Of a stretch of DNA of 32,000 nt, positions 1 to 32,000 are shown piece by piece; the first letter of the stretch is position 1, and every line of letters begins with the position of its first letter. The stretch is from Candidatus Kuenenia stuttgartensis. GTDB taxonomy: Bacteria > Planctomycetota > Brocadiia > Brocadiales > Brocadiaceae. Where the stretch lies: contig NZ_LT934425.1 in assembly GCF_900232105.1 (NCBI RefSeq), positions 2,220,001-2,252,000 on the forward strand, given 5' to 3'. The position numbers were made by a program, and so were the translations under genes. The notes beneath the pieces are model-generated. The model did not search any database. It was not told the origin of the DNA and saw nothing but the letters and a program-made list of their open reading frames with translations.

Positions 1-2
1 AG

Positions 3-209
3 AAGGATAGCCTGACAGATGAAGAGGCAAAAAAGGCGACCACGGCAGCAAGGGAGCTTTTAGTCCACGTCTCAAACTGTGACGGTTTGTCCATACTTTC
101 CGAAAGATTGAGTAAAAAGGAAGTTGATAATTTAAGCGAGAAACTTGCTGCCGCAAGAAAGGCAGGCGTACCTTTACTGGATTGGGCAGAAACCATAAGA
201 GGCAAATGA
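3..209 (+). CDS. C-terminal fragment of an unidentified protein (gene begins upstream of the window)
   Basis: Frame 3 is open from the window edge to TGA at 207-209 (...LSEKLAAARKAGVPLLDWAETIRGK*). The stop lies 8 nt before the next start. No family recognised. Confidence 0.4.
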   Translation, partial: KDSLTDEEAKKATTAARELLVHVSNCDGLSILSERLSKKEVDNLSEKLAAARKAGVPLLDWAETIRGK

Positions 210-217
210 AATAAACC

Positions 218-631
218 ATGGAGACAGATAAGAAAGGTTTGGCGATCATATTTCATAGCGGTTCTTACGACCGCATTTATCACGGTTTTTCCATAGTCCT
301 TGTAGCCCTGGCATTGGGCAGAGAGGTAAGGTGTTTTTTTACCTATTGGGCATTAGAATATCTGATAAAAGGAAAGTCTGTGTTCCAGCTTAATGAAGAG
401 GGACAGACTCACAGGAAGCTATTAGAAGCGCATATGAGAAAGGGCCATATTCAGGAAATATCTGAACTTTTAACTCAATCTAAGGCAATGGGTGCAAAGT
501 TTTATGTGTGTACCAATTCTATGGGCTTGTTAAATATATCGCGGGATGAAATTGTAAATGAGGTTGATAAGAGTATGGGGTTAACCACATTTCTCGCGGA
601 GACTGGTCAGGATCAAATCCTATTTATTTAA
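218..631 (+). CDS. DsrE/DsrF-like (DrsE_2-type) sulfur-relay/peroxiredoxin-like family protein
   Basis: 137-aa ORF. N-terminal pattern LAIIFHSGSYDRIYHGFSIVLVALALG and C-terminal FYVCTNSMGL resemble DsrE-like small proteins. Recognised by eye only. Confidence 0.5.
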   Translation: METDKKGLAIIFHSGSYDRIYHGFSIVLVALALGREVRCFFTYWALEYLIKGKSVFQLNEEGQTHRKLLEAHMRKGHIQEISELLTQSKAMGAKFYVCTNSMGLLNISRDEIVNEVDKSMGLTTFLAETGQDQILFI

Positions 632-703
632 TTTATGAAAGAAATAAAGATCATGGGTATCAACCATTGATATTGCACATATTTTTGAAAGGAGGTGTTT
701 ACT

Positions 704-1159
704 ATGAAGGATCGAATTAAAATCAACGATAGTGTCACATCGGCGAGTCAACCATCAGAAGAAGAAATTAAAAAACTACCGCAACAAGGATTTAAATCGG
801 TTGTCAATCTTCGGGCTTCCGGGGAAGAAGATCAGCCACTTTCTCCAAAAGAGGAGGGGGATCTGGTTAAAAAAACAGGGATGAAATACCTGCATATTCC
901 GGTATCAACTAAAGAAGAAATCAAGCCGGAGTTGGTTGATCGATTTCGAAAAGAAATAGAGCTTCTCCCGGCACCTGTTTTCGTACACTGCCATACGGGG
1001 AAGCGCGCCGGGGCGTTTACTATGATGTATCAGGCATTAAAAGAGGGAGTCACGGGTGAGGAAGCGATTCAGAAGGCAGAGTCTATGGGTTTTGCATGTG
1101 ATGTGCCGCAGTTAAAAGCGTTCTTCATAGACTATATTAATCAGCACGGGAAAGTGTAG
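704..1159 (+). CDS. DUF442 / beta-lactamase-hydrolase-like PTP-fold protein (CX5R P-loop)
   Basis: HCHTGKRAG matches the Cys-X5-Arg phosphatase/sulfurtransferase loop. VNLRASGEE...YLHIPVS is typical of DUF442. ATG at 704 sits 9 nt after GGAGG (691-695); the track's GTG at 695 lies inside the SD and is unlikely. Confidence 0.6.
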   Translation: MKDRIKINDSVTSASQPSEEEIKKLPQQGFKSVVNLRASGEEDQPLSPKEEGDLVKKTGMKYLHIPVSTKEEIKPELVDRFRKEIELLPAPVFVHCHTGKRAGAFTMMYQALKEGVTGEEAIQKAESMGFACDVPQLKAFFIDYINQHGKV

Positions 1160-1288
1160 TTATAGTGAAACGTTAATAGAAAGTAGTCATTGCGATGGTT
1201 AGCCCAAAGCAATCTTTAAAAACCTCTTTAATTAGTTTTTTTAATGAAAAGTTTTGAAAATCAAAGAATATAAGGAGAAGTTTTAAAA

Positions 1289-1447
1289 ATGGAAAGATAC
1301 AAATGTTTGGTTTGTGGATATATCTATGACCCCAGTTCTGGCGATCCTGACCATGGAATTGATCCTGGCACCAGCTTTCAAAATTTACCTGATGATTGGA
1401 CATGCCCTCCATGTGGCGCTCCAAAGGAACAGTTTGAACAAATTTAA
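1289..1447 (+). CDS. Rubredoxin (52 aa), not in the supplied ORF track
   Basis: Translation [52 protein letters not shown] has both CxxCG knuckles (CLVCG, CPPCG) and the canonical YxYD / DDWxCP spacing. AAGGAG lies upstream at 1272-1277. Confidence 0.9.
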
Positions 1448-1704
1448 AAGTTTTGGATAAATGACATATCAATGGAGACAGATGGGGGTAAAAAATTTCT
1501 GGATTGACCTGCTCAACTTCAACGGAGATTCACCTCAAGTCAAAAAACAAAAATGCCGCCGGAGTATCGTGTACGCTAGCACATTACCGCAAACACATGC
1601 CTCCGCGTACTATCTTCCTTTTCTGACAATGCACCCAGTGCACAGAGATCGTCTTTCTGTGCGGGTGCAAGTCTTATCGCTTCAACCCCCAAGGGAGGAA
1701 CATA

Positions 1705-1761
1705 GGGACACTTCCCATGTTTTTTTCACCAGATCAAGCAATAAATATGGGAAGTGTCCCC
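1705..1761. repeat. Hairpin repeat family B, copy 1 (gggacacttccca...tgggaagtgtcccc), inverted relative to copies 2 and 3
   Basis: 13-14 bp perfect stem. The loop (tcaccagatcaagcaataaat) is the reverse complement of the loops at 5279-5332 and 7596-7672. Confidence 0.85.
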
Positions 1762-1954
1762 TTAATCCCTTAATTCCCGAAGAAGCTCTTCTTTAGATAT
1801 CTTTGATTTCATAATAGCTACTTTCCGACTTATGACTTATAATCACTGATCAAGGTTTGACCCTCATTCCCCGTTTTTGGGAAATGTTTATTACTATTTT
1901 ATGGAATCAATTTAAACTATTTTCAGTAAATTATTGTATTGGTAACACAGAAAC

Positions 1955-2653
1955 ATGCATACACTTATTGAAGATAAATCATTTCGAAACAAATTATATG
2001 TCTTTAAAGACAGGAGAGAAGCAGGAAAACTCCTTTCGCAACAGCTCGTGGGACACAAAAACACCGATGCCATAGTGCTTGGCATACCTTCCGGAGGCGT
2101 CCCGGTAGCTGCAGAAATAGCAAATGCCCTTGTGCTTCCCCTTGACTTACTCATTGTGCGAAAGGTACAGATACCCTATAACACAGAATCCGGATTTGGC
2201 GCTGTCAGCCCTGATAACATGGTATTATTGAATGAAAAACTCTTCAGCAAACTCAACTTATCTGCAGAAGAGGTTAAACGACAGATTCAAAGAACTAGAG
2301 AAACAATCAAAAAGAGAAACGATCTCTTTAGAAAAGGCGTGCCATTTCCTTCCGTAAAAAACAAGGTCGCAATTATTGTAGACGATGGATTGGCGTCCGG
2401 TTATACCATGCTTTCCGCCATTGCATTTATAAAAAGACATGAACCTCAAAAGGTTGTAGTTGCCGTTCCAACAGGATCAAAAGAAACGGTTGATGACGTT
2501 CTGTCTCAGGTTGATGAACTTGTTTGCCTTAACGTGAGAAGCGGTTTTGTTTTCGCCGTGGCAGACGCCTATGAGAACTGGCATGATTTGGATGATGATG
2601 AAGTACTATCTTTCTTAAAAAATTTCAACGAATCAGGGACAAGCAATGACTGA
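1955..2653 (+). CDS. Phosphoribosyltransferase family protein
   Basis: 232 aa. PRPP-binding loop VAIIVDDGLASGYTM and N-terminal FKDRREAGKLL...GIPSGGVPVA are typical of the putative PRTase family. Confidence 0.75.
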   Translation: MHTLIEDKSFRNKLYVFKDRREAGKLLSQQLVGHKNTDAIVLGIPSGGVPVAAEIANALVLPLDLLIVRKVQIPYNTESGFGAVSPDNMVLLNEKLFSKLNLSAEEVKRQIQRTRETIKKRNDLFRKGVPFPSVKNKVAIIVDDGLASGYTMLSAIAFIKRHEPQKVVVAVPTGSKETVDDVLSQVDELVCLNVRSGFVFAVADAYENWHDLDDDEVLSFLKNFNESGTSND

Positions 2654-2727
2654 TTATTGAAAGATTTTTTTTAGAACCTTTAAGATATTACGATTTATCA
2701 TTATTGAAAGGAAGGTAAACATAAATA

Positions 2728-2982
2728 ATGATTCCCATTCATGAACTGCTGAACAAAATACTTTGGAACAGCGAATTTGGGAAAGGTACTTTTGAAATCG
2801 GTTACTTTGACCGCGTTGCACAGAAAATCATGAGGGTCCCCTTTAAAAATATCCTTTTAGAAAAAGGAAACCACGCTACCTTCCAGTTGATGGACGCTAA
2901 TGGAGAATTATTAACAATTCCTTTTCACCGTGTGAGGGAGGTCTATAAGGACGGAGAACTGATCTGGAACAGGCCACATTGA
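2728..2982 (+). CDS. DUF504 (UPF0248-like) small protein
   Basis: 84 aa. ILWNSEF...IGYFDRV...IPFHRVREVYKDGELIWNR matches my recollection of the DUF504 pattern. GAAAGGAAGG lies upstream. Confidence 0.55.
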   Translation: MIPIHELLNKILWNSEFGKGTFEIGYFDRVAQKIMRVPFKNILLEKGNHATFQLMDANGELLTIPFHRVREVYKDGELIWNRPH

Positions 2983-3060
2983 ATCGTTTATCTTTTACGC
3001 CTGCCCGGTGAAGTGGCCTCTTTTCCTTGTTTATATGTGTTTGCCAAATTATTATCTATT

Positions 3061-3113
3061 GCAGACCATATTTATTCCAGACCAGCATTGTCAATAGATA
3101 AGGCTTGACCCCA
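3061..3113. repeat. Dispersed repeat family A, short copy (gcagaccatatttattccagaccagcattgtcaatagataagg..tgaccccatc)
   Basis: Near-identical to the 3' halves of the copies at 4249-4360 and 7675-7793. Confidence 0.85.
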
Positions 3114-3120
3114 TCGATTA

Positions 3121-3278
3121 AGCTCCGTAGGAGCGGCCTGTTTGTAACAAAATAGGATATTATAACAGATCGTAGAGACAGGTTTGAAACCTGTCTCTGC
3201 AATTAGGAGCGACCTGTCTCTTGTAAATCCATATTAAACAGGTCTGCCTGAATATGGACAGGCCGCTCCTACGGAGCT
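3121..3278. repeat. Nested palindromic element: 21-bp perfect outer inverted repeat enclosing inner hairpins
   Basis: agctccgtaggagcggcctgt (3121-3141) is the exact reverse complement of acaggccgctcctacggagct (3258-3278). An inner perfect palindrome agagacaggtttgaaacctgtctct lies at 3174-3198. Confidence 0.85.
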
Positions 3279-3354
3279 ATTTACTCTATTGAATTTTATT
3301 GTGCTACAAACAGACCGCCCCTAACGGGGCTACATGGTATTTTTTCTATACCGG

Positions 3355-3385
3355 GAATTTTTCAAAAAACTAAAGTGTTACGAAA
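3355..3385 (+). repeat. Dispersed repeat family C, copy 1 (gaatttttcaaaaaactaaagtgttacgaaa)
   Basis: Seven copies in the window: 3355, 3984(rc), 4111, 14958(rc), 15100, 15805(rc), 20162. Confidence 0.85.
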
Positions 3386-3491
3386 CCCGTGGTTTCAGTC
3401 TGATTGAGTATACATCACTTTGCTCTGTAGCTTCACCACGCGCATAAGAGCCAAATACAATTACCCGTTCAGAATCGGCGACAATGGCCAT
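3378..3491 (-). pseudogene. Remnant of a nucleotidyltransferase (MNT/antitoxin-type) N-terminus, truncated by repeat C1
   Basis: Minus-strand translation MAIVADSERVIVFGSYARGEATEQSDVYSIRLKPRVS* carries the hGSxxRGE-x5-SD signature. It loses similarity and ends in a stop inside repeat C1. Confidence 0.4.
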
Positions 3492-3585
3492 ATTTTTTGT
3501 GACTCGTCTTATTTCATCTTTATTAACAATGAGGTGTACCCCGTTGTCAAGATGGCTTCAAGTAAAACCTGACGGTGAAGAATTC

Positions 3586-3987
3586 ATGAAGCGGCTACAA
3601 ACCGAAGGTTCTAAGGTTAAAGTTGAATTTCTGATATCGTCTTACGATATACCAGAGGCTGTGCGTGGTTCCTATAACAAAGAGAAGTACCGATTTGTTA
3701 TTGAATTTAAATATATAGGCGACGAACCAACGAAAGCAGAACCGCAAGATAATTACGTTACATTTGTAATTGGCAAAAATAGTAGTCGGTTATATAGAAT
3801 TGAAATTGGCGTTAAAGCATTAAGGGTAGAAAAGGTTGAATTGCGAATGAAAATAAAAGATAAAGGCAAAAAAACACTCAACAACCTCATTCAGAAACCA
3901 ATAAATAGGCTTAGACAGGATAATTACCGGCTCACACAGAAGGCTTTATCTGAAATAGAAGATGAGCTTTACTCACCTTTGTTGTAA
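3586..3987 (+). CDS. Hypothetical protein (133 aa from the ATG at 3586)
   Basis: ORF 3484-3987. The first 34 codons overlap the opposite-strand remnant and look non-coding, so the ATG at 3586 (MKRLQTEGSK...) is preferred. No family recognised. The stop codon lies inside repeat C2. Confidence 0.4.
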   Translation: MKRLQTEGSKVKVEFLISSYDIPEAVRGSYNKEKYRFVIEFKYIGDEPTKAEPQDNYVTFVIGKNSSRLYRIEIGVKALRVEKVELRMKIKDKGKKTLNNLIQKPINRLRQDNYRLTQKALSEIEDELYSPLL

Positions 3988-4135
3988 CACTTTGGTTTTT
4001 CGAAAAATTCCAATACTAGCGCTGTTTGCCGCACAGTGTAGGGGCGAAGCATTTGCTATAAATTGTCATAAATGTGTTCATACCCAAACGGGCAAATGCA
4101 TCGCCCATACTTTTTCAAAAAACTAAAATGCTACC
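3984..4135. repeat. Composite: repeat C2 (rc, 3984-4011), 19-bp-stem hairpin (4038-4056 / 4092-4110), repeat C3 (4111-4135)
   Basis: gtaggggcgaagcatttgc pairs with gcaaatgcatcgcccatac (2 mismatches in 19). The flanking C copies face each other in inverted orientation. Confidence 0.8.
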
Positions 4136-4248
4136 CTCTGTTGGAAATATCTCATAGAAGGCAATTCAGATTATAAGCTCCCGCGAACTCAACTTGGAAA
4201 ATTGCAAATTCCTGGTAATTTCGGAAATACCTTACTTGATTCTACGAA

Positions 4249-4360
4249 CTAAAATTAGGTATGATGTCGCTTGAATTCAAGTCTGGCAATGATTTTTGGA
4301 AAAGAGTTGCAGACCATATTTATTCCAGACCAGCATTGTAAATAGATACGGTGACCCCAT
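4249..4360. repeat. Dispersed repeat family A, full-length copy
   Basis: ctaaaattaggtatgatgtcgcttgaattcaagtctggcaatgatttttggaaaagagttgcagaccatatttattccagaccagcattgtaaatagatacggtgaccccat. About 90% identical by eye to 7675-7793. Confidence 0.85.
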
Positions 4361-4498
4361 GACCCTTTATGCAAATCTCATGTTCTCATCAGTATAACTG
4401 AAATTTAACAGCGAATTACTGTAAAGCCGTTAAGCGGAAGAAAAAGAGAAATAAGTATTGCACAATCATCCTTAATGTGGGATATTTGATGCGAATGT

Positions 4499-4858
4499 AT
4501 GACTTGGAAAAGCGAGATGTTAAAATCTATTATTTGGATAGGTTCTTCATTGAAAGACTTGAAAGAATTTCCAAAAGAAGTACAAAGAGAATTTGGGTAT
4601 GCATTATATCAGGCACAGATGAATAAAAAGCATCACAGAACGAATCCACTAAAAGGTTTCGATGGTGTTATGGAAATTGTCAGTGATTAGGATAAAGATA
4701 CCTACAGAGGAATATATACTTATAAACTGGGAGTGAATATTTACGTGCTCCATACTTTCAAAAAGAAATCCAAAAAGGGCATAAAGACTCCGAAAGAAGA
4801 AATCGAGGTCATAAAGCAACGATTAAAAAGAGCGAAAGAAATAGCCGAAGGAAAATAA
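4499..4858 (+). pseudogene. RelE/HigB-type (phage Gp49-like) toxin gene interrupted by an in-frame TAG at 4688-4690
   Basis: The frame reads ...NPLKGFDGVMEIVSD*DKDTYRGIYTYKLGVNIYVLHTFKKKSKKGIKTPKEEIEVIKQRLKRAKEIAEGK*. Both halves match the Gp49/HigB pattern (YR..Y, VLH.F.KKS.K.P). The total of 120 codons is in one frame. The likely true start is the ATG at 4517 (MLKSIIW). Confidence 0.7.
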
Positions 4859-4859
4859 G

Positions 4860-5186
4860 ATGAAAGAAGATTATATCGTCGGTTCAGGAAACGTATTTAA
4901 TGATTTAGACTTTGAAAATCCGGAAGAAGAATTAGCTAAAGCAAGATTGGCTTCAATTATTAATGATATAATTGAGGAAAGAGGACTTTCCCAGGAGCAA
5001 GCCGGAAAAATTCTTGGAGTAAATCAACCGAAAATATCTGCTCTAAAAAATGGGAGATTAAAGGGTTTTTCTATGGAACGGTTATTTTCTTTTCTAGAAA
5101 AATTAGATCAACACATAGAAATAACCATTACCGATAAATCTAAAGTTAAAGCGAAGCGTAGTATTGAAGTCGCATATATACATTGA
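4860..5186 (+). CDS. XRE-family HTH antitoxin (HigA-like)
   Basis: 108 aa. GLSQEQAGKILGVNQPKISALKNGRLKGFSMERLFSFL is a classic HTH_37/XRE motif. The ATG lies 1 nt after the toxin stop. Confidence 0.8.
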   Translation: MKEDYIVGSGNVFNDLDFENPEEELAKARLASIINDIIEERGLSQEQAGKILGVNQPKISALKNGRLKGFSMERLFSFLEKLDQHIEITITDKSKVKAKRSIEVAYIH

Positions 5187-5278
5187 TCTTGTTCGTTTTA
5201 AAGGGTTACACATTCCTTTATCTTAAGTTTGATAGGGCAGGCAGTCACATCTGGGTCAGTCACACAATCAGATAATCA

Positions 5279-5332
5279 GGGGACACTTCCCATATTGCTT
5301 GCTTGATCTTGGGAAAATAAGGGAAGTGTCCC
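5279..5332. repeat. Hairpin repeat family B, copy 2
   Basis: ggggacacttcccatattgcttgcttgatcttgggaaaataagggaagtgtccc. It lies between convergent genes and could double as a bidirectional terminator. Confidence 0.8.
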
Positions 5333-5386
5333 TATATTTCCCTGAATAATAGTTGAATAATGAATGCCTGACCATCTGTCTCATGT

Positions 5387-5623
5387 TCACGACAAGACTA
5401 CTTCAGATTTTTCTCCGGTTGCTTCGTTAATTACGAAGAGCTTGCCGGCATCTTCCTTTTTCAACTGTTCGTTGGCGTTAAGTAATTCAATCCCATAAAT
5501 GGTACCGTCAGGAGCTATGTCTATGTTAATCTCTTCCCCTACCTTTATTGTCTCCACTCCTGTTGTTTTCTCATGCAACCTTATATAAGCTATGTTGTAT
5601 CTCGGATCATAGGTTAGTCTCAT
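5387..5623 (-). CDS. DUF2283 family protein (putative antitoxin partner of DUF4258)
   Basis: MRLTYDPRYNIAYIRL...IDIAPDGTIYGIELLNA matches the DUF2283 pattern (YD.e.D..YI ... D.dG...GIE.l.a). Confidence 0.7.
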   Translation of the reverse strand: MRLTYDPRYNIAYIRLHEKTTGVETIKVGEEINIDIAPDGTIYGIELLNANEQLKKEDAGKLFVINEATGEKSEVVLS

Positions 5624-5638
5624 TTTCTTCCCTCCTTC

Positions 5639-5887
5639 CTAAAAATATTTGGTTATTACTGTAACAACTATCCAGTCGTTATTTTCTTTTACGGCAATTG
5701 CTTCAATCTGTTTTGTTGCATACTGCATCTCACGCCAAATACCGTCAAAATGAAAGTTTCTTCTGAAACCTGTCCTGCCAAATTTTGCCAGAAAAGTTTC
5801 GCCTCTTTCAACAGTTGCGACAACCTCATCTTCTGTTGCTCCACGCGCAGTCATTCGCTCTCTTGCATGCGGATGAAGTTTTATCAC
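5639..5887 (-). CDS. DUF4258 family protein (putative toxin)
   Basis: MIKLHPHARERMTARGATEDEVVATVERGE...VVTVITKYF fits the DUF4258 pattern. It lies 15 nt upstream of its DUF2283 partner. Confidence 0.65.
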   Translation of the reverse strand: MIKLHPHARERMTARGATEDEVVATVERGETFLAKFGRTGFRRNFHFDGIWREMQYATKQIEAIAVKENNDWIVVTVITKYF

Positions 5888-5948
5888 TGTTCATTCTCCT
5901 TTTTCCCAGATTCTTATTTACGTAATTATACGACATTTTCTTTCCAAT

Positions 5949-6078
5949 GCGGGTTCAGGTTTGCAACTCAATGCTATTAAGTTAAGAATTATTTGGTTAA
6001 AACAACCCCCTAAATCCCCCTTTTCTAAGGGGGACTTGAGGAATTCCCCCTTAATAAATGGGGTTAGGGGGTTGTTTT
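5949..6078. repeat. Half copy of hairpin family D (gcgggttcaggtttgcaac) followed by G/C-run palindromic repeat family E, copy 1
   Basis: Outer inverted repeat aaaacaaccccctaa (5999-6013) / ttagggggttgtttt (6064-6078). Inner hairpin tccccctttt-c-taaggggga. Related copies at 14327-14389 and 19826-19888. Confidence 0.8.
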
Positions 6079-6383
6079 GCCAGCATTTATTGTGTATTCA
6101 AAAAGTCGTTGCCGAAGGCAGCCTGATTTAAATGTTTTTAAAGTACAACCTTGCCTTGATTCTTTCTAAAGAAATTGGTGGTTCAAAGATTTTTATGGGA
6201 TCAAAAGCTATGGCGAACCAGTTTGTATCTTTAGTTGCAGGGCATTGATAGGGTGGTTTTGAAAATTGCATTATGCCAAATACATTTTTGCCTGTAATTG
6301 AAATATGAAGGCCGGACCCTGAACTCTCTCTTGATCCACCCTACCGCAAAACCTGCTTAAATAAAATGAAAATTCCTATACTA

Positions 6384-7412
6384 TCAAGCTATAGCTTCGT
6401 CTATAGCGTCTTTTGCTTTGATAATTGCCTGCGCAAGCCGAGGAAGTGTTTTTTCTTTATCTGCATGTACAGAAGCCTTTGATGAAGCATTAATTTCACC
6501 AATTAACATATATGCTTTACTTATTTTTATGTCTTTATTGCTGATTACATACTTATATTGATTCCAAGAGGTGTCTGAAAGATAAATAAAATAATCATTC
6601 TCTAAATCTTTAGTTAATCTTGTTACTTTAATGTTTGGGGAATGCGCTGGATAAGCAGCTTCTATAAGCAAACGGTTAAGTCTTTTTATGAAATATTTCT
6701 CTAATTCGTTTAATTCGGCGGCTGATTTTTTTCTGTAGTCATTCGTATGGTTAACTAATCCTTCTGTTTCTTCTGAGAGCTTAAACGCAGGTATTCTTTT
6801 TTTAAAAATATCATCATAGAGCATAGGTTTACACAAAAGTTTGTTTAGCTCTTTATCAACTACTACTATCTCATCAATTCTATTTGCTTTTAAATCTTTA
6901 TTAATTTCTTTACAGAGATTTTCTAGACTTACGTTTTTAAATTCATCGTCGTTATGAAAGTCAAAATTGATAGCATTATCAATGCCTTTTTCTGATAAAT
7001 TTTTTGTTAGTTTTCGTAAATCGTTTTCTAATAATTCTTCAAAAATATTTTTATATTTTTCGGTTAAATAGTTTTTATTATTCTCTAATTCTTTTTTTAT
7101 CGTTTTTCTCCTTTTTCTATCAGTACGGAAGGACGTAAGCCAAGAACCAGCTAATGCGAGAATAGCTCCAACAAACATATTGATTAAAGAAAGTATAAAA
7201 TCAAACACCCTCTTCTTATTACGTTCGTAACAAAGTACTACTTTTTTTGCCTCTTTCCTGAAGATATTTTCGTTATTTTTATCTTTTTCGATAGAGACGT
7301 TATTGTTGCTTATTAAAGAGGTGGTACTTTCATGAGCGAATAAATTTAAAGCGATACTTATTAAGATGATGAATACTAATATGATATTTTTAGAAATGCC
7401 AAAGATTTTCAT
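6384..7412 (-). CDS. Hypothetical membrane protein with two predicted TM helices and a Lys/Glu-rich, probably coiled-coil, body
   Basis: 342 aa. Hydrophobic stretches IILVFIILISIALNLF and FDFILSLINMFVGAILALAGSWL. Very AT-rich like the neighbouring pAgo and SIR2 genes. No family recognised. Confidence 0.6.
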   Translation of the reverse strand: MKIFGISKNIILVFIILISIALNLFAHESTTSLISNNNVSIEKDKNNENIFRKEAKKVVLCYERNKKRVFDFILSLINMFVGAILALAGSWLTSFRTDRKRRKTIKKELENNKNYLTEKYKNIFEELLENDLRKLTKNLSEKGIDNAINFDFHNDDEFKNVSLENLCKEINKDLKANRIDEIVVVDKELNKLLCKPMLYDDIFKKRIPAFKLSEETEGLVNHTNDYRKKSAAELNELEKYFIKRLNRLLIEAAYPAHSPNIKVTRLTKDLENDYFIYLSDTSWNQYKYVISNKDIKISKAYMLIGEINASSKASVHADKEKTLPRLAQAIIKAKDAIDEAIA

Positions 7413-7595
7413 TTCGCTTACATGTCCTATTAAAAAAACCTTCCTTTACGCCTTGCAATAGGATACTTGTAACAAAAGTTGTAAAATTTGCAAGTTTTTT
7501 AAAGTTGTGGACAGAGGGTCGGAGGGTCAGTACTATTGTTCAGAATTTAAATATGAAGGAGACCCCATGCCTAAGCGCTGAGGCATCATAGTCAA

Positions 7596-7672
7596 GGGAT
7601 AATCAGGGGACACTTCCCATATTTCTTGCTCGATCTGGTGGAAAATATGGGAAGTGTCCCCTGATTATTCCC
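7596..7672. repeat. Hairpin repeat family B, copy 3 (extended stem gggataatcaggggacacttccca...tgggaagtgtcccctgattattccc)
   Basis: Longest and most symmetrical copy. It directly abuts repeat A3. Confidence 0.85.
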
Positions 7673-7674
7673 GG

Positions 7675-7793
7675 CTAAAATTAGGCATGATGTCGCTTGA
7701 ATTCAGGTCTGGCAATGATTTTTGTAAAAGAGTCGCAGACCATATTTATTCTAGACCAGCATTGTAAATGTCAATAGATAAGGTGACCCCATC
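7675..7793. repeat. Dispersed repeat family A, full-length copy
   Basis: Aligns end to end with 4249-4360. It contains both the gtaaat and gtcaatagataagg variants seen separately in copies A2 and A1. Confidence 0.85.
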
Positions 7794-7829
7794 AACTATC
7801 TCAAAGGTCCGACGCTGCTGGCTGCGTTA

Positions 7830-9092
7830 TCAGAACGGTTCTTCGTAATCTTTCATTTCTTTATCGTATTTATCAATGAAACTGAGCAACAACTCACCCT
7901 TATTAGAAAAATATTTCTCAATAAAGATAGAAGTTTCTAAGGGAACGAAGTCAATATTCTGAGCTGTAATGCCAGTATAATTATATTCTGGCAGTTCAGA
8001 AAAAAAGGAGTCCTTTTGGATATTTTTTATATATACCTCTAAATCCTTCGGATTTGTACCTTTAGGATATTTTATTTTGAAAAAATCGTTTTCATCAAAA
8101 TCAATTATTTCACTATTATAAATTCTTTTTGGACCAAACTTGGGATTAACGATGATAAGTCTGTTAAAACCTTTTGACGCGTAAAATAGCAGATTATTAA
8201 TATATGGATCAAAAAAACTATAACCTATAACAAATATATATTTTTTAATTCTTAGCAATTCATTAAATTTTTTCATAAGGCTAAAAAAAGGTTCAACCGA
8301 AATGGTTTTAGATCCTTGTCCAAAAATCACATATGGATTATGAAAGGGTTCAATATACTCTTTTTCTTCTTCAGGAAACTTTGATTCTTCATATATTTCA
8401 CCAGATTCAACTCTGGCCCAGTCAATAGAACCATGAAGTTTATATAAATTTATCCTTCCAAACTCGTCTAATTTATCTTCATCATCAATACCTATCCATT
8501 TACCGTTATAAAAACCCCTCCAGGGAATTTCATGATGAGCGCCAAAATACTTCTCAATTACTAAGTCATTATTTAAAGTACAAACGTCTAATCGGAAACT
8601 CTGCTCTGAATAGCCTTGAAAGAATGCCCGTATTGGGGCAAGGTAGCCGAATTTATCTTCATCAGATTCCAACCAATGATTTTTCAAAAGGGATTTCAAT
8701 TTCAATTCCAATTCTTCAAAAAGATTTTTTCTGTCCTGTTTTTTATAAGCAGTCTCCAGTTCCACCAATTTATCTGCCCAATTACCTGTAATCGGATAGG
8801 GCAAAAAAAGTTCTCTATTTTTAATCCTTCTAATGAGGAGAACCAATTCTTCAATATTTGGGTTAAATTCTATTTCTCCGCCAGTTTTTATTGATCGCCA
8901 CTCGGCATGGTATGCCATACAGGATATTAAAAACTGTAAGGCTTCTTTTTCGGTTGGAGTAAAACTATCATCATCCGAAAGAATCTTTTTCTTTAAATCG
9001 CTGAACATTTCACCTGATGTTAAACATCCTGTTCCAAAGGAGAAACCAGCTCCCAAAAAGAATAGCGTCTTTTTTATAAGTTCTACTTCCAT
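7830..9092 (-). CDS. SIR2-like (SIR2_2/ThsA-type) putative NADase effector
   Basis: 420 aa. FLGAGFSF (encoded about 9037-9060), a TLNNDLVIE TxNxD-like motif and LYKLHGS (8428-8448) are the three signature motifs of defence-type SIR2 domains. The start lies 1 nt after the pAgo stop. Confidence 0.8.
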   Translation of the reverse strand: MEVELIKKTLFFLGAGFSFGTGCLTSGEMFSDLKKKILSDDDSFTPTEKEALQFLISCMAYHAEWRSIKTGGEIEFNPNIEELVLLIRRIKNRELFLPYPITGNWADKLVELETAYKKQDRKNLFEELELKLKSLLKNHWLESDEDKFGYLAPIRAFFQGYSEQSFRLDVCTLNNDLVIEKYFGAHHEIPWRGFYNGKWIGIDDEDKLDEFGRINLYKLHGSIDWARVESGEIYEESKFPEEEKEYIEPFHNPYVIFGQGSKTISVEPFFSLMKKFNELLRIKKYIFVIGYSFFDPYINNLLFYASKGFNRLIIVNPKFGPKRIYNSEIIDFDENDFFKIKYPKGTNPKDLEVYIKNIQKDSFFSELPEYNYTGITAQNIDFVPLETSIFIEKYFSNKGELLLSFIDKYDKEMKDYEEPF

Positions 9093-9093
9093 A

Positions 9094-11112
9094 TTAAATA
9101 AACCAAGGAGTTTTTTGCGAAATCTTGTTTTCTGAGATTTCTCCGTTAAAATGCAAAGAAAAATCTGCTATCATTTTAGAATATTTGGTTGTTACAGGTT
9201 GACTTGTTTGCATCAGTCCCTTCCAATTTAATCGTGAAAATTCATATACCTGCGACAATATTTCTCGATGTGAAAAACCACCTACATCTGCATGGAATAT
9301 TTTCACTTTAATGGGCAACTCATCTTTTACTTTACGAACTGGCTCTTTTTCATATCTATTATTATTGAAAAGCAAATATTCGTCTTTACCAATTTTTACA
9401 TAAGTTCCACTTTCAGGCATCCCCATATCATATTCGGTATCAAAACATATATCTGACTTGCTTTTGGTATCATTGACTTCAGTAAGCGCAAAAGGTATAT
9501 CTAAATTTAATTTGTTGTAAATTACCTGCTCAAAATTTTTTATCTCATCTTTTCTTGGTGGTTTGTAATAATGAATAGTTAATCTGTCAGGACTACCAAT
9601 AGACTTTGAATAGTCATCTATTGCGATCTTCAAATGAGATATTAAATCTTCTCCTGCTCTCTCCTCTGAGAAACCGTATATCCTTCCCAAGCGCCCTTCA
9701 TTGTCGAAAAATACAGCGCTGCCTATCCATTTCTGGTCTTGTAATTTTTTGTAATTATATCCAATCACTAAATCATTATATTTTTTTGTGTTTAGTTTCC
9801 ATGGGATTCCGCCTAATTTTGCCAATATAGCAATTGCTATGTTGGGCAAGCAATAATTAAAATTTCCACTACGAACAGTTTTATTTGCAATAAACTGAGA
9901 GGTAATTCCTTTATCAAGTAAGAGCTTTTTAATTTCATAATAAGTTTTTTCCTCTTCTTCGTCACTTTCGTATTTGCTAAATGGCCCTATAATTACTGCC
10001 GCATAGTTATAATAGTCATTATCGGGAAATTGGGCGGCAAGAAATTCCTGTAACTTTGTGGATAATTCTCCAGTGCTTGAATAGTATAGGCTTTTTTCCT
10101 TGTCCAATACTACAGGAATACCAACATATGTTAGCAATCCTGGAAATTGTTTTAACCCGTTTCTTAAATACTGATATACTTTATTGGCATCATCCCTTTC
10201 ATTGTAAATAAAAAGGATTTTTATATCGTTAGCATTATCAATCTTTTTATACGGTCCATACTCCCGCATTCCAATTACTGCATTAACAGTTTTATTTTCA
10301 CCGCCAAAAACCATTAAATTATCTTTTAATATTATTCTTTGCCTGTCTTTATCTAAAACGGTTTTAAAACCAGTTTTATCAATATTAAAAAAAACAGATT
10401 CAAAATCCTTTAGTCCCGATTTAAGAAAATCAAGAATGTTTTTATACTCTGTTTTATAGCTGCAAGGAATGACTCTATTCGCTCCTTCTATTCCTGACCG
10501 CATTTGTTTATCAGCGATAACTTTAAATGAATCTCCTGATAGAATTTGTTCATATTTACAGATTAATTTATTCCCAATGTTAACTACTTTCCGAATACCA
10601 TCAATTTGAAAAATTTCTTTTCTACTTATTAATGTAAACTCACTTCCAACACTAATGGATAGCTCTTCATTAAAAGATTTATAAACTAAATCATACCTAA
10701 TATATATTTCCCAGTCTGTTTTAAAATCTTCTTTACGTTTATAAACGGAGAGGTCAAAAGCAGTAGGATTTAGATCAACATAAAAACCTTTATCTAAAAA
10801 GTAATTAGTTAACTCCTGTTTAATAATTAATCTCTTTAAAGATTTAATATCAAAATTATCAGATGAAATGAAATAAGAATTATTATCCCTATCCAGAGAA
10901 AATTCGATTTCAACTGGGTCTTCATCCTTAATATTGTTTTTTTTAAGCCACTCATTAAAATTATTTTTTGCTTCATCATTTTTGATTTTGTTTCTTAACC
11001 ATTGTGATTCTTTAGCAGTGATGACAAAACCTTCTTTATTTTTAATGTTTACAAACCATTGTTTGTCTAAATGGAACCGCAAATTTGTTCTATTTAACAA
11101 CAAAGTACTCAT
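9094..11112 (-). CDS. Prokaryotic Argonaute (MID-PIWI), catalytically inactive, with a roughly 290-aa N-terminal region and no obvious PAZ
   Basis: 672 aa. PIWI hallmark AILAKLGGIPWKL (about 9799-9823). MID 5'-end pocket pattern YYEIKK...GITSQFI..NK (Y-K-Q-K type). C-terminal ...PVTTKYSKMIADF...TPWFI. DEDX positions read GYNY (not GxDV) and IHYYK (not RDG). GAGGGAGG SD lies 6 nt upstream. Confidence 0.85.
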   Translation of the reverse strand: MSTLLLNRTNLRFHLDKQWFVNIKNKEGFVITAKESQWLRNKIKNDEAKNNFNEWLKKNNIKDEDPVEIEFSLDRDNNSYFISSDNFDIKSLKRLIIKQELTNYFLDKGFYVDLNPTAFDLSVYKRKEDFKTDWEIYIRYDLVYKSFNEELSISVGSEFTLISRKEIFQIDGIRKVVNIGNKLICKYEQILSGDSFKVIADKQMRSGIEGANRVIPCSYKTEYKNILDFLKSGLKDFESVFFNIDKTGFKTVLDKDRQRIILKDNLMVFGGENKTVNAVIGMREYGPYKKIDNANDIKILFIYNERDDANKVYQYLRNGLKQFPGLLTYVGIPVVLDKEKSLYYSSTGELSTKLQEFLAAQFPDNDYYNYAAVIIGPFSKYESDEEEEKTYYEIKKLLLDKGITSQFIANKTVRSGNFNYCLPNIAIAILAKLGGIPWKLNTKKYNDLVIGYNYKKLQDQKWIGSAVFFDNEGRLGRIYGFSEERAGEDLISHLKIAIDDYSKSIGSPDRLTIHYYKPPRKDEIKNFEQVIYNKLNLDIPFALTEVNDTKSKSDICFDTEYDMGMPESGTYVKIGKDEYLLFNNNRYEKEPVRKVKDELPIKVKIFHADVGGFSHREILSQVYEFSRLNWKGLMQTSQPVTTKYSKMIADFSLHFNGEISENKISQKTPWFI

Positions 11113-14100
11113 TTATTTACCTCCCTCAATTATTGTAATTTCTACCCCGGTCAAACCGTAGAGTTTATAAACAAGCTGGTCAATCTGCCTTTCCAGCGGT
11201 GACGTGTCGGCATTAGGGTCTTTTTGCTTTTCGGTGAGGATTTGGTCAACAAGAGAATCTAATTGTTTCTTATCTGTATTTTTAAGGATTGGTATGGGAA
11301 TTTGTTCGAAATATTGAGGCTTGACTTCGATGAATCCACCGCTTCTTACAACACATATCGTTTTCAAAAAATACCAAACAACTTTTGAGTTAAGAATCCC
11401 TAATAGCCATTTCGCATCGGTTGGCAAGAAAACTGCCGGCGCATTAAGGTATGTACCGCTAATATCATAGGCAAATTTGTTGGAGTTTTGAAGGTTGGGG
11501 AATATTATTTTTGGTTTTGCAAACAGGTCATAATAAGCACAGTTTCTAAGTTCCCACCAGAACTCCCCCTTGTCATATCGCTTTCTTGCTGCCTCAGCAA
11601 AGGGCTTAAGATGGTTCATGATTGATGGAAAAGCAGCCCTCATTGCTTCAAATGCCTTTGCTTCGTCCTGTCCGTTAAAATACGTACGTGTTGACTTGTT
11701 TTCGAAGACGATCATCTTTTTATCAATCGCTGGGGTCTGCCATTTCTTGATATCTTTGCCCTCGAAAACAGGTTTGAGGTGCTTGCTGTTTCCCAAGTCT
11801 TTTTCTGTTATAAATGCCTCATTTAATGCTGTTTTAATACCATAATAGCACTTTCCAAATACGTCTTTCAACTTCTTATGAATGGATATTTTCTCTGATA
11901 ACTCCACTTGTCCCTGATGATCAAAACTCCAGGAAAACTGCTTCAGTGCTGAACTTGGTAGAAGCGTATAAGAAATGGCTCTACCCGAATTAAAATTGCC
12001 AAATAGATCTTCGGTTACTTTGAGATATGCAAATGCTTCCTGATGCTTTGATTTTATCGCAAGAAGGATTATTGGGTAGGTTGTGGTACCCTCAAAAACA
12101 CCAACAGATTTAAAGTCAACATACTTGTTTAATGAAAAATTATCCGAGACATATTTACGTAGAGTTTTTCCGGCAGTTGTTTTATCAAACGCATTATTGA
12201 TAAAACAAAAAACTCCCTGATTTGTCAGAATATTAAAAGACCTCTCATAGAAATAATAAAAAATATCTCCGCTTGGGGCAAATACGGTGTAGGTAGCCTT
12301 AAGATAAGTTTTCAAATCTCCCAAATCTTCAGCCCGAATATACGGCGGATTCCCAATCACCACATCAAACCCCTCCTTAATCCCAAACATCCACTCTGTG
12401 TCAAAGAAAGTAGCCGAGTTGTTCTGGTCGTAAGGATCCCAGGCGGCTATTTTTTTGGCAGTGGCAGGTTGGAAGTCATGGTTTTCTATTAGCAATTCAG
12501 CCAGTTCGTCACGCAATTGTTTGTCTTTTATACGGCAGGTTTCCTTACGCCTGGGCGTCCGGGCTTCAAAGTAATCGTGCCGCACCTTTTTCAGTTCGGC
12601 CTTTTTCTTTTCTATATCAGGGTTGGTAAACAAATGCGCCTTTTCTTTTTCCAGCCCTATCAATGTATTGGCAGCCACAAATTTCGTTTCCAGGTTTGGC
12701 AGGGGACGTACGCCTAAGTTGTCTCTCCTGTGATTTACCTTTTGATCAACAATCAGGGAAATAAAGAACCGCAGCTTGGCTATCTGTACGGCGATGGACT
12801 GTATATCTATACCATAAATGCAGTTCTCTATGAGGTAGAGCTTGCGTCCATAGTCAAATTCGTTGTTATCAAAGGCTTCTTCAATATCTCTGCGCGTGTT
12901 GTGCAGGTCTTCAATTACTTTTTCCCTGACACGGGTGTCTGAAATGCCTTCGGCATCTTCAATCAGTTTATCTACCTTATCTAACTGCCGTTGTTTCCAT
13001 CGGGCGTTGTTGGGATCGAGTTTATGCAGTATATGAACCATCCTGTGCAGTATGCCCATTGGGAAAGCCCCGGAGCCGCAGGCAGGGTCTAAAATCTTAC
13101 AGGTATCAATCGCCTTAACAAGAACCCCGGCTTCCTCAGTATTGAAGGGATTGGGGTTTTCAGAATAACTGAGCAGGTCGCGTAATCTTTCTTCGTTTTT
13201 GTCGGTGTTGTTAGATTCTTCGCTCCGCTCAGAATGACAAAAGGGGACAGAATGACCGGCTGAGACGGAACTACGGGATGGGACATCATGACAAGATGAG
13301 AGAGATTGCTTGAGGTAGGCCAGCAATGATTCGTCCACCATGTAGTTTACAATCTCGCGCGGAGTGTAAAACGAACCGGTCTGTTTGCGGGCAGTGGTTT
13401 GGGTTTCGGGATTGTAGTTGGCTAAAAGGTTTTCAAATACCTTACCAAGCAATTCGGGGTCGAGGGCTATTTCTTCTTCTATGGGTGTATTTTCGGCAAC
13501 AGTAAATTTATAGCTGTTCAGAATGTCAATGATCCCGTAAACCTTTTCTTTATTTTTTTTGGATGAACTGTAGATCCTGCTTAAATCGACGTCCACACCT
13601 TTTTCGTTAAAAAACAGCTCGTCCGGCACTTCCAGCACATTATCTTCCCGGTCGCTGAAGCTGTCAATACGGATGCGCTTTCGTTTGCCGTCATCGTCCA
13701 GTTCCTTATCCAGGCATTCAAACAAACCGCCGTTGAGAAAAGGGATCGGAGAAAAGTATTGCTCCAGTGTTTCTTTTGGTTTTACAAATTCATTCTCGTA
13801 ACGGAATACGTTGTGGATGAAATAATGTCCATCGCGTCCGCTGTCATTTTTAGTCCTGAACCCGCGCTTGCCCATTTCGGTGTTTAGGGTAGCAAAGAAC
13901 AGGTTTTGCAGGATGGCTTTATAGTAAGCGCTTTTCTTATTGTCAGTATATTTGAGCAGTTTCTTCAACTGCTTCTCATCAAATAATGCATCCGGAACCA
14001 GTCCTTTTTCTTTCAGGAACCAAACAAACATCAAACGGGTGATGAGACGGATAACACTGGTTGCATTGCGTACATCTTTGTCCTTTCCTGCATCATCAGG

Positions 14101-14925
14101 AAACACCACTTTTTGTGTGGCCCAAAAATACCAGTTGGCAAGTTCCCTGAAGAAACGTTTGTTGAGTTCGGAGGTGTCTAATGCCTTTTGCCAGGCATTA
14201 TGCAGTTCCACAAAATTGGTAAAGCCGTGTTTGTTTTTTAGTTCATTGAATGAGAGGTCGAAGAGGATTTCTATGTGGGCGCGGTGGGTGACTGCGCCAT
14301 CGCCGCCGGAAACAATTTCCTTGCCCAAAACAACCCCCTTACCCCCTTTTTTAAGGGGGATTTCTACATCACCCCCGCCAGCGGGGGATATGCGGATGTT
14401 TTTGATGAGGGTTACTTTCTGAAGTACATCCTTGCTTTCGTCCCGTTTGTGCAGCCTGCGGTTGATGACAGAAAGTGTGAGCGAAAAACCGTGTTTGAAC
14501 AAAATCATAACTGGCATGGGAAACAGGCGATTGACTTCACGGGTGATGTGTGAAAGTTCGGTTCTGCTGTAGTGTTCTTTCGCCAGTTCTATGGCAAAGA
14601 ACAAATACGTTTCAATGACAGTGCGGTCAACCTGTTTGGTATCGAACAGTGACAATTGCCTTGTTACCTCTTCCTTAGAAAGCTGGAAGAGCAGGTCAAC
14701 ATATTTCCAGTCTTTTACCAATGCCTTGTCTTCATTAAACATGGATTGACTATCTATGAAGGAATCTCTGAATGCAATATAGGCAGGCTTTTCCAAAGGC
14801 GCCCGGCGTTCGGTAATATAGCCAAGGGTTTGAAAGAGGTTTAATGCATTTTCGGAAAGGTTGCCAGCGCCAAATTGCTGGATGGCTTCCTTTATTTTTT
14901 GCCTGAGGTCTTTCGCCATAATCAT
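11113..14925 (-). CDS. Large Eco57I-family gamma-class N6-adenine DNA methyltransferase with TaqI-like C-terminal target-recognition domain (PglX / DrmMI / type IIG-like)
   Basis: 1270 aa. Motif I ILDPACGSGAFP. Motif IV VVIGNPPYI (12337-12360). C-terminal GEFWWELRNCAYY...GGFIEVKPQYFEQIPIP is typical of TaqI_C specificity domains. The first codons overlap a REP copy, so the start could be the ATG at 14919 (MAKDL...). Confidence 0.85.
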   Translation of the reverse strand: MIMAKDLRQKIKEAIQQFGAGNLSENALNLFQTLGYITERRAPLEKPAYIAFRDSFIDSQSMFNEDKALVKDWKYVDLLFQLSKEEVTRQLSLFDTKQVDRTVIETYLFFAIELAKEHYSRTELSHITREVNRLFPMPVMILFKHGFSLTLSVINRRLHKRDESKDVLQKVTLIKNIRISPAGGGDVEIPLKKGGKGVVLGKEIVSGGDGAVTHRAHIEILFDLSFNELKNKHGFTNFVELHNAWQKALDTSELNKRFFRELANWYFWATQKVVFPDDAGKDKDVRNATSVIRLITRLMFVWFLKEKGLVPDALFDEKQLKKLLKYTDNKKSAYYKAILQNLFFATLNTEMGKRGFRTKNDSGRDGHYFIHNVFRYENEFVKPKETLEQYFSPIPFLNGGLFECLDKELDDDGKRKRIRIDSFSDREDNVLEVPDELFFNEKGVDVDLSRIYSSSKKNKEKVYGIIDILNSYKFTVAENTPIEEEIALDPELLGKVFENLLANYNPETQTTARKQTGSFYTPREIVNYMVDESLLAYLKQSLSSCHDVPSRSSVSAGHSVPFCHSERSEESNNTDKNEERLRDLLSYSENPNPFNTEEAGVLVKAIDTCKILDPACGSGAFPMGILHRMVHILHKLDPNNARWKQRQLDKVDKLIEDAEGISDTRVREKVIEDLHNTRRDIEEAFDNNEFDYGRKLYLIENCIYGIDIQSIAVQIAKLRFFISLIVDQKVNHRRDNLGVRPLPNLETKFVAANTLIGLEKEKAHLFTNPDIEKKKAELKKVRHDYFEARTPRRKETCRIKDKQLRDELAELLIENHDFQPATAKKIAAWDPYDQNNSATFFDTEWMFGIKEGFDVVIGNPPYIRAEDLGDLKTYLKATYTVFAPSGDIFYYFYERSFNILTNQGVFCFINNAFDKTTAGKTLRKYVSDNFSLNKYVDFKSVGVFEGTTTYPIILLAIKSKHQEAFAYLKVTEDLFGNFNSGRAISYTLLPSSALKQFSWSFDHQGQVELSEKISIHKKLKDVFGKCYYGIKTALNEAFITEKDLGNSKHLKPVFEGKDIKKWQTPAIDKKMIVFENKSTRTYFNGQDEAKAFEAMRAAFPSIMNHLKPFAEAARKRYDKGEFWWELRNCAYYDLFAKPKIIFPNLQNSNKFAYDISGTYLNAPAVFLPTDAKWLLGILNSKVVWYFLKTICVVRSGGFIEVKPQYFEQIPIPILKNTDKKQLDSLVDQILTEKQKDPNADTSPLERQIDQLVYKLYGLTGVEITIIEGGK
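13195..13300. repeat. Probable repeat-derived in-frame insertion inside the MTase gene (peptide SCHDVPSRSSVSAGHSVPFCHSERSEES)
   Basis: Low-complexity segment with a cagaatgac direct duplication. Another frame of the same strand reads ...VILSPFVILSGAKNL... (track ORF 13089-13289). I recognise these peptide signatures as typical of a widespread short repeat. Boundaries are approximate. Confidence 0.5.
14290..14395. repeat. Family E repeat inserted in frame inside the MTase gene (peptide SPAGGGDVEIPLKKGGKGVVLGKEIVSGGDGAV)
   Basis: aaaacaacccccttaccccctttttaagggggatttc (from 14327) aligns with intergenic copy E1 aaaacaaccccctaaatcccccttttctaagggggacttg (from 5999). It is followed by the hairpin acccccgccagcggggga. 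Outer boundaries are approximate. Confidence 0.7.
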
Positions 14926-15829
14926 GCCACCCCTTCGGGCTTTCGTTTATTATAATATTTTAGTTTTTTGAAAAATTCCACAAATGAGATGATTACCTTT
15001 CCCTGTAGTGGCAATGCGTTTCACATGCGCTTCGCTTTCTCTTCGAGTTATGAATTGCCGCTATATATATTGATACAAAGGTATTTTGCAGTTTTGACGT
15101 TTTCACAAAACTAGCATGTTACCGTTTTTTTTGATTCAGTTTACAATCTTTACAATCCCGAAGGGATGTAATTATTATAGATTTAATGAAAGAAAACCAC
15201 CAAACCCCGAAGGGGTGTAATTATTATAGCAATTATTTATTTTATTATTCCAACCAATCAAACAAATATTTTTCATGGAATTCCACATTGAATCTTTTCA
15301 AAAAATCCGAATATTCTTCCTTAAATGTCTTCCGCTTATGATGTTCTTCCTGGTTCAAAATATAGTTGTAAACTGTTTCGATCTGCTATGTGCATAGGAG
15401 AAGGCTCCGTATCCTTCTGCCATGAAATTTACTTCTAATCATTACCGATCCATATTAATGAAATTCGTCGTATTGTTTTTCACATCCCTGACCAAATCAG
15501 AAATAGCCATGGACGGTTGTAACCCTATAAATATATGCACATGGTTGGCAACGCCGTTAACGATTATAGACTTTTGTCCCTTATTTTTGATGATACCAGC
15601 CATATATTTGAACACCTCATCTCTCCAGGGTTTTTGCAGCAGATTCGACCTGCCGTTTACGGCAAAGATTGCCTGTATGTATATTTGTGTGAATGTTCCA
15701 GACATGATTTTTTATTCTATAATCATTTCACCCCTTTGGGGTTGTTGTTTGTGGTTATTCTTTGGCTATAATCATACCAGCCCTTCGGGCTTTTTGTCAT
15801 ATTGTACCAGTTTAGTTTTTTGAAAAACA
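14917..15829. mobile_element. REP/RayT cluster: decayed Y1 transposase gene bracketed by inverted REPs (family G) and inverted family C repeats
   Basis: REP G copies: cataatcatgccaccccttcgggc (14917-14940, rc), cccgaagggatgtaattattatag (15157-15180), cccgaaggggtgtaattattatag (15206-15229), ctataatcataccagcccttcgggc (15771-15795, rc). C5 (15100-15124, forward) and C6 (15805-15828, rc) lie outside them. Confidence 0.75.
15245..15705 (-). pseudogene. IS200-like / REP-associated tyrosine transposase (RayT, Y1_Tnp) pseudogene
   Basis: Frame 1 gives MSGTFTQIYIQAIFAVNGR...VANHVHIFIGLQPSMAISDLVRDVKNNTTNFI (HxH motif), then a stop at 15442. The rest is readable only after frame shifts: ...AEGYGAFSYAHS then QIETVYNYILNQEEHHKRKTFKEEYSDFLKRFNVEFHEKYLFDWLE* ending at 15245. 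There are at least two frame disruptions. Confidence 0.8.
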
Positions 15830-16054
15830 TGATTTTTTCAGCTATTCCGCAGCCCTGACAGGGTTTCAAAACTCTGTCAGGGTTAAATCAGCGAGTAGGA
15901 CGCACCCTGCGATGTTACAATTTTTGTAACATTTTAAGTAAAGAATCCACCAGCGAAACAGATAGCTTTGGGTTTATCCCTATAAGGGGATGAGTTTATC
16001 CGGTGGGACTTGCATATCGATACTATGCAATTGGTCAGTCACTGGCTGACGATT

Positions 16055-16354
16055 TTACGGTAGCATCAATTGGGCAGTCAGTGACCGCCTGATTTGCGGA
16101 TAGGTTTGGTAAAACTGCCTGAATAGCTTTAAGTTACGGCAAGATAATCCTTTATTATCAAAACGTTCCGAAAGATTTTGCAATAGGTTTTCGCCATAGG
16201 TAGCCCGGTCTTCCCCTTTTTGCTCATACTCAACAATGTAAAAACCAATTAGCCAGTTACGGATTGTAATATGGCGGTTAATTGCCGTTACAGCCGATTG
16301 TTGCAAGGCAGTATGGGTCTGCTGTATGGTATTAACTAAGAATTCAAATTTCAT
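16055..16354 (-). pseudogene. N-terminal fragment of a DUF1016/YhcG-type (PD-(D/E)XK nuclease family) protein
   Basis: 99 aa. IRNWLIGFYIVEYEQKGEDRATYGENLLQNLSERF...CRNLKLFRQFYQTYPQI matches the YhcG N-terminal domain. Full-length members are about 3.5x longer as I recall, and the nuclease core is absent. The start lies 1 nt after the helicase stop. Confidence 0.65.
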
Positions 16355-16355
16355 A

Positions 16356-19300
16356 TTACTTTATGACTAACCACGTTACTAACTCAAAATTATCCAAATC
16401 ATGCACCTGTTTCGACTGTGGTATCAATAATGCACCACGGTCAGTGGTGAGTTTTTGATTGCTGCGTTTTCTGAATACATGACTTATTTCATATACGGCT
16501 TTTTTTAGCAATTCAGTATACTTACCCATCTCCTCGCCATTCCTGGTTTCTGTATTGAATAATTCACAAAGCTTCTCATAAGGCGCTTTGCGCCCCTGAC
16601 ACATCAGGCGGTAGATTTCCAGTATCTGTTTGGCGTTGGTGTAATTGAAACGAACCGTTCCGTCTTCGCGAATGTATGCCAGAAAGTAAGGTTGCAATGG
16701 GTTTACTTCTTCGTTGCCGCCGGTGTCGCCTTTTTGCTTCAGGCAATATACCACACCCGGTTTGATAATATTCTTTTCGGCTGGAGTAAAGCGGCTTGCA
16801 TCTGTATTTTGCGCATGAATGCCAGATGGTGAAGGCACGACGGCATATAAACCAAAGGGCGCATCTTCCAGCTTCTTACTATTATTTTCCAAAAATGTGT
16901 GCAATTCGATGCGGAAATCATCCAGGGTAAAATCGGTTAACGAAATGCTTTCGCTCATTTCTTCGAGGTCGAGCACTTCTTTTTGCAGTTTTTTCAGTTG
17001 CCGGTTACGGTACTTCAAATCATCTGTGATAAGCTCTTCTATTTGTTCGGTATTCAGTATGTTGTCTTCGCCGGTGGCGGTAACGTCAACCAATGCCATC
17101 CGGGACTCCACGCGTTCTTTCAGGTTGATGTAATTATCAAGGTCTTTGGTAGGCCAGAAGTTTATCAGTTGGATTTTCTTATTCCTGCTTCCCAGCCGGT
17201 CAATACGGCCAAAACGCTGAATGATGCGAACGGGATTCCAGTGAATATCGTAGTTAACCAAAAAATCACAATCCTGTAGGTTCTGCCCTTCGCTGATGCA
17301 GTCAGTGGCGATCAGTATATCTATCTCCACTTCCTGCGGCATGGATTTCATTAATTCCCTGTTTTTAGAAACGGGTGAGAAGTTGGCGAGGATGTTTGAA
17401 AAATCATTTTTGCCGAATGTGGTTTGGTTGGTATTCCCCGCTACCAATGCAATGTTCAATTTCAAATCTTTTTTCACCCATTCTTTCAGACAATTATATA
17501 GGTATTGAGCGGTATCGGCAAAGGCGGTAAAAACGATTACCTTCCTGTTGTTGCTGTTCAGTGGTTGATTAATTTTTTGTTCGATTAGTTTTTGAAGGTC
17601 TTTCAGTTTTGCGTCACGTTCCGGGGTCACCGCAACTGCCGTATTATACAACTCATTGAGGGCTTCTTTGTCTTTTGTTAAATCGTTCAACCAATCTTCC
17701 AGACGTAAATCAGCTAAATCAAATTTCAATTTTTTCCCTACCTGCCATTGTTCAAGGTCGTCGGTATTTTCTTCTAATTCGTCTTCATCCGGTTCCAATG
17801 TTTCCAAAACCTCTTCCTGCGATTTAGCGTTTGATTTAAGGAATTCATTGATTCTGCTTTCAAGTTTTTCGATTTTCTGAATTGTTCTGTCCATTGAAAT
17901 CTCAAATGATTCAATACAGCTTTCCAGGCGTTTCAGGAAGTTTACCTTCATCATTCCGATAAGGAAGTGCTCACGGTCGCTTTGTTTGAAGGCAAGGATT
18001 TCCGTTCCGGCTAACGCTTCATATTTCTGCTTCTTTTCATCCTTCACATAGGCAGAAGGATTAAATACCGAAAGCTTGTATTGCAGGATTTTTTTGTTCA
18101 GCGCATCGTAGGTAAAAAAGCGGTCTTTTATATCAATATTCGGGTAGAGGGAATGAGGCTTTAACCGTTCTGGGAATTGCCCTATGGCGTCAATATTGTA
18201 AAAACCCTTTATGTGCTTTCTGCTCCGGGCAATAGTGAGTTCGTCCAGCAATTTGAAGAAGGATGAATCAAGGCGTTCCATTAATTGCTTAACTGTTCTG
18301 TCGGGATTCTTTTTATGGTCAGCCCAAAATGTAAACTGTGTCTGGGCATTCCTGAGTGTAAGGGCAATATCCTTGATTTGTGTACTCTCAAAGAGGGCAT
18401 CATTTTCGCCTTCCGTAATGAGTGAGATTTGATTTCTTAAATCGCGAAGGTTATTGTTGACCGGCGTAGCAGAAAGCATGAGTACCTTTGTTTTCAATCC
18501 CGACTTGATGATTTTTTCCATCAGCCATTTGGCACGGTTCATTTTGATGGCGCCGTCATCTTTGGCCTTTTCCATCGGATTGCCCCGAAAATTATGTGAC
18601 TCATCGATAACTACAAGGTCATAGGCGCCCCAATTGAAGTTTTCAAGGTCTATGCCGTTTGCATCGGATTTACCGGTTATTCTGCCGAGGTCGGTATGGT
18701 ACAGAATGGTATAGTTAAACCGGTCTTTGGTAAACGGATTAAGTGCGTTGTTTTGGCTCGCCTGGTAAATCGTCCAGTTAGCCGAGAGTTTTTTTGGGCA
18801 GAGCACAAGAACGCGGTAATTCAATAATTCGAAATAACGGATTACCGCCAACGCCTCAAAAGTCTTGCCCAAACCGACGCTATCCGCGATGATGCAGCCG
18901 TTGTGTTTCAGGATTTTATTGATGGCCCCTTTTACGCCGTCTTTCTGAAAGTCGTACAGCTTATGCCATATTTCGCTTTCAAAAAATCCGGTGCGTTCAT
19001 TCAGCAAACCGCCGCGTTTTTGTTCGTCAATATAGTTCCCAAAGAGGTGGAACAGGGTTTTGAAGTAAATAAACTCCGGTTCATTTTCAATATAAAATTG
19101 TTCAAGGTCTTTAAGCACTTCGGCTTTAACATCTTCGACGAGTCCTGTTGTGTCGTTCCACAACTCATTAAACCAGTTTGTCAGGTCATCCAAATCCCTT
19201 CTGTCCTGGATAACCATATTCAATTCGATGTTCGGGCTTCCGCCCATTCCGAGTCCATGAACAGTGAAATTGGAACTCCCCATGACCGCTTCTTTAACCC

Positions 19301-19694
19301 CGTTTGGATTTTCCATCAAATAAAGCTTGCCGTGCAGGAAGTTTGGTTTCACCATGGATTTGACGTGAACCTTTTCTTTAATCCAATCCGAGCATTCTTT
19401 GGAAAGGGATTTTTGTTTTAAGAGGCTTTCAATTGGGATTACCAGTGAATCGTCCTCGATTTTGAAGTCGCGCCTGTTGGTTTTTGCCGGGTCCAGTGAT
19501 TTGATAAAGGATGGCTCACCAAAGAGGAACCTTAGGTGATCTGTTCGGTCGAGTTGGTTTTTTAATTGTTTGTATGCGTAAATGGTGAAGTATGCCGAGA
19601 CTATTGATAAACCGGCGCCTTGCTTTACATTATCAATAAGGAATTGGCCGACTGTTCCATTTTTATGATTGTCACGGATTGAAGTATTGTTCAT
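16356..19694 (-). CDS. PLD-nuclease-domain / SNF2-family helicase fusion protein
   Basis: N-terminus: FLHGKLYLM (19314-19340) plus GSSNFT form an HxK PLD motif. Middle: DSVGLGKT (Walker A), VVIDESHNFRG (DExH). C-terminus: QRFGRIDRLG (helicase motif VI). The track ORF starts at a TTG (19733), so the ATG at 19694 (MNNTSIRD...) is preferred. Confidence 0.85.
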   Translation of the reverse strand: MNNTSIRDNHKNGTVGQFLIDNVKQGAGLSIVSAYFTIYAYKQLKNQLDRTDHLRFLFGEPSFIKSLDPAKTNRRDFKIEDDSLVIPIESLLKQKSLSKECSDWIKEKVHVKSMVKPNFLHGKLYLMENPNGVKEAVMGSSNFTVHGLGMGGSPNIELNMVIQDRRDLDDLTNWFNELWNDTTGLVEDVKAEVLKDLEQFYIENEPEFIYFKTLFHLFGNYIDEQKRGGLLNERTGFFESEIWHKLYDFQKDGVKGAINKILKHNGCIIADSVGLGKTFEALAVIRYFELLNYRVLVLCPKKLSANWTIYQASQNNALNPFTKDRFNYTILYHTDLGRITGKSDANGIDLENFNWGAYDLVVIDESHNFRGNPMEKAKDDGAIKMNRAKWLMEKIIKSGLKTKVLMLSATPVNNNLRDLRNQISLITEGENDALFESTQIKDIALTLRNAQTQFTFWADHKKNPDRTVKQLMERLDSSFFKLLDELTIARSRKHIKGFYNIDAIGQFPERLKPHSLYPNIDIKDRFFTYDALNKKILQYKLSVFNPSAYVKDEKKQKYEALAGTEILAFKQSDREHFLIGMMKVNFLKRLESCIESFEISMDRTIQKIEKLESRINEFLKSNAKSQEEVLETLEPDEDELEENTDDLEQWQVGKKLKFDLADLRLEDWLNDLTKDKEALNELYNTAVAVTPERDAKLKDLQKLIEQKINQPLNSNNRKVIVFTAFADTAQYLYNCLKEWVKKDLKLNIALVAGNTNQTTFGKNDFSNILANFSPVSKNRELMKSMPQEVEIDILIATDCISEGQNLQDCDFLVNYDIHWNPVRIIQRFGRIDRLGSRNKKIQLINFWPTKDLDNYINLKERVESRMALVDVTATGEDNILNTEQIEELITDDLKYRNRQLKKLQKEVLDLEEMSESISLTDFTLDDFRIELHTFLENNSKKLEDAPFGLYAVVPSPSGIHAQNTDASRFTPAEKNIIKPGVVYCLKQKGDTGGNEEVNPLQPYFLAYIREDGTVRFNYTNAKQILEIYRLMCQGRKAPYEKLCELFNTETRNGEEMGKYTELLKKAVYEISHVFRKRSNQKLTTDRGALLIPQSKQVHDLDNFELVTWLVIK

Positions 19695-19728
19695 AGGTTC
19701 ATGTATTATCTTCTTTCCTGGAAAAATG

Positions 19729-19810
19729 TTCAATATTCAATTCTCAATATTCAATTCTCAAATTGTTGCTCATTTGCCTCTATTCTTTTACATTGAATAT
19801 TGAATATTAA
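19729..19810. repeat. Low-complexity tandem/inverted repeat (tcaatattcaattc x2 ... attgaatattgaatatt) over the 5' end of the helicase gene
   Basis: ttcaatattcaattctcaatattcaattctcaaattg (19729-19765) and cattgaatattgaatattaa (19791-19810) are mutually inverted. Confidence 0.8.
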
Positions 19811-19825
19811 TTTTCAGTAACAGTT

Positions 19826-19888
19826 CACCCACCCCTTAATCCCCTCCCAAGAGGGGACTTCTTGTATTCCCCTCTTGAGAGGGGTGTG
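19826..19888. repeat. G/C-run palindromic repeat family E, copy 2
   Basis: cacccaccccttaatcccctcccaagaggggacttcttgtattcccctcttgagaggggtgtg has two tandem hairpins of the cccctc..gagggg type. Confidence 0.75.
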
Positions 19889-19982
19889 CACTTTTCAAAT
19901 ACTGGGACAATCCATAAGGGGAGCATTCCCGATTTTTTGTAAGTTTTCGTAACTATTCAGCGCAAGCATCACACGATTCCAG

Positions 19983-20154
19983 GCGGGTTCAGGTTTGCAA
20001 CCTGAACCTATGAGTTTATGCGTATAATGGGGTCATGTACTTACTGCGGTAAAAACCCTGTTTGGCATATGGGATTTATTTGTCATTTTTCTGCTAATAG
20101 AAGGCAGGATTGGAAGCATAAAACGTTTGGTTCAGGTTACAAACCTGAACCCGC
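19983..20154. repeat. Hairpin family D pair in inverted orientation bracketing about 120 bp
   Basis: gcgggttcaggtttgcaacctgaacc (19983-20008) and ggttcaggttacaaacctgaacccgc (20129-20154). A half copy lies at 5949-5967. Confidence 0.8.
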
Positions 20155-20161
20155 ACAGGTG

Positions 20162-20190
20162 TTTTTTCAAAAATCTAAAGTGTTACGAAA
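20162..20190 (+). repeat. Dispersed repeat family C, copy 7
   Basis: tttttcaaaaatctaaagtgttacgaaa differs at 1 of 28 positions from copy C1 (3358-3385), in the same orientation. Confidence 0.85.
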
Positions 20191-20828
20191 ATTTCAACCC
20201 TGACGTTGCTGTCAGGTGGAAACTCCTGGCAGCACGAGAAAAATATTGGTTCATACCACACTTTTGGCTCAAATCCTTTATCGTTTAATATCACCGCAGC
20301 CTCTCCGCTTTCACCGATAACGAACAATCCGTTTCTGTATGCATATTTATCAGAATCCTCCTCCATTACTATCCCGCCTACTGCGCCAACTACCTTCCTT
20401 CCGATATATTCCGGGAAAAAGGTCTTGAATTTCCCGAGTCTCTCTATATGTTCTTTTACATCCTCTATCTTTAACGTGCTTTTCGCCTCTATCAACACGG
20501 CATATTCACCATTTATCGCAAGGATATCCACTTCCATTTCGTCACCATTTCTGTGTGTCTTTACCCTCTGGAATACCTTGTCTACTTCTATTCCCCGTTC
20601 TTTAAACAGCCTTTCGGTTGCAGGCGCTATGAGTCCCTCTACAAACCTGCTCCATTTTCCAGTGAGTGCATACACTGCCTTGTTGGTATTTTCTGATGTT
20701 TTGCGGGTTTCTTCAACCGACTTGCTCAATTTGTCAATTTCCTTGTCTGTATCCTTAAACCGCCCATCAGTCTCTTTAAACAACTTCCATATTTCCTGAA
20801 TACTTTTTTCCATTTCCTGAGTAGTCAT
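20175..20828 (-). CDS. DUF3782-like protein with a PD-(D/E)XK-type core (coiled-coil N-terminus)
   Basis: MTTQEMEKSIQEIWKLFKETD...; EVDILAINGEYAVLIEAKSTL gives a D...E.K nuclease-like motif. ATG at 20828 follows GGAG. The last ~15 codons run into repeat C7 and the adjacent hairpin. Confidence 0.55.
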   Translation of the reverse strand: MTTQEMEKSIQEIWKLFKETDGRFKDTDKEIDKLSKSVEETRKTSENTNKAVYALTGKWSRFVEGLIAPATERLFKERGIEVDKVFQRVKTHRNGDEMEVDILAINGEYAVLIEAKSTLKIEDVKEHIERLGKFKTFFPEYIGRKVVGAVGGIVMEEDSDKYAYRNGLFVIGESGEAAVILNDKGFEPKVWYEPIFFSCCQEFPPDSNVRVEIFVTL

Positions 20829-20884
20829 TTTTCCGATCTCCTCATAGGACTTGCTGATAACGATTCGCAATATTATACATTCAA

Positions 20885-21556
20885 TTATTTCATAACCAGG
20901 TGTTCCAGCACCATTTTTCTGGGATGGTTTTCTGCGCCGGTGCGCCAGTCTTTTGGAGGGACAATGTTTTCCATTGTTGACAATAATTGCTGTGCATCAA
21001 GCCGGTCATATATCTGATTCCAAACGCATGGTGTTTCTTCCGAAACCTCGCAATTCCCATTTTGTGAGCCGCCGCACGGCCCGTTTAGCAGACTCTTTGC
21101 ACACCGGCTTACCGGGCAAAGCCCGCCGGTGGTACTAATAATACAATCACCACAGCCGGCGCAGCGTTCCCAGAAAACTCCCTGCTCCGTAGGCGCCCCC
21201 ATGAATGTTGTATTTAACCCGGGAAATACCCTTGCGTTTGGAAACCGTTCCGCCATATATTGCACGCCTATACCGCATGCAATGGATAAAACGGCATCGC
21301 AATCCTCAACCACATTTTTTGTTTCTTCTATAAATTCCCATTCACACTGCCGAAGTACCGAACCCTCTACCACCTCAACGGGTTTCCCTTTTAACTTTGA
21401 GGCAAGCCGGATCTTTGCGGCAAGTTCCGTTACCTGTTTTTCGCCGCCGGTGTGGCAGATGGTAACGCATGAACCACATCCGACAACGTATACCTTTTTA
21501 CATCCCGAAAGCATTTGTTCTATTTCGTTAAACGGTTTTGCATCAGCGACAATCAT
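20885..21556 (-). CDS. Methylenetetrahydrofolate reductase C-terminal-domain (MetV-like) Cys-rich protein
   Basis: 223 aa. VVGCGSCVTICHTGG...CAGCGDCIISTTGGLCPVSRCAKSLLNGPCGGSQNGNCEV matches the MTHFR_C pattern. Confidence 0.7.
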   Translation of the reverse strand: MIVADAKPFNEIEQMLSGCKKVYVVGCGSCVTICHTGGEKQVTELAAKIRLASKLKGKPVEVVEGSVLRQCEWEFIEETKNVVEDCDAVLSIACGIGVQYMAERFPNARVFPGLNTTFMGAPTEQGVFWERCAGCGDCIISTTGGLCPVSRCAKSLLNGPCGGSQNGNCEVSEETPCVWNQIYDRLDAQQLLSTMENIVPPKDWRTGAENHPRKMVLEHLVMK

Positions 21557-21593
21557 TTTTATACACCTTTATGTAAAGAAGTTTTTTTTCAGT

Positions 21594-23696
21594 TTACACA
21601 CTTTTTACTAAGTTGATTTGTTCAACATCTTTTACCATTTGGACGGCAATATCCACAAACGCATTGTCTGTCTGCGATGAAACTAAATGTGTCTGAAATA
21701 TCCTTGCGTCCATCCCTATTTCGCTTAAAAATCCTGACACATATTCCGAGCGTTTTTTTATCCATTCGTATTCTGCGCAGAAATGGCATTCGTCTTCTTT
21801 GCATGCCGTTATTAAGACGCCGTCGGCGCCCCATTCAAGCGCATTGAGATATAAGGAGGGTTCCACCTTTCCAAGCCCCAATACGCCAATGCGTTTCACG
21901 TGTTTTTCTATGACAGCATTGCTCTTGCCCTCAACACTGCCGACGACTGGCGAACCGTATTGGCAGTAGAAATTGATGATTAATGGTCTTGTCTTTTGAA
22001 CCGAGACGTCCTGAAAAAGGGCCTTCAATCTCTCTCTGCCGCTATCTTCCAGCGGCGTTTTAAAGCGTATGGCCTTTGCGGGACACTCCACAATACACAA
22101 ACCGCATGACTGGCAATCTCCGCCGATGTAAGCCGTTATTTCACCGTTTCTGAATTCCGGCACATCAAAAGGACACACCCTTACGCAGGTAATGCAGCCA
22201 ACACATAAATGCTCATCCACATACGCACCGGCCCCGCAATTCATACACCGTTGGGCCTCCCTGACGGCAACTTCGGGAGAAAATCCCAATTCCACCTCAT
22301 CAAAGGAATTTAATCTCTTTGCGAGCGACAGCATGGGCATATCCTGCTTCTGTTCTTTTTTAACGAGAGGAACTCTTGCGTCCGCCAGTTTGGGCACCTC
22401 CGGTTTATCTGCCCATTTTTCATCGCTTCGTTTTTCGTTTCTCAGCGCATTATGAATGGAGATTGCCGCTTTTTTCCCTTGAGCAAGGCCTTCGGTGAGG
22501 GTGCCTCTTCCGAGTACAATGTCTCCTCCGGCATAAATACCCGGCATCGAAGTCTCAAAGGTATTTGGGTCAACAACGATTGTCGCCCCTCGTGAAACCT
22601 CAATCTCTTCCTGGTTTTTCAGGAAAGAGAGGTTGGACGTCTGGCCTATTGCCAGGATAATGGTATCGGCTTCTATGACAGATTCCGAACCCTCGTAAAA
22701 AGCAGGATGAAAACGTTTTTGTTCATCAAAAACATATTTTACCCTGAGTGTTTCAAGTCCTGTCGCCCTTCCGTGTTCTCCCAGAATGCGTTTTGGCCCC
22801 ACGGAATTGTACAATATAACGCCTTCGTGAACGGCTTCCTCAATCTCAAAATCGGTGGTAGGCATTTCATTGCGTGATTCAAGGCATGCGACCGACACCT
22901 TTTCCGTTTTAAGCCTCAAGGCGGTTCTGGCGCAATCCATCGCAACGGCTCCGCCGCCGATAACCAGCACGTTTTTCCCAATTTCAACGGTTCCTGTAGC
23001 ATTGACCTCGCGCAGGAAAGATATGCCTTTCAACACACCGTCATACTCCGCCCCCTCTATTGGTAAATTGCGGCTGTCAAATAGTCCAACGCCTATAAAA
23101 ATAGCGGCATATCCTTCTTTTTTCAGGCTGTCAAAGGTAACATCCTTCCCTAAAGTGGTGTTGTATTTTATTTCGACCCCCAGTTGCCGTATGAATTCAA
23201 CATCCTGGTCAATGGCATTCCTTGGCAGACGATATGTGGGGACGCCCATGCGCAGCATGCCTCCCGGATGCGGGTTTGATTCAAATATCGTGCAGGAGTA
23301 TCCCATAAGCGCCAGGTCATTTGCCGCGGCAAGCCCTGCCGGTCCCGCTCCAATTATTGCGATCCTTTCGGGATATGTTTGCTCCGGCCTGGTGTAAATA
23401 TTTTCGGAATAATTATCGCTGAGGAAGCGCTTGAGCCATGCGATTGCTACCGGTTTGTCCGTGCTGTTCCTTCTGCACTTTGTTTCACAGGGATGGGTAC
23501 ATATGCGTCCGCATGATGCGGGAAGCGTATTTCTCTCCCTGACAAGCCGGTACGCTTCCTTAAAAAGGCCCCGGGCGATAAGCTGTACATAATCACGCGC
23601 ATCCTGCCGGATAGGGCATGCCATAACGCACGGAGCTTCTTCCCCGGTGCATATATTCTGTTTTGTCTGTATGTTATTCATTGTCATTGCAAACAT
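21594..23696 (-). CDS. FAD/NAD(P)-dependent oxidoreductase: GltD-like N-terminus, 2x[4Fe-4S] ferredoxin, MvhD/FlpD-like C-terminus
   Basis: 700 aa. CPIRQDARDYV...CGRICTHPCETKCRR (GltD Fe-S domain). IAIIGAGPAGLAAA and a second Rossmann VLVIGGGAVAMDCA. CVGCITCVRVCP and CQSCGLCIVECP. C-terminal INFYCQYG...GADGVLITACKEDECHF (MvhD). Confidence 0.75.
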   Translation of the reverse strand: MFAMTMNNIQTKQNICTGEEAPCVMACPIRQDARDYVQLIARGLFKEAYRLVRERNTLPASCGRICTHPCETKCRRNSTDKPVAIAWLKRFLSDNYSENIYTRPEQTYPERIAIIGAGPAGLAAANDLALMGYSCTIFESNPHPGGMLRMGVPTYRLPRNAIDQDVEFIRQLGVEIKYNTTLGKDVTFDSLKKEGYAAIFIGVGLFDSRNLPIEGAEYDGVLKGISFLREVNATGTVEIGKNVLVIGGGAVAMDCARTALRLKTEKVSVACLESRNEMPTTDFEIEEAVHEGVILYNSVGPKRILGEHGRATGLETLRVKYVFDEQKRFHPAFYEGSESVIEADTIILAIGQTSNLSFLKNQEEIEVSRGATIVVDPNTFETSMPGIYAGGDIVLGRGTLTEGLAQGKKAAISIHNALRNEKRSDEKWADKPEVPKLADARVPLVKKEQKQDMPMLSLAKRLNSFDEVELGFSPEVAVREAQRCMNCGAGAYVDEHLCVGCITCVRVCPFDVPEFRNGEITAYIGGDCQSCGLCIVECPAKAIRFKTPLEDSGRERLKALFQDVSVQKTRPLIINFYCQYGSPVVGSVEGKSNAVIEKHVKRIGVLGLGKVEPSLYLNALEWGADGVLITACKEDECHFCAEYEWIKKRSEYVSGFLSEIGMDARIFQTHLVSSQTDNAFVDIAVQMVKDVEQINLVKSV

Positions 23697-24110
23697 TTAT
23701 TCTCCCATTATTTTAATAACCAGTCTTTTGTTACGTTGTCCGTCAAACTCTGCGTAAAATATTTGCTGCCAGGGTCCCATATCCAATGTTCCTTTTGTTA
23801 CAGGCACTATCACCTGATGGCCGACAAGGAGGTTCTTCAGATGTGCGTCTCCATTGGATTCTCCGGTTCTGTGGTGGAAATAATCAGGCCCTTCAGGCGC
23901 CAGTTTTTGCAGCCATTCTTCAATATCCCGATGCAGCCCTGATTCTGCATCGTTTATAAAAACTCCCGCAGTAATATGCATGGCGGAAACCAGCGCCATG
24001 CCTTCCTTTATACCGCTGCCGATGAGTATCCTTTCTACCTCTTTCGTAATATTAATCAATTCCCGGTGTTTCTTCGTATTAAAAGTAAGGTATTCCGTTG
24101 AAAATTTCAT
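23697..24110 (-). CDS. yjbQ: YjbQ/UPF0047 family protein (secondary thiamine-phosphate synthase-like)
   Basis: [25 protein letters not shown]...[15 protein letters not shown]...[41 protein letters not shown] at 24110 is preferred over the track's TTG at 24131. Confidence 0.8.
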
Positions 24111-24187
24111 TTTTACCCCGTTTATGCTCAAAATTGTTGTAAAGATGCATTTGTTTAAAATTTCAAATCATTTTGTCATTAGAATTT

Positions 24188-24222
24188 GTTTCGGATTTCG
24201 TGTTTCGGATTTCGGATTTCAC
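24188..24222. repeat. Octamer tandem repeat (tttcggat-type) between nadB and yjbQ
   Basis: gtttcggatttcgtgtttcggatttcggatttcac. Confidence 0.8.
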
Positions 24223-24246
24223 AATTAACAGGGGGGCAAAATGTTG

Positions 24247-25854
24247 CTATTTCATCAAAACAAGGTGTTTTTTCCAGTGAATATCGTCGGTTTGCGGATA
24301 ATCGGTACGGTGATGAACGCCGCGTGATTCCCTGCGTTTGTATGCCGATGACACAATAAGACTTGCAACAAGCAGCATGTTCTGTAATTCCCAGCCTTCC
24401 GGGTTTGAAAATTCCTTATCCATTACATATTTACACCACATGTCTATCATTTCTTCCGCCTGAAGCAGGCGCTTTTCGTTGCGCTCAATTCCCACATTCC
24501 TCCACATAAGACTTTTAAGGGAATTCCCAATGTCTTCAAGGTCAAGCCAGCTTATCTTGGAGGCTCCCGGCTTTTCATTCATTGATAATGGAGTGAGATT
24601 TGTCTTAATGCCTTGTGCCGATTTGCAGGCTTCTATCCCGGCAATGTTTCCCATTACCAGCCCTTCCAGCAGGGAGTTGCTTCCCAAACGGTTAGCGCCA
24701 TGCATGCCCGTACATGCCGCCTCTCCGCATGCATAGAGGTGCTTCACGGTGGTCATTGAAAAACGATTTACCTTTATTCCACCGATCATGTAATGAGCGC
24801 TTGGGCGCACCGGAATCAGGTCTTTGGAGATATCAATGCCGAAAGATTCACAAATTTCTTTAATTTTCGGGAAACGTGTAAAAAGTCTTTTCCTGGGGAT
24901 ATGGCGAATGTCCAGATATACATGTGTATTGCCTGTTTCCCGCATTTCTTTCAAAATGCTTTGGCTTACTACGTCCCTGGGTGCAAGCTCGGCTTTTTCA
25001 TGATATTTTGGCATAAACCGGTCGCCGTTCTTATTTAGCAGTATGCCGCCTTCGCCCCTTACCGTCTCGGTAATAAGAAAACGCACCGCACCGGCTATAT
25101 ATAATGTAGTGGGGTGAAACTGGACAAACTCCATGTCCTGAAGGGCAGCGCCGGCGCGATATGCCATTGCCAGCCCATCCCCGGTGGCGACGCCGGGGTT
25201 GGTCGTTTCCCGGTAAACCTGACCACATCCCCCAGTTGCTAAAATGGTCTGTTTTGCCCATATTAACGTGGTTCCCTTTTTAGGGTGCCACGCCGCTATG
25301 CCATGGCAGACATTGTCGTCCGTAATAAGGTCAATTGCGTATGTATATTCGAATACCTTGATGTTTTTGTTTTTCTTTATACGGTGTATGAGAGTGTTCT
25401 CCACCTCTCTTCCCGTTGAATCGCCAAGGGCGCGTATTATTCGGGGAAAACCGTGTCCACCTTCCTGTGTAAAGATTAAATGGTCGTTTTCCTTGTCAAA
25501 TTCCGCTCCCCATTCGATCATTTCCTGTACCCGCTTCGGGCCTTCGGAAATAATCTTGCTAACAACCGCGGCGTTGCATAAACCCTGCCCTGCCGTTAAG
25601 GTATCTTTTTTGTGTTTTGAGATATTATCTCCTGGAGACAACACCACGGCAACGCCGCCTTGCGCATAGGTGGTATTATTCTCGTCGATTTTATCTTTTG
25701 TAATAATGAGTACGGAGCTATGATTTGACGCCTGGATGGCGGCGCTTAGGCCGGCGACACCGCTCCCTACCACAAGTATATCGGTAAAGATGTGAGAAAG
25801 CGTGCGGGTGTCGAAAGAAATGAGGTATCGTTTCGGAACTGTACGTTTTTTCAT
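24247..25854 (-). CDS. nadB: L-aspartate oxidase
   Basis: 535 aa. DILVVGSGVAGLSAA FAD fold, FVQFHPT, ACGEAACTGMHGANRLGSNSLLE, C-terminal RESRGVHHRTDYP. Length and C-terminus fit NadB rather than SdhA/FrdA. Confidence 0.85.
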   Translation of the reverse strand: MKKRTVPKRYLISFDTRTLSHIFTDILVVGSGVAGLSAAIQASNHSSVLIITKDKIDENNTTYAQGGVAVVLSPGDNISKHKKDTLTAGQGLCNAAVVSKIISEGPKRVQEMIEWGAEFDKENDHLIFTQEGGHGFPRIIRALGDSTGREVENTLIHRIKKNKNIKVFEYTYAIDLITDDNVCHGIAAWHPKKGTTLIWAKQTILATGGCGQVYRETTNPGVATGDGLAMAYRAGAALQDMEFVQFHPTTLYIAGAVRFLITETVRGEGGILLNKNGDRFMPKYHEKAELAPRDVVSQSILKEMRETGNTHVYLDIRHIPRKRLFTRFPKIKEICESFGIDISKDLIPVRPSAHYMIGGIKVNRFSMTTVKHLYACGEAACTGMHGANRLGSNSLLEGLVMGNIAGIEACKSAQGIKTNLTPLSMNEKPGASKISWLDLEDIGNSLKSLMWRNVGIERNEKRLLQAEEMIDMWCKYVMDKEFSNPEGWELQNMLLVASLIVSSAYKRRESRGVHHRTDYPQTDDIHWKKHLVLMK

Positions 25855-25958
25855 AGGGATAAGGATATAAAATATTTTTAGACCGGTATGAACAAAGGGA
25901 GCTTACCCCTCATCATAATTACTGTAAAGCTCAACGTGGAAACATGTTAGGAGTTAAA

Positions 25959-26032
25959 TGCCCCCAGCAGGATTCAAACCTGCAACCTTTGGCTCCGGAG
26001 GCCAACGCTCTATTCAATTGAGCTATAGGGGC
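25959..26032 (-). tRNA. tRNA-Arg (anticodon CCG)
   Basis: Minus-strand read gcccctatagctcaattgaatagagcgttggcctCCGgagccaaaggttgcaggtttgaatcctgctgggggca. 7-bp acceptor stem gccccta/tgggggc (one G-U pair). T-arm gcagg-tttgaat-cctgc. Anticodon loop ctCCGga. No encoded CCA. Confidence 0.9.
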
Positions 26033-26107
26033 GTGGAAAATCTGATTTGCAATGTAATTTTACAAAAAATGGTTAATTTAAATCAAGGCTAATGTTTTTA
26101 ATACGTA

Positions 26108-26205
26108 TTGGTCATTGGTCATTGGTCATTGGTCTTTCGTCTTTCGTCACTCGTCATTGGTAAACTGCTGACTGCCGACTGTAGATTGTAGATTGCCAAC
26201 TGCAG
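26108..26205. repeat. Heptamer tandem arrays (ggtcatt x3, gtctttc x2 and variants; then gctgact/gccgact; tagattg x2)
   Basis: ttggtcattggtcattggtcattggtctttcgtctttcgtcactcgtcattggtaaactgctgactgccgactgtagattgtagattgccaactgcag. Confidence 0.85.
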
Positions 26206-26380
26206 AAGGGACAATTAAATATTTTGCCAAAAAAAGCAAAGAAATTACCGATAAGGCACTAATTAATGCGGTCATCCATCGCATTCTTTTTTAATTGACA
26301 AAGATAGTTTCGTTGGTTTATAATCCGTTTTAAATGATTTAAATATAATAAGTTAGCATTGTCAAGGTTTTTGGTTTTAT

Positions 26381-27511
26381 ATGATAACGGCGGAAATTTT
26401 ATCTATGAAAATACCCTCTCAGGATTTAAAGCGGCAGTATAAAAGTATTCAAAATGAAATAGACGCTGTTGTTTTAGAGGTGTTGGCACAACAGTCTTTT
26501 ATTCTCGGACCCTACGTTGAGTCGTTCGAGAATAGTATGGCAAATTATTGCGGCGCTAAATACGCTATTGGGGTTTCTTCCGGTACGGATGCATTATTGT
26601 TGGCATTAATGGCATGTGGCATTAAGAGTGGCGACGAGGTTATTACAACGCCATTTACTTTTTTTGCGACGGCAGGTTCGATTGCACGATTAGGGGCATT
26701 GCCCGTGTTTGTTGATATCGATCCGGCAACGTACAACATAGACGTAAGCAAGATAGCCTCTGCGGTAAGTGGCAAAACGAAGGCACTTCTTCCCGTTCAC
26801 CTGTTCGGGCAATGCGCCGAAATGGATGCGATTCTTGAAATGGCGCAAACGAAAGGATTATATGTTATTGAGGATGCTGCGCAGGCAATAGGCGCTTTTT
26901 ATAAGGGGAAGCAAGCGGGAACGATGGGCGATGCAGGCTGTTTTTCATTTTATCCGTCGAAAAACCTGGGCGCTTACGGTGATGGCGGTCTTGTAACGGC
27001 AAATGACGATGAGATGGGGGCTTTGATTAAGGCACTGCGCGTACATGGGTCGAATACGAGATACTACCATGAATATGTTGGAATCAACGGCAGGCTGGAC
27101 GCCCTTCAGGCGGCCATCCTGCATACGAAGCTAAAGCATTTAAACGAATGGTCGGAAAAGCGCAGGACAGTCGCCACCTATTATGATGAACACTTAAGAG
27201 GGATGCCCGTAAGGCTTCCCGAAATTATGAACGGCAATACGCACATTTATCATCAGTATGTGATAGCTACGCCAAAACGCGACCTTTTGAAAGAACATCT
27301 TTCAGAACAGGGCATAGAGACGGTTATTTATTATCCCGTACCCCTTCATTTACAGAAATGCTTTGCGTATTTAGGATATAAACCCGGCGACTTGCCGGTG
27401 TCTGAAAAAGCCGCAGACGAAGTTTTGGCCCTACCTGTTTTCCCTGAAATTACCCGGGAAGAACAAGATTTTGTTATTGAGCAAATAAAGGATTTTTTCA
27501 CCCGTAAATAG
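26381..27511 (+). CDS. DegT/DnrJ/EryC1/StrS-family PLP-dependent sugar aminotransferase
   Basis: 376 aa. GVSSGTDALLLAL, GDEVITTPFTFFATA, VIEDAAQAIGA, FSFYPSKNLGAYGDGG (catalytic Lys), NGRLDALQAAIL. An alternative start is the ATG at 26405 (MKIPSQDL...). Confidence 0.85.
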   Translation: MITAEILSMKIPSQDLKRQYKSIQNEIDAVVLEVLAQQSFILGPYVESFENSMANYCGAKYAIGVSSGTDALLLALMACGIKSGDEVITTPFTFFATAGSIARLGALPVFVDIDPATYNIDVSKIASAVSGKTKALLPVHLFGQCAEMDAILEMAQTKGLYVIEDAAQAIGAFYKGKQAGTMGDAGCFSFYPSKNLGAYGDGGLVTANDDEMGALIKALRVHGSNTRYYHEYVGINGRLDALQAAILHTKLKHLNEWSEKRRTVATYYDEHLRGMPVRLPEIMNGNTHIYHQYVIATPKRDLLKEHLSEQGIETVIYYPVPLHLQKCFAYLGYKPGDLPVSEKAADEVLALPVFPEITREEQDFVIEQIKDFFTRK

Positions 27512-27519
27512 CATTTTTT

Positions 27520-30369
27520 ATGAAAATAACACGCCTCCTTTTTACTCTCACCTTGTTTTTATTATTAAGCGCTCCTGCCTTTGCAGACAGCCTGCTTTCC
27601 GGCGGCAACCTTGCGCACAACCCCTTTTCTCTTTCTGCCAAACGTATAAGTACCTGGAAAAAAGAAGGAACCAGGGTCTTTATTGCTGAAAAGAATGCCG
27701 GTGTTTCGCAGGGGCCTTTTTATATCGTTGCGGACAATGTGGTTTGCTGGTTTCACGAAGAGGAATCGATGCAGTATGAAGACGCAATCATTGAGGTGTA
27801 TTGCGAAGGCGACGTAACGGTGTTTCATGGAGAAAATTACGAAAAATTTGAGCAGGTATACTTAAAATTTGTCACCTTGACAGGGATTGAGGTGAATCCG
27901 GATATATTACCAATAGTGTTCTTTGAAGAGGAACAACCAATGCCTTTTTTCCTCAGGGGAGAAGATATTCGTTCAAGGGGAGAAGAAGAGTTCCTGTCCA
28001 TGGAAACCCCTGATACGATAAAAACTAAAGACCAAAGGGAAAGGGAGGAGTTGATTGATATTATTGCGGATCAAATCGATTCATGGGAGGAGGGTGACAG
28101 GCGCATTGTTGTTGCCCTTGGGAATGTAAAAATCAAAAAAGAGGACATGACTATTGACGCAGATAGTATTATCTTGTGGTTTGATAAAAGTGCCTTGCCT
28201 GATGTGACACAACAATCCATGGCATTGCCTCTTAGCGAACTCTATGCAGAAGGCAACGTTACCATGCGCCGTGAAAATGATTTTCTCATTGCCGATCGTA
28301 TCTTTGAACAAATGACAGAAGACAGGGGGATTATTGTTGACGGCAAGATCAAGACAACTATTCAATCAGGCCAGGAGGAGGATGTTTCCGGCCAGGATGC
28401 CGCTTTCCGTTCCAAAAAAGACAAATTTGAAGGGCTAAAAGACTTGCCCGCTCATGTCACTGCGGAAGAAATACATCATGTAGGAAAAGGACGCTATGAG
28501 ATCGAAAACGGCCAGATAACTACGTGCGGTTATGGGCATCCGCATTATCATTTCAAAGGGAAAAAAATCCGGTTAATAAAGAGCGAAGAACATAATATTG
28601 TCTCTTCAAAATATAATTCTTTTTACCTCGACCGATATCCTGTGGCATATTTTCCTTACCTATCACTTGATATTCAAAAGAAGGAAAAGCTTTTAAAAGA
28701 CTGGGAGTTTGGAAGCTCTTCCCGATTTGGCACATTTATTCGTACAAATTGGGACCTCTATGTTGCTACCGGGGGAAAACAAAAAGAGTGGAGCGACCTT
28801 ATATTTAAATTGGACTACTTACAGGAACGCGGTATTGGTACAGGATTTGACTTTGGTTACCGTGGGCAGGATTTGTTTGGGTCAGTTGAAACATATTATC
28901 TGAATGACCAGGGAGAGTATGATATTAATCGCATACCTGTGGACGAAGAAGACCGCGGGAGCATATTATGGCGGCACCGGCAGGAGTTGCCGTACGATGT
29001 GCGCATGGATATGGAATATTCTTATCTGAGCGACCCAAGATTCCTGAGGGAATATTTACCACATGAATTCAAGACGGAAAAAGACCGCGAAACGGTATTC
29101 TATCTTCGAAGAACGGAGGATAACAGGGCGGCGACGTTTCTCGTAAATCAGCAATTCAACGGATTTGACACAACGGTAGATTCTTTAAGGGAAAAAAATT
29201 ATGCGGAACGGCTTCCTGAGGTAAAATACCAGATCATTAGCGAGCCTCTTTTGGACAACCGGATGTTGTTTTCATCAGAAAGCTCAATAACGTATTTTAA
29301 CAACACTGTTGAACAATCGGCTGATTTCCGGAAATACCATCCTACCCTTACCGGTTTTGATTCTGGAACGGTAAATGAAGCAACCGAAACCCGGCCGGTG
29401 GCAAGAATTGATAGTGTTGCCCGTGTAAGTTTTCCGTTTAAACCATGGATTTTTAATATTAATCCATTTGTCGAGGGGAGGGCTACCGGGTATTCTGAAA
29501 GCATAGACACCTCAGACGGGGTGGCGGAAGAACATGGGGATGTGACAGGTCGCTTTATTCCTACATTTGGACTTGACTGGAGTTCTACGCACTGGAGGAC
29601 ATATAGCGTATACAATGATTTTTTCAGGATTAATCGTTTACGTCATATATTTATCCCGGAGCTGCGTTATATTTACAGCCCTTTTGTTACTCGTGACCCG
29701 GGTGAATTGTATCAGTATGATGAAATCGATGCTTTGGATTCCTCTCAGATATTGGTTATGGGCGTGAAAAACAAATTACAGACAAAACGGGGGAAACCGG
29801 GACATGAAAAAACGGTGGATTTTATTGATTTCAACCTGGATTATTATATGTTTCCCACAAATTCCGGCATTTACACGGAGGGGATCAACGGGATTATTGT
29901 AAGAAAAGATAATTTTATTAATCTTGATTTCCGCTGCCAATTAAACGATATCGTTGCTATTGTTTCCGAAAGGAACGAATTTAATACTGAAGAGTTTCAG
30001 TTTGACGTCCTTTCTTATGGCGCGGAAGTGGTCAATCCCCCTGACTGGCAGTTTTTTGCAGGACATAGGTTTATCAGAGATATCAGTTCCATGATAATGC
30101 TTGCGGCAAATTACCAGATTAATGAAAAATGGAGTATTATGGGGAAGGAAAAATATGATCTGAAAACCTCGCTAGCCGATGATGATGACGGCGAGGGGAG
30201 ACGCGAGGAACGGAAAAATTTAAAAACAAGCTTTGTGCTGTCCCGTTATTTTCATGACTGGGTAGGAAGCATTACCCTTGAATTAGACCCCATTAGAAAT
30301 GATAATTCTTATCGCTTTGATATTAGCCCCAAGGGTCTTCAGCAAACCACGAGCCGCTTTTGGTTTTAA
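27520..30369 (+). CDS. lptD: LptD/OstA-like outer-membrane LPS-assembly protein
   Basis: 949 aa. Signal peptide MKITRLLFTLTLFLLLSAPAFA. OstA-like N-terminal repeats (ALGNVKIKKEDMTIDADSIILWFD, AEGNVTMRRENDFLIADRI). YAERLPEVKY motif. Ends in an aromatic-rich beta-barrel terminus ...TSRFWF. Confidence 0.55.
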   Translation: MKITRLLFTLTLFLLLSAPAFADSLLSGGNLAHNPFSLSAKRISTWKKEGTRVFIAEKNAGVSQGPFYIVADNVVCWFHEEESMQYEDAIIEVYCEGDVTVFHGENYEKFEQVYLKFVTLTGIEVNPDILPIVFFEEEQPMPFFLRGEDIRSRGEEEFLSMETPDTIKTKDQREREELIDIIADQIDSWEEGDRRIVVALGNVKIKKEDMTIDADSIILWFDKSALPDVTQQSMALPLSELYAEGNVTMRRENDFLIADRIFEQMTEDRGIIVDGKIKTTIQSGQEEDVSGQDAAFRSKKDKFEGLKDLPAHVTAEEIHHVGKGRYEIENGQITTCGYGHPHYHFKGKKIRLIKSEEHNIVSSKYNSFYLDRYPVAYFPYLSLDIQKKEKLLKDWEFGSSSRFGTFIRTNWDLYVATGGKQKEWSDLIFKLDYLQERGIGTGFDFGYRGQDLFGSVETYYLNDQGEYDINRIPVDEEDRGSILWRHRQELPYDVRMDMEYSYLSDPRFLREYLPHEFKTEKDRETVFYLRRTEDNRAATFLVNQQFNGFDTTVDSLREKNYAERLPEVKYQIISEPLLDNRMLFSSESSITYFNNTVEQSADFRKYHPTLTGFDSGTVNEATETRPVARIDSVARVSFPFKPWIFNINPFVEGRATGYSESIDTSDGVAEEHGDVTGRFIPTFGLDWSSTHWRTYSVYNDFFRINRLRHIFIPELRYIYSPFVTRDPGELYQYDEIDALDSSQILVMGVKNKLQTKRGKPGHEKTVDFIDFNLDYYMFPTNSGIYTEGINGIIVRKDNFINLDFRCQLNDIVAIVSERNEFNTEEFQFDVLSYGAEVVNPPDWQFFAGHRFIRDISSMIMLAANYQINEKWSIMGKEKYDLKTSLADDDDGEGRREERKNLKTSFVLSRYFHDWVGSITLELDPIRNDNSYRFDISPKGLQQTTSRFWF

Positions 30370-30386
30370 TACACAGGGTGCAATCT

Positions 30387-30887
30387 ATGAGAACAGCAGT
30401 TTATCCGGGGATGTTTGATCCTGTTACAAATGGACATCTTGATGTTATCCGGCGGGGAAGTGTTATTTTTAGCGGACTAATTGTCTCTGTTGGATGTAAT
30501 CCGTTAAAACAAGCGTTGTTTTCTGTAGAAGAAAGAATGGAGATGATCAGGCACAATGTTAAGGATTTTAAAAACGTTGAAGTAGATTGCTTTGAAGGTA
30601 TGCTGGTGGATCATCTGGCAAAAAGAGGAACAAATATTATACTGCGTGGCATACGCACGGCATCTGATTTTGAATATGAACGGAACCGGGCATTAACAAA
30701 CAGGGTATTCGATAAAAATGCAGAAACAGTATTTGTAATGGCAAGTGAACAATATTTATTTCTAAACTCCGCCCTGATTAAAGAAACGGCCAGTCTGGGC
30801 GGAAACGTAAGCAAATTTGTCCCTCCGGACGTTGAAAGAGGTTTAATGCAAAAATTTAAACGCTTACAAAGAAAGAAGACGACATGA
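30387..30887 (+). CDS. coaD: Phosphopantetheine adenylyltransferase
   Basis: MRTAVYPGMFDPVTNGHLDVIRRG...ILRGIRTASDFEYE...FLNSALIKE. ATG at 30387 is preferred over the track start. Confidence 0.9.
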   Translation: MRTAVYPGMFDPVTNGHLDVIRRGSVIFSGLIVSVGCNPLKQALFSVEERMEMIRHNVKDFKNVEVDCFEGMLVDHLAKRGTNIILRGIRTASDFEYERNRALTNRVFDKNAETVFVMASEQYLFLNSALIKETASLGGNVSKFVPPDVERGLMQKFKRLQRKKTT

Positions 30888-31681
30888 AGGTTAACGTCCT
30901 TATTTTAGGCGATATTGTGGGTAGTCCGGGACGCACGATAATAAAAAACAAACTGAAATCTTTTATGGAGAAGGAAGAGATACATTTTTGTATTGCAAAC
31001 GGAGAAAATGCGGCAGCGGGGGCCGGCATTACAGATCAAATCACAAAAGAATTATTTTCTTACGGCGTGGATGTCATCACTATGGGCGACCATGTGTGGG
31101 ATAAAAAGGAAAAGGTTCACGTCCTGGAAATACATAAAAATATTATACGGCCGCTTAATTATTCTCCGTATGCCATTGGAAAGGGCTTTGTGGTTGCAAC
31201 GTCAAAGCTGGGATATCCCATTGGAGTGGTTAACCTGCTTGGCAGGGTATTCATGAAGCCCATAGATTGTCCTTTCAGGGGAGTGGAGAAGATTTTGGGG
31301 GTGCTTTCTAATGAAACGTCGATGATTTTTGTTGATATGCATGCGGAAGCGACCTCCGAAAAAATAGCAATGGGTTTGTTCCTGGACGGTAGAGTCAGTG
31401 CAGTTGTCGGTACCCATACACACGTAATGACTGCAGATGAAAAGATATTGCCAAAGGGAACTGCTTATATAACCGATATAGGCATGACGGGCCCTCATGA
31501 ATCCATATTGGGCAGAAAATCCGATTGCGTGCTAAAGGCGATTATGACGCAAATGCCCACGCGGTTCGAAGTGGCAGAGAATGATGTGCGGATGAATGGT
31601 GTAAAGATTGTTGTGGACAGCCAAACAGGAAGGGCCGAAAGCATAATGAGAATCGAAGTGAAAGAAAAAGAAGCAAGTTGA
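30884..31681 (+). CDS. YmdB-like TIGR00282-family metallophosphoesterase
   Basis: MKVNVLILGDIVGSPGR...ANGENAAAGAGIT...TMGDHVWDKKE...DMHAEATSEK...GTHTHVMTADE. ATGA overlap with the coaD stop. Confidence 0.85.
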   Translation: MKVNVLILGDIVGSPGRTIIKNKLKSFMEKEEIHFCIANGENAAAGAGITDQITKELFSYGVDVITMGDHVWDKKEKVHVLEIHKNIIRPLNYSPYAIGKGFVVATSKLGYPIGVVNLLGRVFMKPIDCPFRGVEKILGVLSNETSMIFVDMHAEATSEKIAMGLFLDGRVSAVVGTHTHVMTADEKILPKGTAYITDIGMTGPHESILGRKSDCVLKAIMTQMPTRFEVAENDVRMNGVKIVVDSQTGRAESIMRIEVKEKEAS

Positions 31682-31687
31682 GCAGCA

Positions 31688-32000
31688 ATGAATAATCTGT
31701 TTCCTCTTATATCAGATGCGGTAAGGAGTCAAAAGAGAATACTGACCATTTCCGGGATTACCGGTAAGATACGGAACTCGCTGGAACAGGGGTTTTCCCA
31801 CGTATGGATTACCGGAGAGGTGTCCAATTTAAAAAAACCATCCTCCGGCCACTTGTATTTGACGCTGAAAGATGAACATGCGCAGATTCAGGCGGTCATA
31901 TTTAAATCCGTCGCCAACTGGATAAAATTTGACTTAAAGGACGGAATGGAAGTCCTGGCCTTTGGTTCTATCACTGTTTACGAGCCCCGCGGACAATATC
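31688..32000 (+). CDS. xseA: Exodeoxyribonuclease VII large subunit, N-terminal part (runs off the window)
   Basis: MNNLFPLISDAVRSQKRILTISGITGKIRNSLEQGFSHVWITGEVSNLKKPSSGHLYLTLKDEHAQIQAVIF... has the typical XseA OB-fold N-terminus. Confidence 0.8.
   Translation, partial: MNNLFPLISDAVRSQKRILTISGITGKIRNSLEQGFSHVWITGEVSNLKKPSSGHLYLTLKDEHAQIQAVIFKSVANWIKFDLKDGMEVLAFGSITVYEPRGQY

Follow-up and report, generated by a model that had tools for sequence, protein, structure and literature searches.

Prokaryotic Argonautes (pAgo) paired with SIR2 proteins are known from BPAS, whose long-B pAgo and SIR2 protein bAgaS are encoded together in simple operons comprising two or three genes (Song et al. 2023, PMC10620215). 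Variable genes that are co-expressed within restriction loci constitute a general class of their own (PMC3632139). The PrrC anticodon nuclease of the type Ic EcoprrI locus is kept silent by its restriction enzyme until an anti-restriction peptide triggers it (PMC3632139, PMC2610378), and TgvAB, embedded in a type I restriction cluster, is an experimentally verified defence system (PMC12409362). In DdmDE, the pAgo-like protein DdmE recruits the helicase-nuclease DdmD (PMC12409362). In the literature searched, restriction components close to pAgos appear only in listings of nuclease, helicase or DNA-binding partners (PMC6299218).

The window, i.e. the whole analysed stretch of 32,000 nucleotides from Candidatus Kuenenia stuttgartensis, carries a string of five minus-strand genes (Table 1). 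The list of open reading frames and the profile matches confirmed the coordinates and domains that the initial annotation had given for all five. Direct reading also bore out the junctions: the methylase stop codon TAA (11115-11113) is immediately followed by the pAgo ATG (11112-11110), and both the pAgo-SIR2 and the helicase-DUF1016 junctions have the form TAA-T-ATG. The sequence GAGGGAGG is located at 11127-11120, inside the methylase 3' end and ahead of the pAgo ATG. The same five genes had been taken for a single block; the shared strand holds, but 1.13 kb of transposase debris between the DUF1016 fragment and the methylase breaks the continuity. The GC content falls from 0.41-0.45 in the flanks to ~0.30 near the methylase-pAgo junction and across the cassette block.

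Table 1. Features of the restriction and pAgo-SIR2 locus (positions refer to the window)
Feature	Position	Strand	Evidence
PLD(HKD)-nuclease/SNF2 helicase, 1125 aa	16356-19733	-	PLDc_2 + SNF2-rel_dom + Helicase_C (Pfam)
DUF1016/YhcG N-terminal fragment, 99 aa, truncated accessory gene	16055-16354	-	DUF1016_N 2e-16
Insertion debris: frameshifted IS200/RAYT-like Y1_Tnp gene with REP-like hairpin repeats on either side	14926-16054	-	Y1_Tnp 3e-14
Gamma-class N6-adenine methyltransferase, 1270 aa	11113-14925	-	Eco57I 1e-33, N6_Mtase, TaqI_C 1e-13
Variable target-recognition part of methylase	11113-12340	-	homology to L162 stops at 12341
Exchanged cassette block: last 140 nt of methylase, pAgo, SIR2 and 28 nt of 3' flank	7802-11253	-	93.0% identity to L002 over 3461 nt; GC content
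Catalytically inactive long pAgo, 672 aa	9094-11112	-	Piwi 3e-12; PADLOC pAgo 6e-112
SIR2_2-domain effector, 420 aa, predicted NADase	7830-9092	-	SIR2_2 5e-07; PADLOC Aga_SIR2 5e-87
Two dispersed intergenic repeat elements, just past the 3' cassette boundary	7596-7793		copies elsewhere in the window

By gene order, domain models and motifs, the pAgo-SIR2 pair matches the BPAS type at the sequence level. As described for BPAS (PMC10620215), an inactive full-length pAgo lies immediately 5' of a SIR2_2 protein; the PADLOC pAgo model was aligned over residues 25-672, the full length (6e-112), the Aga_SIR2 model matched the neighbouring protein (5e-87), and conservation extends to the catalytic motifs of SIR2 and to the 5'-end pocket in MID. 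The pAgo residues Y391, K395, Q406 and K432 of the MID domain are invariant in the family alignment, and at least 95% of 28 homologues retain the SIR2 motifs GAG (14-16), N174/D176 and H220. The family alignment places N453 and IHYY (513-516) at the presumed catalytic positions, which we take, by motifs familiar from canonical Argonautes rather than by alignment to them, to be those of the first catalytic Asp and of the RDG Asp. By this motif reading N453 and IHYY replace the catalytic Asp residues, in agreement with the earlier description of the protein as DEDX-less. Among solved structures, the protein is closest to AfPiwi, RsAgo and EcAgo, all of which are inactive Argonautes. Of 34 related loci (L001-L034), 33 keep the pair, the contig of L032 ending within pAgo, and the dN/dS values are 0.09-0.18 for the cassette overall, 0.14-0.18 for pAgo and 0.16 for SIR2. 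Judged by these ratios and the preserved SIR2 and MID motifs, the cassette is under selection and looks active, and invader-triggered NAD+ depletion by the SIR2 protein is predicted from its conserved GAG, N174/D176 and H220 and from the purifying selection. The difference from BPAS lies in the genomic setting, since the pair in the window and about three quarters of its relatives are passengers in restriction operons, with no evident promoter of their own.

The helicase and the methylase had been assigned to the BREX/DISARM/type-IIG world, the latter as PglX/DrmMI-like, and one proposed reading was that an Argonaute module had displaced the DrmA/DrmB-like core of a DISARM-like locus. The window does share with class 1 DISARM and BREX an SNF2 helicase, a PLD domain and a large Eco57I-type adenine methylase; however, its proteins score far below the family cut-offs. 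With NCBIfam DrmD the helicase reaches 160 bits (cut-off 610), and with PglX models the methylase reaches 73 and 72 bits (cut-offs 500 and 400). None of DrmA, DrmB (DUF1998), DrmC, PglZ, BrxC and BrxL was found among the scanned ORFs of at least 80 aa in the window. The locus does not qualify as BREX or DISARM, and the displaced-core reading was rejected on the same scores, on the lack of a DrmA/B, PglZ or BrxC gene in the window and on the recurrence of the helicase-methylase pair on its own. The best PADLOC match of the helicase is C3a139 'HKD+Snf2' (2e-133, vs 1e-42 for DrmD), and that of the methylase is the type IIG REase_MTase model (1e-89), which covers the methylase and TaqI_C parts.

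The methylase is comprised of a conserved ~780-aa N-terminal region, a catalytic core with NPPY at residues 859-862 (N/P/P are invariant in the family alignment), and a TaqI_C-type target-recognition domain. Its PDB profile matches, CamA and M.BseCI, cover the C-terminal half only; the same search yielded no solved homologue over residues 1-780, and a domain search of residues 1-480 found neither MmeI_N nor another nuclease domain. The sole evident nuclease of the pair is the PLD domain on the separate helicase. Among 80 metagenomic methylase loci, a helicase homologue stands beside the methylase in 65, mostly directly upstream and mostly within 30 nt, and the third gene, where present, varies; neither pAgo nor SIR2 occurs in any of the 80, 37 of which have at least 3 kb of downstream sequence. 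The PLD-SNF2 helicase and the Eco57I-type methylase are a widespread stand-alone two-gene pair without other fixed partners. This pair is predicted from its domains to be restriction-modification-like.

Between the two members of the pair, the frameshifted Y1_Tnp gene occupies 15442-15705 and has hairpin repeats on each side, with repeat families at 14909-14975 and 15759-15827 and additional GC-rich hairpins around it. An intact copy of 153 aa is present in the sibling Kuenenia locus L162. Full-length relatives of the DUF1016 protein have 341-364 aa, and L002 and L165 carry such copies (341 and 364 aa) at the corresponding place; in the window, the gene was truncated by the IS200/Y1_Tnp insertion.

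Comparison of related loci shows that pAgo-SIR2 behaves as a unit of 3.3-3.45 kb. Between the window and L002, two Brocadiaceae loci, the exchanged block is 93.0% identical, whereas the methylase and helicase DNA around it aligns only piecewise, mostly at ~65-72% identity. The encoded proteins follow the same division, pAgo (91%) and SIR2 (94%) being far more alike than methylase (59%) and helicase (58%). A second exchange links a type III operon of Chitinophaga (L009) with a type I operon of Cyclobacteriaceae (L010), which have in common only a 3282-nt block, 92.4% identical, that starts at the pAgo ATG and stops close to the end of SIR2. Host operon type is not reflected in the pAgo tree. 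The cassette is also polymorphic between strains, being present in the window and L161 and absent from L162-L164. The latter retain the helicase, the DUF1016 fragment, Y1_Tnp, the methylase core (96.5%) and the downstream HTH_37/Gp49 genes (97%), and they carry another recognition domain and other cargo in place of pAgo-SIR2. The 96.5% identity of the window to L162 extends over 12341-19704 and breaks at 12341, just past NPPY, from which the target-recognition part of the methylase and the cargo behind it are read as having been exchanged jointly between sibling strains. A repeat search of the window found no recombination site or flanking repeat able to explain the mobility. From these sequence comparisons we conclude that pAgo-SIR2 is a discrete mobile cassette, separable from the helicase-methylase operon.

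The relatives of the cassette have a strong preference for restriction operons. In a census of 33 informative pAgo-SIR2 loci, 24 lie within such operons or close them, in the same orientation as the restriction genes, and eight have no restriction genes nearby. The hosts represent four architectures, namely type I, type III, type IIG of the MmeI-like form, and the pair of PLD-SNF2 helicase and methylase. The cassette is nearly always directly 3' of a methylase or specificity gene, and the gap to the restriction gene is at most 41 nt in 21 of the embedded loci, which are independent and come from archaea as well as at least five bacterial phyla. A sister clade of pAgos lacking SIR2 has the same habit in 31/39 informative loci; its Argonautes close type I, type III or IIG-like operons, with no dedicated effector behind them. 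Of the two observations that the initial annotation had jointly named as refuting a link, one is borne out, in that the helicase-methylase pair occurs widely on its own, and the other is not, in that pAgo-SIR2 homologues very often have restriction genes next to them. Elsewhere, the position tightly coupled 3' of the methylase is taken by Avs4 (2.5e-191), by AriA/Old/GajA-like (OLD/Gabija-like) and HEC-01A/AbiL-like ATPases, by an SMC ATPase that is weakly mad3-like, and by GmrSD, Schlafen-AlbA_2 or full-length DUF1016. The site after the methylase is a general, variable cargo slot. Since Avs4 and GmrSD are self-contained, occupancy of the slot alone does not imply coupling. The block in the window belongs with PrrC and TgvAB to the accessory defence genes, as it lies on the same strand in a restriction operon and its occupancy varies between strains. 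Like TgvAB, it would be a self-contained defence system embedded in a restriction gene cluster, although the cargo of TgvAB is type IV restriction rather than an Argonaute/NADase and its known host is type I only.

The probable explanation is that the string holds two separable defence systems, the second being a mobile abortive-infection cassette that habitually rides restriction operons; the four host architectures of its relatives point to a habitual passenger, not to a new fused system. In the host operon, judged by its domains, the methylase with its own target-recognition domain would mark self DNA and the PLD-nuclease/SNF2 translocase would presumably attack unmarked DNA. In the cassette, by analogy with GbBPAS (PMC10620215), the catalytically dead long Argonaute would sense invader nucleic acid via small guides and then activate SIR2, so that NAD+ is destroyed and the infection aborted, a role suggested here by homology and intact motifs. 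The cassette occupies the variable slot right after the methylase stop codon, where it would have arrived by recombination that was probably anchored in the conserved C-terminal tail of the methylase, and it would bring its own ribosome-binding site (GGAGG) within the last 140 nt of the methylase that travel with it. Its transcription most likely depends on read-through out of the restriction genes. We infer co-transcription solely from the gaps of 0-41 nt and from the lack of a predicted terminator, as the scan for promoter and terminator consensus performed no better than on shuffled sequence and cannot by itself prove an operon. Such an arrangement would provide layered defence, restriction first and suicide second, in which the cassette gains expression and stable maintenance and specific contact with the methylase or helicase would not be required. 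That the cassette can stand alone is indicated by the eight loci without restriction genes and by the simple operons of PMC10620215.

The strong and oriented preference for restriction operons is not obviously predicted for a passive passenger, and generic functional cross-talk is therefore possible. The restriction complex might restrain pAgo-SIR2 until a phage anti-restriction factor disables that complex, or products of restriction and translocation of invader DNA might feed or license pAgo targeting; by such PrrC/EcoprrI or guide-supply logic the shared operon would be selected for function, with any restriction type serving. The embedded loci with their short gaps, the placement 3' of a methylase or specificity gene and the similar habit of the SIR2-less clade are in line with this proposal, as is the precedent of PrrC, silenced by the linked type I enzyme (PMC2610378, PMC3632139), which shares with the window an abortive-infection effector inside a restriction operon and the layering of immunity and suicide. 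However, PrrC is physically silenced by its enzyme, while the same cassette is found beside unrelated host proteins in L009 and L010, a promiscuity that argues against specific contacts. Taken with the loci that have no restriction genes nearby, the two- or three-gene BPAS operons (PMC10620215) and the self-contained Avs4 and GmrSD in the identical slot, this makes generic coupling unlikely. A broader version, in which a lineage of inactive long Argonautes including the SIR2-less sister clade is functionally tied to restriction-modification enzymes, we regard as rather improbable; conceivably, the Argonaute could direct HsdR, Res or PLD-SNF2 to guide-matched invader DNA, site-less or methylated, in a DdmE-DdmD-like manner, or the restriction complex could license Argonaute activation.

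The initial annotation had put forward a single system, hard-wired to the methylase and helicase, in which one of these would directly gate or execute the Argonaute response, for example by recruitment as in DdmE-DdmD. The TAA|ATG junction is found in all four Brocadiaceae copies (window, L161, L001 and L002), and the order PLD-SNF2, methylase, pAgo, SIR2 recurs in L017 and L019 of Bacteroidota and in L026 of Nitrospiraceae, with helicases and methylases that are only 24-28% identical. Yet the four junctions derive from one block that carries the methylase 3' end, and the distant cases belong to three or more separate pAgo clades, between which type I and type III hosts are interspersed, L026 having a helicase broken into small ORFs beside intact pAgo and SIR2. 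The near-identical cassettes in unrelated operons, the disagreement between the pAgo tree and host type, the sibling strain with the same backbone and other cargo, and the 0/80 count of pAgo in methylase-centred loci likewise speak against this reading, which we consider very unlikely. The likeness to DdmDE is confined to an inactive Argonaute encoded close to a helicase-nuclease: DdmD is an SF2/PD-(D/E)xK protein dedicated to DdmE, whereas the helicase in the window is one half of a methylase-linked pair that is almost never accompanied by an Argonaute, and SIR2 serves the Argonaute as an effector of its own. Plain adjacency, also raised before, is too weak a reading because restriction-modification genes very often immediately precede pAgo-SIR2 homologues in the same orientation. 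A chance neighbourhood without shared transcription would fit a defence island of toxin-antitoxin-like pairs and dispersed repeats, and consensus scans leave the operon unproven, but a zero-nucleotide gap, a ribosome-binding site inside the upstream gene and same-strand gaps of at most 41 nt in the 21 independent loci make it extremely improbable.

Both halves of the string under the two-system explanation are of already known kinds, and the window therefore reveals no new mechanism. The comparative result changes the view of the BPAS-type Argonaute, which is a stand-alone operon in the literature searched vs a restriction-operon passenger in about three quarters of the loci here. The precise exchange of the cassette constitutes a natural experiment, in which one cassette can be compared between different hosts and one host between its states with and without the cassette; it can tell whether innate restriction and guided abortive infection communicate or merely share their expression. 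For annotators, it is a warning that tight junctions alone are no ground for naming new composite systems.

The surrounding 3-20 kb form an island with toxin-antitoxin-like pairs and dispersed repeats. The intergenic repeats listed in Table 1 have further copies at 4249-4351, 3059-3103, 5271-5320 and 1720-1762, and a 29-nt inverted repeat is present at 7596-7671.

The pAgo and SIR2 genes are a mobile cassette that occupies the cargo slot, the place directly after the methylase stop, of an autonomous restriction-like system comprised of a PLD-SNF2 helicase and a large Eco57I-type methylase. The ORF list and domain searches recover five minus-strand ORFs at the positions and with the domains reported in the initial annotation (Table), and direct reading of the sequence confirms the tight junctions described there: the TAA that ends the methylase (11115-11113) is followed without a gap by the pAgo ATG (11112-11110), with GAGGGAGG at 11127-11120, 5' of that ATG, and TAA-T-ATG joins pAgo to SIR2 and, likewise, the helicase to DUF1016. 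The proposed single block of five genes stands as regards genes, strand and junctions, but not continuity, because a frameshifted IS200/Y1_Tnp gene, with a hairpin repeat on each flank, interrupts the string at 14926-16054. This break had been overlooked, as had a drop in GC content near the methylase-pAgo junction: the values are 0.41-0.45 across the helicase and methylase and ~0.30 across pAgo and SIR2. DUF1016 is truncated because of the Y1_Tnp-bearing insertion, and a full-length DUF1016 is found at the equivalent place in two homologous loci (L002 and L165). Over 16.4 kb, the window matches a MAG contig of Candidatus Kuenenia stuttgartiensis at 98.3% identity. A promoter and terminator scan of 7000-20500 gave the same counts as shuffled sequence and is uninformative on transcription units.

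Features of the window and of homologous loci (L numbers), with their coordinates
Feature	Locus	Position	Strand	Remarks
PLD + SNF2 helicase	window	16356-19733	-	PADLOC HKD+Snf2, 2e-133
DUF1016 N-terminal fragment	window	16055-16354	-	99 aa
Y1_Tnp (IS200/RAYT-like) gene with its flanking repeats	window	14909-15830		frameshifted; flanked by 67-69-nt repeats with GC hairpins
Methyltransferase	window	11113-14925	-	1270 aa; Eco57I, N6_Mtase, TaqI_C
pAgo	window	9094-11112	-	Piwi; PADLOC pAgo, 6e-112
SIR2	window	7830-9092	-	SIR2_2; PADLOC Aga_SIR2, 5e-87
51-nt G/C-run palindromic element	window	14326-14376; 6029-6079		in frame within methylase; intergenic
Dispersed intergenic repeats, two families	window	7596-7793, 5271-5320, 4249-4351, 3059-3103, 1720-1762		up to 95 nt, 80-96% identical
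ORF of 342 aa	window	6384-7412		hydrophobic N-terminus, no family match
Toxin-antitoxin-like pairs	window	4860-5887		HTH_37 + Gp49 (HigBA-like); DUF4258 + DUF2283
Phosphoribosyltransferase + MJ1316 cyclic-RNA-end domain gene	window	1955-2982		
nadB	window	24247-25854		4.5 kb from helicase
Operon remnant	L002	428-845		matches window 19311-19554 (helicase N-terminus, 83%) and 15992-16169 (DUF1016 end, 85%)
PLD-SNF2 homologue	L026 (Nitrospiraceae MAG)	3147-5483		found by tblastn; split into small ORFs
NAMPT (nicotinamide phosphoribosyltransferase)	L032	6195-7604		42 nt upstream of pAgo
DEAD/Helicase_C protein	L033	1016-7009		1997 aa; MrfA Zn-binding (DUF1998-type) domain; ends 15 nt before pAgo-SIR2
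Avs4 STAND NTPase	L165 (Brocadiaceae MAG)	11932-17082		PADLOC 2.5e-191

Scanning the pAgo alignment against the genome collection yielded 80 loci. The pAgo-SIR2 pair is kept in 33 of the 34 loci L001-L034, the contig of L032 stopping inside pAgo. According to ORF maps and Pfam scans, the same-strand gene just upstream of the pair usually belongs to a restriction-modification system, and four operon architectures were distinguished: a large Eco57I-type methylase with or without PLD-SNF2 (the window, L001, L002, L017, L018, L019, L025, L026); an MmeI-like single-chain type IIG enzyme (L005, L023); type I operons of the form hsdM-hsdS-[pAgo-SIR2]-...-hsdR and variants (L010, L014, L021, L022, L028, L029, L031, L034); and type III operons, either HTH-res-mod-[pAgo-SIR2] or with the cassette 5' of mod-res (L009, L011, L012, L013, L016, L027). 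A restriction operon hosts the cassette in 24 of the 33 informative loci, with gaps of at most 41 nt or overlaps in 21 of these. Same-strand restriction genes are absent at eight informative loci, and at one further locus (L004) type III genes lie on the opposite strand. In L033 the gene upstream of the pair belongs to no restriction system; it is a host gene with kinship to helicases of the DISARM/Druantia class. In L026 the helicase upstream of methylase-pAgo-SIR2 is broken and pAgo and SIR2 are intact, so that the cassette outlives the helicase of its host.

The cassette moves between hosts as a unit with defined boundaries. Host types are interleaved in the neighbour-joining tree of pAgos, and the sole alignable part of a type III locus (L009) and a type I locus (L010) is a 3282-nt block, 92.4% identical, that starts at the pAgo ATG and stops close to the end of SIR2. 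Similarly, window 7802-11253 and L002 share a 93% block comprising the final 140 nt of the methylase gene, pAgo, SIR2 and 28 nt of 3' flank. Outside this block, alignment of the helicase and of the remaining methylase is piecemeal, mostly at 65-72% identity. The TAA-ATG junction of the Brocadiaceae copies is therefore one inherited block rather than an independently maintained coupling. A remnant upstream of the intact helicase in L002 looks like a deleted second window-like operon copy. A search for recombination-site repeats flanking the cassette gave only short chance-level matches, apart from the dispersed intergenic repeats on its 3' side, and revealed no att-like pair. The pAgo had no tblastn match among 72,556 plasmids, thus giving no sign of travel on known plasmids.

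The helicase-methylase pair exists widely on its own. The methylase family is very large, with at least 8000 matches at E < 1e-30, compared with ~120 members in the pAgo family. PLD-SNF2 is present in 65 of 80 metagenomic methylase loci, mostly directly upstream, and pAgo or SIR2 in none of the 80, of which 37 include at least 3 kb of downstream sequence. In these loci and in Brocadiaceae relatives, the slot right after the methylase stop often holds a tightly coupled, variable gene: a weakly mad3-like SMC ATPase (16 of 39 cases), AriA/Old/GajA-like and HEC-01A/AbiL-like ATPases, GmrSD, Schlafen-AlbA_2, full-length DUF1016, or, in L165, an Avs4 in the slot taken by pAgo-SIR2 in the window, 62 nt past the stop codon of a methylase with 53% identity. 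The closest approach to a natural knock-out of the cassette is provided by the sibling Kuenenia-like loci L162-L164, which retain the helicase, DUF1016 fragment, Y1_Tnp and methylase core (96.5% to window 12341-19704) and the downstream HTH_37/Gp49 pair (97%). In place of window 5343-12340, which contains the recognition domain, pAgo, SIR2 and three small genes, these loci have a different recognition domain and cargo unrelated to that of the window (7335-13662 in L162, with the 96.5% identity running up to NPPY). Recognition domain and downstream cargo are exchanged as a single segment, so that the passenger genes change along with restriction specificity. Literature on PLD + SNF2 + Eco57I and on DUF4391 offered nothing useful on the host pair.

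The Y1_Tnp gene is 119 aa in locus L161 and an intact 153 aa in L162, and a PF01797 domain is fused to five methylase homologues among the matches listed (P0142, P0148, P0152, P0172, P0190), indicating that this transposase family recurs at the position. The possibility that the Y1_Tnp fragment is a lost N-terminal methylase domain was rejected, because most methylase relatives, including a 98% match, are 1200-1290 aa long and align from residue 1. The in-frame palindrome adds ~31-38 residues (SPAGGGDVEIPLKKGGKGVV...), missing from most homologues and common to the Brocadiaceae copies; a small repeat element seems to have inserted here in frame and to have been tolerated.

Both cassette proteins are under purifying selection (dN/dS 0.09-0.18). 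The pAgo family has N453 at the first catalytic Asp position and IHYY in place of RDG, at what we take to be the catalytic positions from motif reading against canonical Argonautes, and the MID residues Y391, K395, Q406 and K432 are invariant in the family alignment. The closest solved structures are AfPiwi, RsAgo and EcAgo, all inactive Argonautes. In SIR2, GAG (14-16), N174/D176 and H220 are kept in at least 95% of 28 homologues.

The pair is of the same kind as the long-B pAgo + SIR2 system BPAS (PMC10620215). By homology and from the published BPAS work, the pAgo would sense its targets in a guide-dependent manner and SIR2 would deplete NAD+. The domains of the host pair suggest that the methylase may methylate self DNA and that unmodified DNA may be attacked in a PLD/SNF2-dependent manner, and the spacing suggests that cassette and restriction genes are co-transcribed.

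The initial annotation had offered three readings. A pAgo-SIR2 module that displaced a DISARM-like core is rejected: the helicase is not DrmD, reaching 160 bits where the cut-off is 610, the methylase is not PglX (73 bits, cut-off 500), and no BREX or DISARM component occurs among the remaining window ORFs scanned. Specific hard-wiring into one composite system finds no support, given that the same cassette resides in type I and type III hosts and that the 80 methylase loci lack pAgo. Plain defence-island adjacency understates the pattern, in which the link is strong, oriented and operonic from the cassette side and rare from the restriction side; this asymmetry is predicted by a passenger-and-vehicle relation. 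A generic coupling through which restriction and cassette communicate seems to us unlikely. The composite-system reading is largely replaced by that of a stand-alone restriction operon whose cargo slot holds a BPAS cassette. Precedents for such a cassette include the variable co-expressed genes of restriction loci (PMC3632139), PrrC in a restriction locus (PMC3632139, PMC2610378), and TgvAB embedded in a type I restriction cluster (PMC12409362).

A sister clade of ~690-aa pAgos (L035-L080), mostly from Chitinophagaceae and 31-36% identical over the C-terminal two thirds, has no SIR2 partner. Its pAgo is the last gene of a type I, type III or IIG-like restriction operon in 31 of 39 informative loci, followed by housekeeping or unrelated genes (AraC regulators, an antiporter, a sigma-54 activator and similar). 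The more radical idea, that a restriction motor-nuclease may serve some Argonautes as effector, is best pursued in this clade. Among the orthogroups of pAgo operons, Ryazansky et al. 2018 (PMC6299218) included HsdS, type III endonuclease, SAM-methyltransferase and Schlafen, and read them as nuclease, helicase or DNA-binding partners; beyond that enrichment list, the literature searched held no explicit account of pAgos embedded in restriction operons, an absence that is no proof. Small unannotated ORFs of ~110 and ~362 aa recur upstream in the sister clade.

Window genes past ~20.9 kb are housekeeping. The NAD-salvage genes listed in the Table for the window and L032 may accompany an NAD-depleting system or be a coincidence. 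Dispersed repeats lie between the modules of the island, one set just past the 3' end of the pAgo-SIR2 block, and have copies in L001, L002, L161 and L162; recombination may use these repeats as substrates.

Follow-up and report, generated by a model that had tools for sequence, protein, structure and literature searches.

A compact, catalytically inactive long-B-type Argonaute paired with a stand-alone SIR2 protein in Candidatus Kuenenia stuttgartensis, a probable BPAS system

The window analyzed here is the whole 32,000-nucleotide stretch at positions 2,220,001 to 2,252,000 of contig NZ_LT934425.1 of Candidatus Kuenenia stuttgartensis. Its minus strand carries a pAgo ORF (9094..11112, 672 aa) and, downstream of it after an intergenic gap of one base, a SIR2 ORF (7830..9092, 420 aa), in agreement with an earlier sequence-only reading of the same DNA. 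The features of the locus are listed below.

7649..7661, minus strand: terminator-like hairpin, a weak call from the consensus scan alone
7830..9092, minus strand: stand-alone SIR2_2 protein, bAgaS homolog, 420 aa, predicted NADase (Pfam, PADLOC, identity to GbbAgaS)
9094..11112, minus strand: long-B-type pAgo, 672 aa, predicted to be catalytically inactive, putative sensor (ORF, Pfam, PADLOC, AlphaFold, Foldseek)
10789..11112, minus strand: pAgo N domain, approx. aa 1-108 (boundaries inferred from the secondary structure of the model, not from superposition)
10621..10788, minus strand: pAgo linker L1, approx. aa 109-164, three long antiparallel strands (DSSP on the model)
10462..10620, minus strand: putative vestigial module at the PAZ position, approx. 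aa 165-217, built of three short strands and a short helix (model)
10282..10461, minus strand: pAgo linker L2, approx. aa 218-277 (model elements H219-233, E242-244, E257-259)
9793..10281, minus strand: MID domain, approx. aa 278-440, pocket Y391-K395-Q406-K432 (family alignment, profile match to RsAgo and EcAgo MID)
9097..9792, minus strand: PIWI* domain, approx. aa 441-672, without a DEDX tetrad (family substitutions, Pfam, alignments to AfAgo, RsAgo and EcAgo)
11113..14925, minus strand: type IIG RM protein (Eco57I and TaqI_C), 1270 aa, context rather than core (Pfam, PADLOC)

The terminator-like hairpin lies ~170 nt past the SIR2 stop codon and is the probable end of the operon. Because the G+C content of the pAgo-SIR2 pair (0.29-0.33) is lower than that of the flanks (0.38-0.49), the composition suggests that the pair entered this Brocadiaceae-like genome by horizontal transfer, landing in a defence island. 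The surroundings of the pair are such an island, with the type IIG RM gene and a gene for an HKD and Snf2 helicase protein. A tblastn comparison of the window pAgo with plasmid and phage collections gave no match at E<=1e-10, a result that is neutral as to pAgo function. Downstream of the pair, a 342-aa membrane ORF (6384-7412) was considered as a possible third part of the system, for instance an effector like bAgaM, and was rejected, as it has no homolog in 85 related loci and no family match in Pfam or PADLOC, and lies 417 nt off, past the terminator-like hairpin.

The Pfam and PADLOC matches of both proteins are far beyond chance. The pAgo matches Pfam Piwi above the gathering score (E=2.7e-12, residues 385-650) and is aligned over its full length by the PADLOC model PDLC02385 (E=5.7e-112). 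Its AlphaFold model has a pLDDT of 90.3 and a pTM of 0.87, and in Foldseek searches the full model matched full-length Argonautes at TMq 0.63-0.72. When searched alone, the N-lobe model matched by fold only the N-lobes of Argonaute, PIWI and DdmE proteins, with no APAZ chains among the fold matches. The modelled structure shows the 672-aa protein as a complete but compact Argonaute with N, L1, a vestigial PAZ, L2, MID and PIWI.

The sequence-only reading had placed about 290 residues ahead of the MID strand, and this strand, IKILFIYNERDD, does begin at residue 297. The protein was, however, also described as truncated, which does not hold: compact long pAgos normally begin their MID around residue 290-300 (308 in EcAgo, 284 in MpAgo-like proteins), and the N-lobe of GbAgo is even shorter, with the MID strand at about residue 240. 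The three L1 strands assigned by DSSP (E121-130, E134-145, and E150-163) make up a linker comparable in size to that of EcAgo (EcAgo residues 92-155). The description as PAZ-less is right in that there is no full-size PAZ, but in the AlphaFold model a module of ~53 aa (residues 165-217; block-mean pLDDT about 83-92) occupies the PAZ position. This module is close in size to the mini-PAZ of EcAgo (~60 aa) and shows the lowest conservation of any segment of the pAgo, with a mean majority-residue frequency of 0.28, no column at >=80% (0/53), and a length across the family of 43-90 aa. Based on position and size rather than superposition, residues 165-217 may be homologous to PAZ*. That an N-lobe of ~290 residues can still hold a reduced PAZ follows from the MpAgo-like long-A pAgos, which have almost the same domain spacing as the window pAgo, with a 55-aa "small" PAZ at 154-208 and a MID start at 284 in a protein of ~640 aa (Ryazansky table). 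The hhalign comparison of the family with the N-terminal 399 aa of EcAgo aligned the L2/MID junction alone (to EcAgo 277-365, probability 1%), and therefore yields no residue-level PAZ mapping from sequence. When SIR2-less long-B loci were used to link the family to EaAgo and EcAgo, neither N-lobe fragment matched any of them.

The family profile aligns to the MID domains of RsAgo and EcAgo. The 5'-phosphate pocket Y391-K395-Q406-K432 is invariant in 65 of 65 family members, and by these residues the YKQK guide pocket is predicted to be intact. The Y-K-Q-K pocket had been proposed before, although with the fourth lysine in the "NK" at 410-411; it is K432, within LAKLGG. The PIWI catalytic positions are substituted, as had also been suggested, and are so family-wide: among the 65 members the first tetrad Asp (N453 in the window) is replaced by N in 52 and G in 13, the third Asp (Y516) by Y in 63 and F in two, and the fourth position (K646) is K in 56, E in eight, and S in one. 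These substitutions indicate that the nuclease site is dead. An intact PAZ with a complete DEDX tetrad, which would have spoken against a dead and reduced Argonaute, is absent, three tetrad positions being N, Y, and K.

In the SIR2 protein, the motifs GAGFS, TLNND, and KLHGS named in the sequence-only reading were located at residues 14, 172, and 218, respectively. The protein matches Pfam SIR2_2 above the gathering score (E=4.6e-7) and is matched almost end to end by PADLOC Aga_SIR2 PDLC02414 (E=5.2e-87, residues 29-412). It shares 30% identity with GbbAgaS over residues 7-316 (E=2e-21), where N174 aligns with N155, a residue validated by mutation in GbbAgaS (PMC10620215), and H220 with H203. 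Since all 30 sequences compared share G14-A15-G16, N174, D176, and H220, the NAD-binding and catalytic site is predicted to be intact. From the end-to-end coverage by PDLC02414, the greater length of the window SIR2 (420 aa against 348 aa in GbbAgaS) is apparently due to insertions and not to an extra domain. The SIR2 family profile also matches solved defence-associated SIR2-like proteins.

The pairing of pAgo and SIR2 recurs in ~40 loci of many phyla. Wherever a related locus has a pAgo of 657-687 aa, the SIR2 start is found -4 to +36 nt from the pAgo stop; these loci come from Planctomycetota, Thermodesulfobacteriota, Bacteroidota, Proteobacteria, Nitrospirota, Actinomycetota, and DPANN archaea. 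The pairwise identities of the two proteins are strongly correlated (r=0.97, nine loci). The two genes are thus always paired and co-diverge. Protein sizes in this subfamily, which occurs in seven or more phyla, DPANN archaea among them, are ~660-690 aa for the pAgo and ~375-440 aa for SIR2.

Among solved Argonautes, the family profile gave the highest bit scores with AfAgo (129), RsAgo (104), and EcAgo (104; E=1.3e-28), compared to 50-57 for long-A proteins (57 for CbAgo) and 48 for the short pAgo 8in8. In addition, a relative 39% identical to the window pAgo, WP_072985233.1 from Leeuwenhoekiella palythoae, appears in Table S1 of Ryazansky et al. 2018 under longB, with YK given as its motif. 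We verified this accession as the pAgo ORF of one of the related loci (L046), where a 427-aa SIR2 starts one base after the pAgo ORF. By profile scores and table entry, the window pAgo is assigned to the long-B type. In the accessible part of the supplements of Song et al., neither the Leeuwenhoekiella accession nor the og_44 lists were found. The same 2018 table gives a "normal PAZ" for a family member, which is probably a mislabelling of L1 together with the vestigial hairpin module; our re-reading would thus be a correction to that table.

Taken together, we consider it very likely that the locus is a BPAS system, an abortive-infection immune module of a long-B pAgo and the stand-alone Sir2 protein bAgaS. 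This confirms the reading preferred from the sequence, a dead long-B-type pAgo with a separate SIR2 effector, in the light of the AfAgo, RsAgo, and EcAgo profile matches, the longB table entry, and the homology to GbbAgaS. The architecture had also been called unusual, but the comparison then made was with SPARSA only. In all the published BPAS, BPAN, and BPAM operons the pAgo comes first and a stand-alone effector follows downstream (PMC10620215), and PADLOC already models both proteins over their full length. The pair is a well-conserved, ordinary member of an already described kind, and the discovery value of its layout is small, as this is the standard BPAS layout, catalogued in 2018, functionally described in 2023, and modelled in PADLOC.

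By analogy with GbBPAS, EcBPAN, and RsAgo, the catalytically dead pAgo probably senses invading DNA and turns on the NADase of its SIR2 partner. The pAgo would load short 5'-phosphorylated RNA guides, and the pAgo-SIR2 complex would hold the NADase silent until the guide pairs with complementary plasmid or phage DNA, upon which SIR2 would be released or activated. The resulting depletion of NAD+ would then stop the growth of the infected cell or kill it, and so block spread of the invader. For the window subfamily, the complex, the type of guide, and the activation of the NADase are carried over from these relatives, with the co-divergence of the pair (r=0.97) as indirect support for a complex that responds to invader DNA by NAD+ depletion. 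A lesser possibility is that the subfamily, whose PAZ is vestigial and unconserved and whose SIR2 is ~70 aa longer, activates the NADase differently from GbBPAS.

The type IIG RM gene could make the locus a three-gene unit, in which first-line restriction is mechanistically coupled to second-line abortive infection by Argonaute-triggered NAD+ depletion, or in which the RM enzyme influences pAgo sensing, so that DNA escaping or processed by it would condition pAgo activation. In the window, no base separates the RM stop codon from the pAgo start codon, and a IIG RM gene recurs upstream of the pair in seven lineages (the window and six others) of four phyla. The homologous genes share the strand of the pair and precede it by 4-52 nt in Brocadiaceae, three Bacteroidota loci (L018, L019, and L040), one from Actinomycetota (L022), and two from Nitrospirota (L023 and L024). 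In the pAgo tree, most of the loci with an RM gene sit on neighbouring branches. However, the gene is missing from about 80% of BPAS loci, and its divergence is uncoupled from that of the pair: the pAgo-RM identity correlation is 0.64 versus 0.97 for pAgo-SIR2, and between the window and locus L001 the identities are 91% for pAgo and 94% for SIR2 but only 38% for RM, with 82%, 79%, and 42%, respectively, between L023 and L024. For this reason, we rejected the RM protein as an obligate co-evolving third subunit. Defence islands commonly gather unrelated systems, which also speaks against reading the adjacency as a unit. As GbBPAS furthermore functions in E. coli with two genes (PMC10620215), a composite cassette seems improbable; the recurrent adjacency is nevertheless an experimentally testable side lead.

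Even less probable is the origin put forward as an alternative in the sequence-only reading, in which a short pAgo of a SPARSA system (short pAgo and SIR2-APAZ, for example GsSir2/Ago) became fused to APAZ and the SIR2 was split off into a downstream gene. APAZ is homologous to N-L1-L2 of long pAgos (PMC13535254), so an APAZ-MID-PIWI fusion would look alike, and the effector is a SIR2; SPARSA likewise has a dead pAgo controlling a SIR2 NADase, with abortive infection by NAD+ depletion. The SPARSA pAgo, however, consists of MID-PIWI only (~450-500 aa), whereas the window pAgo has a confidently modelled Argonaute N-lobe that matched no APAZ chain, and in SPARSA the APAZ, equivalent to N-L1-L2, is fused to SIR2 in a separate upstream gene, whereas the window SIR2 is unfused. 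In its MID the window pAgo has the YK motif typical of long-B in place of the HK or RK of short pAgos, and the effector is of the SIR2_2 (og_44) type, while SIR2-APAZ proteins carry SIR2_1. The PADLOC SIR2-APAZ (class I, PNTD) model gave only a weak match to the window SIR2 (E=0.014, over the 35 residues 8-42), and the low profile score of 8in8 and the longB entry of the family member point the same way. That the genes are unrelated neighbours, with a pAgo acting alone, as first described for RsAgo, and a SIR2 of a Thoeris-like or SIR2-HerA-like system, is hardly credible: the solved relatives closest to the SIR2 profile do come from other defence systems and the island holds further defence genes (type IIG RM, HKD and Snf2 helicase), but the one-base spacing, the invariant pairing in about 40 loci of many phyla with near-perfect co-divergence, the Argonaute-associated best PADLOC models of the SIR2, and the lack of an adjoining HerA or ThsB partner gene among the window ORFs and domain matches all stand against it.

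As a very likely BPAS system, the pair can be compared with several characterized Argonautes, although searches of the PDB found no BPAS structure. The MpAgo-like long-A pAgos, for all their similar spacing, are catalytically active, use 5'-OH guides, and are CRISPR-associated; from active long-A pAgos in general, the window pAgo differs in having no intact DEDX and only ~53 unconserved residues at the PAZ position. The solved MID-PIWI relatives that come closest by profile are RsAgo and AfAgo (with its partner AfAgo-N), which share the YK-type pocket and the dead PIWI. RsAgo, which uses 5'-P RNA guides against DNA, is ~100 aa longer than the window pAgo and nuclease-associated, while AfAgo has no N-lobe in cis, N-L1-L2 being supplied by a separate protein. 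EcBPAN (EcAgo and EcbAgaN; PDB 23wq; PMC13535254) has an effector gene downstream of a long-B pAgo that shares its domain order with the window pAgo and also has a MID starting near residue 300 and a dead PIWI. In contrast to the window pair, its effector is a PD-(D/E)XK DNase, and two of the four tetrad residues are retained in EcAgo, whose N-lobe is longer by ~30 aa.

GbBPAS (GbAgo HAG96803 and GbbAgaS HAG96802; Song et al., Nat Commun 2023, PMC10620215) likewise has a dead long-B-type pAgo with a compact N-lobe upstream of a stand-alone Sir2_2 protein. The likeness of the effectors extends over ~310 residues with the catalytic Asn and His kept, and both match the same PADLOC Aga_SIR2 models. 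The presumed mechanism, with SIR2 silent in the complex and NAD+ depletion following invader recognition, may by analogy be common to both systems. In sequence comparisons with GbAgo, which as for EcAgo span the first ~393-399 aa (N-lobe plus a portion of MID), the window pAgo aligns colinearly (E=5e-8) but is only ~23% identical. Its best PADLOC model is PDLC02385 compared to PDLC02381 for GbAgo, and its N-lobe is ~55 aa longer. The pair marks out a BPAS subfamily that is both widespread and tightly conserved, with only ~23-30% identity to the single characterized BPAS.

The gene pair in the window is read, from its sequence, as a BPAS system (a long-B pAgo with a stand-alone Sir2 effector, bAgaS). 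It belongs to a subfamily, as yet uncharacterised, that is sister to GbBPAS, the reference system of GbAgo and GbbAgaS (Song et al. 2023, PMC10620215). The two genes are as follows, with one base separating the pAgo stop codon from the downstream SIR2 ORF:

9094..11112 (-), window pAgo, 672-aa ORF, Pfam Piwi (E=2.7e-12)
7830..9092 (-), window SIR2, 420-aa ORF, Pfam SIR2_2 (E=4.6e-7)

Both Pfam matches exceed the curated cut-offs, and all motifs quoted in the sequence-only reading were found at the expected positions. Full-length PADLOC models exist for both proteins: the pAgo model PDLC02385 matches residues 25-672 of the window pAgo (model positions 16-674 of 674, E=5.7e-112), and the Argonaute-associated SIR2 model PDLC02414 matches the window SIR2 (E=5.2e-87). 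Association of catalytically dead long-B pAgos with stand-alone SIR2 proteins (orthogroup og_44) has been described (Ryazansky et al. 2018), and long-B systems have since been named BPAN, BPAS, and BPAM (Song et al. 2023, PMC10620215). The architecture, which the sequence-only reading took to be unusual, is thus already known as the published BPAS layout, and the gene order regarded there as reversed is so only relative to SPARSA (short pAgo with SIR2-APAZ), being normal for long-B systems. The G+C content across the pair is 0.29-0.33 against 0.38-0.49 in the flanks, which suggests horizontal acquisition. A genome scan located the nearest relatives (89-91% identity) in Candidatus Brocadiaceae MAGs, which makes an anammox planctomycete the probable host.

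Profile searches place the window pAgo among the long-B type. A profile of 65 family members scored highest against long-B structures (AfAgo 129 bits, RsAgo 104, EcAgo 104), compared with 57 and 50 bits for the long-A CbAgo and KmAgo and 48 bits for a short pAgo. The placement also draws on a 39% identical relative from Leeuwenhoekiella palythoae, WP_072985233.1 (663 aa), listed as 'longB ... YK-putative' (Ryazansky et al. 2018, Table S1). All seven sequence fragments printed for this protein are contained in a 663-aa ORF of the L. palythoae locus (L046), where a 427-aa SIR2 homolog starts one base after the pAgo ORF. The 5'-phosphate pocket of the MID domain (Y391-K395-Q406-K432) is invariant in 65/65 family sequences, and alignment revealed no complete DEDX tetrad, three catalytic positions being substituted family-wide (N/G453, Y/F516, and K/E/S646). 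The classification favoured from sequence, a dead long-B-type pAgo with a SIR2 effector, is therefore borne out by the PADLOC, profile, and Table S1 evidence.

The whole window pAgo gave an AlphaFold model (mean pLDDT 90.3, pTM 0.87) onto which full-length Argonautes could be superposed with TMq of 0.63-0.72, RsAgo, MpAgo, Siwi, and hAgo2 among them. The secondary structure of the model divides the N-lobe into four parts:

about aa 1-108, N domain
aa 109-164, L1, three long antiparallel strands
aa 165-217, small module at the PAZ position (three short strands, one short helix)
aa 218 to about 277, L2

The small module, for which the block-mean pLDDT is about 83-92, is the least conserved pAgo segment (majority-residue frequency 0.28, no column at 80%), varies from 43 to 90 residues across the family, and has no evident conserved 3'-end pocket among the family sequences. 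Residues 1-290 modelled alone (pLDDT 85) matched only the N-lobes of Argonaute, PIWI, and DdmE proteins, in alignments that exceed the query length by 50-100 columns, which means that the targets carry extra residues. No APAZ effector chains were among these fold matches, which argues against the alternative of an APAZ-pAgo fusion. There is indeed no room for a canonical PAZ, as the sequence-only reading had it; the terms 'PAZ-less' and 'truncated' exaggerate the difference from other long-B pAgos. In EcAgo, the pAgo of EcBPAN, cryo-EM defines N 1-92, L1 92-155, PAZ 155-218, L2 218-308, and MID 308-484 (PMC13535254), a compact PAZ and a MID start comparable to the layout of the window pAgo. 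Since MpAgo-like proteins also have a 55-aa 'small' PAZ with MID from 284 (table of Ryazansky et al. 2018), and the MID strand of GbAgo lies still earlier, at about residue 240, the reduced module is not exceptional among long-B pAgos. WP_072985233.1 (L046 3854-5845) was listed with 'PAZ 87-192, normal' (Ryazansky et al. 2018, Table S1). Judged from the AlphaFold model of its window homolog, this span appears to cover the last N-domain helix, L1, and the vestigial module of ~50 aa, and the 'normal' call is thus probably an alignment artefact.

The pairing of the two genes is obligate and co-divergent. A protein search yielded 118 relatives, nearly all of 655-690 aa, and the genome scan found relatives in at least 565 species genomes, the best 80 loci of which belong to Planctomycetota, Thermodesulfobacteriota, Bacteroidota, Proteobacteria, Nitrospirota, Actinomycetota, Ignavibacteriota, Chloroflexota, and DPANN archaea. 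In every family locus with a pAgo of 657-687 aa, a SIR2 homolog starts -4 to +36 nt from the pAgo stop, the sole apparent exception being a pAgo truncated by a contig end. Pairwise identities of pAgo and SIR2 are correlated with r=0.97 (nine loci), as is characteristic of interacting partners inherited together. More distant pAgos (667-710 aa, 30-37% identical over MID-PIWI) lack the SIR2 gene in the nine examined, and are followed by FUR- or ArsR-family regulators, an AbiJ-NTD3/AAA ATPase (L048), a helicase (L075), an EEP nuclease (L079), or a DUF6660 protein; the downstream slot therefore appears modular. The small FUR-family genes follow Bacteroidota pAgos, often with a 4-nt overlap (L042 5395-5811, L058 5245-5655, L069 5239-5646, and L071 5314-5730), as does the ArsR-type gene of L045 (5421-5726), and no obvious toxic effector was seen after these five pAgos.

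Two further genes lie upstream of the pair:

11113-14925 (-), type IIG restriction-modification (RM) protein, 1270 aa, Eco57I and TaqI_C (Pfam and PADLOC)
16356-19733 (-), PLD(HKD)+SNF2 helicase, 1125 aa, PADLOC candidate C3a139 'HKD+Snf2' (E=2.4e-133)

The RM stop codon abuts the pAgo start codon, both genes sharing a strand, and seven non-redundant lineages from four phyla have a homologous RM or MTase gene 4-52 nt upstream of pAgo-SIR2 in the same orientation (besides the window, L001 (5804-10000), L006, L018, L019, L022, L023, L024, and L040). These loci cluster on the pAgo tree in part, not cleanly. We take the adjacency to reflect genes that repeatedly come to lie side by side in defence islands, perhaps as a mobile cassette in which the RM gene diversifies rapidly. 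A role as third subunit was rejected, as RM divergence is uncoupled from that of the pair (38% RM against 91% pAgo identity between the window and L001, 42% against 82% between L023 and L024) and the RM gene is missing from about 80% of BPAS loci. The more distal HKD+Snf2 helicase and the RM gene together resemble a candidate defence system of their own beside BPAS. A DUF1016/YhcG gene stands between helicase and RM in L001 and is absent from the window. The RM ORF also contains an odd in-frame segment, SSCHDVPSRSSVSAGHSVPFCHSERSEESNN (window ~13190-13299 (-), residues ~553-590), whose 25-nt core GTCATTCTGAGCGGAGCGAAGAATC recurs inside the RM gene of L023 (1817-1841). The RM protein of L001 is 128 aa longer than that of the window, with a Pfam Y1_Tnp match apparently near the same place. 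A repeat, or a mobile element inserted where a linker tolerates it, may account for the segment.

Downstream of the pair, one gene was considered as a further component:

6384-7412 (-), membrane ORF, 342 aa, N-terminal signal-like/transmembrane and internal transmembrane segments

It was rejected because it has no homologs in 85 related loci and because 417 nt, with a terminator-like hairpin, lie between it and the pair; it has no family match either. In this spacer, the 13-nt GGGGACACTTCCC occurs on both strands (7606-7618 (+) and 7661-7649 (-)) and makes up a larger inverted repeat, scored as terminator-like in both directions. Further on lie small genes of the sort usually seen in toxin-antitoxin or regulatory modules: an HTH_37 protein gene (4860-5186 (+)) and a DUF4258/DUF2283 pair (5387-5887 (-)).

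The sequence and model show a complete, guide-binding-competent, nuclease-dead pAgo beside a SIR2 protein whose active site is intact. By analogy with GbBPAS, EcBPAN, and RsAgo, 5'-phosphorylated RNA guides would let the pAgo recognise invader DNA, the SIR2 would be kept inactive in complex with it, and target binding would lead to NAD+ hydrolysis and abortive infection. In GbBPAS, the Sir2 protein is toxic alone, GbAgo suppresses this toxicity, the two proteins co-purify, and a CloDF13 plasmid triggers NAD+ depletion dependent on GbbAgaS N155 (Song et al. 2023, PMC10620215). Beyond the known BPAS architecture, points of residual note are the vestigial PAZ, the recurrent RM adjacency, and the fact that none of the PDB matches obtained was a BPAS structure.

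The effectors of the window and GbBPAS belong to the same family with catalytic positions aligned. GbbAgaS shares 30% identity with the window SIR2 over residues 7-316 (E=2e-21), with TLN(N/Y)D and KLHGSIDW in register, so that window N174 and H220 correspond to GbbAgaS N155 and H203. Across 29 SIR2 proteins of related loci aligned together with GbbAgaS, the residues G14-A15-G16, N174, D176, and H220 do not vary, and the family profile matches the solved defence-associated SIR2-like proteins 8w9l, 8yhx, and 8j4u. Strong matches to GbbAgaS come from both of the Aga_SIR2 models in PADLOC (E=2.7e-120 and 4.4e-104). Because PDLC02414 spans each protein end to end, we treat the two as one effector family, and the ~70 extra residues of the window SIR2 are probably insertions rather than a new domain. 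The pAgos are further apart (23%) than the SIR2s (30%): the window pAgo is colinear with GbAgo (E=5e-8, 393 residues of GbAgo compared), the best PADLOC model for GbAgo is PDLC02381 rather than PDLC02385, and for the window pAgo PDLC02381 (3e-50) still ranks ahead of the EcAgo-type model PDLC02379 (4e-33). This distance and model pattern, together with the shared SIR2 family, are the grounds on which the window pair is placed beside GbBPAS within BPAS.

Follow-up and report, generated by a model that had tools for sequence, protein, structure and literature searches.

A PLD-SNF2 fusion gene and a DUF4391-like N6-adenine methyltransferase gene of Candidatus Kuenenia stuttgartensis as a putative two-subunit restriction-modification-like system

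We analysed a stretch of 32,000 nucleotides of the Candidatus Kuenenia stuttgartensis genome (hereafter the window; contig NZ_LT934425.1, positions 2,220,001 to 2,252,000), in which two large genes on the reverse strand encode a PLD(HKD)-SNF2 fusion, the predicted motor-nuclease subunit (16356..19733), and a gamma-class N6-adenine methyltransferase (MTase) of 1270 aa, the predicted modification and target-recognition subunit (11113..14925). The fusion protein is 1125 aa long from a TTG start and 1112 aa from an ATG (Met14) at 19694, the latter form being 100% identical to the NCBI Candidatus Kuenenia stuttgartensis protein of 1112 aa that starts at Met14. Using Pfam, we located PLDc_2 at residues 102-192 (6e-9), SNF2-rel_dom at 263-442 and Helicase_C at 709-848, so that a PLD domain with a single HKD motif and an SNF2 ATPase do share one 1112-1125-aa polypeptide, as the initial annotation had read from the sequence. 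The PADLOC model C3a139 (“HKD+Snf2”), which matches the protein end to end (2.4e-133), is a stray model only. The PLD nuclease domain (residues 36-200, 19134..19628, reverse strand) holds its one HKD motif, H134, K136 and GSSNFT at 152-157, in codons at 19263-19334. The SNF2 ATPase core (17154..18971, reverse strand), with Snf2, RapA and CHD1L as PDB sequence matches, is made up of an N lobe (residues 255-445, with GLGKT at 287 and DESH at 377), a helical insert of about 260 aa and the Helicase_C lobe (709-860, with QRFGRIDR at 839). The HKD and SNF2 motifs are kept across 72 homologues, and the HKD motif of the window protein is intact. The C-terminal region (residues 861-1125, 16359..17153, reverse strand) is conserved in the family, had no match in Pfam and was modelled by AF2 with a pLDDT below 50. 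The AF2 model of the whole fusion was poor (pLDDT 57.5) and lends no structural support to dimerisation or docking of this subunit.

Behind its N-terminal domain the MTase continues with a helical spacer common to Type IIG/MmeI-like enzymes (residues 241-480, 13486..14205), the gamma-class catalytic region (12016..13464) with motif I DPACGSGAF at residue 613 and motif IV NPPY at residue 859, and a TaqI_C-type target recognition domain (TRD; residues 1052-1211, 11293..11772), all on the reverse strand. Pfam matched Eco57I at 701-944 (1e-33), TaqI_C at 1052-1211 (1.2e-13) and also N6_Mtase, and the enzyme indeed carries a TaqI-like specificity domain of its own, as first proposed. The spacer is helical in the AF2 model, its residues 241-356 are covered by PADLOC PDLC03601, and MmeI_hel matched a homologue weakly. 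The profile of the MTase family matched CamA, M.BseCI, PglX, BrxX, TaqI and BpuSI in the PDB. The TRD is the most divergent portion of the MTase between loci (31-60% identity) and the motor-nuclease is 74-90% identical between phyla, a combination that suggests the evolutionary pattern of restriction-modification (RM) systems.

The two genes are separated by a gap of 1.4 kb containing a stub of a DUF1016/YhcG gene, of which the N-terminal 99 aa are left (16055..16354, reverse strand; Pfam DUF1016_N 1.7e-16, PADLOC PDC-S02), and a decayed REP/RAYT element (14909..15830, reverse strand; Pfam Y1_Tnp 3e-14, frame analysis, repeat families D1, D2 and I1-I4). Frame analysis found no C-terminal DUF1016 remnant within the window, and 12 related loci hold a full-length DUF1016 gene in the position of the stub, which is a passenger-gene remnant outside the core. 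The RAYT gene, encoding an IS200-like Y1 transposase, is frameshifted (about 15250-15705) and flanked by REP hairpins at 14909-43, 15154-80, 15203-29, 15710-44 and 15759-93, one of them overlapping the MTase start codon, and the 5' end of the MTase gene was remodelled by this REP copy. With the stub and the REP/RAYT debris lying between the genes and a REP over the MTase 5' end, current expression is uncertain, and the insertions may have silenced or uncoupled the two genes here. A system inactive in this genome, left as a fossil after disruption by the REP/RAYT insertion and by an in-frame repeat of 100 nt within the MTase N-terminal domain, is conceivable, yet we regard it as unlikely, as the 1125- and 1270-codon reading frames are both uninterrupted and all catalytic motifs of the two proteins are intact in the window and kept in the family. 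Moreover, this lineage-specific repeat insertion (14290-14391, residues 179-212; second copy at 6012-6079) falls into a disordered loop that varies in close relatives too, and no joint decay was seen, which would be expected given the toxicity of an active nuclease unaccompanied by its methylase. One base past the MTase stop codon begins a pAgo-SIR2 pair, beside which the locus sits in a defence island. The stub, the RAYT-like gene with its REP hairpins and the pAgo-SIR2 pair had all escaped the first reading of the sequence, as had the disruption of the locus by mobile elements, the DUF4391-like domain and the Type III-linked sister form described below.

The N-terminal domain of the MTase (residues 1-240, 14206..14925, reverse strand) is DUF4391-like and is predicted to couple the enzyme to PLD-SNF2. 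Alignment of the domain family with free DUF4391 by hhalign gave an E value of 3.4e-5 and a probability of 72% (reversed control, E 0.25), and Pfam DUF4391 scored below threshold on the window MTase and its homologues (17-25 bits versus a cut-off of 29.9), which makes a modest case for homology. Fused and free DUF4391 are found in the same place, directly after the same SNF2 family; the domain accompanies this family in either form and appears to couple the two subunits. AF2 modelled it with a pLDDT of 86.5, the repeat insert being disordered, and a Foldseek search for its fold in PDB and BFVD returned no relative. The MTase could alternatively be a complete Type IIG RM enzyme, with this domain as an unrecognised nuclease and PLD-SNF2 as an accessory or independent neighbour. 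The REase_MTase_IIG models are its best PADLOC matches (1e-89), BpuSI (3s1s) matched at 2e-15, the spacer is like that of MmeI-type enzymes, and Milman et al. assign the products of such genes to Type II RM, as homologues of Cj0031 (PMC9881135). Furthermore, the conserved D166, D176 and H217 could form an unrecognised candidate active site. However, an assignment to a defined system by PADLOC, which had been raised as a possible objection, holds only for the MTase by itself, and the Type IIG models begin at about residue 241 and comprise neither residues 1-240 nor a nuclease domain, so that a Type IIG call would be an annotation artefact. For residues 1-240 no nuclease family was found with Pfam, PADLOC, Foldseek or a search of PDB sequences, although BpuSI and further Type IIG structures such as DrdV are in the PDB library, and no PD-(D/E)XK signature was found in the N-terminus, D77, E86 and E112 varying among homologues, consistent with the initial annotation, which had seen no obvious motif of this kind. 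The conserved charged residues of the domain are mostly basic. Free DUF4391 is found in cassettes that already encode a Res nuclease, and the HKD motif of the neighbour is kept exactly where the fused MTase is its sole partner, which a self-cutting MTase hardly explains; we therefore consider the complete Type IIG enzyme quite improbable. In contrast to Type IIG/IIL enzymes (MmeI, BpuSI, Eco57I, Cj0031-like), with which the MTase shares the spacer, the Eco57I-type catalytic domain and the TaqI_C TRD, it has a DUF4391-like domain in place of the N-terminal PD-(D/E)XK nuclease and a separate PLD-SNF2 gene conserved alongside.

By tblastn and ORF clustering we collected 80 related genome loci, 71 of them with a full-length PLD-SNF2 gene, from Bacteroidota, Planctomycetota, Chloroflexota, Cyanobacteria, Proteobacteria, Verrucomicrobiota and others. 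An MTase gene lies directly downstream in 59 of the 63 loci with enough flank, or in 59 of all 71 full-length cases, where 8 of the 12 loci without it stop at a contig end, and these MTases carry the same N-terminal 480 aa. Two loci with an intact HKD motif (L041 and L075) have no MTase inside 10 kb. The pair is a widespread putative defence module, judged from this conservation.

The initial annotation had compared the pair with the parts list of Class 1 DISARM, and the activities are loosely alike, namely an SNF2 helicase (DrmD), an Eco57I-like N6A MTase (DrmMI) and a PLD protein (DrmC). The likeness does not extend to identity: with NCBIfam DrmD, PLD-SNF2 reaches 160 bits where the cut-off is 610, DrmMI matches the C-terminal part of the MTase weakly (3e-19, far behind the Type IIG models), the PLD is fused onto SNF2, and no ORF of the window matches DrmA, DrmB/DUF1998, DUF499 or DUF3780, in line with the reported absence of DrmA/DrmB-like genes. 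Another system with a similar outline is the BREX-related Type-2 BR group of Hma relatives, predicted to be RM-like, in which an N-terminal HKD nuclease on a Swi2/Snf2 helicase accompanies an N6-MTase, a DUF499 AAA+ ATPase stands at the core and 98% have a DUF3780 gene; DUF4391 is not mentioned there (Rakesh and Krishnan, NAR 2026; PMC12839542). The locus might accordingly be a decayed remnant, either of Class 1 DISARM minus DrmA/DrmB or of a Type-2 BR/Hma system minus the DUF499 ATPase and DUF3780, given the HKD-SNF2 plus N6-MTase combination of the latter, DrmD as the best named helicase match in NCBIfam and PADLOC, the mobile-element debris, and the drmA and DUF1998 genes that precede the sister cassette on B. 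cereus plasmids. We judge this very improbable. The two-gene form is the rule, homologues of the B. cereus DrmA or DrmB are missing from all 80 genome loci and all 50 viral loci, and DUF499 and DUF3780 are absent from related loci as from the window. No large ATPase is conserved near the related loci, only optional passengers (SMC/AAA, SLFN-HATPase, DUF1016, PIN), and HmaA models match PLD-SNF2 in the helicase C lobe only (2.5e-23). The DISARM link is real but rare, being limited to the sister cassettes of B. cereus plasmids, and on these comparisons the pair is not a stripped-down DISARM.

In the sister cassette an SNF2 gene without HKD motif is followed by a free DUF4391 gene, which overlaps the SNF2 stop codon, and then by Type III Mod (PADLOC MTase_III, 4e-220) and Res (REase_III, RE_endonuc). 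It is hosted by E. coli IncF, Acinetobacter, Listeria, Enterococcus and B. cereus plasmids and by some 45 viral contigs of IMG/VR, among which tblastn did not pick up the DUF4391 gene in a few cases. With the window pair the cassette shares the SNF2 family (41-48% identity, again matched by PADLOC C3a139), the DUF4391 partner and the position of this partner. It differs in having lost the HKD motif, in encoding DUF4391 as a protein of its own (220-260 aa), in using a beta-class Type III Mod as MTase and in possessing a Res helicase-nuclease. The H and K of the motif occur in 69 of the 71 full-length homologues and are missing solely next to free DUF4391 and Type III Mod/Res. All loci lacking HKD (2 genome, 5 plasmid, 4 further and about 45 viral-contig loci) are Mod/Res-linked, while H..K and GSS(N) are present in 60/60 fused-MTase loci (59 genome, 1 viral). 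Likewise, precomputed Pfam data list PF13091 in 120/120 window-type hits and in none of the Type III-linked hits. The motif is retained only in loci that encode no other nuclease and is lost alongside Type III Res, and, given the 60 intact loci, the PLD domain is probably the nuclease wherever Res is missing. Together with the adjacency of the genes, this dependence on nuclease context lends comparative support to the two-component scheme first put forward.

The pair might also act without cutting, either by BREX/DISARM-style exclusion or through epigenetic control of a phase-variable regulon by the methylase together with a remodelling ATPase; the PLD domain would then be structural or directed at a non-DNA substrate. 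BREX and DISARM likewise combine SNF2-type helicases with Eco57I-like MTases, and clear cleavage is not known from either. MTases in this arrangement are subject to phase variation, and the catalytically dead PLD domain persists in the Type III-linked clade, so that it must have a non-catalytic role too. Nevertheless, the strict conservation of H134, K136 and GSSN in loci without another nuclease and their disappearance with Res argue for selection on catalysis, and the location in a defence island adjoining pAgo-SIR2 also speaks against this explanation, which we hold to be improbable. The PLD domain could have a substrate that is not DNA; in DISARM, the PLD protein DrmC is reportedly dispensable.

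We consider it fairly probable that the PLD-SNF2 and MTase genes form a self-standing two-subunit ATP-dependent RM-like system, in which marking and reading of DNA probably fall to the methyltransferase and cutting of unmarked DNA probably to the PLD-type motor-nuclease. Type ISP enzymes methylate one strand of an asymmetric site and cleave after translocation and collision. LlaGI and LlaBIII of this type resemble the pair in bringing together nuclease, ATP-driven dsDNA translocase and gamma-class N6-adenine MTase with just one TRD, and the same behaviour would be expected of the pair. However, a Type ISP enzyme is a single polypeptide whose nuclease is of the Mrr/PD-(D/E)XK kind and whose motor is a Type I-like RecA motor, whereas here the parts are spread over two polypeptides, with PLD as the nuclease, SNF2 as the motor and a DUF4391-like domain predicted to couple them. 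We infer a Type ISP or Type I enzyme divided over two polypeptides, with PLD replacing PD-(D/E)XK and SNF2 replacing the HsdR-type motor. Restriction, methylation, subunit contact and a need for two sites are likewise predictions. The MTase subunit would methylate host DNA on one strand of its asymmetric site and, on incoming DNA, bind copies of the site without methylation; its DUF4391-like domain would then dock or activate PLD-SNF2, whose ATP-fuelled SNF2 motor would translocate on double-stranded DNA. Since PLD enzymes such as Nuc, BfiI and SauUSI require two HKD halves to build an active site, cutting would take place when two motor-nuclease subunits meet, for instance converging from two sites. 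ATP-dependent restriction by a PLD nuclease on an SF2 motor is known from SauUSI and CglI/NgoAVII, which cut after ATP-driven translocation (PMC5861437; Tumuluri et al. 2021, cited in PMC12839542). Neither uses SNF2 or DUF4391, and SauUSI differs also as a modification-dependent single protein without MTase. The arrangement itself is mentioned in passing by one paper, in which programmed inversions were described in MTase genes next to PLD-SNF2 (Milman et al. 2023, PMC9881135).

Scanning of genomes, one for each species, yielded 80 loci carrying relatives of PLD-SNF2, the 1125-aa putative motor-nuclease encoded with a TTG start at 16356-19733 on the minus strand, at 45-77% identity. Using tblastn and ORF clustering, we found that in 59 of the 71 loci where the SNF2 gene is full-length, an MTase sharing the N-terminal 480 aa of the N6-adenine MTase of the window (11113-14925, minus strand, 1270 aa) lies directly downstream on the same strand. 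The 12 exceptions comprise eight contig ends, two loci with a sister cassette, in which SNF2 is accompanied by a free DUF4391 gene and Type III Mod and Res genes, and two loci (L041 and L075) with other neighbours. Optional passengers, encoding DUF1016, PIN, SLFN_AlbA_2/HATPase_c_4 and SMC_N/AAA proteins, are the only recurring neighbours of the pair. A full-length DUF1016 gene stands between the PLD-SNF2 and MTase genes in 12 related loci, exactly at the slot of the stub found in the window, a PIN gene lies near the pair in 6 loci and an SMC_N/AAA ATPase gene 3' of the MTase in 13. Since DUF1016, PIN or SLFN-HATPase genes fill the slot between the core genes at different loci, it is a hot spot for passenger genes. 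The PLD-SNF2/MTase pair is a real, intact-looking and widespread two-gene module resembling restriction-modification (RM) systems.

Domain and motif searches agreed throughout with the initial annotation, which proved correct in every stated point. It had placed PLD and SNF2 in one polypeptide of 1112-1125 aa, and Pfam delimits a single PLDc_2 domain (aa 102-192), SNF2-rel_dom (263-442) and Helicase_C (709-848); an identical Candidatus Kuenenia stuttgartensis protein of 1112 aa starts at Met14 of the window ORF. The translation holds one HKD motif (LHGKLYL...GSSNFT). Degeneracy of this motif had been raised as a possibility; on alignment the HxK...GSxN signature of the PLD (HKD) superfamily is intact (H134, K136, GSSNFT 152-157) and is kept, together with the SNF2 motifs, across 72 full-length relatives. 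The PLD domain, a putative nuclease, scores above the Pfam cut-offs (PLDc_2 36.2 bits vs 27; RE_NgoFVII 28.9 vs 23.8). As for the motor, SNF2-rel_dom reaches 35.8 bits against a cut-off of 24.9, and motifs I, II, III and VI of SNF2 family ATPases are present as GLGKT, DESH, SAT and QRFGRIDR. The PADLOC model C3a139 'HKD+Snf2', a label that probably goes back to a catalogue of genes situated close to type III CRISPR loci, matches over the full length (2.4e-133, aa 40-1123 against profile positions 25-946 of 948).

The SNF2 family amounts to at least 8000 protein clusters. Homologues from Bacteroidia, Ignavibacteria, Syntrophus, Desulfobacteria and Kuenenia (P0001-P0120) are 74-90% identical over 1100 aa, across Planctomycetota, Bacteroidota, Ignavibacteriota and Desulfobacterota. 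Identity this high between distant phyla implies that horizontal transfer has been recent and frequent and that the protein is strongly constrained. An AF2 model of the entire PLD-SNF2, built on a shallow alignment of 74-90% identity, was of low confidence (pLDDT 57.5, pTM 0.34), and its Foldseek matches were all generic SF2 helicases (MDA5, Dicer, Hef, RapA, ZorD) at TM below 0.2. A phmmer search of the single PLD-SNF2 and MTase proteins against the PDB matched only SNF2/RapA lobes and the target recognition domain (TRD) of M.BseCI.

The MTase carries the Pfam domains Eco57I, N6_Mtase and TaqI_C, the last bearing out the TaqI-like specificity domain proposed earlier, with motif I (DPACGSGAF) at aa 613 and NPPY at aa 859. 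It thus combines a gamma-class MTase and a TRD within one chain, as Type IIG enzymes do. Its best whole-protein PADLOC matches are Type IIG models (1e-89), which do not start to align before about residue 241, in the helical spacer common to MmeI-type enzymes; with a full-family profile, the PDB matches (CamA, M.BseCI, PglX, BrxX, TaqI and BpuSI) all lie from profile position 750 onwards. Across related loci the specificity end is merely 31-60% identical, vs 74-90% for the motor-nuclease, a pattern that would be expected of a restriction subunit working with a diversifying specificity subunit. A search near the MTase 3' end for inverted TRD cassettes, as in programmed inversion, found none; its only notable inverted repeat was a mobile repeat at 6012-6079.

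The absence of DrmA/DrmB-like genes held up: for no window ORF is DrmA the top-scoring family, and the single DrmA match falls on the Helicase C lobe in PLD-SNF2, while DrmB (DUF1998) matches no window ORF of at least 80 aa. Neither was found in the 80 related loci by tblastn with B. cereus DrmA and DrmB. PLD-SNF2 scores 160 bits with NCBIfam DISARM_DrmD against a cut-off of 610, and 97 with DrmD_b against 950, and is not a DrmD equivalog. The PADLOC DrmMI model, which has no curated cut-off, matches the MTase at 3e-19 over aa 849-1228 only, vs 1e-89 for the Type IIG models. Membership in Class 1 DISARM is contradicted by the absence of DrmA and DrmB and by the DrmD score. Among described systems, the Type-2 BR system (Rakesh and Krishnan, NAR 2026, PMC12839542) comes nearest in its parts, with an HKD-Swi2/Snf2 helicase and an N6-MTase alongside a DUF499 ATPase and DUF3780. 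The window shares the helicase and the N6-MTase with it, and HmaA models match PLD-SNF2 at the Helicase C lobe only; no window ORF encodes the DUF499 AAA+ ATPase, no large ATPase is conserved among the related loci, and no scanned window ORF has a Pfam match to DUF3780. Like the window, the related loci lack both DUF499 and DUF3780. Descent of the pair by loss of components from DISARM, or from a BREX-related system centred on DUF499, is in our estimate very improbable. Functionally, the closest analogue is Type ISP, which has the same four activities in one chain with another nuclease and motor; unlike this single polypeptide with its Mrr-type nuclease, the window pair has two ORFs and a PLD-type nuclease. 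Type III RM is represented in the window by neither a beta-class Mod nor a Res, both being confined to the sister cassette.

Type IIG membership fails because the N-terminal PD-(D/E)XK endonuclease domain is absent from the MTase chain. The initial annotation had seen no obvious motif of this kind there, and profile, PDB-sequence and fold searches concur. In the N-domain (aa 1-240), D77, E86 and E112 are not conserved among 94 diverse family members and no D/E/K triad is formed; the conserved charged residues in these members are mostly basic (R121, R129, R156, R157, K160, K170, K175 and R215), with D166 and H217 in addition. Searches of aa 1-240 gave no nuclease match, and no PADLOC model covers this segment. 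Residues 1-480 were modelled confidently by AlphaFold (pLDDT 86.5, pTM 0.82), and this model retrieved nothing below E 1e-3 from the PDB and BFVD with Foldseek; an N-domain HMM had zero matches to PDB sequences at E up to 10. That the MTase is a Type IIG enzyme able to act alone through a hidden nuclease, as the PADLOC matches might suggest, is quite unlikely in view of these results.

The N-domain may be related to DUF4391. Pfam DUF4391 (PF14335) scores 16.7-18.9 bits on the window protein and 24-25 on homologues, with a gathering score of 29.9 bits. A profile-profile comparison with 123 free DUF4391 proteins gave E 3.4e-5 at a probability of 72% over about 90-130 columns, and the reversed control E 0.25. 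The N-domain also takes the same genomic position as free DUF4391. Its family counts about 1400 clusters at 50% identity, and when its profile was run against 1.84 billion representative proteins, the fused architecture was among the best 150 matches listed. PADLOC has no model for DUF4391.

The free form of DUF4391 occurs in the sister cassette. Full-length SNF2 relatives at about 40% identity were found in 118 PLSDB plasmid records, including Listeria, Enterococcus, B. cereus, E. coli IncF and Acinetobacter, and where the plasmid context is annotated it always consists of four genes: SNF2, a free DUF4391 gene (220-260 aa) overlapping the SNF2 stop codon, Type III Mod (PADLOC MTase_III, 4e-220) and Type III Res (REase_III with an RE_endonuc domain). 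C3a139 covers the E. coli sister-cassette protein as well (1.7e-121 vs 2.4e-133 for the window protein). Among 50 IMG/VR viral contigs with an SNF2 relative, about 45 carry the Type III-linked cassette and 1 the fused-MTase form. The only real connection to DISARM was found on B. cereus plasmids, where drmA and a DUF1998 gene lie directly upstream of the sister cassette; the B. cereus SNF2 protein gives an identical match (41.5% identity, 805 bits) in about 15 such plasmids. On pJ2_1 (L081, 4122-17864) an AAA ATPase gene is followed by drmA and DUF1998, then by SNF2 with a dead PLD, DUF4391, Type III Mod and Res, a DISARM-like composite outside both described DISARM classes. We also noted a gene for a BrxR/WYL-type regulator immediately 5' of the SNF2-DUF4391-Mod-Res row in L087, L088 and L095 (E. 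coli and a metagenomic contig); in L095, UvrD-like and SLFN-HATPase genes are inserted into the cassette and a Zorya-like locus adjoins it.

The state of the HKD motif differs between the two forms. H..K and GSS(N) are intact wherever the MTase is fused, in 59/59 genome loci and a single viral locus. The motif is lost in every Type III-linked locus examined (L078, L079, L081-L084, L086, L090, L093, L095 and the viral set), which have P, Q, D or N in place of H, no K and a degenerate GSSN; L085 is a partial case, retaining H and GSSS, and is without Res. Likewise, precomputed Pfam lists place PF13091 on 120/120 window-type matches and on no Type III-linked SNF2 protein. The HKD state tracks gene context. 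On the simplest reading of these sequences, PLD would act as the nuclease where the fused MTase is its sole partner, and its catalysis would have become dispensable where Res provides the nuclease. A non-cutting role of the pair, in exclusion or as an epigenetic device, is considered improbable, set against a motif retained wherever the fused MTase is present.

The sequences show intact catalytic motifs in the pair, conserved pairing of its two genes and DUF4391 as a constant companion of this SNF2 family. The two-component scheme of the initial annotation can be extended to a split, ATP-dependent mechanism of MTase-TRD and PLD-SNF2 with a collision or two-site requirement, which we think more likely than not. 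The MTase-TRD subunit would methylate its own site and recognise unmethylated sites, the DUF4391-like domain would couple it to PLD-SNF2, the SNF2 motor would move along duplex DNA using ATP, and cleavage would occur when two PLD-SNF2 molecules meet. Two molecules would be needed because PLD active sites are made of two HKD halves, as established for Nuc and BfiI. The same architecture is ascribed to SauUSI, as cited in PMC12839542. Such a collision or two-site requirement would resemble that of Type ISP, Type I and Type III enzymes. A broader reading, for which we see somewhat less than an even chance, treats PLD-SNF2 plus DUF4391 as a portable cassette, the fused form as a new class of ATP-dependent restriction enzyme and DUF4391 as the coupler of MTase and motor. 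The cassette would plug into unrelated MTase-specificity modules, either fused to a Type IIG-like MTase or free beside Type III Mod/Res; a motor of the SNF2 chromatin-remodeller type would deliver a half-site PLD nuclease, so that two converging complexes would be needed to cut, and DUF4391 would be a previously unrecognised fold linking the MTase read-out of methylation state to the motor.

The two-gene arrangement was noticed once before, by Milman et al. (PMC9881135). In the searchable literature, 'PLD-SNF2' and similar terms led only to the BREX-related paper PMC12839542, and 'DUF4391' is mentioned by only two indexed papers, each time in passing, although REBASE or subscription journals may describe more. 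The DUF4391-like coupling domain, its free and fused occurrence and the gain or loss of HKD with the presence of Res were not found in the searchable literature. If true, the proposal would enlarge the group of ATP-dependent restriction enzymes by a two-gene system that is widespread and simple to clone; DUF4391 would gain a role, and thousands of nuclease-less 'Type IIG' annotations would be explained. Current defence-finding tools would take the locus for an isolated Type IIG enzyme and overlook the helicase. With PLD probably active in the two-gene form and dead in the Type III-linked form, the two forms offer a natural experiment in the exchange of nucleases by defence modules, and specificity-variable MTases with a separate cutter could serve as programmable reagents. 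The system is common, mis-annotated and open to direct test, and involves no new principle.

In the window, the pair belongs to a minus-strand gene row of about 6.4-20.9 kb with housekeeping genes on either flank, and its two genes are separated by 1.4 kb of debris. Directly 3' of the SNF2 stop codon lies the DUF1016/YhcG stub (16055-16354, minus strand; PADLOC PDC-S02), the first 99 codons of a gene of whose nuclease domain no remnant was found. It is followed by a decayed REP/RAYT unit (14909-15830) with a frameshifted IS200-like Y1 transposase gene and at least five flanking REP hairpins (CTATAATCATnCCAnCCCTTCGGGCTTT). One hairpin overlaps the start codon of the MTase gene (ATG at 14925), and both the promoter region and the first codons of this gene have therefore been replaced. 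An in-frame, hairpin-rich insertion of about 100 nt (14290-14391, aa 179-212 of the N-domain) is a copy of the intergenic repeat at 6012-6079 (51 nt, 82% complementary); it falls in a loop disordered in the structure model, where close relatives have shorter, related inserts. Silencing of the window copy by the REP/RAYT debris is a minor possibility, against which both ORFs are uninterrupted. A promoter/terminator scan of 14700-20300 gave no clear difference from shuffled sequence.

One base past the MTase stop codon begins a pAgo gene, followed by a SIR2 gene (together 7830-11112, minus strand; pAgo 672 aa, Piwi, PADLOC pAgo 6e-112; Argonaute-associated SIR2 420 aa, 5e-87), and GC drops from 0.41-0.45 to about 0.30 at the pAgo start. 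These genes are possibly co-transcribed with the MTase; being absent from 80/80 related loci, they were ruled out as an extra component and are a neighbour that the defence island acquired separately. A 231-aa ORF upstream of PLD-SNF2 (20175-20870, minus strand), weakly PD-(D/E)XK-like (Hjc 0.0025; CARF_PDDEXK 1e-5; RmuC C-terminus), was rejected on the same ground, absence from 80/80 loci. A 342-aa ORF (6384-7412, minus strand) matches nothing in Pfam, PADLOC or NCBIfam, and a terminator-like 29-nt inverted repeat with 97% complementarity (7596-7671) is found on its upstream side, just past the SIR2 gene. Beyond the row, a tRNA-Arg(CCG) gene is found at 25959-26032 (minus strand), and at the island edge small HTH_37 (4860-5186, plus strand) and DUF4258 (5639-5887, minus strand) genes are possibly toxin-antitoxin-like.

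Follow-up and report, generated by a model that had tools for sequence, protein, structure and literature searches.

Rickettsia palindromic elements (RPEs) lie in frame within unrelated protein genes, where they are translated, remain compatible with the protein fold and persist across species (PMC10969869, summarising Ogata et al. 2000). They are single elements of ~100-150 bp, and some of their families are nearly half intragenic (PMC10969869). Intragenic REPs of the GTAG and CGTC super-families occur as singles or dimers inside ORFs, known proteins included, encoding 20-30 residues and argued to be tolerated, and REPs have been reported in Planctomycetes too (Di Nocera, De Gregorio & Rocco 2013, PMC3733652). 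REPINs, in turn, are mobilised by RAYTs (Bertels & Rainey 2011, PMC3116915).

The window analysed here, a 32,000-nucleotide stretch of Candidatus Kuenenia stuttgartensis DNA, contains a methyltransferase gene whose reading frame carries a cluster of small hairpin repeats (Table 1). This methylase insert displays every trait of an in-frame intragenic palindromic repeat, a phenomenon rather than a sequence family. Compared by description, it resembles RPEs in behaviour, its repeats being small, palindromic, in frame and translated. It differs from them in being a cluster of 16-35-nt hairpin units, about 6% of the genome's units being intragenic, and in residing in a planctomycete. In contrast to GTAG/CGTC REPs, the Kuenenia units carry no tag and consist of plain C5/G5 stems following a C-rich arm. 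The phenomenon is already known, and the understanding of how such repeats behave is left unchanged by the methylase insert; what is new is this member, with its somewhat unusual unit family. These small repeats are not described in the two Kuenenia genome papers. The insert is very probably an ancient, tolerated in-frame insertion of small palindromic units that has been drifting as a nearly neutral disordered loop.

The units share several properties with REPINs. Arm-plus-hairpin units are strongly over-represented, numbering 152 genome-wide against ~7 expected in a first-order Markov simulation, and they are mostly extragenic; in addition, the intergenic element E1 forms an inverted doublet with a long hairpin or clover fold. 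The methylase copy, however, is a tandem cluster of unlike A and B units with no inverted doublet. The 59 B copies occur in the contexts ...CCCCCTGCA-B-ACAT or ...CCCCCTTAAT-B-ACAGG, and A units start with AAAACAACCCCC; no GTAG/CTAC or CGTC tag is present in either. The genome holds 22 matches to the Y1 transposase family (PF01797), 19 of which were tested for hairpin distance. At none of these 19 loci does a C/G hairpin lie within 500 bp, the nearest being 580 nt to 55 kb away, and the median distance is 11.6 kb compared with 14.4 kb for random positions. A RAYT-type identity, suggested by the broken Y1_Tnp upstream of the methylase, was therefore rejected: because they have neither a GTAG/CGTC tag nor proximity to a Y1 transposase, the units are not classical RAYT-type REPs.

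A second comparison concerns MITEs derived from DDE insertion sequences. Most B copies sit within two conserved terminal modules that flank two DDE_Tnp_1 genes (loci L016 and L017; 367 and 578 residues), and at more than 12 sites these modules are joined directly to each other with no gene between them, at a spacing of 120 or 237 nt. The gene-less joined modules are MITE-like derivatives. Two further B copies lie ~400 nt from a 518-residue ORF of another insertion sequence (L019). While the B hairpin thus resembles MITEs in its placement within DDE_Tnp_1 terminal modules, the methylase insert differs in consisting of bare units, with no terminal inverted repeats, no target duplication and none of the IS or MITE terminal sequence that surrounds most B copies.

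Table 1. Features of the window and of the genome discussed in the text (window coordinates unless marked as genome positions)
Feature	Position	Strand	Description
Methyltransferase host gene	11113-14925	-	1270 residues; from ORF list, translation, Pfam and motif positions
In-frame insert	14287-14388	-	102 nt, 34 codons, residues 180-213; bounds from homologue alignment and empty sites
Unit B hairpin	14372-14387		CCCCCGCCAGCGGGGG; read as (S)PAGGG
Unit A	14327-14360		arm AAAACAACCCCC, TTA, hairpin CCCCC-TTTTTTAA-GGGGG at 14342-14359
LGKEIVS segment	14308-14328	-	21 nt; present in this genome and P0003 metagenome contig only
GGDGAVT segment	14287-14307	-	candidate decayed A arm
Second repeat-derived in-frame insert	13204-13296	-	residues 544-574, SCHDVPSRSSVSAGHSVPFCHSERSEESNNT; linker from N6_Mtase motif to motif I
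E1, intergenic	5999-6078		inverted dimer of two A units, 15-bp outer stem (REPIN-like); fold -52.5 kcal/mol
E2, intergenic	19826-19888		arm CCACCCCTTAAT plus two CCCCTC...GAGGGG hairpins
B-hairpin module examples	genome (G000) 14211/14448, 18184/18304, 170377/172009, 1012538/1014783
SIR2 partner of Argonaute	7830-9092	-	defence island member
Prokaryotic Argonaute	9094-11112	-	672 residues; defence island member
HKD(PLD)+Snf2 helicase	16356-19733	-	defence island member
Broken Y1_Tnp remnant	15385-15693	-	one TGA and one TAA inside; directly upstream of methyltransferase start
35-nt repeat flanking Y1_Tnp remnant	14909-14943, 15710-15744, 15759-15793		overlaps methylase start codon
DUF1016 gene	16055-16354		99 residues
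Separate hairpin repeat family	1699-1769, 5271-5341, 7596-7671		core GGGACACTTCCC; 3 window copies
95-nt direct repeat	4249-4343, 7675-7769
tRNA gene	25959-26032
7-nt tandem repeat	26108-26161		TTGGTCA and variants; adjoins tRNA gene

Repeat units of the methylase insert

The insert encodes SPAGGGDVEIPLKKGGKGVVLGKEIVSGGDGAVT (SPAGGG...GAVT) and contains no stop, so that the 1270-codon ORF runs through it. It replaces the 9 nt of the three-residue E-x-P connector of other homologues with 102 nt, for a net gain of 93 nt. Across the segment, three of six reading frames are open, which makes an open landing unremarkable. The predicted tryptic peptide spanning the insert junction is ISPAGGGDVEIPLK.

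The insert is a composite of two different genomic repeat units, termed A and B. A preliminary description of this DNA had recognised a repeat translated within an unbroken frame, as is indeed the case, and had placed it at 14290-14395, a span about right but now refined by the homologue alignment and the empty sites. It had further equated the string from 14327 with both intergenic elements. For E1 this is correct as far as unit A is concerned, which has ~91% identity to one arm of E1 over 35 nt (35 of 39 bases matching), a match beyond chance against the whole 4.4-Mb genome (E = 4e-6, blastn-short), while a repeat search of the window finds 14326-14376 to be 82% complementary to 6029-6079 over 51 nt; unit B, however, is absent from E1. 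The equation with E2 did not survive: E2 has 25 further genome matches by BLAST, and the methylase copy is not among them. Because BLAST does not pair the two, E2 represents a sister subfamily that shares the arm-plus-hairpin architecture but has hairpins unlike those of the methylase copy. Many B copies have an arm similar to that of E2 (CCACCCCTTAAT).

Unit A is translated in the methyltransferase as IPLKKGGKGVV(L). The adjoining LGKEIVS segment is absent from homologues P0002, P0004, P0005 and P0006 (overall identity 73-98%). With 12 of 18 bases matching, it probably arose by tandem duplication of the arm codons before it (GKGVV) and has since diverged. The terminal GGDGAVT segment probably derives from the arm of a second A unit in a decayed state; it aligns with the clearer second A-like unit SLNKGGDGVIT of L002 and with SGKGVV of G042.

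Both units recur well beyond the methylase. The genome, a single contig of 4,406,153 bp with 41% G+C, contains about 20 further A units and 59 exact copies of unit B. The unit B 16-mer is also found in 22 of 28 family genomes, representing 10 of 12 genera, with no match to the reversed control in any of the 28. The genome census of family copies proposed in the preliminary description gives 10 of the 152 units deep within long ORFs, chiefly those of defence and surface proteins. One of the 10 looks like chance; the other nine lie in this methylase, an N6_N4 methylase, an SNF2 helicase, a FliK-like protein and several DUF7948-SBBP proteins, the units of the SNF2 helicase and N6_N4 methylase being of the E2 type (genome positions of E2-type units: 4,023,127 and 4,025,434). 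Specifically, a private 26-residue insert containing B lies inside a conserved block of the DUF7948 domain, as aligned with its paralogues (L011; G000 4221364-4224642), and a private insert of ~130 residues with two units lies between domains of a DUF7948-SBBP beta-propeller protein (L008; G000 1818815-1823545).

Multi-hairpin elements are purged from long ORFs. The methylase copy alone, one of 29, lies deep inside such an ORF and the other 28 lie outside, against a long-ORF coverage of 77% of the genome (binomial p = 3e-17).

The insert site in homologues and its history in Brocadiaceae

In an alignment of 60 sequences, all non-anammox homologues lack the segment. More than 40 of these, from Bacteroidia, Nitrospirae, Anaerolineae and other groups, read KVTLIKDIxI-ExP-HRAHIEIL, with a three-residue connector, typically E-x-P, between the blocks that flank the insert in the window (KVTLIKNIRI and HRAHIEIL). 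Read as DNA, the empty site in L032 and L033 encodes I-R-I-E-Q-P-H-R, and comparison of the filled window site with these two empty sites reveals no target-site duplication. No transposase tied to the methylase insert was found either.

Every full-length Brocadiaceae homologue read carries an insert at the same site. These comprise metagenome contigs L001-L007 and family genomes L021-L030, the latter representing six genus groups (g1, g3, g7, g8, g10 and g12). As judged from these orthologues, the insertion is neither recent nor private to this genome but common to the whole Brocadiaceae clade of the gene. The possibility that nothing was inserted, the segment being either an original low-complexity linker with a chance likeness to the repeats or an artefact of assembly, is scarcely credible. 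Gly/Pro-rich linkers are indeed common and the hairpin units are short, but the exact 16-mer occurs 59 times in the genome while its reversed control is absent from 28 genomes, unit A matches E1 at the E value given above, independent assemblies (L001-L007, L021-L029) contain the segment, and all outside homologues lack it.

The content of the insert differs between lineages. It consists of B only in L003 and L022, of A only in L004 and L027, of B and A in L001, L005, L021 and L024, and of B, A and a further A-like unit (A') in L002 and L025. The B stem is broken in G012 (CCCAC) and G026 (CCACC), and G007 has a disrupted B. Between the window and the Kuenenia-type contigs there are two differences in length, both in frame: a loop deletion of 3 nt (L006) and the 21-nt LGKEIVS segment; in intact copies of the insert, indels are in-frame only. 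One methylase copy (G032) carries a frameshift, but this lies upstream of the insert.

At the same time, most of the lineages retaining unit B have exactly the same left junction (ata tcc ccc gct ggc ggg ggt), and all Brocadiaceae inserts read share a right junction ending in (V/I/G)-T-H. From these shared junctions we infer that the insert was founded once and that units were lost and duplicated afterwards. Independent gain of different units at the same loop by different anammox lineages, possibly with an existing copy attracting more, is very unlikely. Such a hot spot would fit the strongly lineage-dependent unit composition, the wide distribution of units in the family (10 of 12 genera for the 16-mer), the extra A-like units of L002 and G042, which look like later additions or duplications, and the unrelated G/P-rich inserts that P0007, P0019 and P0060 carry in another linker of the same protein. 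It is opposed by the common junctions, which point to a single founding event, and the lineages without B are explicable by deletion between two ATCCCCC-like repeats.

Under the preferred explanation, that of one ancient and tolerated insertion, a cluster of small non-autonomous palindromic units, in each of which a C-rich arm precedes a C5-loop-G5 hairpin, would have landed in the strand-helix connector of the methyltransferase N-terminal domain, in the ancestor of the Brocadiaceae version of the methylase gene. Since its length was a multiple of three and it was stop-free in the landing frame, the gene would have stayed open, and the units would have been translated as a Gly/Pro/Lys-rich peptide (SPAGGG, IPLKKGGKGVV) forming a disordered surface loop. 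Units would later have been lost, duplicated or decayed by lineage, with the reading frame of intact copies as the only visible filter, and the loop would be carried as neutral or nearly neutral baggage rather than as a working part. The insert thereby provides a datable, documented case of selfish palindromic DNA surviving in a working gene of an anammox planctomycete, here a phage-defence methyltransferase. Its traceability across several genera makes the long-term fate of such DNA visible as unit loss, duplication and stem decay.

Predicted loop and constraint on the insert

An AlphaFold2 model of residues 1-480 (63-row alignment; mean pLDDT 77, pTM 0.73) places residues 182-211 at pLDDT 29-37 with no secondary structure, between a confident strand (166-178) and a confident helix (215-223). 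The insert is accordingly predicted to form a disordered loop connecting a beta-strand and an alpha-helix of the N-terminal domain. The preliminary description had proposed that the two flanking blocks should be adjacent and that the repeat had been exapted or tolerated as a protein loop, to be examined by homologue alignment and by its position, surface loop or core, on a predicted structure. The homologues bear out the adjacency and the absence of the segment outside anammox bacteria, the model agrees with a loop, and, of the two alternatives, the evidence favours tolerated over exapted, because unit content, length and stem integrity vary freely among orthologues.

In a comparison of the window with four distant orthologues, which shares one reference and is phylogenetically dependent, 44 of 53 four-fold degenerate sites agree within the insert (0.83). 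The corresponding values are 108 of 179 (0.60) in its local flanks (p = 0.003 versus the insert) and 230 of 450 in the rest of the first 500 codons (p = 7e-6). Nucleotide-level selection, as suggested by the latter contrast, was dropped because a sliding window showed lower divergence over all of the N-terminal 255 codons than over the remainder, leaving the local-flank p of 0.003; residues 226-255 are as conserved at four-fold sites as the insert. The conservation is thus a real but weak signal, the more so as stems have been lost in several lineages. Its cause may be selection on the hairpins, gene conversion with other genomic copies, or spread of the segment by recombination after the flanks had diverged. 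Because the contrast with the local flanks is modest and the comparisons are not independent, it is not taken as evidence of function.

Three observations nevertheless stand against the preferred explanation: four-fold sites are more conserved in the insert than in its local flanks, which pure neutral drift of an old insert does not predict; complete loss was not seen in any Brocadiaceae orthologue read; and the search for a transposase or target-site duplication that would support the insertion mechanism found neither. The first two are compatible with exaptation, in which the hairpins or the Gly/Pro-rich loop would have gained a function. At the RNA or DNA level, they may act as mRNA structure modulating translation, or as a recombination or protein-binding site; at the protein level, the loop may serve as a flexible linker or docking loop. 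Exaptation is nonetheless quite improbable. Retention across six genus groups, the four-fold identity and the persistence of C5/G5 stems in most lineages while loops vary would agree with it, but homologues in other phyla do without the insert, the set of units differs between lineages, and stems are broken or disrupted in G012, G026 and G007. Moreover, the loop has a pLDDT of ~30, the same units are also found in frame in unrelated proteins, and no Rfam family matches the insert, the tRNA being the only hit in an Rfam scan of the window. Near neutrality of the loop, like the single founding event, is therefore what we infer, on the side of tolerance.

A broader proposal, regarded as unlikely, is that the units combining a C-arm with a C5/G5 hairpin are Brocadiaceae-wide, RAYT-independent, very small mobile modules that have time and again become fixed, in frame, within genes for defence and surface proteins. 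If this were true, the four-fold conservation would reflect an ongoing nucleic-acid role or homogenisation, for which a recognition hairpin for a single-strand DNA enzyme, or gene conversion against other copies, would be candidates.

The host protein and its neighbourhood

The host gene encodes an N6-adenine DNA methyltransferase/specificity protein with N6_Mtase, Eco57I and TaqI_C domains (Pfam), in which motif I (DPACGSGAF) and motif IV (NPPY) are both intact. Among the PADLOC models, those for type IIG restriction-modification and for methylases match the protein, and its closest homologue, 98% identical, is named Candidatus Kuenenia stuttgartiensis. In a sequence search of solved structures, the C-terminal specificity region alone matched, to M.BseCI, and a Foldseek search of the PDB with the N-terminal model returned nothing below E = 0.1.

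The same protein contains a second repeat-derived in-frame insert, which is confined to the Kuenenia-type homologues P0001-P0006 and varies in length among them. Its core 25-mer (13214-13238) has no other copy in this genome by blastn, while other Brocadiaceae genomes contain up to 46 copies each when as many as 3 mismatches are allowed, against none for the reversed control. The linker that holds this insert is also occupied in other homologues. P0007, P0019 and P0060 carry their own Gly/Pro-rich inserts there (e.g. SPFSKGG...PTLAKGGKGG), apparently C/G-hairpin repeats of the respective genomes in translated form. In P0025, P0031, P0055 and P0073 (loci L002 and L003), an IS200-like Y1_Tnp (PF01797) domain lies in frame in the methyltransferase at about residues 650-737, in the same linker, so that a complete transposase-like domain is translated within the methylase in more than one phylum; the named bearers are Jettenia and Anaerolineae, with the Bacteroidetes sequence P0035 identified by precomputed domains only. 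For annotation, the inserts carry a warning: peptides like SPAGGG, PLKKGGKG and CHSERSEES, where they occur in proteins of anammox bacteria, are repeats in translation and should not be taken for motifs.

The methyltransferase is part of a defence island (7830-19733, minus strand) whose other members are listed in Table 1. The Y1_Tnp upstream of the methyltransferase is unbroken in the Kuenenia-type contigs L006 and L007, and the DUF1016 gene preceding the methylase, which encodes 364-376 residues in other anammox loci, is much shorter here. Elsewhere in the window lie a separate hairpin repeat family, a 95-nt direct repeat and, next to the tRNA gene, a 7-nt tandem repeat.
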